From contig OZ244937.1 in NCBI GenBank assembly GCA_965222075.1, positions 1,856,001-1,920,000 on the forward strand: 64,000 nucleotides of DNA, given 5' to 3'. The notes under the pieces are model-generated. The model worked only from the letters and a program-made list of their open reading frames with translations, was not told the DNA's origin and made no database searches. Positions within the stretch are counted from its first letter, which is position 1. Each line of letters starts with the position of its first letter. Shown here in pieces: positions 1 to 64,000 of this stretch. The position numbers were made by a program, and so were the translations under genes. The stretch is from Candidatus Latescibacterota bacterium (GTDB taxonomy: Bacteria > Latescibacterota > UBA2968 > GCA-2709665).

Positions 1-73
1 GCCAGCGTTGGCGCTTGCTGAACCCGCGCATTGCGGGCGTCATTCCGCAACAGGATATGTCGGACGAGGGAGA

Positions 74-1822
74 ATGAGGATGATCGATCCGGTCCACTCG
101 CTGGCATTCTCGATCCAGGCCAATCCTGGCGTCTACGCTGTTCTTGTGGGCTCGGGCGTCTCCCGGGCAGCAAAAGTTCCCACCGGTTGGGAGATAACCC
201 TCGACCTGATTCGCAAGTTGGCGAAACTTTGTGACGAAACGTGCGACCCCGACCCGGAACGCTGGTATCGGGAGAAATTCAAAAAAGAGGCGTCTTACTC
301 CGACCTTCTCGACGAACTTGCCAGGACGCCGGCCGAGCGACAACAGTTACTCCGCGCGTATTTTGAACCGAACGACCAGGAGCGCGATGAGGGCGAGAAA
401 GAGCCTACGGCGACGCACCGCGCCATCGCGGCACTGGCCGCACAAGGATTCATAAAGGTCATCCTCACCACGAATTTTGACCGCCTCGTGGAAACCGCCC
501 TCACCGATGAGGGGGTTGTACCGACCATCCTGAGTTCCCCCGATCAGGTTAAGGGCGCACACCCATTGATTCACACCCAGTGCTGCGTCTTTAAGGTAAA
601 TGGCGATTACCTCGACACCCGCATCAGGAATACCCCTGCTGAACTTGACGAGTATCCGCCCGAGTTCAATCAACTCCTGGATCGTATCTTCGATGAGTTC
701 GGCCTGATCGTCTGCGGCTGGTCAGCAGAGTGGGATAGCGCGTTGTGCAAGGCGATTTACCGTGCAAAATCGCGCCGGTTCACGACATACTGGGCGGCAC
801 GGGGCGAACCCGCAGATGAGGCGCGTCGACTGATTGACCATCGTGGAGCTCAGGTAATTTCCATCGAGGACGCCGACACATTTTTCCAGGACATCCAGCA
901 ACACGTCGAGTCCATTGAGGAGTTTTCAAGACCTCACCCGCTTTCCACCGAAGCCGCCGTAGCCAGTCTGAAGCGCTACATTCCCGAGCCCCGATACCGA
1001 ATTCAACTGTCGGACCTCGTTGACGGGACCGTTGAGCGAATTGTCGAGGTGACATCTAGCAAGGATTTCACTCGTTACGAGAGCTCGAGTCCGACCACTG
1101 CGTCGACTACCGCGTTTGTCCATAGGTACGAGGCGGCCTGTTCGACACTGCTGGCAATGGCGCCGATAGGGGGCTTTTGGGCAGAAGATGAGCACAATCA
1201 CGTTTGGCAACGAGCGTTGCAGCGTCTTGGTTCGACAGCATCGATCGGGGGTTATGATCTTTGGCTTGGGTTAAGAAAATATCCGGCCACTCTTTTGCTC
1301 TATGCGCTGGGACTCGGTGCAGTCGAGGCTGATCGGCTTCGGTTTCTTGGAAGCGTGTTAGGGACCACGATTCACAGAGAACATCAGGAGGATTTACCCG
1401 CCGTACAGATACTTCCACCTTCTTGCTTGTTTTCGCAAGGTGGACCGGCAATGCGGATTCTGGACGGCATGGGCGAACGCAAAGCACCACTGAACAACTG
1501 GATACACGAGACATTGCGGCCCTATGCTGAACGCATCATCCCTGACGACAACCGGTACACCCTGGTCTTCGACAAACTCGAAATACTGATGGCGCTCAGC
1601 TACGCCCACAAAGACGATCGGCCACCAGAACGGTACTGGGCGCCTCCTGGTGCTTTCGGATACCGGAGTGATAACAGAACGCGCATTATGCAGGAGATCG
1701 AGGAATCGCTCTCAACCAAACAAGAAAAATCGCCGTTTGTAACGTGTGGGATTTTCGGAGAGACCGCAGAGGATTGTAAGAAAGGCGTGGCGGCTTTGGC
1801 AAAGTTGGGTTGGTGGAGATAA
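74..1822 (+). CDS. SIR2-like (SIR2_2) domain protein, accessory gene of a type I R-M locus
   Basis: Motifs VLVGSGVSRAA, ILTTNFD, FKVNGD and LIVCGWS. Start ATG 74 or 80 follows GAGGGAG. The ORF track starts at 8. Confidence 0.85.
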   Translation: MRMIDPVHSLAFSIQANPGVYAVLVGSGVSRAAKVPTGWEITLDLIRKLAKLCDETCDPDPERWYREKFKKEASYSDLLDELARTPAERQQLLRAYFEPNDQERDEGEKEPTATHRAIAALAAQGFIKVILTTNFDRLVETALTDEGVVPTILSSPDQVKGAHPLIHTQCCVFKVNGDYLDTRIRNTPAELDEYPPEFNQLLDRIFDEFGLIVCGWSAEWDSALCKAIYRAKSRRFTTYWAARGEPADEARRLIDHRGAQVISIEDADTFFQDIQQHVESIEEFSRPHPLSTEAAVASLKRYIPEPRYRIQLSDLVDGTVERIVEVTSSKDFTRYESSSPTTASTTAFVHRYEAACSTLLAMAPIGGFWAEDEHNHVWQRALQRLGSTASIGGYDLWLGLRKYPATLLLYALGLGAVEADRLRFLGSVLGTTIHREHQEDLPAVQILPPSCLFSQGGPAMRILDGMGERKAPLNNWIHETLRPYAERIIPDDNRYTLVFDKLEILMALSYAHKDDRPPERYWAPPGAFGYRSDNRTRIMQEIEESLSTKQEKSPFVTCGIFGETAEDCKKGVAALAKLGWWR

Positions 1823-2037
1823 TGGCGCGTGTATCTTTCACCGAATCCACCGTCCAACAGGTCGGAGCCGAGCCTGAGCAGGCGCGTATTTCGTGACGAT
1901 GGTCGTCCAGGGCCGGCCGTGCCTATTTGGCGCGCCGGGTGTGGGAGGCGTTGCCCCACCGGTTTTCAGGTGTTGAGATGGGTCCGTTTGTGGTCATGCC
2001 AAACCATATTCACACGATCATCATCCTGCACGGAACC

Positions 2038-3231
2038 GTAGGGGCGTCCCTTGTGGGCGCCCAATCCACGCACAACAGGGCAATCACAAGGGTTGCCCCT
2101 ACATTGGACGATGTGATCGGACCGGAATGGGACCGGGGTCGAGAATAGTACGATGCGGTGGAATACGGTTACGACAAACCAAATCCCGTCCGCATACACC
2201 ACCTGTAGCGCCCCTGGTGGGCGCCCGACCCACACCCAACAGGGCAACCACAAGGGTTGCCCCTACAAGAACCCTCATGTCCCCTGCCGGGGGTGACGTG
2301 TGCCATTCCAGGAGAACGCCCCATTGAAACACCGCTACAACCCGGACCACCATCACCGCAGGTCCATCCGACTGCGGGGATACGACTACACACAGGCGGG
2401 CGCGTATTTCGTGACGATGGTCGTCCAGGGCCGGTTGTGCCTGTTCGGCGATGTGATCGGCGCAGAGATGCGTTTGAATGAGGCTGGGGAAATGGCGCAC
2501 CGGGTGTGGGAGGCGTTGCCCCATCGGTTTCCAGGCGTTGAGATGGGGCCTTGTGTGGTCATGCCAAACCATATTCACGCGATCATCGTCCTGCACGGAA
2601 CCGTAGGGGCGTCCCTTGTGGGCGCCGACCCACGTACAACAGGGCAATCACAAGGGTTGCCCCTACATTGGACGATGTGATCGGACCGGAATGGGACCGG
2701 GGTCGAGAATAGTACGATGCGGTGGAATACGGTTACGACAAACCAAATCCCGTCCGCATACACCACCTGTAGCGCCCCTGGTGGGCGCCCGACCCACACC
2801 CAACAGGGCAACCACAAGGGTTGCCCCTACAAGAACCCTCATGTCCCCTGCCGGGGGTGACGTGTGCCATTCCAGGAGAACGCCCCATTGAAACACCGCT
2901 ACAACCCGGACCACCATCACCGCAGGTCCATCCGACTGCGGGGATACGACTACACACAGGCGGGCGCGTATTTCGTGACGATGGTCGTCCAGGGCCGGTT
3001 GTGCCTGTTCGGCGATGTGATCGGCGCAGAGATGCGTTTGAATGAGGCTGGGGAAATGGCGCGCCGGGTGTGGGAGACGTTGCCCCATCGGTTTCCAGGC
3101 GTTGAGATGGGGCCTTGTGTGGTCATGCCAAACCATATTCACGCGATCACCGTCCTGCACGGAACCGTAGGGGCGCCCCTTGTGGGCGCCCAATCCACGC
3201 CCAACAGGGCAACCACAAGGGTTGCCCCTAC
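2038..3231. repeat. Five GTAG-type REP doublets (REPIN-like): 2038-2102, 2205-2266, 2603-2666, 2769-2830, 3167-3231
   Basis: Each is an inverted pair of hairpins, GTAGGGGCG(T/C)CCCTTGTGGGCGCCC ... GGGCAA(C/T)CACAAGGGTTGCCCCTAC. The copies at 2205 and 2769 have a shortened left arm. Confidence 0.88.
2300..2680 (+). pseudogene. Truncated RAYT copy
   Basis: Near-identical to 2864.. through MPNHIH, then shifts frame within the REP doublet and stops. It lacks WQRNYYEH and YILDNP. Confidence 0.85.
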
Positions 3232-3472
3232 ATTGGGCGATGTGATCGGTGCGTACAAATCGTTGACCACGGTGGAATATGTGGGAGGCGCCCAGGCCAG
3301 GGGGTGGACACGGTTTCGGGACCGGCTGTGGCAGCGGAACTACTACGAACACATTGTGAGGGACGACGAGTCCCTTGGGAGAATCGAAGGATATATTCTC
3401 GACAACCCGGCAAATTGGTCACTCGACGAAGAGAATCCCCTGAACGTGTCGACGGTATCGGAACCCCTATGA
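2864..3472 (+). CDS. REP-associated tyrosine transposase (RAYT, Y1/HUH family)
   Basis: [18 protein letters not shown] motif [17 protein letters not shown] and catalytic YILDNP. Flanked by GTAG REPs. Confidence 0.9.
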
Positions 3473-6400
3473 CCACCATCACCGAAGCCGACGTTGAAGT
3501 CGCCGCCCTGGACTGGCTGGCGGGCCTCGGTTGGCAGGTCGCGCACGGGCCGGACATCGCGCCGGATACACCGAACGCCGAACGAGGCGACTACGGGCAG
3601 GTCGTGCTGGAACCGCGCCTGCGGGATTCCCTTGCCGAACTGAACCCCGCCCTGCCCCCCGACGCCCTTGACGACGCCTACCGCAGGCTGACCCGCCCCG
3701 AAGGCTCGACCCTGGAGGCACGCAACCGCGCCTTCCACCGGATGCTCGTCGACGGTGGGACAGTGGGATACCGGGGCGACGATGGCGCCGTCCGCTGGGA
3801 ACAGGCAAAGGTCATCGACTTCGACAACCCTGGCAACAACGACTGGCTGGCCGTCAACCAGTTCACCGTCACGGAGAATAAGAACACGCGCAGGCCCGAC
3901 GTGGTGCTGTTCGTCAACGGCCTGCCCCTGTGCGTGATCGAGTTGAAGAACCCGGCGGACGAGGACGCCACCATCTGGACGGCATGGCACCAGCTCCAGA
4001 CCTACAAGGCTGAACTGCCCACCCTCTTCTCCATGAACGAGGCGCTCATGGTCTCGGACGGGACCGAAGCCCGCATAGGCACGCTGACCTCCGGCAGGGA
4101 GTGGTTCAAGCCCTGGCGCACTATTGCGGGGGAGACGCTGGCCGACCGGCTCTTGACCGAGCTTCAGGTAATGCTGGAAGGTGTCTTTGAGCGAAGCCGT
4201 TTCCTCGGGCTCGTCCGCGACTTCATCGTTTTCGATGACGACGGCAGCGGCGCGCTGGAGAAAAAGATGGCGGGCTATCACCAGTTCCACGCGGTCAGGG
4301 TCGCGGTTGACGAAACGCTGCGCGCGGCGGAGTTACAACGATCAGCCGACAGGACCGTTGACACTGGCGGAAGGTACGAGACGGGCCGCAAGCCCGGGGG
4401 TGAGGCCGGCGACCGCCGTATCGGCGTGGTGTGGCACACTCAGGGGTCCGGCAAGAGCCTGACCATGGCCTTCTACGCCGGACGGATCGTTCTCGACCCG
4501 GCCATGGAGAACCCCACCATCGTCGTCCTCACCGACCGCAACGACCTGGACGACCAGCTTTTCGGCACCTTCTCCCGCTGCCAGGATCTGCTGCGCCAGC
4601 CGCCAGCCCAGGCGGAGAGCCGGACCGACCTGAGAAACAAACTCTCGGTGAATGCCGGTGGCGTGGTGTTCACAACGATCCAAAAGTTCTTCCCCGAGGA
4701 GAAGGGCGATACCCACCCAACGCTCTCCCTGCGCCGCAACATCGTGGTCATCGCCGACGAGGCCCACCGCAGCCAGTACGACTTCATCGACGGATTCGCA
4801 CGCCACATGCGAGACGCGTTGCCCAACGCCTCTTTCGTCGGCTTTACCGGTACGCCCATAGAACTTCAGGACGCCAACACGCGGGCCGTGTTCGGGGACT
4901 ACATCAGCATCTACGACATCCAGCGTTCCGTCGAGGACGGGGCCACGGTGCCGATCTACTACGAGAGTCGGCTGGCCAGGCTGACGCTCGATGAGGCCGA
5001 GAGGCCGCTCATTGACCCGGAGTTCGAAGAGGCGACCGAAGGCGAGGAAGTCGAGCGCAAGGAGAAGCTCAAGACCCGCTGGGCACAGCTCGAAGCCATC
5101 GTCGGCGCCGAGAAGCGGCTGAAGCTCGTCGCCGAGGACATCGTCGCCCATTTTGAGCAAAGGCTCGAATCCCTTGATGGCAAGGCGATGGTCGTCTGCA
5201 TGAGCCGACGCATCTGCATCGACCTCTACCACGAACTGGTGAGGCTACGCCCTGATTGGCATCACGAGGATGACGACAAGGGGTACCTCAAAGTCGTGAT
5301 GACCGGTTCGGCCTCCGACCCCGTGGATTGGCAGCCGCACATCCGCAACAAGCCGCGACGGGAGGCGCTGGCCAAGCGGTTCCGCGACCCCGACGATCCC
5401 CTGAGGGTCGTGCTGGTGCGCGACATGTGGCTCACCGGCTTCGACGCGCCCAGCCTGCACACCATGTACGTGGACAAACCGATGCGCGGCCATGGGCTGA
5501 TGCAGGCCATCGCCCGGGTCAACCGCGTGTTCAGGGATAAGCCGGGCGGCCTCGTCGTCGATTACCTGGGACTCGCCCACGAACTCAAGCGCGCATTGGC
5601 GACCTACACCGAAAGCGGCGGCACCGGGCAAACCGCACTCGACCAAAAAGAAGCGGTGGCGGTCATGCTGGAGAAATACGAAATCTGTTGCGGCCTGTTC
5701 CACGGCTTCGACCGGTCCAGGTGGATCACCGGCACACCGGCGGAACGCCTGAGCCTGCTACCGGCCGCGCAGGAACACATCCTGGCGCAAGAGAACGGCA
5801 AGGACCGCTGCGTGCAGGCGGTGCGCGAGCTTTCCCAGGCCTTCGCCCTGGCCGTCCCCCACGAGGACGCGCTGCGCATCCGGGACGACATCGGGTTCTT
5901 TCAAGCGGTTCGAGGGCAGCTGATGAAGCGGGCCGGCGGCGAGGTACGTCCGGAGGAAGAGTTGGACCACGCCGTGCGCCAGATCATCTCCCGCGCAGTG
6001 GCCTCCGAGGGCGTCATCGACATCTTCGCCGCCGCGGGTCTGGAAAAGCCGGACATCTCGGTGTTGTCGGACGAGTTCCTGGCCGAGGTGCGGGGGATGC
6101 CCCAGCGCAACCTCGCAGTCGAGCTGTTACAGAAGCTACTCAAGGGCGAACTCGCCACCCGCCGCCGGAAGAACGTCGTCCAGGCCCGTTCTTTCGCCCA
6201 GATGCTGGAACAGACCCTCCGCCGCTATCAGAACCGCGCCGTCGAAGCCGCGCAGGTGATCGAGGAGCTGATCCAGCTTGCAAAAGACATGCGGGAGGCC
6301 AACGCCCGCGGCGAGACGCTCGGACTCTCGGCGGACGAACTGGCCTTCTACGACGCGTTGGAGACCAACGACAGCGCCGTCCAGGTCCTGGGCGACGAGA

Positions 6401-6609
6401 CCCTGCGCACCATAGCCCGCAAGCTGGTCGAAACCGTCCGCAACAACGTCACCATCGACTGGACCCTGCGCGAGAACATCCGTGCGCAGCTGCGGGTGCT
6501 GGTCAAGCGCACGCTGCGCAAGTATGGCTACCCACCCGACAAGCAGGAAAAGGCAACACAAACCGTCCTGGAGCAAGCCGAGGTCCTATCCGCCGGATGG
6601 GCTGTGTGA
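3469..6609 (+). CDS. hsdR: Type I restriction endonuclease subunit R
   Basis: PDVVLFVNG...IELK nuclease motif, WHTQGSGKS Walker A, DEAH, FTGTP, MWLTGFD and [11 protein letters not shown] 3469 overlaps the RAYT stop. Confidence 0.96.
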
Positions 6610-6666
6610 GCCGACACGGGAAAATCTCCACGATTTCCTGCACACTCATTAATAGGTAGAAAAGAT

Positions 6667-9345
6667 ATGTCAACACGCACGTTCTTCCTCTCGATTCTTG
6701 TGGTCCTGGGGGTCCTCCAGATGCAGCCGGCTCCGGACGCCGACTTCGACGGCAACGGGACCGTGGACTTCGCCGACTTTATCGCCTTTGCCCGGGCCTT
6801 CGGATCCACGCAGGCCAGGTACGATCTGAACAAGAACGGCATCGTGGACTTTACCGACTTTGTCGTATTCGCCCAAGCGTTCGGGCAGTCGGGCGGCTCC
6901 GGGGTTGCATCGGACCCAAATCTGCCGCGCCTGCGCAAGTACAACGTTCCACACCCCGTCTATCCCGTAGACCATCCAATCTGGACCCTGGTGCGCGGCA
7001 AGGTCCAGGCCGACGACTGGATGGACAAATCCAACGGTGAGTTGCGGTCCCACATCGATGAGCAGGGCGCCCGCCGGGGGGACAACGCCCTGATGCTGGA
7101 GGTGCTCCAGCGACTGGCGCACAAATATGCCTGGACCGGCGAAGCCAAATACGCCTACAAGGCCGCGGTCATCTTAGACCGCTACGCCGAAGTCATCGGC
7201 GTCTGGCCCTTTTTCGACCAGTCTGGCAAGAAGACCTACCCCCACGACGTCATGCTGCCCCAGTACGGCATTGAAATGCCTCCCCACTACGGCGCCTTCT
7301 GGAGCACCTGGCACCCCTACGACCTCCAGGCCTCCCACCCGCTGGCCCTGGCCTACGACCAGATCGTGAACAGTGGCCAGATGGAAAAACTGGCCGAAGA
7401 AACGGGTCAGGACGTCCGCCTGAAGATCGAGCGCGACCTCCTTTACGCCAACCTGGAGATCGCCGACCGGTACCCCCTGATGTACATCAACACCGACGCC
7501 AACCTGCTCTTCGGCATGCTCATCTGGGGCCAGGCCCTGGGCGATCCCGAACTCGTCCACCGCGCCATCCGCTTTGGCGACGGCCTGCGCAAAGTCTCGT
7601 ATTTCCCCAGCATGTTCTGGCACGAAGGCTCGCCCAGCTATCACATGATGATCACCGGCCGGTGGGCCATCTACTATCCAAAAGGCTGCCTTGATTCCTA
7701 CTCGGACCCGGCCGGATACAGGGACCCGGTAGACGGCGCCCGCTTCGACAAGGCCGACTTCCTCGCCCGTTACCAGCCCCTGTTGGACGGGGCCGCCCGC
7801 CAGATGCAGAAGTGGGTGCTGCCCAACGGCCACTACGCCGCCGTCCACGACACGCACTGGAAGGACAACACCATCGAGCGCTGGGACTGCTACGGCATCC
7901 TGGACGAGTACCTGCCCTCCGAATCCACCGCAGTCCTTCACACCTGGGTCGGCCACGCCACCCTCGGTCGAGGACAGGGCCCGAACCAGGTCCAGGCCCA
8001 CCTGCACTTCTCCGGTGCGATGGGTCACGAACACAAAGACAACCTCAATTTCTTCCTCTGGGCCAAAAACAAGGAACTCCTGTCCGAAACCGACTACTAC
8101 GGCATCGACAACCGCGCCTGGGCCGCCAGCACGGCCGGGCACAACACCGTCGTGGTCAACGAACAGGACCAGTTTCGGCGGGGCAACGCCCCGCAGCGGC
8201 AGTTTTCCGACATCGACCGGGTGCCCGGCGTGGAGGACTTCTGGTTCGCCCGCACCCACCTCAAACACGGCACCACCCTCACCGATGGACAACTCCGCCT
8301 CTTCTCCGCCGACGCACCCGGCATCCAGGTCGTGGAAGCCGATGGCCACCGCGCCTACCCCTCGGACCTGGTCAAACTCTACCGACGCACCCTCGCGATG
8401 GTCCAAACCGGTGGTGAAGATATCTATATTGTGGACATCTTTCGCGTCCGGGGAGGGGGCACCCACGACTGGATGCTCCATGGCCCGCTCCAGGACGACT
8501 ACACCGTCACCACCTCCCTGAACCTCAACCCTCACGGGGGTACGCGCCACGAATGGCTGGACGACCTCCGCTCTGCCCGGACCGACGGGCCCTGGTGGGC
8601 GGAGTTCAGAACCCCTACCGGCGAGGCGGTGCGCACCACCGTGATGCCCGCAGCAGGCACCGAGGTCACCCTCGCACAGGGACCGGCCATGCGCCGGATG
8701 GGCACGCAGACCTTCCTGGACGTGAGGCGTGTCGGCTCCTCAACATCGGTCTTCGTAGCGGTCCACGAACCGCATACGGGCAGCCCCCGCATCCGCTCGG
8801 TCAAACTCGTCCCCGCCGGGCGCGCCTCGGAAATGGCCGTCGCGCTGCAGGTCGAACTCCCGGACCGCACCGACACAATCCTCTCCACACTTGATGAAAA
8901 CGGCGCAATCGTCGCCGCCGAAATCGACTTTCAGGGCCGCTTCGGCTACCTGTCCGTCCCAAACAACCGGGCACGTACCCTGTACATGGCCGACGCCGGC
9001 CACCTCAAAACCGGCGGGGCGACCCTGGAAGGTCCGGCGGCCTACACTGGCGCCGTCACACAAACCCTCAGCACCGCGCGGGGCGATGCCCTCAACGCCT
9101 TCGTCGTGGACGCCCCGATCCCCGATCCGAACCTGACCGGCAAACTCTTCCTCACCACCGACGGCGACGGCAGCACGCGCGGATTCCTGATCAAAGCCGT
9201 CCACGGCAACCGGATCGAGGTCGACCGGCTGCCCGGAATGACCGTCCAGGACGGCTACGTCAAGCTCCAGTACTTCCCCAACTGGGGAATCCCCGGCGGG
9301 CTGGACTTCCGAATTGTCAACTCGGTGCACACATCGACGCGCTGA
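6667..9345 (+). CDS. Secreted heparinase II/III-family (alginate-lyase-like) protein with N-terminal dockerin/EF-hand pair
   Basis: Signal peptide; DFDGNGTVDFADF...YDLNKNGIVDFTDF; WHEGSPSYH; GHEHKDNLNF; STAGHNTVVVN. Confidence 0.8.
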   Translation: MSTRTFFLSILVVLGVLQMQPAPDADFDGNGTVDFADFIAFARAFGSTQARYDLNKNGIVDFTDFVVFAQAFGQSGGSGVASDPNLPRLRKYNVPHPVYPVDHPIWTLVRGKVQADDWMDKSNGELRSHIDEQGARRGDNALMLEVLQRLAHKYAWTGEAKYAYKAAVILDRYAEVIGVWPFFDQSGKKTYPHDVMLPQYGIEMPPHYGAFWSTWHPYDLQASHPLALAYDQIVNSGQMEKLAEETGQDVRLKIERDLLYANLEIADRYPLMYINTDANLLFGMLIWGQALGDPELVHRAIRFGDGLRKVSYFPSMFWHEGSPSYHMMITGRWAIYYPKGCLDSYSDPAGYRDPVDGARFDKADFLARYQPLLDGAARQMQKWVLPNGHYAAVHDTHWKDNTIERWDCYGILDEYLPSESTAVLHTWVGHATLGRGQGPNQVQAHLHFSGAMGHEHKDNLNFFLWAKNKELLSETDYYGIDNRAWAASTAGHNTVVVNEQDQFRRGNAPQRQFSDIDRVPGVEDFWFARTHLKHGTTLTDGQLRLFSADAPGIQVVEADGHRAYPSDLVKLYRRTLAMVQTGGEDIYIVDIFRVRGGGTHDWMLHGPLQDDYTVTTSLNLNPHGGTRHEWLDDLRSARTDGPWWAEFRTPTGEAVRTTVMPAAGTEVTLAQGPAMRRMGTQTFLDVRRVGSSTSVFVAVHEPHTGSPRIRSVKLVPAGRASEMAVALQVELPDRTDTILSTLDENGAIVAAEIDFQGRFGYLSVPNNRARTLYMADAGHLKTGGATLEGPAAYTGAVTQTLSTARGDALNAFVVDAPIPDPNLTGKLFLTTDGDGSTRGFLIKAVHGNRIEVDRLPGMTVQDGYVKLQYFPNWGIPGGLDFRIVNSVHTSTR

Positions 9346-9348
9346 AAA
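9208..9348 (+). repeat. Direct repeat copy 1 (3' end of the lyase gene; attL-like)
   Basis: Near-identical to 17699-17839, with differences only in the last ~35 bp. Confidence 0.95.
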
Positions 9349-9492
9349 GAACAGACTCACCGCAGAGACACAGAGGAACGCGGAGACAGATTAAAAAACC
9401 TGGTTCATGTAAGATTTTGGCGGAAGGAAGTCAGAAGAGGAAATATCGGGATGATAGTGAAGACACGGCGGCGCAGCCGAAAGAGAGAATCC

Positions 9493-10806
9493 ATGGAAGA
9501 CAGTGTTGTGCGTAAGGGCTTCACATACGTGCACATCCTGCTCTATATTCGTACCCTGTTAATTGCGGGAGCATTCGCCGTTTGTAGCGCCAGCGAGCCG
9601 GTTGAAGCAGGGGTATGGGACTACCTCAAGCAGTACTACCAGTCCATGCGGTTGGGTGAATTGGACGAGGTCGGCATTCGTGAAACGCCGGTGGAATACG
9701 CCGGCGAAGTCGGACTCGAGTTGATAGGCAGGGTCGAGCTACCTCTTGACGAGGATACACCGGGCATTGGGAATATAGCGTGGACGGGGATTACGGCGGA
9801 TAGTTCCCTGGCACTCATTGATTTAATCTCGTATGAGGTGTACGAGTTCAGCTTGCGTGACGGTCATTACGCACGCTCCATCGGGAGAAAAGGCCGAGGT
9901 CCCGGCGAGTATCAGATGGCTTGGAATATGGCCGTGGATCCGAAGGGCTATTTCTATGTTCAAGATATAGGGATCCAAGTCCTGCGCTATGACCAGCAGG
10001 GTAATTATCTCGATAGAACGCGATCGATTGGTAGTAAGAAGGTTGCGTGTGATCGCGATGGGGCCGTATTTTTTTTGGGAGTGAACGCTAATAATATAAT
10101 TCAGCTACAGAAGAGAGTCCCCAATATGAACTGGAAGGTGCAATATACGATCTCTCTTTCTACAAAAAAACAAGAGATTCTAGCCTATCGGATGAGTTCT
10201 TATGCTCAATTACGCTACAATCCCATGTCGCACCGTTTCTATTACCTGGGACCCAACGATGATAAGGTCAAAGAGATTGACGCGGAGCGCGGCGAGATCG
10301 TCCGACAATTTGGCCTTTTCGTGCCTCAACCTGTGGTTGAGGGATATCGTGTTGACCCTGAGTCCAGAGCGTTGGAAGTGATCCATTCCGGTCGTTGGCA
10401 GACCCCCGAATACGTCCCGCTGCCAGAAAGCTACCATGACAAAGGTGTGGGTTCCCGTGAGGATATGCGAGCGTTGCGCATAAGCAAGGTGACTGCTATG
10501 ATATTACTCGATAATCGGTACCTTATAGTCTTTTACATACACCCATCTCTACAAATGTCCCGGATCATTTACGACCTGAAGGCAGGTGAGAGTGTAAAGG
10601 CCTATTCGTTTAATGAAGAAGCTTCGAAGGCGTTCGTTTGTCTTGTAGAATATTCAGCTCCTGATAACTTTGCCCCAGCCACGATGAGTGGTACGCAGAT
10701 GGCTGCGTGGCAAGATCGGCTGTATATCTATCAGCCGCCCCTATTTGAGAAAGCAGAGCAATCGAACGGCGTGATAAAGATCTATACGCTTTCATTTCCT
10801 CAGTGA
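9493..10806 (+). CDS. Exported 6-bladed beta-propeller (NHL-like) protein
   Basis: N-terminal hydrophobic segment and the motif IGRKGRGPGEY...MAVDPKGYFYVQD. The ORF track starts at 9451. Confidence 0.7.
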   Translation: MEDSVVRKGFTYVHILLYIRTLLIAGAFAVCSASEPVEAGVWDYLKQYYQSMRLGELDEVGIRETPVEYAGEVGLELIGRVELPLDEDTPGIGNIAWTGITADSSLALIDLISYEVYEFSLRDGHYARSIGRKGRGPGEYQMAWNMAVDPKGYFYVQDIGIQVLRYDQQGNYLDRTRSIGSKKVACDRDGAVFFLGVNANNIIQLQKRVPNMNWKVQYTISLSTKKQEILAYRMSSYAQLRYNPMSHRFYYLGPNDDKVKEIDAERGEIVRQFGLFVPQPVVEGYRVDPESRALEVIHSGRWQTPEYVPLPESYHDKGVGSREDMRALRISKVTAMILLDNRYLIVFYIHPSLQMSRIIYDLKAGESVKAYSFNEEASKAFVCLVEYSAPDNFAPATMSGTQMAAWQDRLYIYQPPLFEKAEQSNGVIKIYTLSFPQ

Positions 10807-10817
10807 ACGATATTATA

Positions 10818-11768
10818 TTAGACCTGCACGGCCAGTTGGTCTAGTAACTGACGGATATTCCGCTCATTCCCCGCAATAAATACGGGAGCCAATGCTCCGC
10901 GGCCATGCAGGGCCTGGATCAGGAAATCAATTTGGAGCATCTTTTCTTCAGGTTTCTTGCAGTTGGGCCATTTTTTAAGGAACAGATGTGCAGGGAATGG
11001 GTGGCCTGTTCTCAGTTTGAGACTCGAAACTTCCTTCTTCCACATCTGCCACTTAAAGATGTGGCCGCATCCATGGCAGAGCAGTTTCTCATCGCGCCGT
11101 TTCAGTGACTTACGAAAGTTTCTCCATCGGCGCCGGTAATCACAATGCGGACAGTGAAGGTAGCCTCCCGAATGCACGGCCGTCTTCCCGCATTTGGGGC
11201 AGAGGAACTCACGGTTTGCAGAGGAGGCTTTGCGTTCACCGTCATTATTCGCATCCCAGCGATTGCTTTGGAAATTCGGTCTTCGGATAAGAGATCCGCA
11301 CTCTGGGCAGGGAAGACGAAGCCGACGAGTAACTGATTGCCGATATTGGCGGGTCGCCCAAGATTTTCCGCACTGGCATTCCAGCCGATTTGTTTCAGCG
11401 TTCAATTTCAACATGGAATAGCAGTCGAAGCAGTGAGGGGTTTCCCGAAGGGCATCCCGGCAGTCGCTCCACAAGAGACGTTTCAGGCAACAAGAGCAGT
11501 GGAACCAGCCCGACCGATAAGTCTTTTCGGAAGAAAGACTGACGCTTTCCGCTGGTGACAATATGTTTCTGCGTTTCACGTTCGTCCCGCATTGAGGACA
11601 AGGGACTTCGCCATATTCAATGGCACGAGCTACAGCTACGACATCCCTGCACCGAGCATACAAGCCCCAGCCTACTTCGAGTAGAAGTTCATCATCATAT
11701 ACGCCGATGCGAGAAAGCCTGTAAAGACGGCCAATTTCCACTGGCTTTATGCGAGGTGCCCATTTCAT
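10818..11768 (-). CDS. Multi-zinc-ribbon hypothetical protein
   Basis: CPQC, CSCC, CFDC, CQC, CPEC, CPKC, CPHC and CHGC. The native ATG (11768) lies within the IS1595 TSD. Confidence 0.7.
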   Translation of the reverse strand: MKWAPRIKPVEIGRLYRLSRIGVYDDELLLEVGWGLYARCRDVVAVARAIEYGEVPCPQCGTNVKRRNILSPAESVSLSSEKTYRSGWFHCSCCLKRLLWSDCRDALRETPHCFDCYSMLKLNAETNRLECQCGKSWATRQYRQSVTRRLRLPCPECGSLIRRPNFQSNRWDANNDGERKASSANREFLCPKCGKTAVHSGGYLHCPHCDYRRRWRNFRKSLKRRDEKLLCHGCGHIFKWQMWKKEVSSLKLRTGHPFPAHLFLKKWPNCKKPEEKMLQIDFLIQALHGRGALAPVFIAGNERNIRQLLDQLAVQV

Positions 11769-11802
11769 TAGGGACTTATATACTTGGCTAAGCACTCCTT
11801 TA

Positions 11803-11970
11803 TTATCCCCTTCTCCGCTCTCTCAGCATCTCGTTCGTCTCCGGCTTACCGTCCATCAATGCCCTCGCTAAAGCAGACGCCCGCTCATCCAACTCCTCCA
11901 AACTCAAACCACTATCCAACTCCACATCCTCAACAACCCCCTCCTTCTTTACGTCCTTCGTAGCACCCAT
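11803..11970 (-). CDS. 55-aa hypothetical protein (MGATK...), third gene of the TA operon
   Basis: RBS AAGGAGG before ATG 11970. A truncated MGATK ORF also follows the second TA module. Confidence 0.6.
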   Translation of the reverse strand: MGATKDVKKEGVVEDVELDSGLSLEELDERASALARALMDGKPETNEMLRERRRG

Positions 11971-11980
11971 GACAACCTCC

Positions 11981-12328
11981 TTATCTCCTCCTATAAACCC
12001 TTTGACGCTTCTCCATATGAACCACATGAACCTCCCCACCAACCCTCTTATAGAAAATCCTGTAATTACCCCTCCTGACCCTAAATACAGGATCATTAGC
12101 AGGACGACCCTTTACCTTAACCGACCCCTTCCTGTTATTAGGATCTCTGAGAGATTCGATCTTTTCAATAGCCAAACGCCTGACATTAGGTTGCAAGCCT
12201 TCCTCAATAAACTTAGCAACAGCATCCCGAATAACTATCTCTTGCCCTCCCAACACCTCCGGCTTCGGTTGCTCCGAAACCTTCTCTTCCCTATCCTTCC
12301 TCCCACCCCTCCGCCGAGCCTCATTCAC
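11981..12328 (-). CDS. RelE/ParE-superfamily toxin
   Basis: IEKIESLRDP...VKVKG...FRVRRGNYRIFY...R.RVY; basic 115-aa protein overlapping the upstream gene. Confidence 0.82.
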   Translation of the reverse strand: MNEARRRGGRKDREEKVSEQPKPEVLGGQEIVIRDAVAKFIEEGLQPNVRRLAIEKIESLRDPNNRKGSVKVKGRPANDPVFRVRRGNYRIFYKRVGGEVHVVHMEKRQRVYRRR

Positions 12329-12543
12329 CGCTCACCTCCACCCCTCTTCATCCTATCAAAAAACCGACGGGTCTCCCCAACGGATAACATCCTACTCTTT
12401 CCAGTACGAAGGTCTTCATCAATCTGCAATGACAAAGACAGATCCCGCGCCTCCTCACCCCTATCCTCCTGAATCACGTCTTCAGGACGCCCACCCCGTA
12501 AAACAAAATTAATCAACCGCATTGCACCACTCTTAGCACCCAT
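12325..12543 (-). CDS. Putative antitoxin (unrecognised family)
   Basis: 72 aa, upstream of and overlapping the toxin, with RBS AAGGAGG. Paralog of 24059-24274 (shared SLQIDED.RTGK.RMLS). Confidence 0.65.
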   Translation of the reverse strand: MGAKSGAMRLINFVLRGGRPEDVIQEDRGEEARDLSLSLQIDEDLRTGKSRMLSVGETRRFFDRMKRGGGER

Positions 12544-12599
12544 AACACCCTCCTTTTCTCTTTTGCATCTTTCACCACATAAACAAACCGACAAAGAAA

Positions 12600-12644
12600 T
12601 TTATACAAAACTTATTGACTTTTGTCAATCTCTATCACTATATT
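12600..12644. promoter_or_regulatory. Back-to-back sigma70 promoters sharing the palindrome TTGAC-N4-GTCAA (12615-12628)
   Basis: Minus strand: TTGACA-17-TATAAA toward the TA module. Plus strand: TTGACT-18-TATATT toward 12651. Confidence 0.6.
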
Positions 12645-12650
12645 ACCCAC

Positions 12651-12781
12651 GTCTTCATACTGGCAGACCCGCAATGTCGGGTAGCCTACCAAATACAATA
12701 GCCGACTTATCAAGGTAAGGGTAGCTCCCGAACCTGGCAAATACGTAGGGCCTTCCCGCATACCTCTGCGAGTATGGAGAC
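12651..12781 (+). ncRNA. Candidate structured RNA or 5' leader
   Basis: Ends GTCTTCATACTGGCAGA and TCTGCGAGTATGGAGAC pair at 16/17 positions (one G-U). Internal hairpins present. Begins at the predicted transcription start. Confidence 0.4.
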
Positions 12782-12846
12782 AACTACCCGGCACCCTATG
12801 CAGGGGTGCCGAAAGTTGTTCACTCTCCACGACGGAGGTAACAGGG

Positions 12847-13315
12847 ATGAGACTAATAGCATTGGTTTGCCGCATGCTCGGTAGCCCTCACAGGCTGTGG
12901 AGCGCTCTTTGTCGGTACGACGCAGACCATTAGCATCAACTCATCACCGACTAACAGCGAGGTGAAAATTGATGAAGGAATCTTCACAACTCCAACATCG
13001 GTAGAACTCGCTCGAAATAAGAGCTATACAGTAACCATATCCAAAGAAGGATACGAAACAAAGTCGGTCAAACTCAACAGACAAGTTAGCGGGAAGATAG
13101 TCATACTGGACATCTTAGCAGGTATTGTTCCCATAGTGATAGATATGGCAATGGGAACATGGTACGAACTGAAACCAAGCACCATAAATGTCAACCTGTC
13201 CAGCAAGCAATCAGGCAAGCAGGACATACCCGTGAACCTCAGTGCAATAGACCGAGGGCAACTGAAGATTAACTCATCGGAACCCGTAACGGTCAAGGTA
13301 GAAGCCCTCGAATAA
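12847..13315 (+). pseudogene. PEGA-domain lipoprotein, frameshifted in the signal peptide
   Basis: RBS GGAGGT plus ATG 12847 (MRLIALV) is out of frame with the lipobox LTGC and the PEGA-like ISINSSP..EVKID...TP...YTVTISKEGYE. Confidence 0.65.
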
Positions 13316-13410
13316 ATAACCCTGGTGGGTAAAGTGGTATGGGCGATCCCGATAATCGCCCATACCAAATCACATGCCAGAATGCTGAAACATCCGAAAG
13401 GAGAACGAAA

Positions 13411-13608
13411 ATGAGCAAGGCAAAACGTGAAAATTCAAAGGTAGCTGAAATCCTGTCAAAGCAACCCGGAAAAGAAGCAGAAATTAACATCCTCGCTGAT
13501 AAAATGGATCTAACCGAATACGAAGCACGGGGATGTATTGACCAGTCCCGATATAAAGGATATAAGATTGAAAACTCTGACAGACGTATGTTCAAATTAG
13601 AAGATTAA
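13411..13608 (+). CDS. Small winged-HTH-like protein
   Basis: RBS AAGGAG; ILADKMDLTEYEARGCIDQSRYKGYKI resembles an HTH. The stop codon overlaps the IS630 target site. Confidence 0.5.
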   Translation: MSKAKRENSKVAEILSKQPGKEAEINILADKMDLTEYEARGCIDQSRYKGYKIENSDRRMFKLED

Positions 13609-13669
13609 GTAGTCGCGCATGAATTTTTTGGTATAATGGGGCTTCGGAAGTCGTATATTAGAGAACCGA

Positions 13670-13694
13670 CCTGCCTGTGCCGAAGGCAGACAGG
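13670..13694. repeat. CCTGCCTG...CAGACAGG mini-palindrome (25 bp)
   Basis: CCTGCCTGTGCCGAAGGCAGACAGG inside the IS630 left end. Confidence 0.85.
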
Positions 13695-13732
13695 TATGAA
13701 AGGGTTCAACACGACGTCAATGGAGGTTCTCT

Positions 13733-14775
13733 ATGAAAGTTGCGACGAAGTTTGTATCCGCCTTAAGTCCAGATCAGATCCAACACCTTGAAGATTTAGC
13801 GGAACGTGATTCGGTCAGGCGAGTTCGAATGCGAGCCCATAGCATTTTACTCAGTTCAAGGGGTTCGAGCATGGATGAGATTGCCAGGATATACCAAGTG
13901 CATCGCGATACGGTTTCTTCCTGGATTGACAATTTTGAGCACCTTGGAGTGGATGGATTGAGAGATAAGCCTCGAAGTGGGGGTCCTCCCAAGTTAAATG
14001 AGCAAGAAAAAGAAGTGGCAAAAGAGCTCCTCAAGACCCATTCCAACGCGCCTTCAATGGTCTTAGCCCTCTTAAGCGAGAAAACGGGAAAAACCATCAG
14101 CCGTTCCAGCTTAAGACGGATTGCGAAAGGGGCAGGCCTGCGTTGGAAACGCGTGAGAAAATCGCTTAAAACCAAACGAGATGATGAGGCGTTTGATCAG
14201 GCGAAAAAAGAGATTGAAGGGTTAAAAAAAACATCAATCCAGAACGCTTGACCTGTATTACTTTGACGAAGCTGGATTTTCTTTGGATCCGAGTATTCCC
14301 TACGCCTGGCAGCCTGTAGGTGAAACCATAGAGGTGCCTGTCGCCAAGAGCAAACGCCTCAATGTTCTGGGATTTCTCAACACAGACAATGACCTCACTC
14401 CTTTCTGCGTGGAGGGCAGCGTTACGAGTGACATTGTGATCGGATGTTTTGATCTTTTTACCTGCCTGTGCGTGCGGGCACGCACGCAGACAGGGCGAGA
14501 CGATCACCAAAAAAACCGTGGTTATTATTGACAATGCGCCCATCCACACAAGTCAGGCGTTTCAGAAAAGGGTGCCCATCTGGAAAAAGAAGGGCTTGGT
14601 CCTCTATTTTTTACCCGGATACGCACCCGAACTCAACCTCATCGAAATCTTGTGGCGTTTTATCAAGTATTGGTGGTTGCCCTTTTCAGCCTACCTAAAT
14701 TTCCGTGCTTTGGTTGAGGCTGTTGAAGATATTCTGGTGAATGTGGGATCGAAATATAAAATCGCTTTCCAGTAA
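13733..14775 (+). pseudogene. IS630 transposase (OrfA/OrfB, -1 frameshift at A8 14224-14231), disrupted by a 34-bp palindrome insertion
   Basis: HTH (RMRAHSILLS, DKPRSGGP), YFDEAGF, IIDNAPIH and PELNLIEILW. The insert at 14461-14494 shifts the frame. Confidence 0.88.
14461..14494. repeat. CCTGCCTG...CAGACAGG mini-palindrome (34 bp)
   Basis: Removing it restores the reading frame DLFSETITKKTVVIIDNA. Confidence 0.9.
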
Positions 14776-14848
14776 ACCATTCAATATGCCACAAAACTCA
14801 TAGACAACTACTTAACTTCCATTTAACCCACAACAACGGAGGCCCAAA

Positions 14849-15076
14849 ATGCCCCGTTTCTTACTCGAAGCCTTCAACGTGGAATTAGACCTTGATCTTG
14901 GAGCTGTCGTTTTATCTCTTCGGGGGTCCGACGAAGTGGACGCATCAGGTACCATCCAGATAGATTTAGATCCACCTCCGCCGAACTCTTACATTTTTCA
15001 GGACTTGGAGGGTGGTAAGAACCTCGCTCGACAACTTCAAGAGGCGATTCAGACTTTAGAGTCTTTAAGTTCGTAG
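14849..15076 (+). CDS. Hypothetical protein (75 aa), IS1595 cargo
   Basis: RBS GGAGG; converges on the transposase stop codon. Confidence 0.55.
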   Translation: MPRFLLEAFNVELDLDLGAVVLSLRGSDEVDASGTIQIDLDPPPPNSYIFQDLEGGKNLARQLQEAIQTLESLSS

Positions 15077-16030
15077 TCATGCAGTCAACTCCTTATATTT
15101 AAGGCGCTTGCCTACCATGTGCTCCGCAACATAAGCCATCTGGTCTATCGTATCCATATTGCGAACGTTGTGCCTGCCCGAAAACTCATTAACATACCGA
15201 CCCAAATGATCAACGCTCATCTTGTGAAACGTCCCATGATAACCACGCTTGAGCATACTCCAAAATGATTCCAAGCCATTCGTATGGGCTTGGCCATCCA
15301 CATACTCGCCTACGGAGTGCTTAACAACCTCGTGTTGAACACCCTCCAAACCCTTGTAAGCCATAGCCTCATCTGTATAAACAGGCGTCCCATCCTTAGC
15401 ATGCGCATAGACAAAAGCCTTTAAGGTCGGGCCGTCTGTGGACTCTACCACCACAGCATCAATACGGTTTGTTATCCGATCTTTAGCGCCCACAACTGCT
15501 GTCTTACCTACCGTACCACGACCCGCGTTCAACTTCTTTTTCGCATGCTTGTTTTTCTCCAGGCCACCAATATAGGTCTCATCCACCTCGATGGGTCCAT
15601 AAAACAAGGACTTTCCTTCCTCCCACGCCTCGCGTATACGATGGGCCATAAACCAAGCGGTCTTTTGTGTGACCTTCAAATCTCTATGGAGCTTCATACT
15701 GGAAACACCCTTCAAACTGGATACATGCAGGTAAATCCCTATTACCCACTTCCTCAACGGTATCTTAGAACGCTCCATTACCGTCCCCGTCCGTACACTA
15801 AAATGACGTCGGCAGTCACCACACCAAAAGGGCATGGGCTTGCCCGAAGAGACAGCATTAACCTTGTCGCAACCTCCGCAACGGGGGCAGCACAAGCCTT
15901 CGCGGTCAGCACCCCACCTGCAATCTTCAAACCACGATACTGCCGACGCCTCATCAGGAAAACGATCATCAAGCAACTCAATAAGGGAGATTCCCTTGCG
16001 ATAATGCTTACCAGGTGCCTTCTGCGGCAT
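15077..16030 (-). CDS. IS1595-family DDE transposase
   Basis: Zn ribbon CPRC..CGDC, SSMKLHRDL..QKTAWFM.HRIR, EVDETYIGG, YTDE, HTNGLESFW and YVNEF. Confidence 0.95.
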   Translation of the reverse strand: MPQKAPGKHYRKGISLIELLDDRFPDEASAVSWFEDCRWGADREGLCCPRCGGCDKVNAVSSGKPMPFWCGDCRRHFSVRTGTVMERSKIPLRKWVIGIYLHVSSLKGVSSMKLHRDLKVTQKTAWFMAHRIREAWEEGKSLFYGPIEVDETYIGGLEKNKHAKKKLNAGRGTVGKTAVVGAKDRITNRIDAVVVESTDGPTLKAFVYAHAKDGTPVYTDEAMAYKGLEGVQHEVVKHSVGEYVDGQAHTNGLESFWSMLKRGYHGTFHKMSVDHLGRYVNEFSGRHNVRNMDTIDQMAYVAEHMVGKRLKYKELTA

Positions 16031-16249
16031 GATAACACCCCTCGACTTTACAGGTTATGTGTTAATAATATCAACAACTTACACCTATAATATAACACAC
16101 TTACCCTGCTTAGTCAAGTATATAATTCCCTTTCATTATTATCTCCGGATACCAGCATCCATACTCTTTGGGCAACATCCGCCACTGGAGTTGCCCCGGT
16201 TCACCGCAGAGACGCGGAGGAACGCATCGTCAAGCTCGTCGGTCTCGAT

Positions 16250-16607
16250 CTTTTACCTCAGAAGCTACTTTGTCAACCACCAGCATATGATGCACTACGA
16301 CATCTACCTCAAAAAAGGCTATCCGACCTGCCTGTGTGTTGCACGCAGACAGGTCTCTACAGGCGTGGTCGAAGGCACCTGCGGCTCGCTGGTCAAAGAC
16401 CGGATGGAGAACAGCGGCATGCGCTGGTCCATCACCGGTGCTCAGGCTGTCTTGGCACAACGTGCGGTCGTGAAAAATGGCGACTGGGGTGACTTCTGGA
16501 ACTACTACATCGACTCCCAAAGAGAGCGGCTCTATCCAACTGTGTACCAGAGAGTCCATCTATACGAAAAAACCGCTTAAACTCGCCCGTAAAATCTTAC
16601 ACACTCA
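16250..16607 (+). pseudogene. ISKra4-family transposase 3' remnant
   Basis: YF.NHQHMMHY..YLKKGYP(I)STGVVEGTCGSLVKDRMENSGMRWS..GAQA.L..R. Confidence 0.8.
16327..16353. repeat. CCTGCCTG...CAGACAGG mini-palindrome (27 bp, in frame)
   Basis: Removing it restores GYPISTGVVEG. Confidence 0.9.
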
Positions 16608-16634
16608 AATCACTTTCTCGTTTTTTATTTTTAC

Positions 16635-17117
16635 TCACACCCTTACTTCAGTGCGTTTAGCAGCGATACGCCCAAGTGACCAGTCAGCTCGACGACGTAC
16701 CTCGGCATCATCATCAGTGCGAAGCCTTTCAAGAGTATCTTTCAAACGTGAATCTAAAACTGGAAGTAATCCAAGTGTCGTCGTCGCTTTTCGTCTCACA
16801 CGGACACTTGTATCTTCAAGCGCACGTTTGGCAACCAATCCCACAGTATCTACATCTAAAGGGACGGTCTTGCATTGATCACATACAATTGAGTGCAACG
16901 CATGACGGCGGACATCAGCAATTGGATCTTCTAAGGCCCGGGCAAGGGGCTCAGCACATCGTTCATCTGAAATATGATCCATCAAAGCAGCACAACTCTT
17001 CCGAATTCTCCAATTCTCGTGCCCCAATCCAGCGATCAATGCTTCCACGGTTTGTAAATCCGCCTTCTGCAATGTGGAATAGGCGGCATAACGCTTAGAC
17101 CAATCCTCGGAGCCCAA
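16635..17117 (-). CDS. HEAT-repeat (PBS lyase-like) protein
   Basis: Repeats LIAGLGHENWRIR..CA, LARALEDPIADVRRHA, ALEDTSVRVRRKA and DDDAEVRRRA. Start uncertain (TTG). Confidence 0.75.
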   Translation of the reverse strand: MGSEDWSKRYAAYSTLQKADLQTVEALIAGLGHENWRIRKSCAALMDHISDERCAEPLARALEDPIADVRRHALHSIVCDQCKTVPLDVDTVGLVAKRALEDTSVRVRRKATTTLGLLPVLDSRLKDTLERLRTDDDAEVRRRADWSLGRIAAKRTEVRV

Positions 17118-17234
17118 TTGCTCAATCAGGCGTGAAATTCTTGGGATTATATCCGTCTCCTTTCAGACAATAGTTCGGACACTTTTTGCAATTTCGGCCT
17201 AATTTGGGAAACATTACTTCTCTAAGTCTTTAAA

Positions 17235-17247
17235 AATCAACAGGTTA
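17235..17247 (+). promoter_or_regulatory. IHF consensus site near the right end of the island
   Basis: AATCAACAGGTTA matches WATCAANNNNTTR within an AT-rich non-coding stretch. Confidence 0.5.
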
Positions 17248-17698
17248 TCCATTTTGATTATAAATTTCATAAATTTATAGAAAACAATAAGTTACAAAAA
17301 CTGTTCACAGTATTGTTCAGACAGGTAAATGACTTGAACCGTCTTTCAAGTTCGAACGATCCGAGAATTCGCATAGAATATGGCCTTAAAATTCTGTAAA
17401 ATCAAGTCCCCCCCCTCCCCCTTTTCCATCCTTCAACCGGCCAAAAATGGATGTAATTAATTGTTATTAAACACTCTACGAGAATCATATAAAAATGTAA
17501 GTTTCTGGAGATTTCTTCGATGCAATGGCTTGCAAGCCCTGTGATGGGATAAGTTGGGGGAACCTATCTGAAGTGCCAATTATACATCTGGAGGTCCCTC
17601 CTGTTGGGGGTTGGCTGCCTCGTTTGGTGATACTTACAAGGTAGCCTTAGGACCTCCTTTCTCCTATTTAAAGTCACACATCGCGTTAGTTTTGCATG

Positions 17699-17839
17699 AA
17701 CCGGATCGAGGTCGACCGGCTGCCCGGAATGACCGTCCAGGACGGCTACGTCAAGCTCCAGTACTTCCCCAACTGGGGAATCCCCGGCGGGCTGGACTTC
17801 CGGATTGTCAATTCGGTGCACACATCGGCACCCTGAAAA
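17699..17839 (+). repeat. Direct repeat copy 2 (displaced lyase 3' end; attR-like)
   Basis: Matches 9208-9348 and is followed ~20 bp later by the next gene's start. Confidence 0.95.
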
Positions 17840-17856
17840 ATCGAAAAGGAGTTCCC

Positions 17857-18771
17857 ATGTCAAGCTCTCCCCTCAACATCCTCCTCGTCGGCGGCAGCGG
17901 GTTCCTCAGCGGCACCCTGGCGCGCAGGGCTGTCGCGCAGGGCCATCATGTCTGGGCCGTCACGCGGGGCCAGAGGGACCTTCTCGACGGGGTCACCGGC
18001 ATCACGGCCGACCGCCACGACCGGGACGCCTTCCAGCAGGCCATCGCCGGCGCAGGGATGGAATGGGACCTGACCGTGGACTGCATCGGGTACGACCCGG
18101 TCGATGCAAAACAGGATATCGCCGTCTTCCGGGACCTGACGCCCCATTTCGTCTTCGTCTCCACCGACTTCGTCTTCGACCCGGCCCACCGCACCTTTCC
18201 CCAGCCCGAAGAGAGCGACCACTACCTCACCAATAATACCTACGGGGCAAAAAAACGCCGCTGCGAATTGGAAATTCTCAACGGCGACACCGGCGGCATG
18301 GCCTGGACGATCCTGCGCCCCTGCCACATCTACGGACCCGGCTCTCTGCTCGGCTGCCTCCCCCTTCACAGCCGGGACCAAGACTTGATTGCTAAGCTGA
18401 AGGCCGGAGAACCGCTTCGGCTCGTCGGAGGCGGCCACTTTCTTCAGCAGCCCATCCTCGCCCGGGACCTGTCCGACCTCGTCCTCAGCTTCCACGGCAA
18501 CGAACAGACCTGCGGCGAAATCTTCTGCGCCGCCGGCCCGGACATCATCGAATCGGTGGAATACTACCGGATCATCGCCCGCATCCTGGATGCCCCGGAG
18601 CCGACCATCGAGGAAATCCCGGTAAGCCGGCACCTGACCGAACAGCCCCAATCCGTCTCCTTCGTCTGTCACCGCATCTACAGCCTGGACAAATTAGAAT
18701 CCACCGGCGCCAGCGTCCCATCAACCCCCGTTGAACAGGGCCTCCGCGAACACGTCGAAAGCCTGCTTTAA
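17857..18771 (+). CDS. NAD-dependent epimerase/dehydratase (atypical SDR)
   Basis: ILLVGGSGFLSG, FVST, YGAKK and LRPCHIYGP; RBS AAGGAG. Confidence 0.88.
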   Translation: MSSSPLNILLVGGSGFLSGTLARRAVAQGHHVWAVTRGQRDLLDGVTGITADRHDRDAFQQAIAGAGMEWDLTVDCIGYDPVDAKQDIAVFRDLTPHFVFVSTDFVFDPAHRTFPQPEESDHYLTNNTYGAKKRRCELEILNGDTGGMAWTILRPCHIYGPGSLLGCLPLHSRDQDLIAKLKAGEPLRLVGGGHFLQQPILARDLSDLVLSFHGNEQTCGEIFCAAGPDIIESVEYYRIIARILDAPEPTIEEIPVSRHLTEQPQSVSFVCHRIYSLDKLESTGASVPSTPVEQGLREHVESLL

Positions 18772-18823
18772 AAATACGGGCGACCCGCCGATCGCCCGTA
18801 CCAATTCTTCTTCGGAGATCTCC

Positions 18824-19621
18824 ATGCTAAGAATCCCCATAACCATGTGCCACGGCATCAACCCCAGGGGCGGCCCCCCCCTCACCGAAGACCATTTCGA
18901 CGTCCTGGTTCGAATCGCACACGAAATGGGATTTACATCCATCACCTACAACGACCTGGCCGCCTGGCGGGACAATGCGGGAACGCTTCCCGAGCGACCG
19001 ATCATGTTCGACTTCGACCATCCCGTGAAATCGATGCGCTACGAAATCCACAGTGTGCTCGACCGGTACGGCTACCGGGGCAACCTGTTCATTAACACCG
19101 GGCCAATGGAGCCTGGCAACAAAGCATTCGGCGCCGAGACAATGACCTGGGATGAGACCCGCGAACTGGTGGACCTGGGCTGGCACGTCGGCGCGCACAC
19201 CGTGACGCATCCGAACCTGTCCACCCTGTTCACCGAAGACCCGACCGGAGAGAAGCTGTCCTGGGAGCTTGAAACGTGCGATCATACGCTCACCGAACAC
19301 CTCGGCATCCGACCCCTGGACTTTGCCTTTACCGGCACGAGCTGGAGCAGCTTGGCCGAAAAACTGGTCATGCAGCGCTACCGGTTCGGCCGGCTGTGGA
19401 TCGTCGGCTCCGAATACGAGGCCGACGGCAAACAGGTCCGTTACGCCGACCTGGTGGGTGTAGATGGAGAAGACGAAGCGGATGGCGGTCCCCCGACGGC
19501 GGCGCGCTATATCACGCGAGATACGCCCCCTTACCGTTTGCCCTCCATGGAGATTCAGTGTTCGCTGATCTATACGCCCGAAGCGTTCAGGGCGTATCTG
19601 GAGGGCGCGTTAGGGCAATGA
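18824..19621 (+). CDS. Polysaccharide deacetylase (CE4/NodB-like)
   Basis: IMFDFDH, MTWDETRELVDLGWHVGAHTVTHPNL. Confidence 0.82.
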   Translation: MLRIPITMCHGINPRGGPPLTEDHFDVLVRIAHEMGFTSITYNDLAAWRDNAGTLPERPIMFDFDHPVKSMRYEIHSVLDRYGYRGNLFINTGPMEPGNKAFGAETMTWDETRELVDLGWHVGAHTVTHPNLSTLFTEDPTGEKLSWELETCDHTLTEHLGIRPLDFAFTGTSWSSLAEKLVMQRYRFGRLWIVGSEYEADGKQVRYADLVGVDGEDEADGGPPTAARYITRDTPPYRLPSMEIQCSLIYTPEAFRAYLEGALGQ

Positions 19622-19775
19622 AACAAAACCAGGACGTTAAAGCAACAAATACTGCCAAAAATACGATCTCTTTTTTCTTGTCCCTTCCACCTGTTAGCCA
19701 AGTATGTAATTCCCAATTTTTACAGCCGCCTTTTTTGTAAGGTCTCCCTATTCTGAAAGGAGCACCCACCTGACC

Positions 19776-21059
19776 ATGGCCAACACAACCCTCTTTGACA
19801 CCTCTTACGAAAGTCGCAAACGTCCTTTGTTGAAGCAAGTACTGAATCGGCTTCGCCCCATGTACACCAACGAGGAACTCGACGTCCTCCGCATCGATTC
19901 CATCAGCCGGGGTGTCCTCTCCCAGCCTTCCGGACGGGGATTTGTCAACCGGGACATCCTGGAAACCGTCCTGGGCAACCTCCTCGAATGCGTGGCTCCC
20001 GGCTCGCACAATGTACTGCAGATCCCCCGGAGTTCAGACCTGGCCGAAGACATCGAAGAGATCGCGGACCAGCTCTATGCCATGATCATCCAGTCCCTCC
20101 TGGCGGCCGAAGGCGATGGCGCCGACATCGAAACCTACGCCCTGGAGACCACTTTTGCCCTCATTTCCGAACTCCCCCGGCTCAAAGAACGGGCCCTGTG
20201 GAACCGCTTCGCCTCGCTGAAAGACCCCGCAGTCTGGGACGCCTACATCACCGCCAGAGACAAATCTTGCGCCGACAAACTCGTCGACATCGACTTTACC
20301 CCCGCCATCGACGCGGCCATCAACGGGCGGGATTTCGCCCCTTACCGGGAGGTCCTCAAGGAGCATCGGTTCGACTTCGCCTTCGGTTATTTGATGCAGC
20401 TGGTCATCAGCACCTACCCCGGCTGGCGCGTGCTTTTCTACCACGACATCGCCCACGCGCTCACCCAGTCTGGCCCCGTACTCGGCATCCCCGGCATTCA
20501 ACGCATCCCCGTGCCGCTCCTGCCCAGGGCCATCTCCGAACTCGGCGGCCGCTACTATCAGGCCGACCTCCACCCCGAAACCGACATCGGTGACGCCAAC
20601 TTCTTAGACCACCCCCACCGGGGCCTCACCACCGGCCAGACCGGCGTCATCGGTTCGGGCTGCTACATCTATCCCTGCACCATGGGCGGTCTCAGCGGCA
20701 AGGTCCGGCAGCGCCATCCCATCATCGGAGACCGCGTCCAGATCGGCACCGATGCCACCCTTCTGGGGCCGGTGCAGATTGGAGAGCACGCCACTGTGGG
20801 GCCCAACACCCAGATCTACGGCTATGTGCAGACCGGCCCGGAGTGCCGCATCGCCTCTTCGGTCGTCATCGGCACTGTATTGAGCGGCGCCAGAAGGCCC
20901 GGCAACATCCACCTGGGACGGAGCGTGCGCGTGGGCGACGGCACCGTGATCGAAAACAGCACCGAACTCGACCTGGCCATCCCCGACAAGGCAGAGATCC
21001 CCGCACGCAGCCACGTCATCAACGATGGATTTGGGAATCCGAGATTCGTGACAGAATAA
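19776..21059 (+). CDS. Serine O-acetyltransferase-like hexapeptide-repeat protein with a long N-terminal extension
   Basis: DLHPETDIG..NFLDH..G.TTGQTGVIG..C.IYP.TMGG...RHPIIGD.V.IG..A.LLGP. Confidence 0.7.
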   Translation: MANTTLFDTSYESRKRPLLKQVLNRLRPMYTNEELDVLRIDSISRGVLSQPSGRGFVNRDILETVLGNLLECVAPGSHNVLQIPRSSDLAEDIEEIADQLYAMIIQSLLAAEGDGADIETYALETTFALISELPRLKERALWNRFASLKDPAVWDAYITARDKSCADKLVDIDFTPAIDAAINGRDFAPYREVLKEHRFDFAFGYLMQLVISTYPGWRVLFYHDIAHALTQSGPVLGIPGIQRIPVPLLPRAISELGGRYYQADLHPETDIGDANFLDHPHRGLTTGQTGVIGSGCYIYPCTMGGLSGKVRQRHPIIGDRVQIGTDATLLGPVQIGEHATVGPNTQIYGYVQTGPECRIASSVVIGTVLSGARRPGNIHLGRSVRVGDGTVIENSTELDLAIPDKAEIPARSHVINDGFGNPRFVTE

Positions 21060-21063
21060 ATAA

Positions 21064-21096
21064 AAGGGGGCAGACCTTTGCAGGTCCTGCCCCCTT
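21064..21096. terminator. Hairpin terminator between convergent genes
   Basis: AAGGGGGCAGACCT-TTGC-AGGTCCTGCCCCCTT. Confidence 0.7.
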
Positions 21097-22174
21097 AAAC
21101 CTGCTCGAACGGCAGCTCTGCAGACGGCTCGCCCGATGCGCAGAACGAAATCACGCGGTCGTAAATGGACGGCCCATTCAGCTCCCGGTAATACGCAAAC
21201 AGATATTCATTCATATACCCCGCCCACTTCCCCCCCCGCGCCTCGGCCCACGCACAGACTGCCGCATCGCTCCCCACAACCCCGTACCACTCCCGCGCGA
21301 GCTTCAGCACCCAGGTGTCCACCGGCACGGCATCGAGCCGCTCTAAGGAAAAAAGGGCGATGCACTTGCCCACCTTCAGTCCCACCCCGGTGCCCGCCAG
21401 CGCCCGAAGCCCATCCGCAACCTCCCGCCACGTCTCCAGACCGACCCGGGCCGATGCCCCTTCCAGGGTGTCCGCCACATACCGCGCCGCCGTGGCCACC
21501 CGCTCGGACCGCCAGCCGAACCGGTGGCGCCTGAAATAGCGCCCGTTCAGGTCGGCCAGCGCATCCGGAGCCGGAAACGTCCAGTATCTTTCCCCCATAA
21601 ATTCAATTTCCCGCCCCAGAATCCGTGCCAGGAAATTGATCCGCCGCTTTGTCAGCGTCATATGCGCCTGCACCGACAGCACGTATGAGATCACACACTC
21701 AAACGGTTCCTGCCGCACAAACCGGAATCCCCGCAGGAGGTCTCTTGCCCTCTGCAAATACCGGTCTCCCCTCGGCGCCCGCACCCCGGGCGCTTCGTCA
21801 ACCCGCAGATACCACCGGAGAAATTCCGGCGCCGCCACCTCGCCCACACAGGTCGCCACCCGACCCGCCGAAGCCCGGTAAAAGACCCGGTCCCCCTCCT
21901 GCCGCAGGTGAAACGCCGTCCCGTAGGCGATCCCCTTCCACCAGCCGTCCACATCCCGCCCCCACCGGAAGACCTGTCCGGAAGCCAGGATATGGCCCAG
22001 GTGGAAATCAACCGCCGCAACCGTGCCCTCCACCGGGTCTGCTGCACGCACCTCAGGTACCGGCCCTGGCGAGGCTGTCCGCTCCTGTTCGCAGCGACTC
22101 AAGGCGTAGCAGACCCGGCATACCTCCAGGCGGGCGTCAAACCGTCCGAGACATCGTGGGAAATTGTTCGTCAC
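21095..22174 (-). CDS. 8-oxoguanine DNA glycosylase (HhH-GPD, OGG1-like)
   Basis: SGQVFRW, RQEPFECVISYVLS, FP.P..LA and GVGLKVGKCIALFSL...AVPVDTWV (catalytic K and D present). Confidence 0.88.
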   Translation of the reverse strand: MTNNFPRCLGRFDARLEVCRVCYALSRCEQERTASPGPVPEVRAADPVEGTVAAVDFHLGHILASGQVFRWGRDVDGWWKGIAYGTAFHLRQEGDRVFYRASAGRVATCVGEVAAPEFLRWYLRVDEAPGVRAPRGDRYLQRARDLLRGFRFVRQEPFECVISYVLSVQAHMTLTKRRINFLARILGREIEFMGERYWTFPAPDALADLNGRYFRRHRFGWRSERVATAARYVADTLEGASARVGLETWREVADGLRALAGTGVGLKVGKCIALFSLERLDAVPVDTWVLKLAREWYGVVGSDAAVCAWAEARGGKWAGYMNEYLFAYYRELNGPSIYDRVISFCASGEPSAELPFEQV

Positions 22175-22366
22175 TCACACGCGCTGAATAAATCGGCTGG
22201 GTTGCATGGACTTTCTTGAAATACAGACTCGGCTTGCTCAAACAGCCTGTATGCTTCCTGCCAGGCTGCGCGATAACGCTTTTTTGTAATATATCTTTAT
22301 TTATTGCCATAAACAAGCGGCATCACGAGGGTGTCCCCATTACGAAAATCTCGCAGAATGCCCCGG

Positions 22367-22395
22367 CCTGCCGAGCAGAACTCGGCGCAGGCAGG
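22367..22395. repeat. Related CCTGCC...CAGGCAGG palindrome
   Basis: CCTGCCGAGCAGAACTCGGCGCAGGCAGG, intergenic. Confidence 0.65.
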
Positions 22396-22527
22396 CCACC
22401 CGCTCTGCGGGTGGTCGTTGATTCGGAGAATTGGTATCTTTATATTGTAAAGATCACTTCTAACTCCTTTGCTGTTTGAGAGAGAGCCATTGTTGGCTTC
22501 CAGGGATAGTCTACAGAGGTAAAGTCC

Positions 22528-23850
22528 ATGAGACAGAGAAGGATTTACACATTTGTGGTTGTGGCCTTATGTCTCGGGGGAAGTATTGAAGCGAGTGTCG
22601 AAAGAGAAAGCGCTGATTCGCTCTACCAGGCAGCCGTGGAGCAGATTGGACGTGTTCCTGTGAAGGAAGGTATCAGAGCGTTTCGTCGTGTTCTGAAGGC
22701 AGATCCGAAGTATGCGCCGGCGCACCATGAGATCGCCAGGCTATATATGGTTCTCAATACACCGATCTATCGCAGTCAGGCACGCTTTGCACTGGACAGA
22801 GCCATTCGTCTGGATCCGCAGAGTGTGACGTATCAACAGACCCTGGGCGATCTATTGTGGGCTCAGGAATACTGGGACAATGCTGCAGAACAGTATAAGA
22901 AAGTGTTGAAAGTGCATCCTGAACAGGCAGAAGCGGCATATAAGGTTGGTTGGCATGCTCTTATGAACTTTATGAAGTATAAGGATATGGAGCATTTGGA
23001 CGTGATACACGCAGTCAAAAGTGTAGGTGGCACAAGCCATCACATGTTCCACTGGAAGCAGTCTGCTAAGGAAAACTACGACAAAGCCATTGCGTATCTG
23101 AATCAGAGCATAGAGGCTGCCCCCAGGTTTCGAGATGCGTACTACCGGTTGGGGCTTGTCTACCTTGAAAGCGATCAACCGGATGGCTTGATCCATACGT
23201 CAGTCCGGTTGTTGGACCAGGTACCGGGCGATAAAGATGCGCTTCTCTTCTGTGGGCTTGGATATCAGTCTACGGGCGATGAAGAGGTGGCTTATGAATA
23301 CTATATCAGAGCAGTTAGCCTGATGGGTCTCGAAGAACGAGCCGTGATGGAGTCGGTGGATCTGATTGGGCGCAGTCGGTGGATCTGATTGCTACAAAAG
23401 AGGAGCGCAAACAGATCGCTCTGGCCAGTGTGCAGGATACCTCTCAGACGTGGGAGGACAGCGCAGTGCGAGCGCGGTTCTGGCGCAGGCAGGACCCGCT
23501 CTTTCTCACAGGATTCAACGAGCGACGGATGGAGCATTACGGCCGAGTAGCCTATGCCAATCTTCGCTTCAGTCGACCGTCGAGGGAGATTGAGGGATGG
23601 CAGACGGATATGGGTAAGGCATACATCAAGTTCGGACGCTATCTGGATCGAAAGACGCAGAGAGCAGATATTGATATACCGATGGATGATAAATCGATAA
23701 GCTCTGAGGTAACGACAGACAGGATTTCTGACGGCCTGGCAACCAGCAGGAGCAGAGTCAGTCGAGCAATGGACGCGTGGAATACATCTCAACAGAAAGA
23801 GACCTGGTTCTATGAAGGATTCAAAGTTGCGTTCCGGGTCCCAATCGGGG
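22528..23850 (+). pseudogene. TPR + GWxTD-domain protein, frameshifted and 3'-truncated
   Basis: Signal peptide, TPRs and FW...DP......NER..EHY.RV.YAN..F...GWQTDMG..YIKFG. An 18-bp duplication sits at 23351/23374 and the TA cassette begins at 23851. Confidence 0.85.
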
Positions 23851-23882
23851 TTGACAAAAGTCAAGCAGAAGTTTTATATAAT
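23851..23882 (+). promoter_or_regulatory. TA promoter/operator TTGACAAAAGTCAA
   Basis: The same 14-bp palindrome as upstream of the first TA module. TATAAT at 23877 gives a long (20-bp) spacer. Confidence 0.55.
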
Positions 23883-23896
23883 ATGGAGGTTATATT

Positions 23897-24274
23897 ATGG
23901 GCAGGGCGATGGATTTGATAGATCGGGTGGTATCGGGAGAGGATGCTAAGGTGGTTGTGGGGGGTTTACGTGAGAGTCGGGGAAAGGATACGGAAGAGGG
24001 TAAGGGGGATCTACGGGAGCGTGCGGAGCATTTTGTTAGTGAAGAAAAGGAGGATGTTATGGGTGTTGTTAGTGGTGCGCTGAGGTTGATTGGGCGCGTT
24101 ATGGGGGGTGCGCGTCCTAAAGAAGTGATTCAGGAAAATACGGATGAGGACCCGTTTCTGGCTCAATCGTTGCAGATTGATGAGGATATTCGCACTGGCA
24201 AGAACCGGATGCTGTCGGCCGAGGAATCCCAGAGGGCGATTGATAGATTGAAAAAGAAGTGGGGTATGTCTTGA
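23897..24274 (+). CDS. Putative antitoxin, paralog of 12325-12543 (second start at 24059)
   Basis: MGVVSGALRLI...SLQIDEDIRTGKNRMLS. RBS present before both 23897 and 24059. Confidence 0.65.
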   Translation: MGRAMDLIDRVVSGEDAKVVVGGLRESRGKDTEEGKGDLRERAEHFVSEEKEDVMGVVSGALRLIGRVMGGARPKEVIQENTDEDPFLAQSLQIDEDIRTGKNRMLSAEESQRAIDRLKKKWGMS

Positions 24275-24588
24275 GTAAGCGTCGGAGGGGCAAGGGGGGA
24301 AAGGATGAGCCGAGGGTTCAGGAAGAGCCCAGGATTATTCTTTTTGGTCTGGCCCTTAAGATGCTGGAGACTCTGCAACCCAATATAGGTCGTTTGGTTA
24401 TGCAGAGGATCGAGGTTCTTAAAGATCCTCTGCATAGGCGGGGTTCGATCAAGATACAGGGGCGTCCTGCCAACGATCCGATGTTTAGAATTGAGTCTGG
24501 AAATTATAGGATTTTCTACAAGAGAGTTGGCTCCGACATTCACGTAGTTGATATACGTCATCGTCAAGGGGCTTATAAGAAGGGATAA
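24271..24588 (+). CDS. RelE/ParE-superfamily toxin, paralog of 11981-12328
   Basis: LQPNI.RL...IE.LKDP...GSIKIQGRPANDPMFRIESGNYRIFYKRVG...IRHRQGAY. Confidence 0.82.
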   Translation: MSKRRRGKGGKDEPRVQEEPRIILFGLALKMLETLQPNIGRLVMQRIEVLKDPLHRRGSIKIQGRPANDPMFRIESGNYRIFYKRVGSDIHVVDIRHRQGAYKKG

Positions 24589-24849
24589 GGAGGGTGTGAT
24601 GGGCGCTACGAAGGGCGGTAATCAGGAGCGGAGGGCTTGCGAAAGTTGCCAGCGTTGCGGCGATGGGAATTGATACCTATGCCTGGTCACCTGTTGGGAT
24701 TACTTTCTCCCGGTCCAATACCGCTACGACTGAGAAGACCGTGATTCTGAGCAGTTCTAAAGGGAAAGATAAATTTTCTCGACAAATAACCATCTGCCGC
24801 GCCACCTCGCAGCCCCGGCCCCAAACCGGGTGAGCACGTGCAACAGCCC

Positions 24850-24878
24850 TTGACTGAAGCAATTGAATGGTGTATCAT
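24850..24878 (+). promoter_or_regulatory. sigma70 promoter
   Basis: TTGACT-17-TATCAT, which implies the ABC gene starts downstream of 24863. Confidence 0.6.
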
Positions 24879-24937
24879 ACCAGGCAGGTGATTGCTTTTC
24901 CCATCGTTTAGAAAATCCCCAAACCCTGGGAAAACCC

Positions 24938-27304
24938 GTGGGAATTGAGCCATCTCAGACATCCGCATCCTCCCTCCACGAAGAGGTCCCCGGGGAGATC
25001 CTTGCCGAGCTGAACGGCCTGATTGATCCGGGTGAAAAAATCCGCCTCTCGGTCTCTACCGATATCCATCTCGACGGTGTTTACGGCTCTGCCTGGCTCC
25101 TGGCCACCGACCTCCACCTGATCATGGTCAGCCCGGACGGGAAGGCCTCCCCCCAGACCGTCCGGATTCTTCTCTCGGAGATCACCGAAGTAGAGATCCG
25201 TTCCCTGTTCGGCGGCGGCGTCCTCAAAGTCCGCACCGCCCGCGAAGGCACCACGGTCGCCTTCTTCTCAAAATCCCTCATCCCGAAATTTTCGAAGGTC
25301 CCCCATGAAATCGAGACCCTCGTCAAACAGGCCAGACCTGTAGACGAGGCGGAAGAGATCGTTAAGAAAAACCTGGACGGGACGAACGTCAAGAAAAGGC
25401 GGTGCGAGACGTGCGGCCAGGTGATTCCCCACTGGATGGGCGTCTGTCCGGCCTGCCTCGACAGGGGCAAACTGCTCTTCAGGCTCCTGAAATATTCCCT
25501 CCCCTACTGGAAACTTGCCGCGTGCAGCCTCCTGCTTCTGCTCACCGCCACCACCATCGGCCTGATGCCTCCGCTCCTTATGAGCGAACTCATCGACGAG
25601 GTGCTCGCCCCGGCAGCGGGCAGGGCCGCCCCCGTCGTCCCGCACCCCCGTACGGAGATCCGGTCCCAGCCCCCGCGTGAACGCGCGGCCCCGGTCCGTC
25701 CGGCAGGAAGCGAGAGCCGGGAAACGCTCGCCATCCTGGTCTTCCTCCTCCTGCTCGTCAACATCTCGCGGAACGGTCTCAGTGCTTTTCGATCCTACCT
25801 GATGGCCCTTCTGGGCCAGAGAATTACGTTCAACCTCCGGCACGAGGTCTACCAGCACCTCCACCACCTCTCCCTCAGCTTTTACAACGAACGGGAGACG
25901 GGACGCATTATGGCCAGCGTCACCCAGGACGTCAACCGGCTTCAGGACTTCATCAGCGATGGGCTCCAGGAAGTCATCCGGAACATCGCGACCCTGATCA
26001 TCATCTGCATCATTCTCTTCTCTCGAAACGCCGGTCTGGCCGCCCTCGTCCTTCTCCCCACGCCCCTCCTGGTGTTCGCCACGATCCACTTCGGCGAGCG
26101 GCTCCACCACGTCTACCACGGCCTCTGGCGGCGGTGGGCGGGGCTCAGCGCTCTTTTGGCCGATGTCATTCCGGGCGTCCGGGTGGTCAAGGCCTTCGCC
26201 CAGGAGAAGCGGGAGGTCAGCCGGTTCGAAGGGACAAGCTGGGACCTGTTGAGCGGAGAAATCCGGGTTGCCCGCATCCGAAGCGTCTTTACCCCGATTA
26301 TGACCTTCCTGACCTCCCTGGGCACCCTCATCATCTGGTGGGTGGGCGGCAACAAGGTCCTGGGCGGGAGCCTCACGCTGGGCGACTTCGTCGCCTTTAC
26401 CGCCTATATGTGGCAGTTCTACGGCCCTGTGGAAAGCCTCTGCCGCCTCAACCACCGCTTCCAGCGCGCCGCCACCTCCGCCGAACGCGTCTTTGAGGTC
26501 CTGGACACCCAGACCGATGTGATCGACAAACCCAATGCCATCCCCATGCCTCGAATCCAGGGACGGGTGGCGTTCTCCAACGTCACCTTCGCATACGAGC
26601 CCGGAAAGCCGGTCCTCAAAGACCTGAACTTCACCGCGCAACCCGGAGAGATGATCGGCCTGGCCGGACACAGCGGCGCAGGCAAGTCCACCCTGATCAA
26701 CCTCATCTGCCGGTTCTACGACTTGCAGGAAGGGTCGATCCTCATCGACGGACACAACATCCGCGACGTCGGCCTCAAGTCCCTTCGAGAACAGATCGGG
26801 GTCGTCCTCCAGGACCCCTTTCTCTTCAACGGCACCGTGGCCGAGAACATCGCCTACGGCAAACCCGAAGCCTCCATGGACGAAATCGTCGCCGCGGCGG
26901 CGGCCGCCAACGCCCACGACTTTATCCTCAACTTCCCGGAAGGCTACGACACCCCCGTTGGCGAGCGGGGCGTCCGCGTCTCCGGTGGTGAACGCCAGCG
27001 CCTCTCCATTGCCCGGGCCATCCTCCGCAATCCCCGCATCCTTATCCTGGACGAAGCCACCGCCAGCGTAGACACCCAGACCGAAGCCCAGATCCAGGAG
27101 GCCCTGGAACGCCTCATCAAAGGCCGCACAACCTTCGCCATCGCGCACCGTCTCTCCACCCTGAAGAACGCAGACCGCCTCCTCATTCTGGACAAAGGCG
27201 AACTCGCCGAAATCGGAACGCACCACGAGCTCATCGCCCGGGACGGCATCTACGCCAAACTCTGCCGGATGCAGATGGAAATGTCAAAAATCAGGGCCTG
27301 GTGA
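24938..27304 (+). CDS. ABC exporter (TMD+NBD) with N-terminal PH-like and Zn-ribbon domains, DUF1854-associated type
   Basis: CETC..CPAC, TM helices, GHSGAGKST, VSGGERQR, ILDEAT and IAHRLST. Start approximate. Confidence 0.9.
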   Translation: MGIEPSQTSASSLHEEVPGEILAELNGLIDPGEKIRLSVSTDIHLDGVYGSAWLLATDLHLIMVSPDGKASPQTVRILLSEITEVEIRSLFGGGVLKVRTAREGTTVAFFSKSLIPKFSKVPHEIETLVKQARPVDEAEEIVKKNLDGTNVKKRRCETCGQVIPHWMGVCPACLDRGKLLFRLLKYSLPYWKLAACSLLLLLTATTIGLMPPLLMSELIDEVLAPAAGRAAPVVPHPRTEIRSQPPRERAAPVRPAGSESRETLAILVFLLLLVNISRNGLSAFRSYLMALLGQRITFNLRHEVYQHLHHLSLSFYNERETGRIMASVTQDVNRLQDFISDGLQEVIRNIATLIIICIILFSRNAGLAALVLLPTPLLVFATIHFGERLHHVYHGLWRRWAGLSALLADVIPGVRVVKAFAQEKREVSRFEGTSWDLLSGEIRVARIRSVFTPIMTFLTSLGTLIIWWVGGNKVLGGSLTLGDFVAFTAYMWQFYGPVESLCRLNHRFQRAATSAERVFEVLDTQTDVIDKPNAIPMPRIQGRVAFSNVTFAYEPGKPVLKDLNFTAQPGEMIGLAGHSGAGKSTLINLICRFYDLQEGSILIDGHNIRDVGLKSLREQIGVVLQDPFLFNGTVAENIAYGKPEASMDEIVAAAAAANAHDFILNFPEGYDTPVGERGVRVSGGERQRLSIARAILRNPRILILDEATASVDTQTEAQIQEALERLIKGRTTFAIAHRLSTLKNADRLLILDKGELAEIGTHHELIARDGIYAKLCRMQMEMSKIRAW

Positions 27305-27305
27305 A

Positions 27306-27812
27306 ATGGAACAACCCTACACCCTGAAGCAGGAGCTCAACCTCCTTGACCCCAAACGCCTCCGTCTCTACCTCGACGAGTTCGAGGAACTGACGGTGGA
27401 ATTGGACGGCGTTCCCCGGCCCGTAACTGCCCTGCGGGCCTTTCCACTGACCGCCGCCGACCAGTTCGTCATCCTCAGGCACAGCGATGGCTCTGAGCTG
27501 GGCGCCATCCGAAACACCTCCGATCTGAACCCGGATAGCCGCAGGGTGCTGGCTGCGGAACTGGAAAGGAACTATTTTACCCCCAGAATCGTCCAAGTCA
27601 ACGCCATCGAAGTGAACTACCACGTCCCCAAATGGGACGTACAGACCGACCGGGGGCCCAGGATCTTCGAGATCCGGAGCACCCGCCGGGACATCCTCAC
27701 CCTGAGCGGCGGCCGCATCCTCATCCGGGACGCCGACGGCAACCGCTACGAAATCCCCGACTACCACCGGCTCGACCCCGTCAGTCAGGGCCTGATTGAG
27801 ACCCAGATCTGA
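27306..27812 (+). CDS. DUF1854-family protein
   Basis: RAFPLT, ELERNYFTPRI, WDVQTDRG and LIRDADGNRYEIPD; directly follows the ABC exporter. Confidence 0.82.
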   Translation: MEQPYTLKQELNLLDPKRLRLYLDEFEELTVELDGVPRPVTALRAFPLTAADQFVILRHSDGSELGAIRNTSDLNPDSRRVLAAELERNYFTPRIVQVNAIEVNYHVPKWDVQTDRGPRIFEIRSTRRDILTLSGGRILIRDADGNRYEIPDYHRLDPVSQGLIETQI

Positions 27813-27814
27813 CC

Positions 27815-27843
27815 TTGACAATCCGCAGACCGGCTCTTATACT
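27815..27843 (+). promoter_or_regulatory. sigma70 promoter of RND-queC
   Basis: TTGACA-17-TATACT. Confidence 0.72.
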
Positions 27844-27902
27844 CATATTAGGCCCTGAGCAAGCAGCTGCTTTCTTTCACCCCCCGCCTTGAGGACCTGT
27901 CC

Positions 27903-30900
27903 ATGAAGCTCTCCGAATATGCCATCCGCAAGCCGATCACCACGGTCATGGTCGCCATCAGCGTGATGGTGCTGGGGGGCATCTCCCTCTTCCGCCTCCC
28001 GCTGGAATACCTGCCCGATTTCTCCTGGCCCGCCATGTACATTAACGTCAACTACCCCTCTTCCTCGCCGGTGGAAATCGAACGGGAGATCACCCGGCCC
28101 ATCGAAGAGGTCATGGGCACCCTCTCCCACATCAAAGCGCTCAGCTCCAACTCCTACGACAGCCGCTCTTCGGTCCGCATCGAGTTCGACTTCGGCACTG
28201 ACATGGACCTGATGGCCGTGCAGGTCCGGGACCGCTTGGATCAGGTGCGCAGAGACCTTCCCGACGACGTAGAACGGATCCAGATCCGTCGCTGGAACAC
28301 CGAAGACCTGCCCATCCTTACCTATAACCTGATGTGGATGAGCGGTGATGAGTCGGAACTCGCCGACATCTACAAACAGACCGTTCTCCCCCGGCTGCAG
28401 CGGCTGGAGGGGGTGGGCAGCGTGGACATGAGGGGCATCGACGAGAAGGCCCTCCTTGTTGAAGTAGATCAGAACCTCCTCAACGCCCACCACCTGGACA
28501 TCCGGGCGCTGAGCTGGGCCATCCGCAACAACAACGTCAACACCTCCGCCGGGTACGTCCAGGACGCGGACAAACGCTTTGCCGTGCGCTCCGTCGGGGA
28601 GTTTGAGGAGGTGGACCAAATCCGGCGCCTGCCCATCCGCAATGGCATTGAAATCGGACACGTGGCGGACGTCAGCTACGACTACCCCGAAAAGAAATGG
28701 TTCGAGCGCCTGGACGGCCGGAATGCAGTCACCGTCGAAATCAGGAAATCCTCCACCGCCAACCTGGTCGCCACGGCCGATCTCGTCAAAGCCGAAATGG
28801 CAGGCATTCTGACCGATGTGGGCAGTGACAGAGTCCGGGCGCAGATTGTTCGGGACCGCTCGCTCGACGTCACGAAGGGCATCTCCAGCCTCTCCCAGTC
28901 GGCCATCCTGGGTGGCATCCTGGCCATTTCGATCATCTTTATCTTTCTCCGAAACTTCCGAAGCACCCTCATCATCGGCTCGGCCATTCCCATTTCCGTC
29001 CTCTGTGTCTTCATGACCATGTACCTTATGCGACAATTCTTCGGCGCCACCATCACCCTCAATCTGATGTCCATGATGGGGCTGATGGTCGCCATCGGCA
29101 TGCTCGTCGATCCAGCGGTGGTGGCCTTGGAAAATATCTTCCGAAAGCGCTTCGATGAAAAGCAGGACGCCTGGACGGCCGCCCTGGAGGGCAGCCGCGA
29201 GATCGGCATGCCCGTCCTGGCCGCCGCCCTGACCACCATCTGTGTCTTCGTACCCATTGTCTTTGTAACCGACTCCCGCTCTTCGCTCTTTATGAGGGAC
29301 TTCGCCCTGACCATTGTGATCTCGGTTGTTGCTTCCCTCTGCGTGGCCCTCTCCCTTATCCCCCTGGCCGGGTCCCGCGCCTTCCGGAAGGACGCATCTC
29401 GCCTCGACCTGTGGATCAAAATCGGCCTATCGTCAATCCTGCTGGGGCTCATCGCCCATCAGGTCTACACCACAGGCCTGCAGGAGGTCGTCCGCTGGAG
29501 CTGGGCGAGCCTGACCGGCTTCCTGGGCGGGCTGTCCGCTGTGCCCCCACTCGCCTGGGGCCTGCTCGGCGCGCTCCTGACCATCATCGCCGTCCTCTAT
29601 GGCTATTGCCGCGCTCGAAAGATCGAGCTCAAGGCCCTCTACGCGCGGGTGGTCAACACCACCCTCCGCTACCGCTGGACCACCGTGGCCGTATCGTGCG
29701 CCCTCCTCGCGGTCGGCTACCACTTCTACACCAAAATCGAAAAACAACCCTACCGATGGCAGCCCACGCGGCGGGTGAGTTTCCTCGTAGAACTCCCCAG
29801 GAACTACGACACCCAAGACGCCCTCGTCCTCTTTCAACAGATCGAAAACATCCTGCTGCCCCACAAGAAAGAACTCGACATCGAAGCGATCAGCACGCGG
29901 TTCAGCAATCGGCGCAGCAACAGCATCAGCATCTACCTGGTCCCCGCCGACGAAGGCAAACTGACCACCGACGAGGTCCAGAAGAAGGTCCAGGCCCTTA
30001 TCCCCCAGGACATCCCCGGCGTCCGGATCAAGGCTGGGCGATCCTGGCGCAGTTCCAATACGGGCGTCGGCGTTGAAATCAAGGGCCGCAACCCCAAAGT
30101 GCTCGCCATGCTGGCCGAGGACATCAAGCTCCGCATGCAGGACATGCAGGGAGTACACGAAGTGGAAACCAGCTTAGAGAGCGGGCTGGAGGAGATCCGG
30201 GTCACCGTCAACCGGCAGCGGGCCCAGCGCTATGGCCTCTCTCCCCGCCAGATCGCCACCACCATTTCCACTGCTCTGGGCACCCGGGGGAACAGCAAGT
30301 TTAAAACCGATGACAGGGAAATCGACATCAACGTGCAGCTCAAAGAAGAGGACCGGGCCACCCTGGAACAGCTCAAAAACGCCGTCTTCGAAAGCGACAA
30401 CGGAGACCTGGTCTCCTTTGCCAGCCTGGCCGACTTTCGGGTCAAAAAAGGCCCCAACACCCTGGAGCGGCAAGACCGGATGTCCACCGTCACCGTCTTT
30501 GCAAACACCGAGCAGTGGGCCCGCTTCCGCGTGGGCAGGGAGATGATGGACCGAATGCAGGAAATTCCCCTGCCCAACGGATACACCTGGCAGATGGACC
30601 GAAGGTTTCGCTGGATGTCCCAGGAACAGGGCGAGACCAACTTCACCATGCTCTTTGCAGCCGTACTCATCTACCTGATTATGGCCTCCCTCTTCGAATC
30701 CTACGTCCATCCCTTCACGATCATGTTCTCCATCTGCTTCGCCTTTATTGGCGTGTCCATCGGTCTTTATACCTTCAACCTCGCCCTGGACAGCAATGCC
30801 ACCTACGGCATGTTGATCCTCTTCGGCATCGTGGTCAACAACGGCATCGTACTCATCGACCACATCAACCGCTACCGCAAACAGGGCCTCTTCCGGCGGG

Positions 30901-31172
30901 AGGCGATCGTCCGGGGTGGGCAGGACCGCCTCCGTCCCATCCTGATGACGGCCACCACCACCATCCTTGGCCTCACCCCCCTGGTCATCCCGATGATCTA
31001 TGGCACCGCCGAGGGCAACGCCCGGCGCTGGGGTCCCATCGGGCTGGTGGTCATCTCCGGCCTGATGGTCTCCACCCTGCTCACCCTGGTTATCCTGCCC
31101 ACGATCTACTCCCTTATGGACGACCTGGCGCGCTACACCAAGCGGGTGGTGGCTTCGGCAAGGTCGGCGTGA
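27903..31172 (+). CDS. RND efflux permease (AcrB/AcrD/AcrF family)
   Basis: GMLVDPAVVALENI, TTICVFVP, GIVVNNGIVLID and RLRPILMT. Confidence 0.94.
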   Translation: MKLSEYAIRKPITTVMVAISVMVLGGISLFRLPLEYLPDFSWPAMYINVNYPSSSPVEIEREITRPIEEVMGTLSHIKALSSNSYDSRSSVRIEFDFGTDMDLMAVQVRDRLDQVRRDLPDDVERIQIRRWNTEDLPILTYNLMWMSGDESELADIYKQTVLPRLQRLEGVGSVDMRGIDEKALLVEVDQNLLNAHHLDIRALSWAIRNNNVNTSAGYVQDADKRFAVRSVGEFEEVDQIRRLPIRNGIEIGHVADVSYDYPEKKWFERLDGRNAVTVEIRKSSTANLVATADLVKAEMAGILTDVGSDRVRAQIVRDRSLDVTKGISSLSQSAILGGILAISIIFIFLRNFRSTLIIGSAIPISVLCVFMTMYLMRQFFGATITLNLMSMMGLMVAIGMLVDPAVVALENIFRKRFDEKQDAWTAALEGSREIGMPVLAAALTTICVFVPIVFVTDSRSSLFMRDFALTIVISVVASLCVALSLIPLAGSRAFRKDASRLDLWIKIGLSSILLGLIAHQVYTTGLQEVVRWSWASLTGFLGGLSAVPPLAWGLLGALLTIIAVLYGYCRARKIELKALYARVVNTTLRYRWTTVAVSCALLAVGYHFYTKIEKQPYRWQPTRRVSFLVELPRNYDTQDALVLFQQIENILLPHKKELDIEAISTRFSNRRSNSISIYLVPADEGKLTTDEVQKKVQALIPQDIPGVRIKAGRSWRSSNTGVGVEIKGRNPKVLAMLAEDIKLRMQDMQGVHEVETSLESGLEEIRVTVNRQRAQRYGLSPRQIATTISTALGTRGNSKFKTDDREIDINVQLKEEDRATLEQLKNAVFESDNGDLVSFASLADFRVKKGPNTLERQDRMSTVTVFANTEQWARFRVGREMMDRMQEIPLPNGYTWQMDRRFRWMSQEQGETNFTMLFAAVLIYLIMASLFESYVHPFTIMFSICFAFIGVSIGLYTFNLALDSNATYGMLILFGIVVNNGIVLIDHINRYRKQGLFRREAIVRGGQDRLRPILMTATTTILGLTPLVIPMIYGTAEGNARRWGPIGLVVISGLMVSTLLTLVILPTIYSLMDDLARYTKRVVASARSA

Positions 31173-31843
31173 AAGCGGTCGCCGTTGTCCTCCTCAGCGG
31201 CGGACTCGACAGTTGTGTTACCGCCGCCGTTGCCGCCCAATCCCACGACCTGGCCCTGCTCCACCTCACGTACGGGCAGCGCACCCAAACCCGGGAACGC
31301 CAGGCCTTCTCCGACATTGCCGATTTCTACGGCGTCCCTCCAAAGAGGCGCACCATCCTCCAGACCGATGCGCTGTCCCGAATCGGCGGGTCTGCGCTTA
31401 CCGATCCGGACGTTCCCGTTCCCGACGCCGACCTCCAGCGTCCCCACGTCCCGATCACTTATGTCCCCTTCCGAAACGCCCACCTCCTCTGCCTGGGCGT
31501 CTCCTGGGCCGAAACCCTCCGCGCCCGGTCCGTCTACATCGGCGTCGTGGAAGAGGACGGCTCCGGGTATCCCGACTGCACGGAGGCCTTCTGCTCTGCC
31601 TTTGCCCGGGCCGTAACGGCCGGCATCCGCCCGGACGCGAATATCCGGATCCACACGCCGGTGATCCACCACGCCAAAACGCAAATCGTACGCCTGGGCG
31701 CGGATCTGGGCGCGCCCCTGCACCTCACCTGGTCCTGCTACAGCCGGGAGGACATCGCCTGCGGCCGGTGCGACAGCTGCGCCCTCCGTCTCCGCGCCTT
31801 TCAAAACGCCGGCATATTCGATCCCGTTCCTTACCAGTCTTAG
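31169..31843 (+). CDS. queC: 7-cyano-7-deazaguanine synthase
   Basis: LLSGGLDS, YGQR, TYVPFRN, GYPDC and TWSCY...CGRCDSCALR. GTG overlaps the RND stop. Confidence 0.95.
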   Translation: MKAVAVVLLSGGLDSCVTAAVAAQSHDLALLHLTYGQRTQTRERQAFSDIADFYGVPPKRRTILQTDALSRIGGSALTDPDVPVPDADLQRPHVPITYVPFRNAHLLCLGVSWAETLRARSVYIGVVEEDGSGYPDCTEAFCSAFARAVTAGIRPDANIRIHTPVIHHAKTQIVRLGADLGAPLHLTWSCYSREDIACGRCDSCALRLRAFQNAGIFDPVPYQS

Positions 31844-31948
31844 TCTCCCCGACCGACAAGAAGAAGCCCCCGAAGGTCAGAAGCAGACCCCCGAGGGACA
31901 AGAGGACGGTGCAGCCAGAGTGGCGTCAACGACGAACGGACTTTTTCT

Positions 31949-32344
31949 TTAACTTCTTATAAACACAATAGTTATATCAATATCTACGCCATCATTATTA
32001 ACAAAACTGCCCGTAAACGTTATCTGACGACCATCTGGTGAGAATGCGCCAACATCGGAGCCGCCACTATCGGAAGTGAGCGAAATCGTGGTGGAAAATA
32101 TCTGAAATGTGCCCGTATCCGACTGACGAATCCCAAAGGCTGGTACTGAGTACGTGACGGTGTACCGGTCCTCTGTTAGCGTCAGCACCCCCGTTACATC
32201 CGGTGGGGTCCCCGAGTAGGCGATCTGAACACCCTGCAGACTTACACTTTGCAGGGCATATGTTCCTATAAGCGATGAAGGATTATCAGAGCCGCACGAA
32301 ACCACCAGAAGAAGAATAAATACAACATTAAGAAACCGTTTCAC
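31949..32344 (-). CDS. Lipocalin-like lipoprotein
   Basis: Lipobox VVSC; LIGTYAL; DTGTF; beta-rich; lower GC. Confidence 0.6.
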   Translation of the reverse strand: MKRFLNVVFILLLVVSCGSDNPSSLIGTYALQSVSLQGVQIAYSGTPPDVTGVLTLTEDRYTVTYSVPAFGIRQSDTGTFQIFSTTISLTSDSGGSDVGAFSPDGRQITFTGSFVNNDGVDIDITIVFIRS

Positions 32345-32610
32345 TTTTGGCCCCTCCCTTTTTTGCAGGAAAAATGGAATGCCGGGATAACCGCAGGTGG
32401 GGGAACGTCCCCCCCCGGGGCGCATCCCACCTGCCCGGTATGTAAGCAGAACAGTCTTCAACATTAAAGATATAATCATTCTACTTGTGTTGTCAAACAG
32501 AATCTAAAGATCGTGACCGCCCGACAGTCCGACCGCGACACCAACGGCCCGTTGACCTTCTCGATACAAGCCGCCGGTGGAAGGCCGCTTCGCCTCAGAC
32601 CGTTTCGTCC

Positions 32611-32639
32611 TTGACAATACCCCTGCGGCGGGTTATTTT
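32611..32639 (+). promoter_or_regulatory. sigma70 promoter
   Basis: TTGACA-17-TATTTT upstream of 32685. Confidence 0.55.
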
Positions 32640-32684
32640 GTAGATTGCTCCGGTCCAGGGGATGGAAACCACGTAAAGGAACCC

Positions 32685-33062
32685 ATGGCGCTTACCATCA
32701 ACAAAACCATCAGGCCCAACGCCATCTGGCAGGAAATGTACCTCCAGGTTCGCAAAGACCAGCGGATAGTTATCACCGCCGACGGACTCTGGTCTCCGGA
32801 AATGCGCCCTGCCACCATTGTCTGGTGCGGTCCCGACGGCATCGAGGGGCACATCGCCACAGACGACTACCTGCTGCCCGGCACCAACGTGGGCGCACTT
32901 GTCGCCAGAATCGGCAATGACAACGCTCCTATCGCCGTGGGGAACTACCACGACTTCCACGCCACCTGCGGTGGACCGCTCTTTATAGCGATGAACGAAC
33001 ACCCGGAATATCACAACCAGGCCGGCGCACTAAAGGCCCAGATCATCCTCTTCGACCTGTGA
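32685..33062 (+). CDS. LecA/PA-IL-like lectin-fold protein
   Basis: WQ...L.V.......ITADGLWS....CGPDG......GALVARIG.....AVG......G.L...MNE.....N..G.L. Confidence 0.6.
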   Translation: MALTINKTIRPNAIWQEMYLQVRKDQRIVITADGLWSPEMRPATIVWCGPDGIEGHIATDDYLLPGTNVGALVARIGNDNAPIAVGNYHDFHATCGGPLFIAMNEHPEYHNQAGALKAQIILFDL

Positions 33063-33847
33063 TTCTCCGACAGACACTGCGGTTTGCCATCCAGGAGTAT
33101 GCCCTCTCCCTTGTCTTTATCCTCGTCGTGGTGGGGGTCTGGGAGGGCCTCGTCCGAACCCTGAACGTTGCGGACTACATCCTTCCGCCCCCTTCCCGGG
33201 TCCTGGGTAAACTCGTTGAGGCCCGCCGAATCCTCCTGGGCCATACCCTGGTGACCCTGCAAGAGACAATATGGGGATTTGTGCTGGGCGCCGGAGCGGG
33301 GATGACATGCGCGATCGCCATGGCCCGGTCTCGCATTGTCGAGCGGATGCTCTATCCCCTGGTTATCTCCTCCCAGACCTTTCCCAAAGAGGCCCTGGCC
33401 CCCCTCTTTGTGGTCTGGTTCGGCGTGGGCATTCTTCCCAAAGTCGTCATCGCCGGTCTCATCTCGTTCTTCCCGGTCGTGGTCAACACCACGCGCGGGC
33501 TGCTCTCGGTTGACCCCCTCATCCTCGATTTGATGCGTGCCCTCTCTGCCGGCCAGCACCAGATCTCCCTGAAGGTCCGCCTGCCCAACGCGGTTCCCTA
33601 CCTCTTCGCCGCCCTTAAAATGTGCATCACCTTAAGCGTCATTGGCGCCGTGGTGGGAGAGTTTGTGGGCGCCAGCGCCGGATTGGGCCACCTCATCCAG
33701 CTGGCCAACGCCGAACTGGCTACCGATTTGATGTTCGCCGCCCTCACCGTGCTGGGGTGCATGGGCACCGCCCTTTTCCTGATCGTAGACGGCCTGGAAA
33801 AAACGCTTCTCCGCCGCTGGGGCGGGACCGTGGACGCAGCTTTATGA
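33059..33847 (+). CDS. ABC permease, NitT/TauT/SsuC type
   Basis: ILPPPS, P..ALAPLFVVWFG, FFPVVVNT..G and GAVVGEF. Confidence 0.92.
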   Translation: MILRQTLRFAIQEYALSLVFILVVVGVWEGLVRTLNVADYILPPPSRVLGKLVEARRILLGHTLVTLQETIWGFVLGAGAGMTCAIAMARSRIVERMLYPLVISSQTFPKEALAPLFVVWFGVGILPKVVIAGLISFFPVVVNTTRGLLSVDPLILDLMRALSAGQHQISLKVRLPNAVPYLFAALKMCITLSVIGAVVGEFVGASAGLGHLIQLANAELATDLMFAALTVLGCMGTALFLIVDGLEKTLLRRWGGTVDAAL

Positions 33848-34827
33848 ACCGAATCGCCCTGCCCATTGCCACACTTTTCCTTCTGCTCCTCTTCTCGTGT
33901 AGCTCCACCCCGCCTCCCTCCCACCACATCCAGCTCCTTTTGGACTGGAAGGCCCAGATGGAACACGCCGGCTTTTTTGTGGCCAGGCAGAAGGGCTATT
34001 ATCAAGCGGGTGGTCTCACCGTTGACATCCTCGACGGCAGCGGCGCCCCAACCACGGCCCGGTTGGTCGGCAATAGCACCTATCCCCTCGGCGTCTCCAG
34101 CGGCTCGGCCACGGTTCTGGCCCGGGACAAAAACATCCCTGTCATCTCCCTTGCCGTCATCAACCAGCACTCGCCCGTGGTCGTCTACTCGCTGAAAGAA
34201 ACCGGCATCCGGAAACCCGAAGACCTGGTGGGCAAACGCATCGGCGTGAACATCGGAGGCACCAAATACCGGGAATTCCAGGCCTTTCTCAAAAAGGTCG
34301 GCATCCCCGGAAGCCGCATCGAACTGATCGGAATGACCGAATCCAGCCCCGCCCCCCTCCTGGCCGGGCAGGTCGATGCGATGCTGGGCTACACCGAAGA
34401 CCAGCCCGTCACCCTGGAACTCCGGGGCCGGGCCGTCAACCGGATCGCCTTAGCCGAACACGGCATTGACCTCTACAGCACGAACATCATCGCGCACGAA
34501 GTCTATCTCAAAAAAAATCCGGATATCGTCCGGAAATTCGTTCGTGCCAGCCTGAAGGGATGGCAATACGCCGTGGACCACCCCGGTGAGGCCCTCGCCG
34601 CCTACATGGCCAAACGGCCCGAAAGCGACCCTGTGTTCAACAGGGCCAACTTTGCGAAGCTCATCCCCATCCTCCACAGCCCGGACGTCGAAAAGCTGGG
34701 GCTGGGCGCACAGACCCACGAACGCTGGACGCACACCCGGGATGTCCTCTTCGACCTGGAAATGATCGGTCGAAAAGTGGAGGTCACCGAACTCTTCACG
34801 AATGCATTCCTCCCCTCCCAACCGTAG
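33844..34827 (+). CDS. ABC substrate-binding lipoprotein, NMT1/THI5-like
   Basis: Lipobox LFSC; LLDW....HAGFFVA..KGYY...GL.V; I.KPEDLVGK.IG. Confidence 0.88.
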   Translation: MNRIALPIATLFLLLLFSCSSTPPPSHHIQLLLDWKAQMEHAGFFVARQKGYYQAGGLTVDILDGSGAPTTARLVGNSTYPLGVSSGSATVLARDKNIPVISLAVINQHSPVVVYSLKETGIRKPEDLVGKRIGVNIGGTKYREFQAFLKKVGIPGSRIELIGMTESSPAPLLAGQVDAMLGYTEDQPVTLELRGRAVNRIALAEHGIDLYSTNIIAHEVYLKKNPDIVRKFVRASLKGWQYAVDHPGEALAAYMAKRPESDPVFNRANFAKLIPILHSPDVEKLGLGAQTHERWTHTRDVLFDLEMIGRKVEVTELFTNAFLPSQP

Positions 34828-35617
34828 AATCATCTTTCTCAGTACCGGCGCCCTCCAGCATCCGTCTCAGACGATCTTCCATCTGCACAAACTTCGGCTG
34901 GATGCGCAGACGCGCACCTCTTGGCCTGAGAAAATCGACCGTCAGGTCGTACACAATCCGGCCTGGCCGCGGCGACATCACCACCACCCGGTCCGAGAGC
35001 AGAATCGCCTCCGGGATGCTGTGGGTAATAAACAGCACCGCCGGCCTTGACTCCTCCCAGATCCGCAGCAGCTCCAGCTGCATCCGCTCCCGCGTAATCT
35101 CGTCCAGGGCCCCGAAGGGCTCGTCCATCAACAGCACGGCCGGCCGGTAGGTCAATGCCCGGGCAATCGCCGCCCGGGACTGCATCCCGCCCGAAAGTTC
35201 CCGCGGATAAGCCCGCTCAAACCCCTCCAGCCCCACAATACGGATCGTCTCCAGCACCCGGTCCAGCACCGTCTGATCGTTAAACACCTCGCCGGGCAGC
35301 GCCACATTTTCCTCTACTGTCCGCCAGTCCAGCAGCGCCGGACTTTGAAACACCACCCCCACTTCCCGCGCCCGTCGGGCCTGCGGCGGGGCCATCCCGA
35401 TCACGGTGCCCCGCCCCGATGTGGGCGTCTCTAAGTCCCCCACAATCCGCATCAGACTCGTCTTCCCGCACCCCGACGGCCCGATCACACTGACAAACTC
35501 TCCCTGCCTGATCTGAAGGTCCACCCCCTCCAGCGCCACAACCCGGTTTGACTCCGTTTCAAAAACCTTGCCCACGCCCCGCAGATCAATCGCCAACCCG
35601 CCATTCAACATATCCAC
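34796..35617 (-). CDS. ABC ATP-binding protein, NitT/TauT type
   Basis: GPSGCGKT, FQSPALLDWRTV, YPRELSGGM, LLMDEPFGALD and FITHSI.EA. Confidence 0.93.
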   Translation of the reverse strand: MDMLNGGLAIDLRGVGKVFETESNRVVALEGVDLQIRQGEFVSVIGPSGCGKTSLMRIVGDLETPTSGRGTVIGMAPPQARRAREVGVVFQSPALLDWRTVEENVALPGEVFNDQTVLDRVLETIRIVGLEGFERAYPRELSGGMQSRAAIARALTYRPAVLLMDEPFGALDEITRERMQLELLRIWEESRPAVLFITHSIPEAILLSDRVVVMSPRPGRIVYDLTVDFLRPRGARLRIQPKFVQMEDRLRRMLEGAGTEKDDSTVGRGGMHS

Positions 35618-35637
35618 TCCCCTGCCTACCCCCAGCA

Positions 35638-35661
35638 GGACGCACGGCCGCGCGCCCCTAC
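35638..35661 (-). repeat. Single GTAG REP
   Basis: Minus strand GTAGGGGCGCGCGGCCGTGCGTCC. Confidence 0.6.
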
Positions 35662-35784
35662 ATTTCCCACAAGAACCACAGAGAACACAGAGAATGTTTT
35701 CTTGGTGTCTTCGTGGCTTAGTGTGAGGTCCTCAGAGTATGATTATACCGGACTCTGTGTTCATCCGTGTTCATCGCACGTTCT

Positions 35785-37779
35785 TCAATACCCATGCACG
35801 TAATGCCTCACATCCCCCCCCGGAAACCAGATCAGATCCACTAAGAAACAACAGCCCACCGCGAACACATACCCTACGATAAGCCCGTAAAAGATCGGCT
35901 TGGTCCGCCGGTAGAGCGCCATCCCCCCCAGCCGAAGGATCAAAAGCTTGGCCAGCCAGACGATGAAAATATCCAGCACATAGAGCTGCACATACCCGCT
36001 GGACGCCATCATAATCCCCAGCGGGTGGAGCGGCCACCAGGGAAAACGGCTCTGAAACAAAACCGCCAGGACGGCGACCAGGCCGCCCAGAACCCAGACC
36101 GTCATCTTTCCGGGGTCGGGTATCGAACGGTCCGCTTCGGCCACCGCCTTGGCAATCCCCTCGTACATCCCCCGTGGCGCGCCCACCAGCGACCAGGTCC
36201 TGAACGTCGTGCCCCCCTCCTGGTACGTCAGCGAGACCGTATAGAGAATCGCCGCCAGCACACCCACCACCACGCCCACCACCACCAGCCAGCCCACCCG
36301 TCTCCCGGCCCCCATCAGCCGCTCCACATGGGGCAGCGTTGCGGGCAGGCGCCAGCCGGGCAGAAGCCGCCAGTTCACCAGCCGCATCGCAACCAGCGTG
36401 GACTCCGACAGCCTGCCCATCCCGACCCAGGTGTCCAGAATCGATACCCCGAAGCTGGGAAAGAGGTAGGCAAATCCGCTGGCTGCGAGGAACTTCATCA
36501 CCACTAAGATACTCGCCCAGAACAGCAACAGCCACAGCGCCCCCATCCCCAGGCTGTAGCCCGCCCGGTGCAGCCAGAAGACCATGTAAAGCCCCCCGCC
36601 GACCAGGGCGACCGCGGCCAGCCGGGGGGAGAGGATCGCCGTTTCGGCCTCCCCCGCTGCGGGTGGGTCCAAAATCTGCTGAAACACCCGCCTCAGGTGC
36701 CCCCTGGCCGCCCAGATCGTCCACAGGACCAGCCCCACGCTCACCCCGTGGGTAAACAGCCCCAGGATGGCCTGTGGCTTGGCCTCCTGCCCGGCCAGCC
36801 CCACCGTGAACCCAACCCGGCCCATCCCGTAAAGCGCGACCTGTCCCACCAGGAAGAGGGACCAGATGCTGAATAAGATGTTCAGATCGCACAAAAAGGT
36901 AAACCCGAACACCGTCGGCAGCAGTCGGTAGGAGAAGGGACGCAGATAACGCGAGATTTCCGACCCTCTGGGTCCGCTGGGACCATAGTAGGCGTCCCAA
37001 ATCGTAATCCTGGGAAACCCTGGCATCCAGTAATCGATCGTATTCCACAGCAGGGGGAGCCCGGCAATCGCAAACCCCGCCCAGAAGAGCCAGCTACGCA
37101 CAAACGGCGGCCACCCGGGCCGCCGGTCAAACCCCTCCGTCAGATCCAGCGGCACCTGCGCTAAGGGGTAGGTCAGCCGCTCGTGACTGACCCACTGCTT
37201 CTGAAAAATCGCCGTTACCCCCAGCCCGATCACCGTCATCGCCAATCCGGCCGAGGCCGCCCAGAAGATCGGACCCACCCACGCCCCCCACGGCAGTACC
37301 GCTCCTTCCTCCAACCCCAGGTAGAACCCTTCCACCACGCCGGGGAAGTTCGACGGATACATCCACCAGGGAATATAATCGAAGATCAGCTCCTGCCAGC
37401 GGTTCTCGGGGGAGGCGTAATAACGGGGCGCGGTCATCGCCCCCACCCACTGCGTAATCCAGTTGTATCCGGCAAACGACCCGCCCACCCACAGCATACA
37501 CAGCAGCATCCGCAGTTCGGCCGACGTGAGGGAGAGCCGGGGCGCGAAACGTTTAAGCAGGGTACTGCCCAGCAGCCAGAACACGAAAGGCAGCAGAACC
37601 ACCAGCGGCAGGTTGGCCATGGCCATATGGGCCGATCGCGTCCTGAACTCCAAAAAGGTGGCCGCCATGCAGGCGAAAATCAGGGTTGCAGCCGCCAGCA
37701 GCACAACCGTCTTACGCACACCTGCGTCGGGGGTCGGCTGCTGGAGAGGGGCCCGCAAAGACCGTTCGGGTTGGCTCAT
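35785..37779 (-). CDS. Large polytopic membrane protein (DUF6785/DUF6784-like putative transporter)
   Basis: QW...ERLTYPL.Q.PL, W.AW..P...W, F.WWPLHPLG and many TM segments. Confidence 0.7.
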   Translation of the reverse strand: MSQPERSLRAPLQQPTPDAGVRKTVVLLAAATLIFACMAATFLEFRTRSAHMAMANLPLVVLLPFVFWLLGSTLLKRFAPRLSLTSAELRMLLCMLWVGGSFAGYNWITQWVGAMTAPRYYASPENRWQELIFDYIPWWMYPSNFPGVVEGFYLGLEEGAVLPWGAWVGPIFWAASAGLAMTVIGLGVTAIFQKQWVSHERLTYPLAQVPLDLTEGFDRRPGWPPFVRSWLFWAGFAIAGLPLLWNTIDYWMPGFPRITIWDAYYGPSGPRGSEISRYLRPFSYRLLPTVFGFTFLCDLNILFSIWSLFLVGQVALYGMGRVGFTVGLAGQEAKPQAILGLFTHGVSVGLVLWTIWAARGHLRRVFQQILDPPAAGEAETAILSPRLAAVALVGGGLYMVFWLHRAGYSLGMGALWLLLFWASILVVMKFLAASGFAYLFPSFGVSILDTWVGMGRLSESTLVAMRLVNWRLLPGWRLPATLPHVERLMGAGRRVGWLVVVGVVVGVLAAILYTVSLTYQEGGTTFRTWSLVGAPRGMYEGIAKAVAEADRSIPDPGKMTVWVLGGLVAVLAVLFQSRFPWWPLHPLGIMMASSGYVQLYVLDIFIVWLAKLLILRLGGMALYRRTKPIFYGLIVGYVFAVGCCFLVDLIWFPGGDVRHYVHGY

Positions 37780-37824
37780 AGGCGATTAAAAGGGTTAGGA
37801 AACGGAGCAGACGCAACGGCGATC

Positions 37825-38901
37825 TTACGGCCTGTAGAGGATTGCCTGCTCCAGCAGTTTGAAATCCTGGTCTGCTCCCCCTGCAATCAGCACCCTGCCG
37901 TCTGAAAGCAGCGTTGCGGTATGCCCACTGCGCACCCGCTCCAGACCGCCTCCCACAAAGTGGAAGACCCCCGTCTGGGGGTCGTAGACCTCTGCCTGGG
38001 CGTCTGCTCCGCCCACAATAAGAACCTTTCCATCCGGCAAAGGGATCGCTACATGGCCAAAGCGTACGGCTCCCATAAAGCCCGTAGCGGTAAACGCCCG
38101 ACTCACCGGATCGTAAATTTCAGCGCCAGGGGTCGGCGTAAAAGGCCCGCCGGTAACCGGCCTGCTGCCCCCGGCAATCAGGATCTTGCCGTCCTGCAGC
38201 TGCGTGGCCGTATGACCGAACCGAATCTGGGTCAAATCGCCAGCGGCAGAAAAGGATCCTGTCGCCAGATTGAAAAACCCTGCGGTTCTGACCCCTCCGC
38301 CTATAAACAGGAAGATGCCTTCTGCCAAGGGCGTGGTCGTATGGCCAATCCGCGTAGCCCCAACCCGTCCTGTGCGCGTAAACCCCCCGATAGCAGGGTC
38401 GTATATTTCCCCAATAGGGATGCCATCCCCGGTTAGGAAAACCCGTCCATCCGGCAGCAGCGTCGCCGTACGCACCGTCTGGACCGCCGTGAGGTCCCCC
38501 GTAGGCGTAAAGCCTCCCGAAGTGGGATCGTAAAGCTCTGCGGTCTGCTCCCCCCCTCCAACAACCAGCACCCTGCCATCTTGCAGCAGCACCGTTTTAT
38601 GTTCCTTACGCGGGTGAACCATGTTCCCGGTAGAACCGAATCTCCCGGTAGCGGGATCATAGACTTCTGCGCTTACCAGGCGGCGTCCCTCCGTCAGCCC
38701 CGCAACAGCCTGCGAGCCCCCCGCAATCAGGACCTTCCCATCCGACAGCAGCGTGGCCGAATGGTAGAGGCGCATCTGAACCATCTGGGCGGTTGTGCCA
38801 GGAGACTCGGAAGGTCCCGAAGTCGATGGCGAGGTCCCACAGGCGCCAACCACCAGCAACGCAGCAACAGCCACGCACCGATTCAGAAATCGGCGGACCA
38901 T
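37825..38901 (-). CDS. Kelch/galactose-oxidase-repeat lipoprotein
   Basis: Lipobox VGAC; about seven repeats of R..H.AT.L.DG.VL..GG...AE.YDP. Confidence 0.88.
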
Positions 38902-39115
38902 ACCCACCTCTCCGTGTTGAACCATCCCCGCCGACACTGGCACCCTCCAATCCCGATCGCTTACGTCAATCGATATATATGCATCCTCGATAAAATGTCC
39001 ATTTATCGTGCCACGCAAGAATTTTCTCTGTTCATACAAGTAATATCGCAAGACACAGCCCCTTTTGTCAATACATTCCTATCCAAGAATTCTCGCAGCC
39101 GGACGGTCCGGGCAT

Positions 39116-39157
39116 AAAAAAAGACCGGAAGTCCACCCGCAGGTCTGACCTCCGGTC
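39116..39157 (-). terminator. Intrinsic terminator after the VIT-vWA gene
   Basis: Minus strand GACCGGAGGTC...GACTTCCGGTC followed by a T run. Confidence 0.7.
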
Positions 39158-39223
39158 CAGGGAGATGCCGTCCAGCCGGGGAAAAACGGCATCCAGCCCT
39201 CGTTCACAGCCCCCGCTTTGCGC

Positions 39224-41482
39224 TCACTCCGTCCTTCCGTAGCTCGCCGCAAACACCTGGAAATCTGAAAACCCCACCCTGCCGTCCCCGCTCAGATCGT
39301 AAACCGCCTCATACCCGGCCTCGCCTGCGGCCGTTCCAAAATGCCTTGCAAAAGCGGAGAAATCCGTAAAATCGACCCGGCCGTCTCCGTTGAAATCCCC
39401 CAGCCCCCTTTCGGTCTCCTCAACGTCAACCCCGATCCGATAAGTGACGCCTCCATGCCGCACAATCAGTTCCTTGCCCAACGCCAGGTAGGGCCCCAGA
39501 TGGGGCTGTTGGGCCACAAGGTCAAAATAACGCGCACTCCCAAACCGGTAGGTGACCGCCGCCTCGCCCTCCACAACCTCCACATCCTTCCAGACCCCGT
39601 CTCTCAGATAAAAGGTCTTCCGGCCCACCACCTGTACCCCCCCTTCTTGATTCACAACCGTCGTCTGTGGGGCAGCCGTCGCCCCGGCCAGGCTCCGGGT
39701 GGCCTCTGAAGCGGCCACCGCGTCCGCCCCCGATTCCTCCGCAAACCCTTCTCCAAAGGAGATGGGCACAGTCGGCTCATCCTCTACAATCAAAAACGAC
39801 GTATAGGGGGTGATAATCCCGTAGGTCCGGCTCAAGGAGACAATCTCATCCACCAGTTCCTTGTCCTCCCCGTTCAGCCGGATCTGGTCCAGCAGGAACC
39901 CGACCTTGCGGGTCGCCCAGAGCCGGGGCAGAAAATCATTCTCCGGCGCCTCTGCTGGAAACCAGACCTGTCGGGAAAAGGACATCGGCTCCCCATTGGC
40001 CGTTCCAGAAAGGGTCACCATCTCCTCTCCGGATGCGCTGTACCGGCCGAACTGAACGATCTGAGACCCCTTGAACAGGTCCGGCAGCGCGGCCGGATAG
40101 AGGTCGCCCACCGAAATCCTCCCAAAATCGAGCGTAACCTCCGACAGCACCGGATGGCTGACCTGCGTGTAAAACGCCGAAACCTCCGCCTCAATATCCT
40201 CTCCAGGCGCTACATAGGCCGACGTCCCGTGGTTTTCAGTGCCCAGCCGGTCCAGCAGATGGGTATTCACATCGTACCCCACGCCAAACGCAAAAACCCG
40301 GGCGCCCAACCGGTTCTTCTCGTGCACATCCTTCAGGATCTCACTGTTCTGCGTCACCCCCACCGTGGCCAGCCCATCCGTCATAAAAAGGATCATATTC
40401 ACATACCCATCGTCCCGAAGCTGATCCAGCGCAGCCAGCAGCGACCCGTGGATATTGGTCCCTCCACTTGCCTCTAACTTATCCACGTAATCGATTGCAG
40501 CAGAAATGGTTTTGGAAGTGACACCGGCCATTTCTGAAGCAAACAAAGAAACCAGCGTACTGTAATCAAAAATGTTGAACTCATCCTGGGCATTCAGGTT
40601 GCGCAGCACGAATTTAAGCGCCTCCCGGGCCTGAAACATCTTCTCGCCCGACATACTCCCCGACCGGTCCAGCACCAGCGCCACCCGTTTCCGGGCCGCC
40701 TCCCCCTCCTCCACTTCTACCTCAGGCGCAGCTAAGAGCATGTAGAACCCGTCCTGGCCCGGTTCCCGGTAGGTCAGCAGATTCATCCCCACCTCGTCTC
40801 GCGACACGCTGTAATAGAGCACAAAATCCGTTTCCGGCATCGTCTTCTCTTCCGCATATATCACCGTCACACGGTGGTCATCCGACCGCACAACCTCGAT
40901 CTTGTGAGAGGGCGAATACACGCTCTTGATTGGGTCCGATGACTCGATCTCGACCCGCACCATCACCAGGTCGAGGGGCCGCGCCGAAAACTTCTCCGTA
41001 TTCAGCGGATACACATATTTTCGGACCTCGTCCCGCTGGGGCACCACCTCGCTGTAGGTCAACTGCACCCGCTTCTCCTGCCCGGCCACAATCGGGAAGA
41101 TTCGCGCCCGGTAGGCCCCCCGCCCGGCGTACTCTAAGAGCGCCGGATCAATCCGCCTCCGCACGATATCGGTGTAGATCTTGCGCGCCTCATCCGCTCT
41201 GAGCAACTCTGCGGTCAGCTGCTCGCCGTCTACAAACATCGAAAATGCCGAAATCGCCGCCCCCTCCGGAATCGGGAACATGTAGGTCCCCTCCACCTCT
41301 CCGAACCGTGACAGGTTCAAAAATGTCTGGTCGATCTCAGTTACGGCCGCCTGGTCCCGGATTGACACATTCACGACATGCCGCACAATCGCCAACTCCA
41401 CCCAGGGCTCTGGAAGAATAATCCCATCGGCCCCGACGGAGACCGGCAGAAGGAGCAGACACACCAGCAGCATTCGTTTCAT
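39224..41482 (-). CDS. Secreted VIT + vWA domain protein with C-terminal dockerin/EF-hand pair
   Basis: Signal peptide; VIT (EGTYMFPIP...AISAF); MIDAS DRSGSM, GGTNI, TDG; RLWA; TPYTSFL; GDFNGDGRVDFTDF...YDLSGDGRVGFSDF. Confidence 0.9.
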   Translation of the reverse strand: MKRMLLVCLLLLPVSVGADGIILPEPWVELAIVRHVVNVSIRDQAAVTEIDQTFLNLSRFGEVEGTYMFPIPEGAAISAFSMFVDGEQLTAELLRADEARKIYTDIVRRRIDPALLEYAGRGAYRARIFPIVAGQEKRVQLTYSEVVPQRDEVRKYVYPLNTEKFSARPLDLVMVRVEIESSDPIKSVYSPSHKIEVVRSDDHRVTVIYAEEKTMPETDFVLYYSVSRDEVGMNLLTYREPGQDGFYMLLAAPEVEVEEGEAARKRVALVLDRSGSMSGEKMFQAREALKFVLRNLNAQDEFNIFDYSTLVSLFASEMAGVTSKTISAAIDYVDKLEASGGTNIHGSLLAALDQLRDDGYVNMILFMTDGLATVGVTQNSEILKDVHEKNRLGARVFAFGVGYDVNTHLLDRLGTENHGTSAYVAPGEDIEAEVSAFYTQVSHPVLSEVTLDFGRISVGDLYPAALPDLFKGSQIVQFGRYSASGEEMVTLSGTANGEPMSFSRQVWFPAEAPENDFLPRLWATRKVGFLLDQIRLNGEDKELVDEIVSLSRTYGIITPYTSFLIVEDEPTVPISFGEGFAEESGADAVAASEATRSLAGATAAPQTTVVNQEGGVQVVGRKTFYLRDGVWKDVEVVEGEAAVTYRFGSARYFDLVAQQPHLGPYLALGKELIVRHGGVTYRIGVDVEETERGLGDFNGDGRVDFTDFSAFARHFGTAAGEAGYEAVYDLSGDGRVGFSDFQVFAASYGRTE

Positions 41483-41524
41483 TATTCGGCCCTCCTCTGG
41501 TCTTGGGTTCGGGAGGTTCACAAC

Positions 41525-41540
41525 TGCAAGATATGTGCCA
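41525..41540 (-). promoter_or_regulatory. sigma54 (-24/-12) promoter
   Basis: Minus strand TGGCACATATCTTGCA is a perfect TGGCAC-N5-TTGCA, 43 bp before the ATG. Confidence 0.82.
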
Positions 41541-41560
41541 AAACCGCAGGGCGCATAAAA

Positions 41561-41584
41561 GTAGGGGCGACCGGCCGGTCGCCC
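41561..41584 (+). repeat. Single GTAG REP
   Basis: GTAGGGGCGACCGGCCGGTCGCCC. Confidence 0.7.
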
Positions 41585-41605
41585 ACATTCCAGGGACAAT
41601 TTCTT

Positions 41606-41636
41606 TCAGAAATCTGAGATATTCTCAGATTTCTGA
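41606..41636. promoter_or_regulatory. Twin dyad TCAGA-NN-TCTGA sites, candidate enhancer (UAS)
   Basis: TCAGAAATCTGAGA-TAT-TCTCAGATTTCTGA, 65-95 bp upstream of the -24 box. Confidence 0.55.
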
Positions 41637-41651
41637 GAATTTTAAGGTCTA

Positions 41652-42722
41652 CTAAAGCGAGGTGTCCATCGAAAGGGTATAGACGTGTTTCCGGTAAAAT
41701 CCACCGCTTTGGCGGGCGCCGTTGCGGAAAAACCCGTATTGGAGCGAAATACCGAAACGATCGGTCACCTGACGCGACAGCTTCAGCACCCCCATGGTCT
41801 GTTCGTACTCATCGACCTCCGATCCGCCCCCGGGCAGGGGAATCAGAGAATCGTCATACCTGCGGAACTGCACGTTCACATACGCCTGGCCGTCCACCCC
41901 ACCCACAAGGTGCCGGATCACCAGCGCCTGCACCCGGTGCGCGCTAAAGCCGTACCCAAAACTGTTGGATCGATTGTCTAAGAATCCATACGTCAGGTGA
42001 ACCAGCATCCCCCAGTAGACCTGGACGCCTGCGGAGCCCCCCCTCACCAGGTCCGATTGCCCGAATCCCAGGGGGACCACTCCCCCGCCAGGATCCCATT
42101 CCAGTGCGGGCCGGTCGTAGTCCAGCCACCGCCAGGTGACCCCCACACGCCCCCGCAACTGGCGGGATCTGCCATAACACCCTTCAATGCCCACTTCGTG
42201 CAGCGAAACCTCAGGCAGGAGCGCATCCCGTGAATCGTCTCCTCCCCGGCGGTAGTACAGGGTTCCGGAAGCCCCTTTGCTCAGGCGTGCCACAGCCCTG
42301 CCCTCCACCGACCCGCGCAGGTAGCCCTCCTCCCCTGGAACCCGGCTGACCTGCTTCACTTTCAGCACGCTGCTGTTGGACAGCACAACCCGCTTGGCCA
42401 CCCGGATCTGACCGGCCACCTCCAACCGGTTGACCACCACATCCCCGGCCCTGCCGTCCGCCTGCCGCTCCGCCTGCCAGAACCGCTTGATCCCTCCTTG
42501 ATGCTGGACGGACACGTATCCCCTGGACCGGCGCAGAAGGTATCCCGAAGCGAACACGTAAAGCCGGTTGACCCATCCCCCCTGCGGATCAACCTGCGCC
42601 TCAAAGAGGTTGCTGTCGTGCGCCATCCCCGCAACGGCGTGCACCTCCGCCGCCTGCCCCCCCTGTATGTCCCCCATCACCCCCAAAAGGACCACACCCA
42701 GCAGCACCCCCCGCCCCCTCAC
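41652..42722 (-). CDS. Outer-membrane beta-barrel protein
   Basis: Signal peptide, HDSNLF, alternating aromatic beta-strands and C-terminal YTLSMDTSL. Confidence 0.65.
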   Translation of the reverse strand: MRGRGVLLGVVLLGVMGDIQGGQAAEVHAVAGMAHDSNLFEAQVDPQGGWVNRLYVFASGYLLRRSRGYVSVQHQGGIKRFWQAERQADGRAGDVVVNRLEVAGQIRVAKRVVLSNSSVLKVKQVSRVPGEEGYLRGSVEGRAVARLSKGASGTLYYRRGGDDSRDALLPEVSLHEVGIEGCYGRSRQLRGRVGVTWRWLDYDRPALEWDPGGGVVPLGFGQSDLVRGGSAGVQVYWGMLVHLTYGFLDNRSNSFGYGFSAHRVQALVIRHLVGGVDGQAYVNVQFRRYDDSLIPLPGGGSEVDEYEQTMGVLKLSRQVTDRFGISLQYGFFRNGARQSGGFYRKHVYTLSMDTSL

Positions 42723-43750
42723 TTCCGCTCCTCCAACATCTGCTGGATTCTCTTCCGAAAGACCGCAACCTGTTCCCTGAGCGCCCGGTCGCGTGCCCGA
42801 AGCACCGCCCGGTGCGCCTTCAATTTCTCGATCTCCACCGCGAGATCCCCCGCGCCCAGATCCGCCGGGAGGCCCTGTGCGCTGCCCGGGGACACCTCTC
42901 TGCCGGCCACCACATCTTCTGGGACAGACTCCCCCGACAAGGATTCCGTATCGGCGGCCACGTCCCCCCGGGCCGCAGCCTCAGGGGCACCCTCACCGGC
43001 CCCTTCGCCTCCAGAGGGAACCGCCGTCTGCTTTTCTCCGGCCGCAATCGCCCTCCCTTCGGGCAGATTCTCATCGAACAGCGTTGTCTCACGGGCAAAT
43101 GCCACGAACCGGGCACGCAGGCGCCGCTCTTCCCCTAATCGGCGCAAACGGCGTTCCGTCACCTGTACCTCCGCACGCAGCCGGGCCGCCATATCCTCCA
43201 TCAAATCGGCCTTCTGGCGGATCTCATCGAGCCCGTCATCCTCCCGAATCACCAGCAGATTGGCCTCGGGCTTGCCCGATCCGGCGGCAGTCTCCTGCGC
43301 CAGGGCCTCGCGCGCCTCCTGAAGGGCCGTCAACTGCCGGATCAACGCCCGGTCCGGGGCCTCACCTAACCGCCCGATCAACGCCCCGATCTCCCGGTCG
43401 TACGCCTCCCCGAACTGCTCCCGCAGCACCTTCAGCACCCTGCACACCCCTTCCAACTCACGGTCGACGGCCTCCACACGCCCCACCAGCCCTACGGACC
43501 TGCGCAGGGCCTCCTCCAGTGCGCCGCCCGCCCTTGTCCCTTCCCTCTCCGCCTTGAGGCTGTCGATTTGGGCCGAAAGACGCTCCAGTTCAGCCGTAAG
43601 CCGAGATCGATGGAACAGCAGGGAATCCTGCACGGCCTGCAACCGGTTCCACTCGGCCTGCTGAGCCTCAATCCCTTCGGGACCGGCCCTCACACTCCCT
43701 GTAAAGAGTGTCAAAGATAGTATACTGATTATAAAAAACTTAGATGTCAT
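42719..43750 (-). CDS. Exported coiled-coil protein
   Basis: Signal peptide; long heptad E/R/L/A segments. Confidence 0.65.
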   Translation of the reverse strand: MTSKFFIISILSLTLFTGSVRAGPEGIEAQQAEWNRLQAVQDSLLFHRSRLTAELERLSAQIDSLKAEREGTRAGGALEEALRRSVGLVGRVEAVDRELEGVCRVLKVLREQFGEAYDREIGALIGRLGEAPDRALIRQLTALQEAREALAQETAAGSGKPEANLLVIREDDGLDEIRQKADLMEDMAARLRAEVQVTERRLRRLGEERRLRARFVAFARETTLFDENLPEGRAIAAGEKQTAVPSGGEGAGEGAPEAAARGDVAADTESLSGESVPEDVVAGREVSPGSAQGLPADLGAGDLAVEIEKLKAHRAVLRARDRALREQVAVFRKRIQQMLEERK

Positions 43751-43796
43751 TCTGCAGGTCTCCTGACCACCACCTCCTGCTTACTGCCTTCTGCGT

Positions 43797-45191
43797 TCAC
43801 TCCAACCCGTACTTATCCAGTTTGTAATAAAGCGCGCTCGTTTTAATCCCCAAAATCTCGGCCGCCCGGGTCTTCACCCCCCTGGCCTGCGCCAGCGCCT
43901 GTTCGATAAGCTGCCGCTCCAACTCCTCCAGTTTTCGGGTCAGGGGAACCCGGCCCTCTGGAAGCGCTATCCCCTCTTCTCCTTGCGCCTGCTCAAACGT
44001 CAGCGGCAGATCGTTCGCATTGACCTCCTCCCCATCGGAAAGGACAACCGTGCGCTCGATTACATTTTCCAGTTCGCGCACATTTCCCGGCCAGCTGTAA
44101 TTCACCAGCGCCTCCAGAGCCCGGTCCGCCAGCCGCACGATCGGCCGGTTCATCTCCCTGCATTTCTTCTGCAAAAAGTGTTCCACCAGGTCAGGGATAT
44201 CCCCTTTTCGCGCCCTCAAGGGCGGCAGGTGGATCGGGATCACCTCCAGCCGGTAGAAGAGATCTTCCCGGAAACTCCTCTTGGCCACCATCTCCTTCAA
44301 GGAACGGTGCGTTGCCGCAACCACGCGCACATCCGCCTTGAGCGTCTCCTCTCCCCCAACCCGGTCAAACTCATTCTCCTGGAGCACCCGCAGCAGGTGG
44401 ACCTGGACCTCTAAGGGGATATCGCCGATCTCATCTAAGAAGATCGTCCCCCTCTCCCCCAACTCGAACTTCCCCTTTTTCCGCCGAACCGCTCCCGTAA
44501 ACGCCCCCTTTTCATGCCCGAAAAGCTCACTCTCCACCAGTTCTCTGGGCAGAGATCCGCAGTTGACCTTTACAAATGGCCCCTCCTTGCGGGCGCTCTC
44601 CCGGTGGATTGCCCTGGCCACCAACTCCTTCCCCGTACCGCTCTCTCCGTAGACCAGAACCACCGAATCGCTCGCTGCAACCTTCTGCACCGTCGCAAAA
44701 ACCTCCTGCATCCGGCTGCTCTCGCCCACCATCTCGCCGAAATTGTAGCGGCCGCCAATCTCCTCTCGGAGATAGCGATTCTCCTCATCCAGCCGCTCCC
44801 GCGCCTTCTGGGTCTCACGGTGCTCCAAGACCTTCTCCACCTTCAGCCGCAGGGCATCAGGCGGGAAGGGCTTGGCAATAAAATCGACCGCGCCCATCTT
44901 CATCGCCTCCACCGCAATCTCAATCGTCCCGTAGGCCGTAATCAAAACCACATCCGTATCCGGCCGTTCCTGCCGAACCGTCTGCAGCACCTCAAGCCCG
45001 TCCATCTCCTCCATCTTGTAGTCCGTAATCACCAGGTCAAACGCCTGCTCCTGCAACCGGCCCAGCCCCTCCGGGCCGCTGGCCGCCTCCACCGCTTCGT
45101 GTCCCATCCGTTCCATCACCAGCGCCACACCGCCTCGCATCGTCTCGTTGTCCTCAATGACCAGAACCCGGCTCACAGGAGACCCTTTCAA
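43797..45191 (-). CDS. sigma54-dependent response regulator (NtrC/AtoC/ZraR family)
   Basis: REC domain (VIEDNE, TDYKM), GESGTGKE, GAFTGA, FLDEIGD, WPGNVRELEN and a Fis HTH. Confidence 0.96.
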   Translation of the reverse strand: MKGSPVSRVLVIEDNETMRGGVALVMERMGHEAVEAASGPEGLGRLQEQAFDLVITDYKMEEMDGLEVLQTVRQERPDTDVVLITAYGTIEIAVEAMKMGAVDFIAKPFPPDALRLKVEKVLEHRETQKARERLDEENRYLREEIGGRYNFGEMVGESSRMQEVFATVQKVAASDSVVLVYGESGTGKELVARAIHRESARKEGPFVKVNCGSLPRELVESELFGHEKGAFTGAVRRKKGKFELGERGTIFLDEIGDIPLEVQVHLLRVLQENEFDRVGGEETLKADVRVVAATHRSLKEMVAKRSFREDLFYRLEVIPIHLPPLRARKGDIPDLVEHFLQKKCREMNRPIVRLADRALEALVNYSWPGNVRELENVIERTVVLSDGEEVNANDLPLTFEQAQGEEGIALPEGRVPLTRKLEELERQLIEQALAQARGVKTRAAEILGIKTSALYYKLDKYGLE

Positions 45192-45218
45192 TTGAATATT
45201 GAAAAACCTTCACAATCT

Positions 45219-46685
45219 TCAACCTTTACTTCCCTCATACTCGGGCACCACCACCCGAAACACCGTCCCCACCCCCGGCTCGTTCTCTACCTCCACCCGT
45301 CCCCCGTTCTCTTCCACGACCTTCTGCACAATGGCCAGCCCCAACCCTGCGCCCTTTTCTCGAGTGGTAAAAAAGGGCTCAAACAGCCGTCCCATCACCT
45401 CCGCAGACATCCCCGATCCCGTATCGGCAACCGCAATTTCAACACCAGGTCTTGCCCGGCATGCCCGCATGGTCAGGGTCCCGCCCTCCGGCATGGCCTG
45501 CACCCCATTCACCATCAGGTTGATCAACACCCGCTTGAACTGGTCCACATCGACGTAAGCCTGGAGATCCTCTGGAATCTCCCGAACACAGCGAACCTCT
45601 GTGCCTTCCATCTCCGGAGCCAGAAGGAAGGCGACCTCTTCGGCCAGCTGCGCCACCCCAACCGGTGTGGGACTGGGGGGCGCAGGCCGGGCGAAATCCA
45701 TGAACTCCGAAATCACCCGCTTCAGGGTCTTCACCTCGCCAATCACCTTCTGGATGTGGACCTTGCGTGGATCGCCATCGGGCAGATCGCCCGCAATCAA
45801 CCCGGCATAGATCTCGATGCCTCCCAGGGGATTGCAGATCTCGTGCGCCACCCCCGCCAGCATCTGCCGGAGCTGCTCGTCCCGGGCCAGGATCTTGCGC
45901 CGCATCTCCTCCATCGTCTCCCCGAGATACCCCAGTTCATCCCGGGAAGACGGCGCCACCGGTTGGTCCAGGTTGCCGCGGCCGATCGCTTGCGCAGCCC
46001 GGACCAGGCGGTAGGTCGGCCTCGTCAGCGTCCGTGCCAGGCCCAGCCCGATCGCCACGGTCAGCACGGCGCTGATGCTCCCCAAAATCAGAACCGACTG
46101 CCCAAAGGCCCGGATCGCATCCAGAAACCCCGCTCCGATATCGACCCCCACGCCCCCCACCACCTCCTCCCCGGCATGGATCGGCGCATAACCCGACTTA
46201 TACTCAACCCCGTCTTCGCCCTGAAAGCGTAGCGAATGCGCCGGCTTTCCCACCCAGACCGAATCCAGTTCTGACCGGTCGATCCGGAGTCGAACGTACT
46301 CCCGCCCAATCGGGACATCCGGTTTCGTATCCAGAAGGCTCCGCCCCTGTCGGTCAAACACATAGATCCGGCGCGCATCCACCATATCCCGGGCCCGCCG
46401 GAGCCGGTTCGTCAGACGCTTGTAAAGCCGCCCCCCTTCATATCCGGGCTGCAGCCAGCTCACCGCATCCCCGTCGATCCCCTCTGCAACCAGTTGTGCC
46501 ACGGCCAAGAGCCGCTCGCTCATCTGGCGCTCCAGGCTGCGGCGCGTCAAACTGTAGAGCACCCAGCCGGTGCCCCCAACCACAACCATCACAAACGCAA
46601 CAAAGGTCAAAACCAGCCTGCGCCCAATCCGTCCCCGGAACGCCGGAGACGCGACTTTGCCCTGCTGGGGTCCTCTCACGTTCAC
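45219..46685 (-). CDS. Membrane sensor histidine kinase with HAMP domain
   Basis: Two TM segments, DELGYL, AHEICNPL, NLMVNG, DTGSG, FEPFFTT and GAGLGL. Start approximate. Confidence 0.93.
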   Translation of the reverse strand: MNVRGPQQGKVASPAFRGRIGRRLVLTFVAFVMVVVGGTGWVLYSLTRRSLERQMSERLLAVAQLVAEGIDGDAVSWLQPGYEGGRLYKRLTNRLRRARDMVDARRIYVFDRQGRSLLDTKPDVPIGREYVRLRIDRSELDSVWVGKPAHSLRFQGEDGVEYKSGYAPIHAGEEVVGGVGVDIGAGFLDAIRAFGQSVLILGSISAVLTVAIGLGLARTLTRPTYRLVRAAQAIGRGNLDQPVAPSSRDELGYLGETMEEMRRKILARDEQLRQMLAGVAHEICNPLGGIEIYAGLIAGDLPDGDPRKVHIQKVIGEVKTLKRVISEFMDFARPAPPSPTPVGVAQLAEEVAFLLAPEMEGTEVRCVREIPEDLQAYVDVDQFKRVLINLMVNGVQAMPEGGTLTMRACRARPGVEIAVADTGSGMSAEVMGRLFEPFFTTREKGAGLGLAIVQKVVEENGGRVEVENEPGVGTVFRVVVPEYEGSKG

Positions 46686-46861
46686 CTCTGTTCGTTCCCC
46701 CCGGCAGAAGCCCCCGGGAATGAGCGATTCCAAACCGCTGACAGGTCCAAAAGGATTCCCAGTTCCACACTTTGGACGCCAAGACAAAAGCCGATTTGAA
46801 CACCCTCAGGCCCAAAACCGGGAGGATCCTTCAAATCGGCTCTCTCCTGGACAAGCTGCCC

Positions 46862-47488
46862 TTACTCGCGAAAGCGGAAGGTCTGGGTCACCTGTCGATA
46901 GACCTCTACATCGATAATAAAACCGATAGCTGTCGTCGATGTATCGGGGGCGCCCAGCGTATGGACCGCATACCCCAGTCCCTGCCGAGACAGATAGGTT
47001 TCATACATCACACGGTTTCCCTCCCCATGGACCAGCTCTTCGGCGGATTCGCCGTTAATCACCAGCGAGCGTCGGGAGCGCAGCTTCTCTCCCACCTGTC
47101 CGGTCCGGATATCGCCCAGGTCTTTCGGCGCCGCCGAAGGGTTTCGAAGGCGAAAAACATCCACAAAAAAAGGGGCAAGAACCGACGCCCGCTCGGTAGG
47201 GGGGACCACCACGGCCACCGGTTCAAAGACCGAAGTGTCCGGAGGCTGATACTGATGAGAAAACGTCAATTCCCTCTCGGGGATAATAAACCATCCTGCC
47301 TGAGCCAGCTCCTGGGGTACCGAAATCTCAAACCCAAACTCACGGCTGACAAACCGATTCGTGGCTTCAGGCACATTGGTGCCACATCCACCCAAGAGGA
47401 AGGCGAACAGCCCCCAAAGGACCAGCAGAAAAGCCCGGCAGGCCCTATCTCCTGTAAAAATCCCACTCCCCTGTCTTAAGTCTCGCAC
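46862..47488 (-). CDS. Lipoprotein of unknown function (PsbP-like)
   Basis: Lipobox LGGC; FGFEISVP; TFRF at the C-terminus. Confidence 0.55.
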   Translation of the reverse strand: MRDLRQGSGIFTGDRACRAFLLVLWGLFAFLLGGCGTNVPEATNRFVSREFGFEISVPQELAQAGWFIIPERELTFSHQYQPPDTSVFEPVAVVVPPTERASVLAPFFVDVFRLRNPSAAPKDLGDIRTGQVGEKLRSRRSLVINGESAEELVHGEGNRVMYETYLSRQGLGYAVHTLGAPDTSTTAIGFIIDVEVYRQVTQTFRFRE

Positions 47489-47826
47489 AGTTCTTCTCCC
47501 AGTTCATCAATCAGTTTCCACAGGTAATCATAGGTATAAATACCCGTATCGTGTCCGTCGCTCCATTTGATCTGAACCGCATACCGGCCCACCGGAACCA
47601 CCGTTGAGACCTCATCGGTAGCCGTCATCTCGGCAGCGCTGAGCATGGGCAACCCATCCTCCTCTGCCTGCCTTCCCCGCCGGTCGACACACAGCGCACA
47701 CGGACAGCACCTGCGCAGGTAAGACAGCTTGATCCGGCGCCTTCCAACGCCCTTCCACTCAATCTCCATCTCCCCTGCTTCCCGCCGGACATTGATGCGC
47801 AAGGGAACATTCGATTTTGATGTCAC
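47476..47826 (-). CDS. DUF971 / GBBH-like N-terminal domain protein
   Basis: LRRCCPCALC and VGRYAVQIKWSDGHDTGIYTYDYL. Confidence 0.88.
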   Translation of the reverse strand: MTSKSNVPLRINVRREAGEMEIEWKGVGRRRIKLSYLRRCCPCALCVDRRGRQAEEDGLPMLSAAEMTATDEVSTVVPVGRYAVQIKWSDGHDTGIYTYDYLWKLIDELGEELCET

Positions 47827-48102
47827 AACACCCTATCCATCAAGCATCACGAGGCCTCTTTCAGCCTCAAATTTAAGCTTGACTTTTTCTCTTAGTGAAC
47901 TAAATTAATTTCATTGATAACTTGTCTGTTTAAAACCGTCATTCTGAAAGACGTTTTCGCCGTATTTCGATATTTTTCAGGCCGTTTTCAACGCCGGGCC
48001 GGGCTGAAGAAAGCCATCGGCCCGGAACTTTTTGTATGTATCAGGGGTCTATGTGGGTGGTTAATTCACCTCAGGGTATCCCCATAAACAACGGCAATCG
48101 CA

Positions 48103-48864
48103 ATGGACTTTATCCACATCCGTTACGGAGGTAGCATCTTTGCCGCTCTGGCCCGGGTCCGGGAGCGGCACCAGCGCTTTCAGCGCCTCCTTGCGGACCG
48201 GCCAGGCATTCGAGTCGAAACACGTGTCAAAAACCCGCAAGTGGACCTCAAAGCGAGCTATAGGCGCCGGTTTGCCCAGTCGTCTCTGGCCTCTGTGTTG
48301 TTCTGCCTTGCCCTCCTCCTCTACCCCAAGCACGGTCCCACCCTCTCCTTGACCACCGTCCCCACGCCGGTGATCCGGATTCAGAACATCCCCGAAACCA
48401 CCCAGCGGATGCGTCCCCCTCCGCCGCCCCGTCCCAGCGTCCCCCTCGCTGTAGAGGGCGACGAAGTCCCCGAAGACGTCACCATCGAGTCCACGGAACT
48501 CGACCTGGACAGCGTCCTTCCGAACCTGCGCATCACAGGTCCGGTCACATTGGGTCCGCTTGCAGAGGAACCCCTGAATATTGATGAAATTGGAATAACA
48601 CCCAGACCCAGCAAGATTACCATGCCGAATGTAGAATTGGTAAAAAAATACAAACTAAAAAAAGAAACGAAAGTAACCCTTAGAGTGCTGGTCAACAAAA
48701 AAGGTAACGTTGTACACGTAGAGGTTCTCAGCGGTCCCGAGGTTCTCCACAAAGAGGCCATGAAGATTGCGTATCTGGGCCGCTACTTCCCCATAAAGTA
48801 TAAGGGAAGAAAGCGAAAGTTCTGGACAAAGGTAGACATCGATTTTAAACCGGATTCAAACTGA
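48103..48864 (+). CDS. TonB-family energy transducer
   Basis: TM anchor, PPPPPRPSVP linker, and TonB_C motif V.LRVLVNKKG.V..VEVL.G. Confidence 0.8.
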   Translation: MDFIHIRYGGSIFAALARVRERHQRFQRLLADRPGIRVETRVKNPQVDLKASYRRRFAQSSLASVLFCLALLLYPKHGPTLSLTTVPTPVIRIQNIPETTQRMRPPPPPRPSVPLAVEGDEVPEDVTIESTELDLDSVLPNLRITGPVTLGPLAEEPLNIDEIGITPRPSKITMPNVELVKKYKLKKETKVTLRVLVNKKGNVVHVEVLSGPEVLHKEAMKIAYLGRYFPIKYKGRKRKFWTKVDIDFKPDSN

Positions 48865-48967
48865 CTCCGCCCTTCTCCCCGCTCTTCAATATCGGTAATC
48901 ATCCCGTCCCCGCAGCCGCCTGGAAAGCATCCGGACGATAGTGAGCACAACACGCCCTGAATCAGTA

Positions 48968-49660
48968 TCACCGGACCAATCGGTGTCGAAGCGCGAGTTC
49001 CTGGAGCAAAATCCCATACTGCTCCCGAAGTTCCGGACGCAACGCGAAAGCCCGACCGTATGCCACCGCGGCATTCTCAAAAAATCCCTGGGCCGTCAGC
49101 ACCCGCCCCATCAGCAAATAATTGGGCGCATAATCGGGCGCGCGTTCACTCGTCCTGGTCACCATATCCAGGGCCTGCTCAAGCCGCCGGCGCTGTAAGT
49201 AGGTCCACCCCAACCCCTGATAGGCCTGGATCATATTCGGATCTCGTTTCAGGGCCTGGCGATAGTACATTTCTGCAAGATCGAAGTCCCCCTGTATCTG
49301 GTATAAAAACCCAAGAGCCACCACCACCCCCACATCCGTTGAGTCCAGAACCGAAATCCGTCTACACATCCGGATGGCCTGAGCATAGGCGTCTAAATGG
49401 ATGGATGCGCTGGCCAGAAGGCGCAGTGCCTGGACGTGTGACGAGTCTCGACCGACAAGCTCATGGAGCTCCTCAGCCGCTGCCGCATAATCGCCCGCCT
49501 GCATGGCCTGAATGGGTCCGTACAGTTCCGGAGAAACCTCTACTGAAATCGAATCGCTCTGAAATCCGGGGGTGAGATCCCCTGCCTCCTCAGCAGCAGC
49601 CGGCACCGTGCAGACCGCGGCCCACAATCCTGCCACGGCAAGCACACCTCTCAAGCCCAT
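48968..49660 (-). CDS. Exported TPR protein
   Basis: Signal peptide; TPRs (LG..Y...G.F..A..YY.QAL..DP). Confidence 0.82.
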   Translation of the reverse strand: MGLRGVLAVAGLWAAVCTVPAAAEEAGDLTPGFQSDSISVEVSPELYGPIQAMQAGDYAAAAEELHELVGRDSSHVQALRLLASASIHLDAYAQAIRMCRRISVLDSTDVGVVVALGFLYQIQGDFDLAEMYYRQALKRDPNMIQAYQGLGWTYLQRRRLEQALDMVTRTSERAPDYAPNYLLMGRVLTAQGFFENAAVAYGRAFALRPELREQYGILLQELALRHRLVR

Positions 49661-49895
49661 CCTGTCCCCTTCTCTACGCACCAAATTGACAATCCTGCCC
49701 ATTTCTCCCTCGATCCCGGTTCTCTCCACGCCCCCTCACGCATCTCGCCTCCCGCGCCTCCGGTGCGGGGGGAAGGGGCTTTTCCGCGCAGATCCCTCCA
49801 GCACCACCGCCCAAAAACGCCCAAAAGGTCCGCAGGACAGGAACGCCTGCTTACACCACAGGGGCAGTTCGCGGGCAGCCCAAGCGTCTGAGCGG

Positions 49896-49928
49896 CCTGC
49901 CTGCAGCGCGGTGCGCCGCGCAGGCAGG
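49896..49928. repeat. CCTGCCTG...CAGGCAGG palindrome
   Basis: CCTGCCTGCAGCGCGGTGCGCCGCGCAGGCAGG, intergenic. Confidence 0.75.
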
Positions 49929-50308
49929 CGCCCTTCTTTTTGGGCCTTTTTCTTGGGCGATCAAGAAAAAGGCCTCGCCGAAGGCATGGGGTGTGGAGGG
50001 GTTGTGGATGACGGAGACCGCAAGGTTATTTTCCAGGCAACTTCTAAGACCGAAGCACCGCATGGATCCGTTCGATCAGGGGCACTTCTTCGGGTATTTC
50101 CACAATAACCTGAATAACAGGCCGGTTGCGCCAGAGCCTCAAAACGAGTTCCCAGTCCACATCCAGCCTCTGGCACGCCAGCCGCGCCATCAACAGTGTG
50201 CCTATCAGTATCTTGATCATAACTCCCAAATCATACAAAAAAAGGCCCCTTTGAGTCAAGCCTCTTGAGAAGCGGGCACCGGGAACACCACTCCCGGGTC
50301 CGCAATCC

Positions 50309-51391
50309 TCAATTGTTCTCCGCTCCCTGCTCAACCCAGAGCCGGAACCGCTGGATCTCAGCCGGAGAGAAATAGGGCCCTCCCTGAGGCATTCGGTCCC
50401 CTGTGATCCCGGTGCTGCCTTCCAGTTTACGGATCAGATAGCTTGTATTGGGATCTTTCGGTTTCACCCGCTTGAGCGTCCCCTGCTGCTGGCTTGGCCG
50501 ATCCACCAGATCTGCCCAGGCCTTGCCCTGCTCCAGGACCAGGCGCCCGCCGGGGGGAAACCGGTCGCTGGTTGCGTGGCAGCCCACAAACGCGCAGCTG
50601 GCGTCAAACAACGGCTGTATCTGTAAGGCAAATGAGATCGTGGGCGTAAACCGGAAGGTCGCCCGGTCCCCTTGCCCTTCAACAACCCCGTCTCCGGTCA
50701 GGTCCCTCACGCCGCGCACCACCAGGGTATAGGACACCCCCGGTTCCTGGGGCGATGTGGTCAGCCGCACCCGGTCGGGCGCCTCTAACCGGGCATCCAC
50801 GACCAGCAGCTCCCCACCGCCGGTAATTTGATAGTTCCCCACAGACGCGGCAGAGGCCCTGTCCATCTCTTCACTGAAAGTCACCTCCACGCCCACGCTG
50901 TCCAGCGAAACCGCAGCCAGCACCGACGGCGGTACAGGGGGCGCCAACGAGCGGATCGCCCCTTCCCGAATCCATGCCTTGATCGCCCCGATCTGCGCAG
51001 GGGAAAGCGGCGGCCGACCCAGAGGCATTGGATCGCCGAACACCGCCCGCCCGGTTGGATCTTTTCCTTCCAGTTTCCAGATAAGCAGGCTGTTCTGGGA
51101 GTTCCCCGGAATCACATGGGGGCCGTTCTTGCTCGCCGTCGGATCCAGAAGTTCAGCATAGGACACATCCGCCGTGAGCACCAGCCTCGACTGCCGCTCC
51201 CCGGTACCCCCCAATTCGTGGCACCCCCCCGTACAGGACCGGTCAAAAACCCGTTGAACATCCCGGTCGTAAAATGCCGTCGCGCCCGGAGGCGACTGCA
51301 CGGTGGGCGCCTCGGTAAACAATACCGGGTCCCGGGGAGAGCTGCACCCCAGCATAAGAACGCAGATGGCGCAACACAGGAACCGATACAT
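50309..51391 (-). CDS. Lipoprotein with two c-type heme domains (atypical CX3CH, CX4CH) and an Ig-like domain
   Basis: Lipobox MLGC; CTGGCH...DPMP; CAFVGCH...DRMP; central VEVTFSEEMD..SA....NY.I. Confidence 0.8.
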   Translation of the reverse strand: MYRFLCCAICVLMLGCSSPRDPVLFTEAPTVQSPPGATAFYDRDVQRVFDRSCTGGCHELGGTGERQSRLVLTADVSYAELLDPTASKNGPHVIPGNSQNSLLIWKLEGKDPTGRAVFGDPMPLGRPPLSPAQIGAIKAWIREGAIRSLAPPVPPSVLAAVSLDSVGVEVTFSEEMDRASAASVGNYQITGGGELLVVDARLEAPDRVRLTTSPQEPGVSYTLVVRGVRDLTGDGVVEGQGDRATFRFTPTISFALQIQPLFDASCAFVGCHATSDRFPPGGRLVLEQGKAWADLVDRPSQQQGTLKRVKPKDPNTSYLIRKLEGSTGITGDRMPQGGPYFSPAEIQRFRLWVEQGAENN

Positions 51392-51399
51392 CTTTTAAC

Positions 51400-52590
51400 C
51401 TACCGGTGACAGTAGCCACAGAAACCCGCGCCGCTCGTCTGCGTATTCACATGACAGGCATAACAGAGAGAATGGGGATTGGCGTGGAAATCCCCCGTTC
51501 CGATCTGATCGGCAAACCGCCTTGGGTGGGTCCTGGGGTCGGTGCCCGCCACGCCGTCAAAATCTACGTGACACTGCATACAACTCGGGTCTTCCCCCTC
51601 CACATCGTGACAGGCCACACACCGCTCAATATCTCGACGCGCCCACGCTGCGTGCCGTCCCCCACCCGATCCCATCCCGGCCACCACCCAGGGGGTAGGA
51701 TCGCCCGGCAGGGGTCCGTGCCAGACCGGTTTGAACCGCGCTTCGTCTCCTTCAATCCGGTGACAGTCAACGCAGAACGATGTTGCATGACAGGTGGCGC
51801 ACTGCCGTTCTTTCCCAACAGCGTCCAGCGAATGCGTAAACCGGTAATTCAGTTCATGCTGCCGCTGGAGGATCTGTCCCACCCGCCCCCGGTCCTGCGG
51901 TGCCCCGGAAGCCATCCGTTCCGCAGGCCCCTCCAGCGCCACCGTCAAAGCCCCGGCATGGCAGTCTTCGCACCAGGTATCCTGGTGGCACTTGGCGCAG
52001 GGCATGTCGGCTGCGCGAGAATGTTGCTTATGCTCGTGAATCCAGTCGGCCCGGTGGTTCTGGGGACGAATGATCTCCACTTTGGGGTGGCAGGTATCGC
52101 AATCGTAGGGGGCCTCCGCATCCTGATGGCAGGTCAGACACTCCTCCATCACCGGCCAGTTCACCCGGCTGGCATAGTCGGTCCCGGTCATATTCCGGTG
52201 GCAGTCCTGGCAGACCATCTCCAGCTTGTCTAAGTGAAACTGGTGCGGGAAATCGATCACCCGTTCCGGATTCTCAAACGCCACCGGGTGCGCCGGATCC
52301 TGGTGGCACTTCTCGCACTGCGCCGGGTCCTCCACCTCCTCCTTGTGGCAGTCGGCGCAGGTCTCCTCCACAGGCAGAATATTGTCCGAGGCCGCCTTGC
52401 TGGTGGGCGCCTTGACGTGGCAATCGGTGCAAAACAGCCCGATATCCAGCAGGTGGTAGCGGTGGGAAAATTTGATGATCGCGCTCCGGTTCTGTTCGGG
52501 AATCGTAATCGGAATCTCCGCTTCGCCGGCCCATCCCCACCCTGAAACCAGCGCAAAAGCCGCTCCCACCCCCCACAGCAGAGCCCTCAT
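51400..52590 (-). CDS. Periplasmic multiheme cytochrome c (14 CxxCH)
   Basis: Signal peptide; c3/c7-type FSHRYH and FPHQFH; 14 CxxCH motifs counted by eye. Confidence 0.93.
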   Translation of the reverse strand: MRALLWGVGAAFALVSGWGWAGEAEIPITIPEQNRSAIIKFSHRYHLLDIGLFCTDCHVKAPTSKAASDNILPVEETCADCHKEEVEDPAQCEKCHQDPAHPVAFENPERVIDFPHQFHLDKLEMVCQDCHRNMTGTDYASRVNWPVMEECLTCHQDAEAPYDCDTCHPKVEIIRPQNHRADWIHEHKQHSRAADMPCAKCHQDTWCEDCHAGALTVALEGPAERMASGAPQDRGRVGQILQRQHELNYRFTHSLDAVGKERQCATCHATSFCVDCHRIEGDEARFKPVWHGPLPGDPTPWVVAGMGSGGGRHAAWARRDIERCVACHDVEGEDPSCMQCHVDFDGVAGTDPRTHPRRFADQIGTGDFHANPHSLCYACHVNTQTSGAGFCGYCHR

Positions 52591-53912
52591 GGCGCCCCCC
52601 TCCCCGGTCCTGGCCCGATGAAAAACCACGTGGTCGCCCGAAAGAAAAACCGGAGGTCGTGCGACATGCCAGGAAAGGGGTTTGCCCTGGTCGCCAGCTT
52701 CAGGTCCTGCATCAGATTCTGTCCCTGCAGGCTCAACGACAGGTGCCGGCCTGGCCGGTAGGTGACCCCCAGCGTAGAGGTCACCACCGTACTGCGCGCC
52801 CCCTCCCCCTCATAGAGCCGGAACCTGGACAGGTGGAAACCGCCGTCCAACCAGACCTTCCGGTTCACCCGATAGCGCAGGCTTGCCGTTAGCCCGTCGG
52901 CAACGCCCCCATATCCCCTCCGCCGGATGTAGCCGGCATAGCCGTTCAACACATTGGCGCCCAGGTTGACCCGGTAGCCGTCATCCCCCTCGTAATCTAC
53001 CTTTGAAACCTCCCCGAAAAGGCTTAAGAAACGGTTAAACCGGTAATTTCCCCGGAATGACGCCTCCCGGTTGCTGCTGTGGGTAAAAAGGCTGAAAATG
53101 CTGTTTCGATCCACATAGGGTTTCCTGTAGAGCACCTCCCCCGAAAGGGTGAACCCGTGATAATAGTACCGCAACACCCCTTCCACCCGGCGCGTCTGCA
53201 GCTGGCCGGGCGTGCTCAAATCCCACCGCAGATACAAGCTGAGCAGCCGCCCCAGCCTTCGCTGCAGGTCAAACCCCACCATCTGCTGCTCCACCTCCCC
53301 GGCCTTAATCTCCAGGCTGCCAAGCCCCGCAGCGATCCGGCTGCTGCTGAGGTAGGGCCTGGCCTGACGGCTGCGCCGGTAGAAACTGACCCCAAGGGTG
53401 GTCTCCAGCAGCCGGGACGACATCAGGTGGGCCCCAAACATATGGCCCTCGCCCCACCCGCTCACTCCCTCCCGATCCACCGGGACCAGCGTCCCGACAT
53501 AGGCATCCAGCCGGCCCAGTCCTCCCAGGTCCACATCGGCGCGAATCCCGTCGATCCTCCCCACCCCCACACCGGCCAGCACCAGTTGCCGTCCGCCGGT
53601 GAGCACAAACCGGTCCTCACCCTCTTCCCACCGGAAATATCCGTGATAAAACCGATACTGCGGGTCGTTCCCGGCCCTGTGGCGCAGATCCAGAGAAGCG
53701 CGCAGGTAGGCCTGGAACGACAGCTCCGAACGCCCCAGTCCCATCACCCGAAACCGGGCCGTCTGATAGACCCGGAGGTCCCCACGGCTCACCGTATCCG
53801 GATACGACCGCTCAAAGGTATAAACCGCTGTGGTAAACCGCCCCGTAACCCCGGTTCCGCCGGCGGATCCTGCAAAGAGAAACAGGGCGGTTATCCCGTA
53901 TACCCAGCGCAT
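52587..53912 (-). CDS. Outer-membrane beta-barrel porin (porin-cytochrome type)
   Basis: Signal peptide, GRQ...G..RIDG, many amphipathic strands; its stop overlaps the cytochrome ATG. Confidence 0.78.
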   Translation of the reverse strand: MRWVYGITALFLFAGSAGGTGVTGRFTTAVYTFERSYPDTVSRGDLRVYQTARFRVMGLGRSELSFQAYLRASLDLRHRAGNDPQYRFYHGYFRWEEGEDRFVLTGGRQLVLAGVGVGRIDGIRADVDLGGLGRLDAYVGTLVPVDREGVSGWGEGHMFGAHLMSSRLLETTLGVSFYRRSRQARPYLSSSRIAAGLGSLEIKAGEVEQQMVGFDLQRRLGRLLSLYLRWDLSTPGQLQTRRVEGVLRYYYHGFTLSGEVLYRKPYVDRNSIFSLFTHSSNREASFRGNYRFNRFLSLFGEVSKVDYEGDDGYRVNLGANVLNGYAGYIRRRGYGGVADGLTASLRYRVNRKVWLDGGFHLSRFRLYEGEGARSTVVTSTLGVTYRPGRHLSLSLQGQNLMQDLKLATRANPFPGMSHDLRFFFRATTWFFIGPGPGRGAP

Positions 53913-53943
53913 CGCCCCCCTCCTCCCATCGGTGTTCCCCAAT

Positions 53944-54117
53944 AAAAAAACGGCCTTTAAAACCGAAGACCGATTTGACCGGCTAAGATCGGCCAGGGCC
54001 ATCCAAAACAAAGGCCCGGCCTGCTCAACCGCCTGTTATAGACATCAACCCACCTGACGTCGTGGGAAGGTCGTCAAGTGGGGCCATAACGGAGGTGGGG
54101 GAACAAGCAGACCGGGC
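53944..54117 (-). promoter_or_regulatory. Structured 5' leader / attenuator candidate
   Basis: A 104-nt rod (54014-54117) overlaps a GGCCTTT...AAAGGCC stem that is followed by T7. Confidence 0.5.
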
Positions 54118-54256
54118 AACCTCCATCTTTCCAAATACTTATTTAAAAATAACAAACCGAAGAGAAAAGCGCAACCCTCACCTCCTCCGGAGCATCTCCC
54201 TCCTCCCGGTCTATGCTCCCAATTTCGGGCCAGCGCTTCTTCTCCGCCGGCCCGGG

Positions 54257-55007
54257 TCAGGCCGACTTTCCAAACTGCTGGGCAAAGTTCACAAAATCCG
54301 GAAAATCCACAGCCCCATTGCCGTTCAGATCGTACTTCGGATCAAACCCGGCATCTTCGCTGCCTTTTCCAAAGTTGGTCGCAAACGCGACAAAATCGGT
54401 AAAATCCACCTTCCCGTCCCCGTTAAAATCGCCGGTCAGGCCGGCGCTGACATCCTCCTCAACCCTCAGCATATTCACAACCGAAATCGGCAGTGGGCTC
54501 CCAGCGTTGACAACAGGGCGGCGTAGGTCCCCAGTGGAACCTCCTGAATCAGCCGCAGCGTATCCCCCTCCACGGAATACCCCAGCGTATCCCGGATGAC
54601 AATCATCGTATCCGGCGTATCCAGCTCCAGAATCAGGCTGGTCTCCTCCAGCCGGTAGGTCCCCTCGTTCTGATTCTTAACGACAAAAACGGTATCTATT
54701 TTTATGGGGGCCCCCAAACCGGTCACGGAGCCCTTGGCCTTTGAGGATATCGTGTAATCTGCATCAAACATCTCATCCTCATCCAGTTCCAGCGTTCCGG
54801 ACACCGACCCGCTGACCGACAGCGAGTCAAGCCAATCGGCATCAGCGCGGGGACCACGTAGATCTGCAGGGCAGTACTGTCCGCTTTCCAGGTCCCCACC
54901 GGATTTCCCCCTTTGGCCTCCGGTTTTGCATCCAGCATCTGTGCGCCGGCCCCGGTAGACCAGAAGGCCAGCAGCCCGCCCAGCAGCACCAAAGTGATCT
55001 TGTGCAT
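54257..55007 (-). pseudogene. Secreted lipocalin-like protein with C-terminal dockerin pair, split by two frameshifts
   Basis: MHKITLVLLGG..AGA-Q signal and NPVGTW; middle frame 54475-54804; dockerin frame 54257-54478. Confidence 0.72.
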
Positions 55008-55182
55008 CGAAATTCCTTTCTCAACCCACCGATTTTGATATTGACAGCCTGTCAGGCTATAATATATAAAAATATGAACCATTAAGCAAAAAAATATAAT
55101 TCCCGAGGGGGGCACAGTCTGTCCAGGTCGGAAAACCGGACAGAAACACCGCGCACCCCTCCCAGGAATTTTAAAACAGCTT

Positions 55183-56241
55183 CTAAGAATCCGGCTCAGC
55201 CTGGCCCCGAAATTCAGGTTTCTCCAGGCCGTAGGCGTTGTTCCCGATAGACGTCTTTCCGTCCGATCGCACGGACATGCCGTCGGGCTTCTGATAGAAC
55301 CAGTTGTTGTGAATATCTGCCTTCTCCTCAGGAACACCGCGAATAACAACCGCGGCCCTGGGACACCGGAACGTATTGTGATGCACCACCATCCAGGTAC
55401 CCGCGATCGTCGTCCCGTCCCTCCGGTCGCGCCCCCCGTGCATATCAAAACAGTGGCTCACCGAATGCCCGATCTCGATATTGTGTCTGGCCTCGTACCC
55501 GCTGCCCGGACTTCCGGTGCCCGCAATCGAGTGCCGATTGTAATTGAACAGATTGTACTCGATCAGTGAAAAGGCCGTGTTGTGGCTCACCCCGTAGCCC
55601 AGACCGTTGTACTGGTTGTGGTGGATAAAGTTGTGGTGGATGTGATGCCCGTCTCCCGCATCCAGCCGGACCGCGGCGTGGCTCCACCCCCCCAGTTCGC
55701 AGTTGTCCACCTCCAGCTCCGGATGCTTCATACTGATCCCGTCGGACGTGGGAAACTTGTAGTAGTATTCATGTCCCCGTCCCTTCGCAAACGACCTCCG
55801 GTGGTGTTCGAAACACGGCTTCGGATTCGGCCCGCCGATGCGCAGCCCGGTGATGCGCACGTTGGGACCCATCACGCGAATCAACGGGCTTGTCTTGAAG
55901 GTATCGCTGAAGATCATCCCGCCTCTGGCCCCATCCTGACCCCGGTTGCTCGCCAGCGTAACCCCCTCGGGCACCTCCAGCACGAGCTGTTCGATATACA
56001 CCCGCTCGGTGCAATCAATCTCCGCCTTCCCGTCCACATAGACCACATCTCCGGCCCCTGCGCCTTCCAGCGCCCCCAGCAATTCGTCCAGGGTGGATAC
56101 GGATCCCGAAGTTGGTGCAACCGGATTCGCATACCCCTTCCCGCCACCGATCGCACCCTGTCCACCGGGCTGCGCCCCACAGGTCTCCCCACCGACCTCG
56201 ACCCAGGTCTGGCCCAGCGCAGGCATCCTGGCATTGAACAT
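55183..56241 (-). CDS. Right-handed parallel beta-helix (pectin-lyase-fold) protein
   Basis: Repeats EVDNCEL, HIHHNFIHHN, LIEYNLFNYNRH and HHNTF. Confidence 0.75.
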   Translation of the reverse strand: MFNARMPALGQTWVEVGGETCGAQPGGQGAIGGGKGYANPVAPTSGSVSTLDELLGALEGAGAGDVVYVDGKAEIDCTERVYIEQLVLEVPEGVTLASNRGQDGARGGMIFSDTFKTSPLIRVMGPNVRITGLRIGGPNPKPCFEHHRRSFAKGRGHEYYYKFPTSDGISMKHPELEVDNCELGGWSHAAVRLDAGDGHHIHHNFIHHNQYNGLGYGVSHNTAFSLIEYNLFNYNRHSIAGTGSPGSGYEARHNIEIGHSVSHCFDMHGGRDRRDGTTIAGTWMVVHHNTFRCPRAAVVIRGVPEEKADIHNNWFYQKPDGMSVRSDGKTSIGNNAYGLEKPEFRGQAEPDS

Positions 56242-56285
56242 TTTCACATCCTCCTTATTTCGATGGTTTTTATTTTCCCCGTCCC

Positions 56286-57116
56286 TCACAGCCATCTCAT
56301 CTCAAACGCATCGTCCCCCTTTCCGTAGATCAGCTTGCCGTATGCTTCCCAGGCCTCAATTTGCTGCGCATCGGGCCTGCTGCCATCCTCCAGCATGCCC
56401 AGATTCTCCCTCAGATGCGCCATCGTCGCCGGAGCCGTCAGCGCTGCGTGAACGGCCGGATAGCGCAGCACATACCGATAACAATCCGCGGCTGTTGGAA
56501 CCCGACCCGTCCAGTCCCGATGCCCCTTCAGCAGAGACCCCCAGCGCGTGCACGTAAACGCCACCACCGGAACCCCTGCCGCTTCCGCCGCCGGAAGCAC
56601 CTTCTCCTCTGCTCCCCTGTGCGCCATGTTGTAGCGGTGCATCAGCACCTCCACCCGCCCGCTCTCGATCAACTCGACCGCCAGCGCCCGGTTGTGCGCC
56701 GTCGCCCCCACGTACCGAACCTTCCCCGCCTCCTTCCATCTCCAGATCTCGTCGATCGCCCCCCCCTTGCCCAGGACCTCGTCCATATTGTCCGACGGTG
56801 ACACATATTCCGCAAAAAACAGATCGATCACATCCACGCCCAGCCGGCTGCGCACCCGATCCAGATACGCCCGCATCCGGGCCGGATCGCGAGACTCGGT
56901 CCCCGTGGCCACCACCACCGTCTCCCGTTTCCCCCTCAGCAGCCGCTCCAGGCCCGCAAGCATCCCCGAAAAGGAAAAACTGTAAAAAAAATAACCATTC
57001 ACCCCTGCCCTGTACGCCGCCTCCACAAACCGGCTCTCCGTATCCGGATTTCCGGCCAGCCCCAGCGGCCCCACATCCTCTCCCTGCATCGTCTTCAGAC
57101 GAATGGGACGACCCAT
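56286..57116 (-). CDS. Aldo/keto reductase family
   Basis: RLGVDVIDLF, GKVRYVGATAH and MHRYN. Confidence 0.85.
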   Translation of the reverse strand: MGRPIRLKTMQGEDVGPLGLAGNPDTESRFVEAAYRAGVNGYFFYSFSFSGMLAGLERLLRGKRETVVVATGTESRDPARMRAYLDRVRSRLGVDVIDLFFAEYVSPSDNMDEVLGKGGAIDEIWRWKEAGKVRYVGATAHNRALAVELIESGRVEVLMHRYNMAHRGAEEKVLPAAEAAGVPVVAFTCTRWGSLLKGHRDWTGRVPTAADCYRYVLRYPAVHAALTAPATMAHLRENLGMLEDGSRPDAQQIEAWEAYGKLIYGKGDDAFEMRWL

Positions 57117-57165
57117 AAGCCCCTCTCCTGTAAGCCGCCCCGCCTCACGCGACGCGCCTGTCCAC

Positions 57166-57507
57166 TCAGCTGGCCTCCAGATCGTAAACCTGCTCCATCA
57201 TCGCCCACCACTCGTCTTCGCCCGCCTCCGGGACCTTCTCCTGGTAGGTACGCATCAGATCGTCCCACGCTTTGCATCCGGGGTGCTGCTCCAGATATCG
57301 TGGAAAGTCCCGCCGGGCAACAAAATCGTCGTCCGATTCCATATACATAAACAGCCGTCTCCCCAGCAGGAAAATCTTCATCGTGGTGATCCCGACCTCC
57401 CGCAGCGCCGCTTCAACCTCGGGCCACACATTCCGGTGGTATTCCTTATAGCGCTCGATCACCTGGCGATCGTCTTTCAGGTTCAGGGTCAATCCGAATG
57501 CTTTCAT
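57166..57507 (-). CDS. L-rhamnose mutarotase family (DUF718)
   Basis: YKEYHRNVWPEV...L...GI..M.IF....LFMY and W..M..VYDL. Confidence 0.88.
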   Translation of the reverse strand: MKAFGLTLNLKDDRQVIERYKEYHRNVWPEVEAALREVGITTMKIFLLGRRLFMYMESDDDFVARRDFPRYLEQHPGCKAWDDLMRTYQEKVPEAGEDEWWAMMEQVYDLEAS

Positions 57508-57512
57508 ATTGT

Positions 57513-59135
57513 TTACGCCTTTGATCTCCCGGGTAGATCCACCCGGTCCAGAATCCGTTGAAAATTTCCGGCAAGGATCTTCTTCCGCGTCTCCACCGAC
57601 AGGTCTGCCCAGAGCACCCACCCCAGCTGCTGCCGGGGATCCCGCATGGGCGCATCCGTCCCGAAAATCACATGATCCTCATCCGTGGCCTCCACAAGAT
57701 ATTCCACCACCCGGTTCGTCACGGCCGTGTACGTCAGTTCCGCGTACACGTTCGGGTGCTCCTGAATACAGGTCGCCACCTCCTCGGCATACGCCCAGCT
57801 CTTCCCCGAATGCGCAATCAGCCAGCTCACCTGCGGAAACCGCTCCGCCAGTCGCGCAACACACGCCACGCCGCCGGTGTAGGGCATCGTGTGGATCAGG
57901 GCGTAGAGCCAGTGTGCGTTCCCGAATTCCCACCAGGGTGTAAACACATCATCGTCGTAGTGCAGTCCCATCCGGTGGTAGGGCTTCATCCCCACAAACC
58001 CCTGCTCTACGTGCCGCAACCGGACCTCCGCCTCCATCTCTTCCCGTGTCATATGCGTCGGATCGATCGTGGCCAGCCCAAAGACCTCATCTCCAAACCG
58101 CTGCATTGCCCGCCAGACGATATCATTCCCATCCTGCGCGTCGGTGCAGACCGGCCCGTTCCAGCTCATCATCGCAATCCGGTCGATTCCGCACCAGTGA
58201 TTCACCTCCAGCATCCCCTCCGCATCCCCATCGTACATCAGACGCGCATCCTTGTTGCTGGCGGCAAACTGCCCCCCCTCGTGCAGCACGTGGGCGTGCG
58301 CATCGATCACCGGCACAGACAGTGGACGCCCCTCCCGCGCCCCGGTCACAATCGGGTCGCCCTCCCGCTGCGCCGCCGCCTCCGGCCCCTGCCCTCTCAA
58401 AAGCCGCTTCAGATTCTCTCCGGCGATCCTCCGCTTCGACACCTCCGGAATCTGCGCATAGTCGATGTACGCCCGGGCCGCGCCGGGAGACATCTCCGTC
58501 ATCCCGGTCCCGAACAACAGCCGCTCATCTCCAAAATCAGCCGTATATTTTTCCACCCCCCGGTTGACCTGATAGGCTGAGAACTCGATGTGGAGGTTCT
58601 CGTGAAGCTGCATCAACCGGTACACGTGCCGCTGGTGCGCCCAGGACAGCCCCGTGAGCAGTGCCGGCAGCCGGGGGTAGCGGGAGAGAAGCTCGTGAAA
58701 AACCGAAAAAAGATTCGCGCCTCCCCATCCTGCGGGCAGCAGGGTGAGCATATCATGGTCTTGCAACGCCTCGAACGTTTCCCCCATCACCTCCGGATGT
58801 AGTGAAAATCCCCCAGGTTCGATACGCGCCGCCCGGATATCCGCCTCCGCCATCGCACCGATCATCTCCTCCCCGGTCTTGAAGAACCCCGGCTCCCCGG
58901 TCGGCACAATGCACCAGACCCCGAAGAGCCGCTCCGGGGCCTTGCTCAGTTCCTGTCTCAACCTGTTGTTTCCGTAAATCACATCGTAGCTCACCGCCAC
59001 CCCGTGCACGGCCAGCGCCCCCGAAATTCCGGCCAGGTCCATATCCTCTAAAAGATGCTCCGTGGACCACCGCCCCCGGCGGTGCTTCATCGGCCGCTGA
59101 CCGAGTGTCGCATGACAGTCGAAGTAGAGCAACAA
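57513..59135 (-). CDS. Tandem two-domain amidohydrolase_2 protein
   Basis: DCH...LLFGT in domain 1; DAHAH...GMKPY...AHSG...IFGTDAP in domain 2. Confidence 0.85.
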   Translation of the reverse strand: MLLYFDCHATLGQRPMKHRRGRWSTEHLLEDMDLAGISGALAVHGVAVSYDVIYGNNRLRQELSKAPERLFGVWCIVPTGEPGFFKTGEEMIGAMAEADIRAARIEPGGFSLHPEVMGETFEALQDHDMLTLLPAGWGGANLFSVFHELLSRYPRLPALLTGLSWAHQRHVYRLMQLHENLHIEFSAYQVNRGVEKYTADFGDERLLFGTGMTEMSPGAARAYIDYAQIPEVSKRRIAGENLKRLLRGQGPEAAAQREGDPIVTGAREGRPLSVPVIDAHAHVLHEGGQFAASNKDARLMYDGDAEGMLEVNHWCGIDRIAMMSWNGPVCTDAQDGNDIVWRAMQRFGDEVFGLATIDPTHMTREEMEAEVRLRHVEQGFVGMKPYHRMGLHYDDDVFTPWWEFGNAHWLYALIHTMPYTGGVACVARLAERFPQVSWLIAHSGKSWAYAEEVATCIQEHPNVYAELTYTAVTNRVVEYLVEATDEDHVIFGTDAPMRDPRQQLGWVLWADLSVETRKKILAGNFQRILDRVDLPGRSKA

Positions 59136-59147
59136 CCTGCCCCCCCT

Positions 59148-60776
59148 TCAATTTCCGCATTCCGCAATTTCCTTATCCACCCGGTCCAGAATCCGCTGAA
59201 AGTTCCCCGCCAATATCTTCTTCCGGGACTCGACCGGCAGGTCCGCCCAGAGCACCCATCCCAGTTGCTGTCTGGGGTCCCGCATCGGCGCGTCCGATCC
59301 GAAAATCACGTGTGCGTCGTCCGTCGCCTCCACCAAAAACTCCACCGACCGGTTCGTCACCGCCGTATAGGTAATCTCCGCATACACATTGGGATGCTCC
59401 TGGATACACGCCGCTACCTCCTCAGCAAACGGCCAGCTGCTACCCGCGTGCGGGATCAGCCAGCTCACCTCCGGGAACCGTTCCGCCAGGCGGCCCACGC
59501 CTGCCACCCCGCCCGTGTGTCCCGCCACGTGCATCAGCCCATAGAGCCGGTGCTCGTTCCCGAATTCCCACCAGGGCATAAATGCCTCGTCCTCGTAATT
59601 CATGTTCATCCGCACGTAGGGCTTCATCCCCACAAACCCCTGCTCTAAGTAGCGCAGCCGGATCTCGGCGTCCATCTCTTCCCGCGTCATATGCGTCGGA
59701 TCGATCACAGCCACCCCGATCACCTCATCTCCAAACCGCTGCATTGCCCGCCAGACGATATCATTCCCATCCTGCGCGTCGGTGCAGACCGGCCCGTTCC
59801 AGCTCATCATCGCAATCCGATCGATCCCACACCAGTGGTTCACCTCCAGCATCCCTTCGGCGTCGCCGTCGTACATAATGTAATTCACCCCGGCGTTCTG
59901 TCCTCTCTCGTGCAGCACATGCGCGTGTGCATCCAGCACCGGCACAGACAGTGCGCGCCCGTCTCTGGCCCTGGCCACAATAGGATCGTCCTCCCGCTGT
60001 CGGAGCGCCGCCGCCTCGGGGCCCTGCCCCTTTAACAGCCGCCTCAGGTTCTCCCCAGCCACCTTTCGCTTCGACGCCTCCGGAATCTGCGCATAATCGA
60101 TAAAGGTTCGGGCCGCGCCGGGCGACCGCTCCGTCATCTCCGTGCCAAACAGCAGCCGCTCGTCTCCAAAATCGGCTACGTACTGCTCAATGCCCCGGTT
60201 GATCTGATACGCCGAAAACTCTAAGTGGAGGTTGTCGTGCAGCACCATCAAACGGTGGATGTACCGCTGCTGTGACCATGTGTGGTGCGTCATCAACACC
60301 GGCAACTTGGGGTACCGGGAAAGCAGATCGTGGAAAAACGAAAAAAGATCGGCCCCGCCCCACCCCACCTCCAACAGCGTGAGAACCTCGTGGTGCTGTA
60401 GCACCTCAAACGTCTCTCCCATCACCTCCCGAGCAAGCGAAAATCCACCCGGCATCACCCGCACCGCCCGAATATCCGCACCCTCCATCGCCCGGACCAT
60501 CTCATCCCCGCTCTGAAAGAAACCCGGCTCCCCGATCGGCACAATACACCATACCCCAAACAGCCTCCCCGGCGCCTTCTCAAGCTCCGCCTTCAGCCGC
60601 TCGTTCCCATACTTCACATCGTAACTCCGGGCCACCCCGTGCACCGCCAGCGCCCCGGAAATCTCCGCCAGATCCATATCCTCCAGGAGATGTTCGGTGG
60701 ACCACCGGGCGCGGCGCGGCTTCATCGGCCGCTGTCCGATCACGGCATGGCAGTCAAAGTAGAGCAGATCCGACAT
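59148..60776 (-). CDS. Tandem two-domain amidohydrolase_2 protein (paralog)
   Basis: Same architecture and high identity to 57513-59135; RBS GGAGG before MSDLLYFDCH. Confidence 0.85.
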   Translation of the reverse strand: MSDLLYFDCHAVIGQRPMKPRRARWSTEHLLEDMDLAEISGALAVHGVARSYDVKYGNERLKAELEKAPGRLFGVWCIVPIGEPGFFQSGDEMVRAMEGADIRAVRVMPGGFSLAREVMGETFEVLQHHEVLTLLEVGWGGADLFSFFHDLLSRYPKLPVLMTHHTWSQQRYIHRLMVLHDNLHLEFSAYQINRGIEQYVADFGDERLLFGTEMTERSPGAARTFIDYAQIPEASKRKVAGENLRRLLKGQGPEAAALRQREDDPIVARARDGRALSVPVLDAHAHVLHERGQNAGVNYIMYDGDAEGMLEVNHWCGIDRIAMMSWNGPVCTDAQDGNDIVWRAMQRFGDEVIGVAVIDPTHMTREEMDAEIRLRYLEQGFVGMKPYVRMNMNYEDEAFMPWWEFGNEHRLYGLMHVAGHTGGVAGVGRLAERFPEVSWLIPHAGSSWPFAEEVAACIQEHPNVYAEITYTAVTNRSVEFLVEATDDAHVIFGSDAPMRDPRQQLGWVLWADLPVESRKKILAGNFQRILDRVDKEIAECGN

Positions 60777-60975
60777 CTTTCCTCCCTTCACGTTTTCTTC
60801 AACAGATAAGCGGTCACCCCTCTTCAGCGCCCGCCGACCGTCGTTGCATAGTAGCCTTAAACCTTCTCCGGCGCAGGCCTCTTTGCCGCGCCTTCGATCT
60901 GATAAAGTCCTCCGTAAACGCCCTCCTCCGTGCGCCTCTGCGATGAATCCCGGTTTTTTGTTTTCACCTCTTACC

Positions 60976-61794
60976 TCAAAGACAGTGCGACCCGAACTCC
61001 CGGTACTCACGCACCGGCTGGGCATGGTACTCCCGCACCATCTGTTCTAAGCGGTCCACCACCAGGTGAAACACCCGCTCCCCCTTCTCCTTGCTCGCCA
61101 CAAGGGCGTTGCCCATCGTCCCGGTGATATCCCGGGTATCCCGCCGCCGTTCGGAAAATCCGCAAAAATGCCGGAGCTCAGGGCCAAAGGGGTTCGGAAA
61201 CAGATCGTCGTTCATCAGCTCCTTCGCAATCAGATGCTCCCGCAGGTAGAGCTGCACCGACGTCTCCCACTCCCCGCCGTGTCCCACACTCCCGTTGTCG
61301 GCCTCGCTCCAGGCTTTCATCTCTTCCGCCACCGCCTGCCACCAGCTAAATGCCACAACGAAAATATTCTCTTCCGAAATTGTATCCCTCACCACGTGGT
61401 TGGGCGCGTTGTTGCCCCCATGCCCGTTAATGATCACAATCCGCTTGAACCCGTTGTCGTAGATGCTCCGGCAGACATCCCCCACCAGATTCAGATAAGT
61501 CTCGATCCGCAGGCTGATCGTGCCGGGGAACCCCTTGTTGTAGTGCGTAAACCCCGACCAGATCGGCGGCGCCACAATCACCGGGAAATCGTCCACCCGC
61601 TGCGCCGTGCGCACCGCCATATAAAAAGGCCCCACCACGTCCACGTCCATTGGACAGTGAGGCCCGTGCTGCTCCACAGACCCCGTGGGCAGAATCACCA
61701 CCGGATCGTGCTTGAGCGCCTCTTCAAACTCGTGCCGCCACATCTCCTGCCACAGGACCTTCCTGTTGCTCCCATCGTAGGAAACCTTGAACAT
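60976..61794 (-). CDS. Creatininase family amidohydrolase
   Basis: PTGSVEQHGPHCPMDVD, FPGTIS, INGHGGN and HGGEWETS. Confidence 0.92.
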   Translation of the reverse strand: MFKVSYDGSNRKVLWQEMWRHEFEEALKHDPVVILPTGSVEQHGPHCPMDVDVVGPFYMAVRTAQRVDDFPVIVAPPIWSGFTHYNKGFPGTISLRIETYLNLVGDVCRSIYDNGFKRIVIINGHGGNNAPNHVVRDTISEENIFVVAFSWWQAVAEEMKAWSEADNGSVGHGGEWETSVQLYLREHLIAKELMNDDLFPNPFGPELRHFCGFSERRRDTRDITGTMGNALVASKEKGERVFHLVVDRLEQMVREYHAQPVREYREFGSHCL

Positions 61795-61863
61795 CGGCAC
61801 ACCCTCCCCATCGTGGGTTGTGACCCTTCTGCCGCACCTCACCGGGCGGACGGCCATCTGCCT

Positions 61864-62712
61864 CTACCATGAAATCCGTGCTTTTTCCCGACCCCTGTCA
61901 AACGGCCAGAGCTTCAGCACCGTCTTCCCCAGGATCCACGCCCGGTCCTCATCGCTCAAAAACGTAAACGCCTTCCGGACCAGGTCCAGCGCTCCGGTAT
62001 ATCCGCACTGCTGCTCGACCAGGGGCCAGTCCGTCCCCCACATCAACCGCTCCGGTCCGAATGCGTCGTAGATCTGCTTCACCGTTGCGTGCGTATCCCG
62101 GTAGGGATAGTCCTCCTTCGAAACCGCCCAGGTCCCCGAGATCTTCACATACACCTGCGGGTACCGGGACAGCCGGAGCAGCTTCTCCAATTCCTCCGGA
62201 CGGTCCACCGGCGGATAGGCCATGTGGTCGATGCGAACCTGAACGTCCTCGTATCTCTGAATCCACCGCTCCAGGTCCGGCAAGCGTTCCAGTTGCGTTA
62301 GAATACACATCGGTACCTTCAGATCCCGGGTCCGCCGCCAGAGCGGGTCCAGGTCCGGAGAGACAAACCAGTCCCCGCTCGAATCCACCGACGGACTCAG
62401 CCGCACCCCCCGGAACCCGTACTCCTCCGCCCAGCGGCTCAGATCGTCCGCCGCCGTCGGACTCTCCGGATTGACCCGGCAGACGCCCTCGAATTGATCG
62501 GGATACCGCTTCAAACAATCCGCCGCATACCGGTTGTCCCACCTGTAGTGCATCACCTGCACCAGAACCGTCTTCTCCGTCCCGTGCGCCGCCATCGCCG
62601 CCATCAGCTGCTCGACCGTTGCGTCCTCCGCCGGTGGGTTCTCGTTCTCCGACGGCCAGGGATATTTCGGATCGTTTATCCATACGTGCACATGGGGGTC
62701 GATAATCATCAT
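61864..62712 (-). CDS. Amidohydrolase_2 (sugar-lactonase-like)
   Basis: IDPHVHVW, GVRL, IDHMA, VKIS and RLMWGTDWP. Confidence 0.88.
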   Translation of the reverse strand: MMIIDPHVHVWINDPKYPWPSENENPPAEDATVEQLMAAMAAHGTEKTVLVQVMHYRWDNRYAADCLKRYPDQFEGVCRVNPESPTAADDLSRWAEEYGFRGVRLSPSVDSSGDWFVSPDLDPLWRRTRDLKVPMCILTQLERLPDLERWIQRYEDVQVRIDHMAYPPVDRPEELEKLLRLSRYPQVYVKISGTWAVSKEDYPYRDTHATVKQIYDAFGPERLMWGTDWPLVEQQCGYTGALDLVRKAFTFLSDEDRAWILGKTVLKLWPFDRGREKARISW

Positions 62713-62727
62713 ATACCTTTACCTCTC

Positions 62728-63777
62728 CTATACAAGCCGTTTTGCCAGCGCACAGACCGCATCTCCCGCCTCATCCACATCGGCCTCCGTAATCCCCAGG
62801 TGGGGCACCGCCCGCATCGCCGTGGGCGATGGGGTGCTCACCCGCACCCCCCAATCCTCTAACAGCCGGTCTGCGAACTCCCGGGAGGTCGCCCCCGTCC
62901 CCCCTATATCGAACCGCACCATATTCGTCTCCACCTCCGCCGGATCGACCGCAATTCCCGGCGCTCCGGCAATCCGCTCCGCAAGCCGTTTTGCATTGCG
63001 GTGGTCTTCCACCAGCCGGTCCACCTGGTGCTTCAGCGCATAGATCCCTGCAGCGGCGATAATCCCCGCCTGCCGCATCGCCCCCCCGATCCGCTGCTTC
63101 CACTGCCACGCCTCCTGGATAAACGCCTCCGACCCGGCCAGCACCCCCCCCACAGGCGCCCCCAGCCCCTTGCTCAGATCGATCCAGACCGTATCGAACG
63201 TCTCGGCATAATCCTGCGTGGAAATCCCGGTTTCCACCACCGCGTTAAAAAGCCTCGCCCCGTCCATGTGCGTCAGCACACCACGCCCGTGCGCCACCTC
63301 GCAGACCGCCCGCATCTGCTCCAGCGGCCAGATATACCCGCCCGGTCTGTTCGTGGTCTGCTCGACGGAAATCAGCCGGAATCCCGGAAAGTACCGGGTG
63401 GACGACGTTATCTCCGCCGCGACCTGCTCCGCCGTAAACTGCCCCTTCTCTCCGTCGATCGGATACAGCGTGACCCTCGCCAGCACCGCCGCGCCCCCTG
63501 CCTCGGAATGCAGCGGGTGCGACGTCCGATCCAGCAGAACCAGATCCCCCGACCGGCAGTGCACGGCAAGGGCGATCTGATTGCACATCGTCCCTGAAGG
63601 CAGAAACAACGCCGCCTCTTTTCCCAGCATCCCAGCCACCATCTCCTGCAGCTGGTTGACTGACGGGTCCTCCCCCCGTTGCTCATCCCCCACCTCCGCC
63701 GCACACATAAACGCCCGCATCTCCTCTGTGGGCTTGGTTGCCGTATCGCTGTACAGATCGATTCGAACTTCAGACAT
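62728..63777 (-). CDS. ltaE: Low-specificity L-threonine aldolase family (PLP)
   Basis: DLYSDTAT.P, GEDPSV..L, PSGTMCN, HMDGARLFNA, LSKGLGAPVG and GGAMRQAG. Confidence 0.88.
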   Translation of the reverse strand: MSEVRIDLYSDTATKPTEEMRAFMCAAEVGDEQRGEDPSVNQLQEMVAGMLGKEAALFLPSGTMCNQIALAVHCRSGDLVLLDRTSHPLHSEAGGAAVLARVTLYPIDGEKGQFTAEQVAAEITSSTRYFPGFRLISVEQTTNRPGGYIWPLEQMRAVCEVAHGRGVLTHMDGARLFNAVVETGISTQDYAETFDTVWIDLSKGLGAPVGGVLAGSEAFIQEAWQWKQRIGGAMRQAGIIAAAGIYALKHQVDRLVEDHRNAKRLAERIAGAPGIAVDPAEVETNMVRFDIGGTGATSREFADRLLEDWGVRVSTPSPTAMRAVPHLGITEADVDEAGDAVCALAKRLV

Positions 63778-64000
63778 AGAACTGATCTCCTTCAAGCGTT
63801 TTGGAATTTCCTGCTCCGACGAGCCAACCCTAAATTAGTGCCAAAACCAGAACCGGGCAAGGCCTTTTACAACCCCAGGTCCCGGGTTCCGAGTGAACAC
63901 CAGGGGGGTGGGGCAGTGGGGCACACGGGACCTGGAACTGCTTAAACGCCACAGGGCACATCCCGCCTCGGGGACATACCCTGTGAGACTGCTTGAAGCC

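Follow-up and report, generated by a model that had tools for sequence, protein, structure and literature searches.

Closest described systems

Transporter insertion sequences (tIS) are described as confined to the IS1595 and IS66 families in one preprint (bioRxiv 10.1101/2021.05.26.445724), and PMC3129680 cites Siguier et al. 2009 on this point. Another preprint places sRNA-Xcc1 upstream of symE and in the same orientation in Xanthomonas cassettes (bioRxiv 10.1101/2025.06.18.660453).

The window analyzed here, a stretch of 64,000 nucleotides of DNA, contains at 11771-16130 a 4,360-bp tIS of the IS1595 family that forms one bounded unit. The best explanation of the locus, to which we assign a probability of about 85%, is that 11771-16130 is a single mobile IS1595-family tIS whose cargo comprises a putative toxin-antitoxin (TA) operon and a putative RNA-leader unit. 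The original prediction had described an intact IS1595 element carrying cargo, a TA module, an RNA and a nested insertion sequence; all of these contents are present, with several corrections, and the transposase is indeed intact, but the PEGA lipoprotein gene is frameshifted in the assembly and the nested IS630 is broken. The element itself is of a known type (an insertion sequence with extra genes), and the novelty lies foremost in the RNA family; compared with other tIS, the combination of a ParE/RelE module, a structured RNA, a lipoprotein, a winged-helix protein and a nested IS630 occurs in this copy only.

Element boundaries and insertion site

10818-11768, minus strand: flanking zinc-ribbon gene, 316 aa, with its ATG inside the left target-site duplication (TSD) copy
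11763-11770, unstranded: left TSD copy, TTTCATTA (sequence; empty-site joint with 8 letters fitting either side)
11771-11794, plus strand: left inverted repeat (IRL), GGGACTTATATACTTGGCTAAGCA (sequence, repeat search, genome motif search)
16107-16130, minus strand: right inverted repeat (IRR), reverse complement GGGAATTATATACTTGACTAAGCA (sequence, repeat search, genome motif search)
16131-16138, unstranded: right TSD copy, TTTCATTA (sequence and empty-site contigs)

As originally predicted, the cargo is enclosed by terminal inverted repeats that agree at 22 of 24 positions (IRL against the reverse complement of IRR, with mismatches at the other 2) and by an 8-bp TSD, TTTCATTA, that is exact at both ends. 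When the whole 5.36-Mb genome was searched, a degenerate 24-mer representing these ends (≤3 mismatches) matched at 4 places and a reversed-pattern control at 0, and a 13-nt end motif (≤2 mismatches) has 9 matches in the window against 1.78 expected, a count reached by 0 of 100 shuffles.

The empty-site allele that had been named as a check on the prediction is present in contigs from two public studies, which join 11762 directly to 16131 with a single TTTCATTA. This joint drops 4,368 bases, has 8 shared letters, and occurs at depths of 6.13 in run X1 and 10.7 in run X6 (two studies), with the caveat that the contigs cover no more than 22 letters of the left flank and that the tool rates joint sides shorter than 30 as weak; 22 + 8 letters make up the 30-letter overlap between neighboring contigs, which accounts for the short left side although the caveat stands. 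The occupied junction is also represented in run X1, by contigs 10495-11770 and 11741-13136, which overlap by 30. A search of 5 related genomes gave neither an empty site nor synteny. The uninterrupted site persists in natural populations, and the occupied one results from a single insertion event into TTTCATTA that duplicated the target. The insertion fell on the start codon of the zinc-ribbon gene and severed the gene from its ribosome-binding site, a GGAG now displaced to 16147-16150, beyond the right TSD. Because the genome holds only one intact copy of the element and no copy of more than 64% identity was found in 40 related genomes, it is only the polymorphism at this site that points to transposition activity.

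Transposase and sister elements

15077-16030, minus strand: IS1595-family transposase, intact, 317 aa (PF12762, E 1.8e-35; NF033547, 179 bits, cut-off 75)
16089-16117, minus strand: transposase promoter-like site, TTGACT-17-TATATT with TG (promoter scan)

When the transposase is aligned over its full length with those of 8 sister elements, the catalytic residues prove to be conserved: D (VEVDET), D (YTDE), E (NGxESFW), K seven residues further on, and ExxxR (EFSGR). The DDE transposase would be made from the promoter-like site whose −35 hexamer falls inside IRR, and would bind both GGGnnTTAT... repeats and mobilize everything between them. The ends and the catalytic motif fit the ISNwi1-like subgroup, of which the element is a putative member, and the length of 4,360 bp lies within the 1.75 to 4.75 kb range of ISNwi1 elements with passengers. 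As in tIS of that subgroup, one DDE transposase, with a zinc-ribbon region at its N terminus, is accompanied by short terminal inverted repeats starting GGnnaTTAT, by a target duplication of 8 bp, and by passenger genes that occupy the stretch from the transposase to the far end. It is set apart from ISNwi1-like tIS by its transposase, for which no copy more than 64% identical was found in 40 related genomes; plasmid-borne copies are all less than 46% identical.

The end repeats do pair around other copies, as expected from the prediction: 9 of 14 fetched relatives, whose transposases are 54 to 64% identical to that of the window, have GGGnnTTAT inverted repeats and exact 8-bp duplications. 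These nine sister elements (2263, 2451, 2748, 2770, 2867, 2915, 3109, 3941 and 4096 bp) hold 1.3 to 3 kb of varied extra DNA, and because relatives of 2.3 to 4.1 kb share matching ends and duplications, cargo carriage is a trait of the whole clade. In one sister element, a gene for an N6/N4 DNA methyltransferase (E 3.1e-42) precedes a 259-aa ORF without a family, a layout that resembles restriction-modification; the products of others include small membrane proteins, of which one matches a Pycsar-effector transmembrane (TM) domain below threshold.

Putative toxin-antitoxin operon

11803-11970, minus strand: 55-aa ORF, last of the operon's three genes, beside IRL (ORF list)
11981-12328, minus strand: ParE/RelE-family toxin, 115 aa, with a basic N-terminal extension of ~30 aa (profile searches)
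12325-12543, minus strand: putative antitoxin, 72 aa (position; predicted complex with the toxin)
12600-12644, unstranded: back-to-back promoter-like sites sharing the palindrome ATTGACTTTTGTCAAT (12614-12629)

Two divergent cargo units would fire from one palindromic promoter region, which holds TTGACT-18-TATATT on the plus strand (promoter scan) and TTGACA-17-TATAAA on the minus strand (read from the sequence). The minus-strand unit resembles ParDE/RelBE type II modules in that a small upstream gene overlaps that of a ~100-aa ParE/RelE-family toxin (the antitoxin stop overlaps the toxin's GTG start as GTGA), in that the C-terminal half of the upstream protein is predicted to wrap the toxin (interface residues 31-68), and in the palindrome at the promoter. 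Unlike those modules, it has a toxin that scores under the Pfam cut-off and bears the basic extension, an antitoxin without a known DNA-binding family, and a third gene (55 aa) after the toxin.

What had been called RelE is a divergent toxin of the ParE/RelE family, as judged by a transitive profile search, by ESM Atlas matches and by a sub-threshold direct match. Its direct match to PF05016 is 21.8 bits (cut-off 23), and 4 of 8 members of the toxin family match directly; a profile search found 42 library proteins, and 34 of the 39 scanned match PF05016, 33 at or above the cut-off. RelE/ParE clusters account for 19 of 30 matches in the ESM Atlas, PDB sequence searches returned nothing, and the AF2 model of the toxin is poor (pLDDT 49.8). 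The branch is rare: a word-indexed search gave 7 proteins, and 5 representatives in the library reach E 1e-10 or better.

The predicted complex of the toxin with the 72-aa protein scores 0.81 (best of 3 controls, 0.00), although this pass may reflect likeness because ParE/RelE-antitoxin complexes have already been solved. Of 80 solved complexes, 58 attain this mark, as do 2 of 110 mismatched pairs. Contacts agree to 89% or more across three runs, and the partner has a pLDDT of 70 or above. The two proteins are a probable toxin-antitoxin pair, supported in silico only. No family match was found for the 72-aa protein in Pfam, NCBIfam or further family searches, nor for the 55-aa ORF in Pfam, NCBIfam or PADLOC; a 49-aa homologue of the latter adjoins another IRL-like end of this genome (L006:588-737). 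The original prediction had named the same cargo with the same flanks but no transposase as evidence against it; what we found, a TA-module paralogue that lacks a transposase (window 24059-24588, 66% identical) and has the palindrome recurring upstream at 23853-23866, has different flanks. We infer that the antitoxin-like ORF, the toxin and the 55-aa ORF may act as a type II TA module that penalizes loss of the element.

Structured RNA

12673-12814, plus strand: structured RNA, 142 nt, multi-stem junction plus 3' hairpin (fold, covariance model, covariation)
12847-13315, plus strand: PEGA-domain lipoprotein gene, frameshifted in the assembly (PF08308, E 1.4e-8)

The structured RNA, a candidate in the original prediction, is real: compensatory changes affect 20 of 36 pairs, which 0 of 500 shuffles reach, and 94.9% of alignment cells are paired, versus 36 to 45% in slid controls. 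The window RNA has a fold z-score of −4.15 and scores 130 bits with covariance model R1. It belongs to a large, conserved, lineage-wide family that is common but unnamed and is not specific to the insertion sequence: of 151 genomes sampled across the phylum, 63 contain it, whereas it is in only 4 of 10 delimited elements.

The closest described RNA is sRNA-Xcc1 (RF02221, Xanthomonas integron cassettes). Its model aligns over its full length (1-87) with the window RNA and 4 of 6 other loci, and the window RNA, at a sub-threshold 24.4 bits, is its best genome-wide match. Common to both are the closing stem, the blocks AAUACAAUA.CC and GG.GAAUAA, and the CCGGCACCC tail; both also lie on mobile elements, with their own promoter and upstream of a small gene. 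In contrast, scores are 24 to 30 bits against a gathering score of 53 (E 0.13 to 0.92), the window RNA is ~55 nt longer (its first hairpin is larger by ~30 nt and its second by 16 to 26, and it has the 3' hairpin), the phylum is different, and the genes downstream of the window RNA family encode exported proteins rather than SymE.

The window RNA ends 32 nt upstream of the lipoprotein ATG, and its transcript would run into the PEGA lipoprotein gene, the winged-helix gene and the 75-aa ORF. An ORF with a signal peptide, lipoprotein signature or TM segment begins within ~130 nt at 13 of 25 non-syntenic RNA loci (11 called by script and 2 by eye, three of them mutually orthologous), against a background of 12% of 356 ORFs. 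The RNA may act as a leader in cis, within a portable promoter-plus-leader unit that serves genes for exported proteins.

Alternative explanations

The 4.4 kb could instead represent an ordinary ~1.1-kb IS1595 near 15050-16130 together with a solo end at 11771, the genes between being ordinary chromosome. Solo IRL-like ends do occur in the genome (G000 1148356 and 1217688) and at window 19691-19714 (19 of 24 positions matching IRL), and the genome has no other full copy that would show the 4.4-kb unit to have moved. We nevertheless regard this reading as largely refuted and highly improbable: the 8-bp duplication exactly brackets the 4.4-kb unit, the empty-site joint lacks the entire 4,368 bases at once, a repeat search found no inner repeat near the 3' end of the transposase gene, and the nine sister elements share this long architecture, each with exact duplications of its own.

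Within a single tIS, the roles of the cargo allow other interpretations. The TA module might be phage-defense (abortive-infection) cargo or a neutral hitchhiker rather than an addiction device, as would accord with the restriction-modification-like pair and the membrane proteins (including the Pycsar-like match) in sister elements, a SIR2-like gene and a type I restriction R subunit ~5 kb from the element, and the survival of the transposase-less paralogue at 24059-24588. PADLOC, however, matched no system among 7 cargo and flank proteins, and while a chromosomal single-copy insertion sequence would gain little from post-segregational killing, defense is equally without support; we consider this reading unlikely. 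Stabilizing and defense roles, both offered in the original prediction, are not mutually exclusive. Somewhat less doubtful, but still on the improbable side, is a free-standing small RNA that acts in trans and lies upstream of the lipoprotein gene by chance. Syntenic chromosomal copies in 12 genomes of a sister genus have their own promoter-like site and no adjacent ORF, and fit a free-standing small RNA as well as a leader; the copy at L049 is followed by a terminator-like hairpin and T-run, and sRNA-Xcc1 was first described, reportedly in the title of its paper, as trans-acting. Against this, a terminator scan of the window found no terminator-like site between 12814 and the ATG at 12847, exported-protein ORFs follow at the 13 non-syntenic loci, and sRNA-Xcc1 itself is placed upstream of a co-oriented symE in Xanthomonas cassettes in the preprint cited above.

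Downstream cargo genes and nested IS630

13411-13608, plus strand: winged-helix protein, 65 aa (AF2 model, Foldseek, sister homologues)
13608-14812, plus strand: IS630-family element with TA on each side (terminal repeats; HTH and DDE_3 Pfam matches)
14461-14494, unstranded: GC-rich hairpin repeat, 34 nt, inserted in the IS630 transposase gene (contigs, repeat counts)
14849-15076, plus strand: 75-aa ORF, tail-to-tail with the transposase gene (ORF list)

The PEGA domain was correctly predicted, but the frameshift had been missed: one extra T in the run at 12866-12868 separates the ATG at 12847 from the body frame at 12860-13315. Contigs of three public runs (X1, X5 and X6) omit one base at 12867/12868 at full depth, and the lipoprotein without the extra T starts MRLIALVAACSVALTGC. 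The predicted small HTH gene is present, its product having a predicted winged-helix fold (AF2 pLDDT 88.8; best Foldseek rows ArsR/SmtB, MarR and BirA winged helices, E 0.024 to 0.1, TMq 0.63 to 0.75); the 65-aa protein has no match in Pfam, and two of the 8 sister elements compared (L046 and L050) encode homologues of it. The 75-aa ORF, rightly called an orphan, has no family match in Pfam, NCBIfam or PADLOC and no homologue among those 8 elements.

The nested IS630 was also recognized originally, without the hairpin repeat that breaks it. Its terminal repeats (34 nt) are 76% complementary, and the TA target overlaps the TAA stop of the 65-aa gene, where the IS630 would have landed later. ORF1 (13733-14251) and the DDE part (14283-14775) are separated by a frame shift at an A8 run (~14225-14232), and the frame is broken again by the 34-nt insert, which would have come after the IS630. 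The hairpin repeat occurs 68 times genome-wide, and 13670-13694 is a 25-nt copy of it. Positions 14461-14494 are missing from contigs of three runs, with joint sides of 206, 206 and 82.

Boundaries and classification of the element

The element, at positions 11771-16130 of the window (G000:C1:1856001-1920000 in the source genome, G000), is a 4,360-bp transporter IS (tIS) of the IS1595 family, a new member of a class already described. It is flanked by TTTCATTA at 11763-11770, repeated exactly at 16131-16138 as an 8-bp target-site duplication, and it ends in 24-nt repeats, of which the right one (IRR) is the inverted partner of the left one (IRL) with 2 mismatches (22/24). A repeat finder lists a pair of 25 nt with 92% complementarity, the extra length arising because one base of the duplication is included. 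The original prediction had drawn these boundaries from a 22/24 repeat pair and an exact TTTCATTA duplication; both were found, and the boundaries are right. A degenerate 24-mer, searched with up to 3 mismatches in the 5.36-Mb single-contig genome, matches at four places (both element ends and two solo ends), and the reversed-pattern control gave no match in the whole genome.

Features of the element, in window coordinates
11771-11794: IRL, directly inside the left duplication, GGGACTTATATACTTGGCTAAGCA
11803-11970, minus strand: 55-aa ORF, third in the operon
11981-12328, minus strand: 115-aa toxin, start overlapping the upstream stop as GTGA
12325-12543, minus strand: antitoxin-like 72-aa ORF, first in the minus-strand operon
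12614-12629: promoter palindrome ATTGACTTTTGTCAAT, with two opposed -35 hexamers
Palindrome region, plus strand: promoter-like site TTGACT-18-TATATT
Minus strand: promoter-like site TTGACA-17-TATAAA, read from sequence
12673-12814, plus strand: 142-nt structured RNA
13411-13608: 65-aa gene, with homologues in two sister elements
13608-14812: nested IS630-family element, inserted at a TA inside the TAA stop of the 65-aa gene
14849-15076: 75-aa ORF, no relatives found
16107-16130: IRR

The transposase is a DDE enzyme of the ISXO2/IS1595 type (PF12762, 122.6 bits, cut-off 27; NF033547, 179.4 bits, cut-off 75); this, the terminal inverted repeats and the 8-bp duplication place the element in the family. 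A promoter-like site for the transposase lies within IRR, the element ends read GGGACTTAT and GGGAATTAT, and the transposase alignment contains D, D and E, a K seven residues later, and EFSGR (ExxxR). The ISNwi1 subgroup of the ISfinder table has ends of the form ggnnatTAT and a catalytic DDEK with ER4; the ends, duplication and D/D/E/K/ExxxR residues of the element fit this description of the subgroup.

The DNA inside the ends other than the transposase amounts to 3.3 kb, carried as passengers within one unit, as in a tIS. The source from which this definition is drawn (bioRxiv 10.1101/2021.05.26.445724) says that tIS are restricted to the IS1595 and IS66 families, and PMC3129680 cites Siguier et al. 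2009 for them. The genome holds one intact copy of the element transposase plus 2 short fragments. Gene-level annotation would show the cargo ORFs as unrelated hypotheticals, whereas a single tIS explains why they travel together; it also marks the flanking zinc-ribbon gene as a victim of the insertion.

An empty site in public sequencing runs

Logan contigs of four public runs were placed on window positions 9500-18500; run X10, in which just 5 short pieces were covered, was left out. In X1 and X6, runs from two different studies, one contig each joins 11762 straight to 16131, skipping 4,368 bases, and 8 letters at the joint fit either side, that is, a single TTTCATTA and an empty site. The allele with one TTTCATTA that the original prediction proposed looking for is therefore present in both runs, and its claim of a bounded transporter IS holds, the passengers lying inside the ends and the joint dropping the whole unit. 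X1 also contains the occupied junction (contig 10495-11770 at depth 31.9, contig 11741-13136 at depth 16.7), and its empty-site contig has a depth of 6.13. The empty-site contigs extend just 22 letters into the left flank, and sides shorter than 30 carry a tool warning; these 22 letters and the 8 of the duplication make up the 30-letter overlap between neighboring contigs, as an assembly-graph branch point would give. Searches of 5 related genomes with 953 nt of the left flank and 1,070 nt of the right found neither an empty site nor synteny, returning short or repeat matches only.

The evidence for transposition is insertion polymorphism only, with a single copy in the genome, and the mechanism of mobility is presumably that of the family. 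The empty-site allele in public data marks recent mobility and makes the element suited to a transposition assay. One X6 contig, of low depth (2.1), passes from 12556 across 38 unrelated letters to the first IRL base (11771); that community may hold the element, or a relative of it, at another insertion site. The right duplication abuts a 3' fragment left from a transposase gene of the ISKra4 family (16140-16580, plus strand; NF033572, profile positions 340-422 of 422), so the tIS landed beside older IS debris.

Sister elements and their cargo

Transposase matches at E 1e-20 or better occur in 22 of 41 genomes, the source genome included, the best match in the 40 relatives being 64% identical. 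Regions of about 15 kb were retrieved for 14 of the best copies, and 9 of these copies have inverted repeats starting GGG(A/G)(A/C)TTA together with exact 8-bp AT-rich duplications; the other five (L043, L045, L047, L048 and L049) were not delimited by the scan for repeats plus duplication. Since the nine delimited relatives measure 2263-4096 bp, carrying cargo is the rule in the clade; without its nested IS630, the element itself would measure about 3.15 kb, like its sisters. Some members of the clade are organized differently, because two 99.8%-identical copies in one relative (G026) extend 1.5 kb or more beyond the transposase on its upstream side.

In one 3109-bp sister tIS (L041, in G038), the gene for an N6/N4 DNA methyltransferase (PF01555, E 3.1e-42) overlaps a 259-aa ORF without a family assignment, possibly as a restriction-modification pair that the IS transports. 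Another sister carries a ParE-like toxin that scores below threshold, and several have small membrane proteins; sister cargo of these kinds hints at conflict functions. The clade shuttles 1.3-3.3 kb of changeable cargo (toxin-like genes, the methyltransferase and its partner ORF, small exported proteins) and offers a concrete set for studying how tIS acquire and swap passengers.

A small basic protein carrying an AT-hook-like RGRP and the PDTPENIAKA motif recurs, frequently towards the far end, in five of the nine elements (L038, L041, L044, L046 and L050; BLAST); no family was assigned to it. A link between the 55-aa ORF of the element and these proteins was dropped, the similarity being too weak.

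A predicted toxin-antitoxin module

The 115-aa protein scores 21.8 bits against PF05016, short of the gathering cut-off of 23, and its place in the wider ParE/RelE superfamily is supported transitively, through its relatives. A word-indexed search returned only 7 of these, and PF05016 is matched at E 0.01 or better by 4 of 8 close ones. An 8-sequence profile retrieved 42 library proteins; among the 39 scanned (one 76-aa protein and two of more than 1,000 aa were omitted), PF05016 is matched by 34, of which 33 reach the cut-off, and the five closest relatives gave no family match in the same scan. By Atlas features, RelE/ParE clusters account for 19 of 30 toxin matches. An AF2 model of the toxin from 8 sequences was poor (pLDDT 49.8), and PDB sequence searches with the protein and the profile returned chance-level rows only.

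The predicted complex of toxin residues 28-115 with the 72-aa ORF scores 0.81, against 0.00 for the best of 3 controls, a value that solved ParE/RelE complexes may drive. Of 80 solved complexes, 58 attain this mark, as do 2 of 110 mismatched pairs. Contacts agree at 89% or more between runs, with a partner pLDDT of at least 70. For the antitoxin, Pfam, NCBIfam and PADLOC returned nothing, and the best Atlas score (0.83) lies under the useful range. The predicted module may stabilize the element, the addiction or anti-phage role of the original prediction being a candidate one; PADLOC found no defense system among the 7 proteins submitted.

A paralogue of the module lies at 23853-24660, with 66% nucleotide identity (antitoxin 24059-24274, toxin 24259-24588). 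It shares the promoter palindrome (TTGACAAAAGTCAA), has a truncated third ORF, lacks a transposase and inverted repeats, and is probably a decayed sister element. About 5 kb to the left of the element, window positions 8-6609 encode a protein with a SIR2-like domain (PF13289) and the R subunit of a type I restriction system (HsdR domains, E 2.6e-136), a neighborhood that resembles a defense island.

Lipoprotein, winged-helix gene and nested IS630

In the PEGA gene, the ATG (12847) and the body of the gene lie in successive frames. At full depth, X1, X5 and X6 contigs are one base shorter in the T-run at 12866-12868, so the extra T is either private to the strain or an assembly error. Only once it is removed, as in these three public runs, is an LTGC lipobox in frame with the ATG; the product then starts MRLIALVAACSVALTGC and, with a PF08308 match of 35 bits against a cut-off of 20.8, has the features of a PEGA lipoprotein.

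The model of the 65-aa protein (pLDDT 88.8) resembles winged-helix regulators, with a best Foldseek E of 0.024, none reaching 0.001, and TMq of 0.63-0.75; its homologue search returned itself alone. The sole PADLOC row from the 7 proteins, a weak Csx23 match (E 0.0063) to this one, was disregarded.

The nested element belongs to the IS630 family by its PF13358 (DDE_3) match (E 5.5e-17), HTH domains and 34-nt terminal repeats, and it is bracketed by a TA target duplication (13606-13607 and 14813-14814). The transposase reading frame of this IS630 shifts at a run of eight A (A8) and is interrupted by a 34-nt hairpin at 14461-14494 that is absent from contigs of three runs (sides 206, 206 and 82); removing the 34 nt restores the frame. 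Slippage sites occur in IS elements, and since public contigs covering the A8 run show no indel there, it may be a normal slippage site of the nested IS.

A loose pattern finds 68 GC-rich hairpin repeats of this kind (CCTGCCTGTG...CAGACAGG, 25-42 nt) across the genome. Of these, three are inside or next to the element (13670-13694, 14461-14494 and 16327-16353), all within IS-derived DNA: two in IS630 and one in the ISKra4 fragment. The 34-nt copy behaves as an insertion, because the public IS630 contigs lack it.

A structured RNA within and beyond IS elements

The region 12651-12846, with a predicted transcript start near 12651, folds with a z score of -4.15, and a corresponding region of about 150 nt recurs in other sister elements at 70-79% identity (BLAST) while their protein cargo differs. 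A first alignment of 7 sequences gave 37 predicted pairs, 14 with a compensatory change, and a covariance model (R1) was built on the RNA core. In a 33-sequence alignment, fitted to the model and hence leaning towards structure, 94.9% of cells pair, against 36-45% with slid partners. Compensatory change affects 20 of 36 pairs, and 0 of 500 shuffles of this model-fitted alignment reach the observed values. The R1 family, on an alignment fitted to its own model, has a conserved secondary structure with covariation.

The RNA is not IS specific. Covariance-model matches occur in 32 of the 41 related genomes (76 in all) and in 63 of the 151 sampled across the phylum; 4 of 10 delimited elements carry it, and the sole full copy in the source genome is that of the tIS. 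Twelve sister-genus genomes (L064-L067, L069-L071 and L073-L077) share a syntenic, highly conserved 148-nt chromosomal copy between PpiC-like and CPBP-protease-like genes, with its own promoter-like site and neither a transposase nor an adjacent ORF, like a resident small-RNA gene. At 13 of 25 non-syntenic loci (11 found by script and 2 by eye; 3 mutually orthologous), an ORF with a signal peptide, lipobox or transmembrane start follows within about 130 nt downstream, against a background of 12% of 356 ORFs. Of all the parts of the element, this RNA, lineage-wide and with no Rfam family at threshold, is the one with reach beyond IS biology.

A gathering-level Rfam search of the whole window returned no families, and the only Rfam match of the RNA is sRNA-Xcc1 (RF02221), aligned over its full length at 24.4 bits against a gathering score of 53. 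It is the best RF02221 match in the genome (E 0.16), and 4 of 6 other loci score 26.1-29.7 bits. In Xanthomonas integron cassettes, sRNA-Xcc1 is placed upstream of symE and has a promoter of its own (bioRxiv 10.1101/2025.06.18.660453), a layout resembling that of the RNA in the element; PMC12189769 describes it as multicopy in an island of Xylella. We lean somewhat towards homology between the two RNAs, as a lead.

A broader reading, to which we give a probability of roughly 0.3, is that the two RNAs branch from a single ancient class of cis-acting leaders that mobile elements carry, a portable promoter-plus-sensor unit controlling genes with risky products. Such a class would serve integron cassettes in Proteobacteria (the SymE toxin) and IS1595 transporters in this phylum (exported or membrane proteins). 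The invariant junction nucleotides (AAUACAA, GAAUAAG and CUUCCCGCA) would then be a ligand- or protein-binding core, making the RNA an undescribed riboswitch-like regulator carried as IS cargo.

Other IS1595-type ends in the genome

A solo IS1595-type end (19691-19714, minus strand; reverse complement GGGAATTACATACTTGGCTAACAG) matches IRL at 19/24 and lies 3.5 kb to the right of the element. Neither a partner nor a matching duplication was found for it, and it represents either the remains of another tIS or an alternative end; pairing of 17142 with 19714 as a second set of inverted repeats was rejected, as the flanking 8-mers differ.

A second IRL-like end, with 1 mismatch, lies in L006 (G000:C1:1147480-1148380), and a 49-aa homologue of the 55-aa ORF comes after it. 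Here, a direct duplication of about 65 bp of IRL-proximal sequence brackets an insert of about 730 bp encoding a small membrane protein, an arrangement that looks like cargo exchange at the left end of the element.

Follow-up and report, generated by a model that had tools for sequence, protein, structure and literature searches.

The short palindromes that interrupt insertion sequences (IS) in this stretch of DNA are probably copies of a non-autonomous mobile mini-element that consists of a single hairpin and is moved by an enzyme encoded elsewhere. Members of the family are true insertions: they are placed exactly, without duplication of the target and without loss of target bases. We searched the window, that is, the whole analysed stretch of 64,000 nucleotides, for the pattern CCTGCCTG..CAGRCAGG and obtained four matches of 25, 34, 27, and 33 bp (13670-13694, 14461-14494, 16327-16353, and 49896-49928), against a chance expectation of 0, the mean of 100 dinucleotide-preserving shuffles. 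The search recovered the palindromes that an earlier note had placed at 13670, 14461, and 16327, and each of these three is indeed preceded by an A. Two related copies had also been listed in that note: the one at 49896 matches the full pattern, while the one at 22367 is a variant, equal to the 33-mer with the CCGAGCAGAACTCGG core apart from a missing 5' CCTG unit. The features of the window are the following:

13606 to 14814, + strand: IS630-family element with two hairpins inside, family by Pfam and NCBIfam (NF033545), ends placed where metagenome contigs diverge or stop
13670 to 13694, + strand: 25-bp hairpin in the 5' untranslated part of IS630, exact pattern match, DNA fold -5.2 kcal/mol
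14461 to 14494, + strand: 34-bp hairpin interrupting the IS630 DDE_3 domain and shifting its frame (pattern match, Pfam)
about 15077 to 16030, - strand: IS1595-family transposase gene (PF12762, E = 1.8e-35), between IS630 and the ISKra4 fragment
16191 to 16580, + strand: transposase fragment of the ISKra4 family, C-terminal part only (E = 2.4e-23 to NF033572, positions 340-422 of 422, score below the full-length cut-off)
16327 to 16353, + strand: 27-bp hairpin, in frame in the ISKra4-family fragment (pattern match, NCBIfam)
22367 to 22395, no strand assigned: 29-bp variant with one 5' CCTG unit missing, as read from the sequence
49728 to 49975, + strand: copy of a ~190-250-bp dispersed repeat that is a hairpin target and gives over 50 BLAST hits genome-wide
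49896 to 49928, no strand assigned: 33-bp hairpin of the commonest variant, within this copy of the ~190-bp repeat (pattern match)

An Rfam search with the ~190-bp repeat gave no match.

Extending the pattern search to the whole genome (5.36 Mb), as the earlier note had proposed, took the family far above five copies, to at least 250, of which 233 are innermost and 17 outer copies. They range from 19 to 36 bp and comprise 117 distinct sequences in the genome-wide copy list, the commonest variant being a 33-mer with 22 copies. The architecture is that of a single hairpin: a terminal stem of 8 bp (CCTGCCTG / CAGRCAGG) closes each element, a small bulge on one side makes it asymmetric, and the stem-loop further in varies between copies; in the same list the 3' terminus is invariably CAGG. 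Folding energies lie between -5 and -15.6 kcal/mol for either strand, with an energy per base of -0.346 for the elements versus -0.164 for shuffles. A single preferred folding strand was rejected: of 49 cases, 25 favoured the bottom and 22 the top strand, with stabilities about equal. Most copies stand alone (179 of 233 have no other copy within 150 bp), a dispersal that also led us to reject CRISPR repeats, and none of 30 close pairs was an identical inverted pair. The earlier description of the family as minimal, non-autonomous, and hairpin-shaped is thereby supported.

Filled and empty sites can be compared at several loci. The 34-mer in IS630 separates DDE_3 model positions 15-68 from positions 79-142, and an allele lacking exactly these 34 bases (joint 14460->14495) occurs in 4 of 4 public runs, whose data are contigs, in which rare excision products are invisible and uncovered parts uninformative. 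An X2 contig crosses this empty joint over 464 nt with 0 other letters, and the empty joints show neither ambiguity nor microhomology ('both' = 0). An IS630 paralogue at 3031648 lacks the 34-mer, and ISKra4 paralogues at 4164256 and 5239418 both lack the 27 bp. As the earlier note had claimed, one of these two inserts shifts the frame (the 34-mer) and the other keeps it (the 27-mer), and removing either restores the frame; paralogues at 74-77% identity carry no insert. An alignment of 29 copies of the ~190-bp repeat contains 10 filled, 16 cleanly empty, and 3 copies that differ at the hairpin site. In all 17 nested cases removal of the inner copy leaves a regular element, and in 10 of the 17 the outer element is letter-identical to a free-standing variant. 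The insert in atpC is absent from 23 of 23 orthologues, and G021 and G009 provide an orthologous filled/empty pair. Target loci include loops of other hairpins as well as other repeats. IS paralogues, nested copies, the 190-bp repeat, atpC, and the IS630 runs together bear out precise insertion without target-site duplication (TSD) and the existence of empty alleles. Movement itself is unobserved, and the empty IS630 allele may represent the ancestral state. A miniature derivative (MITE) of a DDE transposon was rejected, since no filled/empty pair shows a duplication and no convincing long element shares the ends.

The placement of the copies inside IS, also claimed earlier, holds for the surrounding DNA, which is IS sequence, but the 13670 copy falls outside the coding sequence, with the IS630 left end (~13606) on one side and the ATG (13733) on the other. 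IS630 contigs from each of the three covering runs (X2, X7, and X12) contain this copy, which is therefore carried along by IS630; it is the only one for which the palindrome turned out to be native to other copies of the same IS.

A flank consensus, which the earlier note had suggested deriving, shows how the targets are defined in this genome. Insertion splits an R|Y step, for the most part A|T or G|C, that is located 3' of C-N-S-R on one defined strand. A cytosine at -4 is found at 74 of 99 unique sites versus a background of 28% (p = 1.6e-21), the -1/+1 pair at these sites is A/T in 36 and G/C in 31, and the flanks are otherwise variable except for this C and the R at -1. A universal -4 C rule was rejected, as only 4 of 31 sites conform in G041, 0 of 31 in G151, and 1 of 44 in G019; across phyla the count is 47 of 117. 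Orientation shows a weak bias with respect to replication (68 vs 41).

These data suggest a mechanism in which the element would move as folded single-stranded DNA, the hairpin being cut and rejoined by an enzyme encoded elsewhere. Copies would then persist where they are tolerated, that is, in IS, defence genes, promoter-side spacers, and, if their length is a multiple of three (3n) and they are stop-free, protein loops, and IS elements and viruses may ferry them between genomes.

A different account holds that the hairpin is immobile by itself and spreads passively within larger repeats, IS, and viruses, reaching new sites by templated repair or replication switching. Several observations fit it: the 13670 copy moves with IS630, the 10 filled 190-bp repeats may stem from one insertion, and in other genomes long conserved flanks are common to most copies, which are therefore parts of larger lineage-specific repeats there. 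In this genome, however, 99 of 109 oriented copies have unique flanks, single-copy housekeeping genes carry insertions, and the joints lack microhomology. Moreover, a sequence-specific enzyme is indicated by ends that are fixed over 8 bp and by a target strand that is defined. We consider passive spread unlikely.

The location of the copies bears on the functional reading offered in the earlier note, namely that the family hits AT-rich DNA of recent acquisition, for example IS, and inactivates it. Insertions do recur in IS genes (5 in an ISKra4-family gene, 3 in an IS982 gene, and 3 in each of two copies of a gene for a 229-residue protein), frameshifting copies are mostly found in IS or low-scoring genes, and low-GC flanks (below 50%) are overrepresented 2.4-fold, at 12.0% of elements vs 5.1% of random sites. 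In other phyla, hairpin-bearing open reading frames often belong to restriction-modification, BREX, or IS91 genes. These repeated IS insertions and low-GC flanks uphold part of the claimed preference, but IS specificity does not stand: 94 of 232 insertion blocks (41%) lie in predicted genes, by gene calls made in this analysis, and of 39 hairpin-bearing genes scanned 31 carry Pfam families, mostly of housekeeping or defence functions. The genes include purL, a uvrA-like gene, acrB, atpC, uvrD, bamA, and cas4-cas1, so that the host's own defence genes are also hit, and the reading frame is still open in 65 of 78 hit genes. Median flank GC (0.57) is near that of the genome (0.60). Enrichment in IS is predicted by relaxed selection alone, and the accumulation there fits tolerance equally well as targeting. 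A defence role is thus quite unlikely.

Tolerance of the elements within genes is apparent from their sequences. Stop codons are absent from all six frames in 227 of 250 copies versus 41% of shuffles, and 184 of 233 copies have a length of 3n; the inserts lengthen essential proteins such as the ATP synthase epsilon subunit, PurL, the UvrA-like protein, and AcrB by 6-12 residues. Genic selection as the source of the 3n length was rejected, as the proportions are similar in genes (78 of 94) and between them (105 of 138; Fisher p = 0.25). A role as terminators was likewise rejected, only 1 of 68 oriented intergenic copies lying between convergent genes.

A major question is which enzyme moves the hairpin. 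The leading candidate, which we put forward tentatively, is an HUH Y1 enzyme of the RAYT or IS200-IS605 kind that would act in trans and cut 3' of the flanking tetranucleotide and of the terminal CAGG. The earlier note had suggested an HUH/Y1 mover, and direct support for it did not emerge: no Y1 gene is hairpin-flanked, and RAYT-like clades have their own REPs. Specifically, none of the Y1-like genes in the tblastn list for this genome (G000) is flanked by hairpins, the nearest hairpin to an intact one being 10.2 kb away, and no hairpins flank the RAYT-like loci of other phyla. This genome has RAYT-like proteins encoded at window positions 2864-3472 and at genome positions 3242104-3242871. 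In relatives, 15 RAYT-like genes were inspected, and their loci yielded a single chance hairpin insertion; one chance insertion sits 3' of a RAYT stop codon. A cognate RAYT was rejected, as the four RAYT-like clades examined each have their own GTAG/GTGG-type REP, and these motifs are a property of four other REP types adjoining RAYT genes. Canonical Y1 (PF01797) was rejected as the driver, since its gene profile is uncorrelated with hairpin number: G004 and G038 have 32 and 75 PF01797 matches with 0-2 hairpins, and G019 has 0 matches with 76-90 hairpins. In the phylum sample, RAYT-like genes (E <= 1e-40) were present in 12 of 13 hairpin-rich versus 10 of 127 hairpin-poor genomes, an association that is confounded by descent because 12 of the 12 positive genomes come from one family. 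Inside this family, copy number does follow RAYT-like genes. No high-scoring RAYT-like gene was found in G024 (which holds 67 copies), G147, or G150. The ends of the IS200 copies of this genome are unrelated to the hairpins. A small GIY-YIG nuclease was rejected, the sole match in G000 being in a 629-residue frame taken as uvrC. Among 32 candidate end pairs none convincingly delimits a long autonomous element with the same ends, and the 118 loci of other phyla share no recurrent neighbour gene, the largest protein cluster covering 6 loci.

It is conceivable, though doubtful, that a hairpin of 19-36 bases is a complete 'nano-transposon', carrying only its own recognition structure, harmless to coding by being 3n and stop-free, crossing phyla via IS and viruses, and relying on an unlinked host enzyme, possibly a type IA topoisomerase. 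If so, it would be the smallest self-propagating DNA known and would need no transposase of its own.

That the mover is a universal housekeeping enzyme, concretely a type IA topoisomerase, whose cleavage site in single-stranded DNA lies four bases 3' of a cytosine, is very unlikely. A single topoisomerase is not known to exchange ends between two cuts. A universal enzyme also leaves unexplained why copy number varies from 0 to more than 200 inside one genus, and the -4 cytosine is not general, as the counts across phyla and in G041, G151, and G019 given above demonstrate. In its favour, both top-strand junctions in this genome have a C at -4 (C-N-S-R| on the left, CAGG| on the right), no gene is linked to the element across the 118 loci, and the element sequence is identical in many phyla. 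Bacterial and archaeal topoisomerase I are described as choosing a cytosine that precedes the cut by 4 nt (PMC3467081). That the hairpins are an artefact of assembly or sequencing has a negligible probability: nothing supports it, the same copies were recovered both in a single-contig genome and in contigs that four studies obtained from independent runs, orthologous genes show conserved flanks, and hundreds of unrelated assemblies contain the element.

We compared the family, read as a mobile hairpin served by an enzyme encoded elsewhere, with known systems. Yeast mitochondrial GC clusters are likewise small palindromes rich in GC, inserted into DNA that is richer in AT and in some cases in frame, but are organelle-specific. 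The small dispersed repeats (SDR, families SDR1-8) of Nostocaceae, 'very small mobile repeated elements' (Elhai et al. 2008, Genome Res 18:1484), are reported to be 21-27 nt long, nested in other repeats, and precisely inserted by a mechanism not known, and so resemble our elements in tiny size, nesting, and precision; the present family probably differs in sequence, and it occurs in many phyla. SDR are stated to be absent outside Nostocaceae (PMC5861425). Rickettsia palindromic elements (RPE), according to PMC10969869, lie in frame in unrelated metabolic genes and are translated as an extra peptide. Palindromic, in-frame occurrence in unrelated genes is common to both, but RPE occur in Rickettsia alone, are ~150 bp long, and code for a conserved peptide, unlike the cross-phylum elements of 19-36 bp. 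The peel-and-paste transposition of IS200/IS605 involves no TSD, insertion 3' of a short one-strand motif, and hairpin recognition (PMC5027513, PMC3201880). Ours likewise lack a TSD and may resemble these elements and their gene-less derivatives (PATE) in hairpin recognition and in a one-strand flank motif, which here is a degenerate C-N-S-R in G000 and different in other genomes. Theirs, however, have two distinct subterminal hairpins plus guide sequences and measure at least ~100 bp, whereas ours have one hairpin.

REP/REPIN-RAYT systems offer further likenesses: like our hairpins, REPs are imperfect palindromes, short and rich in GC, that number in the hundreds and insert beside or into one another; in both cases the substrate could plausibly be a single-strand hairpin, and the hairpin-rich genomes of this family have RAYT-like genes. 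Our hairpins differ in lacking a flanking cognate RAYT and a GTAG-type 5' tetranucleotide, in being single rather than inverted doublets, and in lying inside genes in 41% of cases rather than being extragenic. REPs are also described as lineage-specific and located beside their own RAYT (PMC3116915), whereas these hairpins are identical across phyla.

Among 41 relatives the number of copies per strand ranges from 0 to ~233, and expansions are also seen in other phyla; those that arose independently are in the f1 clade, G024, G041, and G147-G151. Many phyla contain the exact 27-mer, as do 15 viral contigs. Searches of the full-text literature by motif and by concept found no published description of the hairpin family. 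The elements would rank among the smallest mobile DNAs known, and their existence raises the question of which enzyme cuts and pastes a bare hairpin and how its sequence passes from one phylum to another. The elements disrupt IS and defence genes, can mislead annotation through false frameshifts and 'novel loops', and could serve as strain markers. They also act as repeat nodes that break metagenome assemblies, and contigs in the public runs indeed end at hairpins.

Searching the window for the end pattern CCTGCCTG-N(5-30)-CAGRCAGG returned four exact matches, where 100 dinucleotide-preserving shuffles returned none, and a further copy departs from the pattern by one unit:

13670-13694, hairpin, outside any protein, 5' of the IS630 start codon
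14461-14494, hairpin, within the DDE_3 domain of the IS630-family element
16327-16353, hairpin
22367-22395, hairpin variant with one CCTG unit missing
49896-49928, hairpin

The palindromes reported in the earlier note are thereby confirmed, and the IS setting that it gave to three of them is borne out, our gene identities agreeing with its own. The IS630-family element near 14461 encodes HTH domains and a DDE_3 domain, and the 34-mer splits the latter between model positions 68 and 79. On the opposite strand lies an IS1595 transposase, and an ISKra4-family transposase is represented in the window by its final 83 model positions only. The 25-mer at 13670 belongs to an IS630 whose k-mer depth far exceeds that of the surrounding chromosome. 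Three IS families are piled up at 13606-16580 (IS630, the IS1595-family gene on the other strand and the last quarter of the ISKra4-family gene), in DNA that is AT-richer than the genome throughout.

The hairpins are insertions exact to the base, and six independent lines concur on this. In contigs of four public metagenome runs from four studies, 14460 is joined straight to 14495 with exactly 34 bases absent; the joint is free of ambiguity, and the contig from one of these runs (X2) is identical across 464 flanking bases. Paralogues of the IS630 and ISKra4 genes in the same genome (74-77% identity) are without the 34-mer and the 27-mer. Among 29 aligned copies of a dispersed repeat of ~190 bp, a 33-mer occupies one site in 10, the site is cleanly empty in 16 and it differs in 3 (agcgg[33]cgccc when filled, agcggcgccc when empty), and further copies bear hairpins at different sites. 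Hairpins are nested within hairpins at 17 places, and removal of the inner copy leaves a regular element in 17/17, letter-identical to a free-standing variant in 10 of them. A 33-bp copy in the ATP synthase epsilon gene reads as 11 residues; a search of 25 related genomes found 23 orthologues, every one of them 33-45 bases shorter, with the gap exactly at the hairpin in the five that are correctly aligned at the DNA level. Finally, a hairpin lies 3' of a RAYT stop codon in the related genome G021, and the same place is empty in G009. No duplication or loss of target bases was seen at any hairpin site compared. Run contigs, paralogues, the ~190-bp repeat, nesting and orthologues together uphold the proposal of precise insertion without target-site duplication and with empty alleles.

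The dispersed repeat itself (~190-250 bp) has well-conserved ends and occupies window 49728-49975 and at least 28 further sites of the genome, in which it has more than 50 BLAST hits. It matches nothing in Rfam, shows no obvious ORF and is a frequent landing site for hairpins.

In the whole genome under study (G000), the strict pattern identified 233 innermost copies, and removal of inner copies brought out a further 17 outer ones. Lengths peak at 33 (93 copies), 27 (50), 30 (19), 25 (17), 36 (13) and 19 (8), and 184 of the 233 have a length divisible by three. Of 117 distinct sequences, the commonest is present 22 times. As DNA, both strands fold at -5 to -15.6 kcal/mol, per base about twice the stability of shuffled sequence, into a terminal stem of 7-8 pairs, a bulge of two or three bases, an inner stem and a loop. 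Copies are clustered (67 neighbour gaps below 2 kb vs 19 expected), 179 of the 233 have no other close by, and inverted doublets are not formed, identical inverted pairs numbering 0 among 30 close pairs. Stop codons are absent from all six frames in 227 of 250 copies, compared with 41% of shuffled copies.

Element ends vary by whole units, the 5' end carrying one to three CCTG units and the 3' end repeated CGCAGACAGG blocks, at the following loci:

L078, 528-574, end-unit variation
L032, end-unit variation
L047, end-unit variation
Genome 319970, end-unit variation
Genome 1230585, end-unit variation
Genome 3119316, end-unit variation

Some copies are also inserted into their own loop. Such end variation and self-insertion resemble the outcome of slippage or of abortive events at the element ends.

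About half of the copies have unequal ends (CCTGCCTG...CAGACAGG) and can therefore be oriented. In the 99 oriented copies with unique flanks, base -4 is C in 74 (background at R-Y steps 28%; p = 1.6e-21), a purine at -1 is followed by a pyrimidine at +1 in 84, and the two are complementary in 67 (A then T 36, G then C 31). No signal of the -4 type was found at the mirror position downstream of the hairpins, and therefore one strand is read. Filled and empty pairs show that the signal bases are the target's, not the element's. Where the target is another hairpin, the insertion point lies in the loop or beside it.

Our own simple gene caller predicts 4016 genes, which together cover 86% of the genome. 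Of the 232 insertion blocks, 94 fall inside these genes, so that genes are under-hit. The reading frame is open despite the hairpins in 65 of the 78 genes concerned, and Pfam families were matched by 31 of the 39 hairpin-bearing genes scanned, including FGAM synthase, AcrB, UvrD, BamA, ATP synthase epsilon, HsdR, HsdS, xanthine dehydrogenase large subunit, hydantoinase, two TPP enzymes and sigma-54 activators. A double UvrA-like protein has two insertions, and a Cas4-Cas1 fusion gene (locus L179, genome 2496660-2498483) has an in-frame hairpin of 30 bp close to its N-terminus. Frameshifting hairpins lie mainly in IS genes, low-scoring genes and gene ends. Repeated hits were found in an ISKra4-family gene (5), its twin (2), an IS982 gene (3) and each of two copies of an unannotated 229-aa gene (3). 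The bias toward multiples of three is equally strong within and between genes (Fisher p = 0.25) and is therefore a property of the family, not only of survivors. Oriented intergenic copies lie between divergent (30), tandem (37) and convergent (1) gene pairs. Flanks are slightly AT-richer than average, those below 50% GC being enriched 2.4-fold.

Among 41 related genomes, hairpin counts per strand range from 0 to 233, both extremes falling within one genus; in a phylum sample of 140 genomes, only 13 have at least 16 copies, 12 of them in one family. A search with the exact 27-mer (free two-base loop, one genome per species) gave at least 118 stretches. By title, the matches listed belong to many phyla: Thermodesulfobacteriota, Nitrospirota, Verrucomicrobiota, Kiritimatiellia, Planctomycetota, Bacillota, Chloroflexota, Acidobacteriota, Pseudomonadota and others, with local GC of 0.31-0.72, and include one short contig of a Methanosarcinales MAG, a hit to be read cautiously since short contigs may be misplaced in binning. 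A single copy is present in some of these genomes (a Gallionellaceae, a Mariprofundaceae and a Nitrospira MAG), and 30-140 copies are present in others. In the multi-copy genomes of other phyla long conserved flanks are common to most copies, and these copies belong to larger lineage-specific repeats. Hairpin-bearing ORFs in other phyla encode IS91 transposase, PglZ, two HsdM, HsdR, and DUF499 and DUF1156 proteins, as well as housekeeping products, and the exact 27-mer occurs on fifteen viral contigs. Carriage between genomes by IS elements, defence islands and viruses is therefore plausible.

The earlier note suggested an HUH/Y1 enzyme as a possible mover of the hairpin. The Y1-like genes of G000 are one intact and one broken IS200 and RAYT-like genes of two kinds, all retaining the HUH histidines and catalytic tyrosine:

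Window 2864-3472, RAYT-like gene of the first kind, truncated tandem copies alongside
Genome 3242104, RAYT-like gene of the second kind

None has a hairpin nearby except the broken IS200, which simply received an insertion, and in G000 and its relatives each RAYT-like clade has on its flanks a classical REP of its own, with GTAG or GTGG at the foot. The earlier interpretation is partly supported: it stands for the precise hairpin element, and its HUH/Y1 mover finds no direct support. PF01797 counts do not correspond to hairpin counts among genomes. Matches to a profile made from the RAYT-like proteins do track the hairpins (E <= 1e-40 in 12 of 13 hairpin-rich vs 10 of 127 other genomes), a link that descent may explain because all 12 positive genomes share one family; a RAYT-like gene at that level is absent from the hairpin-rich genomes G024, G147 and G150. 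In other phyla RAYT-like domains sit within HsdR or DUF1156 reading frames, with no hairpins near them. No gene recurs beside the hairpin at the other-phylum loci among the matches listed, and no long element with the same ends was found. A Y1 enzyme acting in trans is our best single guess, and a tentative one.

The universal topoisomerase I is a far less likely mover. A passage in PMC3467081 gives a C four bases before the cut as the site rule of the bacterial and archaeal enzymes, and in G000 a C stands four bases before both top-strand junctions; a universal enzyme would also account for the absent linked gene and the cross-phylum spread. However, it would leave the bursts of hairpins unexplained, and in three of the five other genomes tested the rule does not hold. 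A small GIY-YIG nuclease, also considered, is not present in G000.

At window 1900-3472, the RAYT-like Y1 gene, of 202 aa and with its HUH and Tyr motifs retained, lies immediately upstream of the type I restriction gene hsdR (3115-6609), which it overlaps. Two truncated tandem RAYT copies precede the Y1 gene, with GTAGGGGC-type REPs inside and between the copies; G000 has 218 GTAGGGGC motifs. RAYT-like domains also lie in frame inside very long HsdR/DUF1156 methylase frames at four loci of other phyla (L223, L224, L225 and L228) and in the related genomes G002, G003, G020 and G021, that of L225 being bracketed by peptide repeats, GGLENPPSV, resembling translated REPs. Whole REP-RAYT units appear to have entered restriction-modification genes, leaving the frame open.

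We conclude that the hairpin is a real, very small, precisely inserting and widely distributed element. It resembles REPs in shape and copy number, shares in-frame entry into genes with Rickettsia palindromic elements (PMC10969869) and, like IS200/IS605, lacks target duplication (PMC5027513, PMC3201880), yet the defining tests of each of these groups place it outside. Searches of the full text of papers, by end motifs and by concept, found no account of the family. The nearest known description is that of the Nostocaceae SDR, reported by Elhai et al. in 2008 as 'very small mobile repeated elements'. A later paper states that SDR is found in no cyanobacterium outside Nostocaceae (PMC5861425). 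We would place the family among the miniature repeats of REP/SDR type, as a new form.

Metagenome contigs from four runs break or branch at the hairpins in bins 14470-14576 and 16289-16395, where k-mer depth is 10-80 times that of the flanks. The hairpin is a repeat node that fragments metagenome assemblies.
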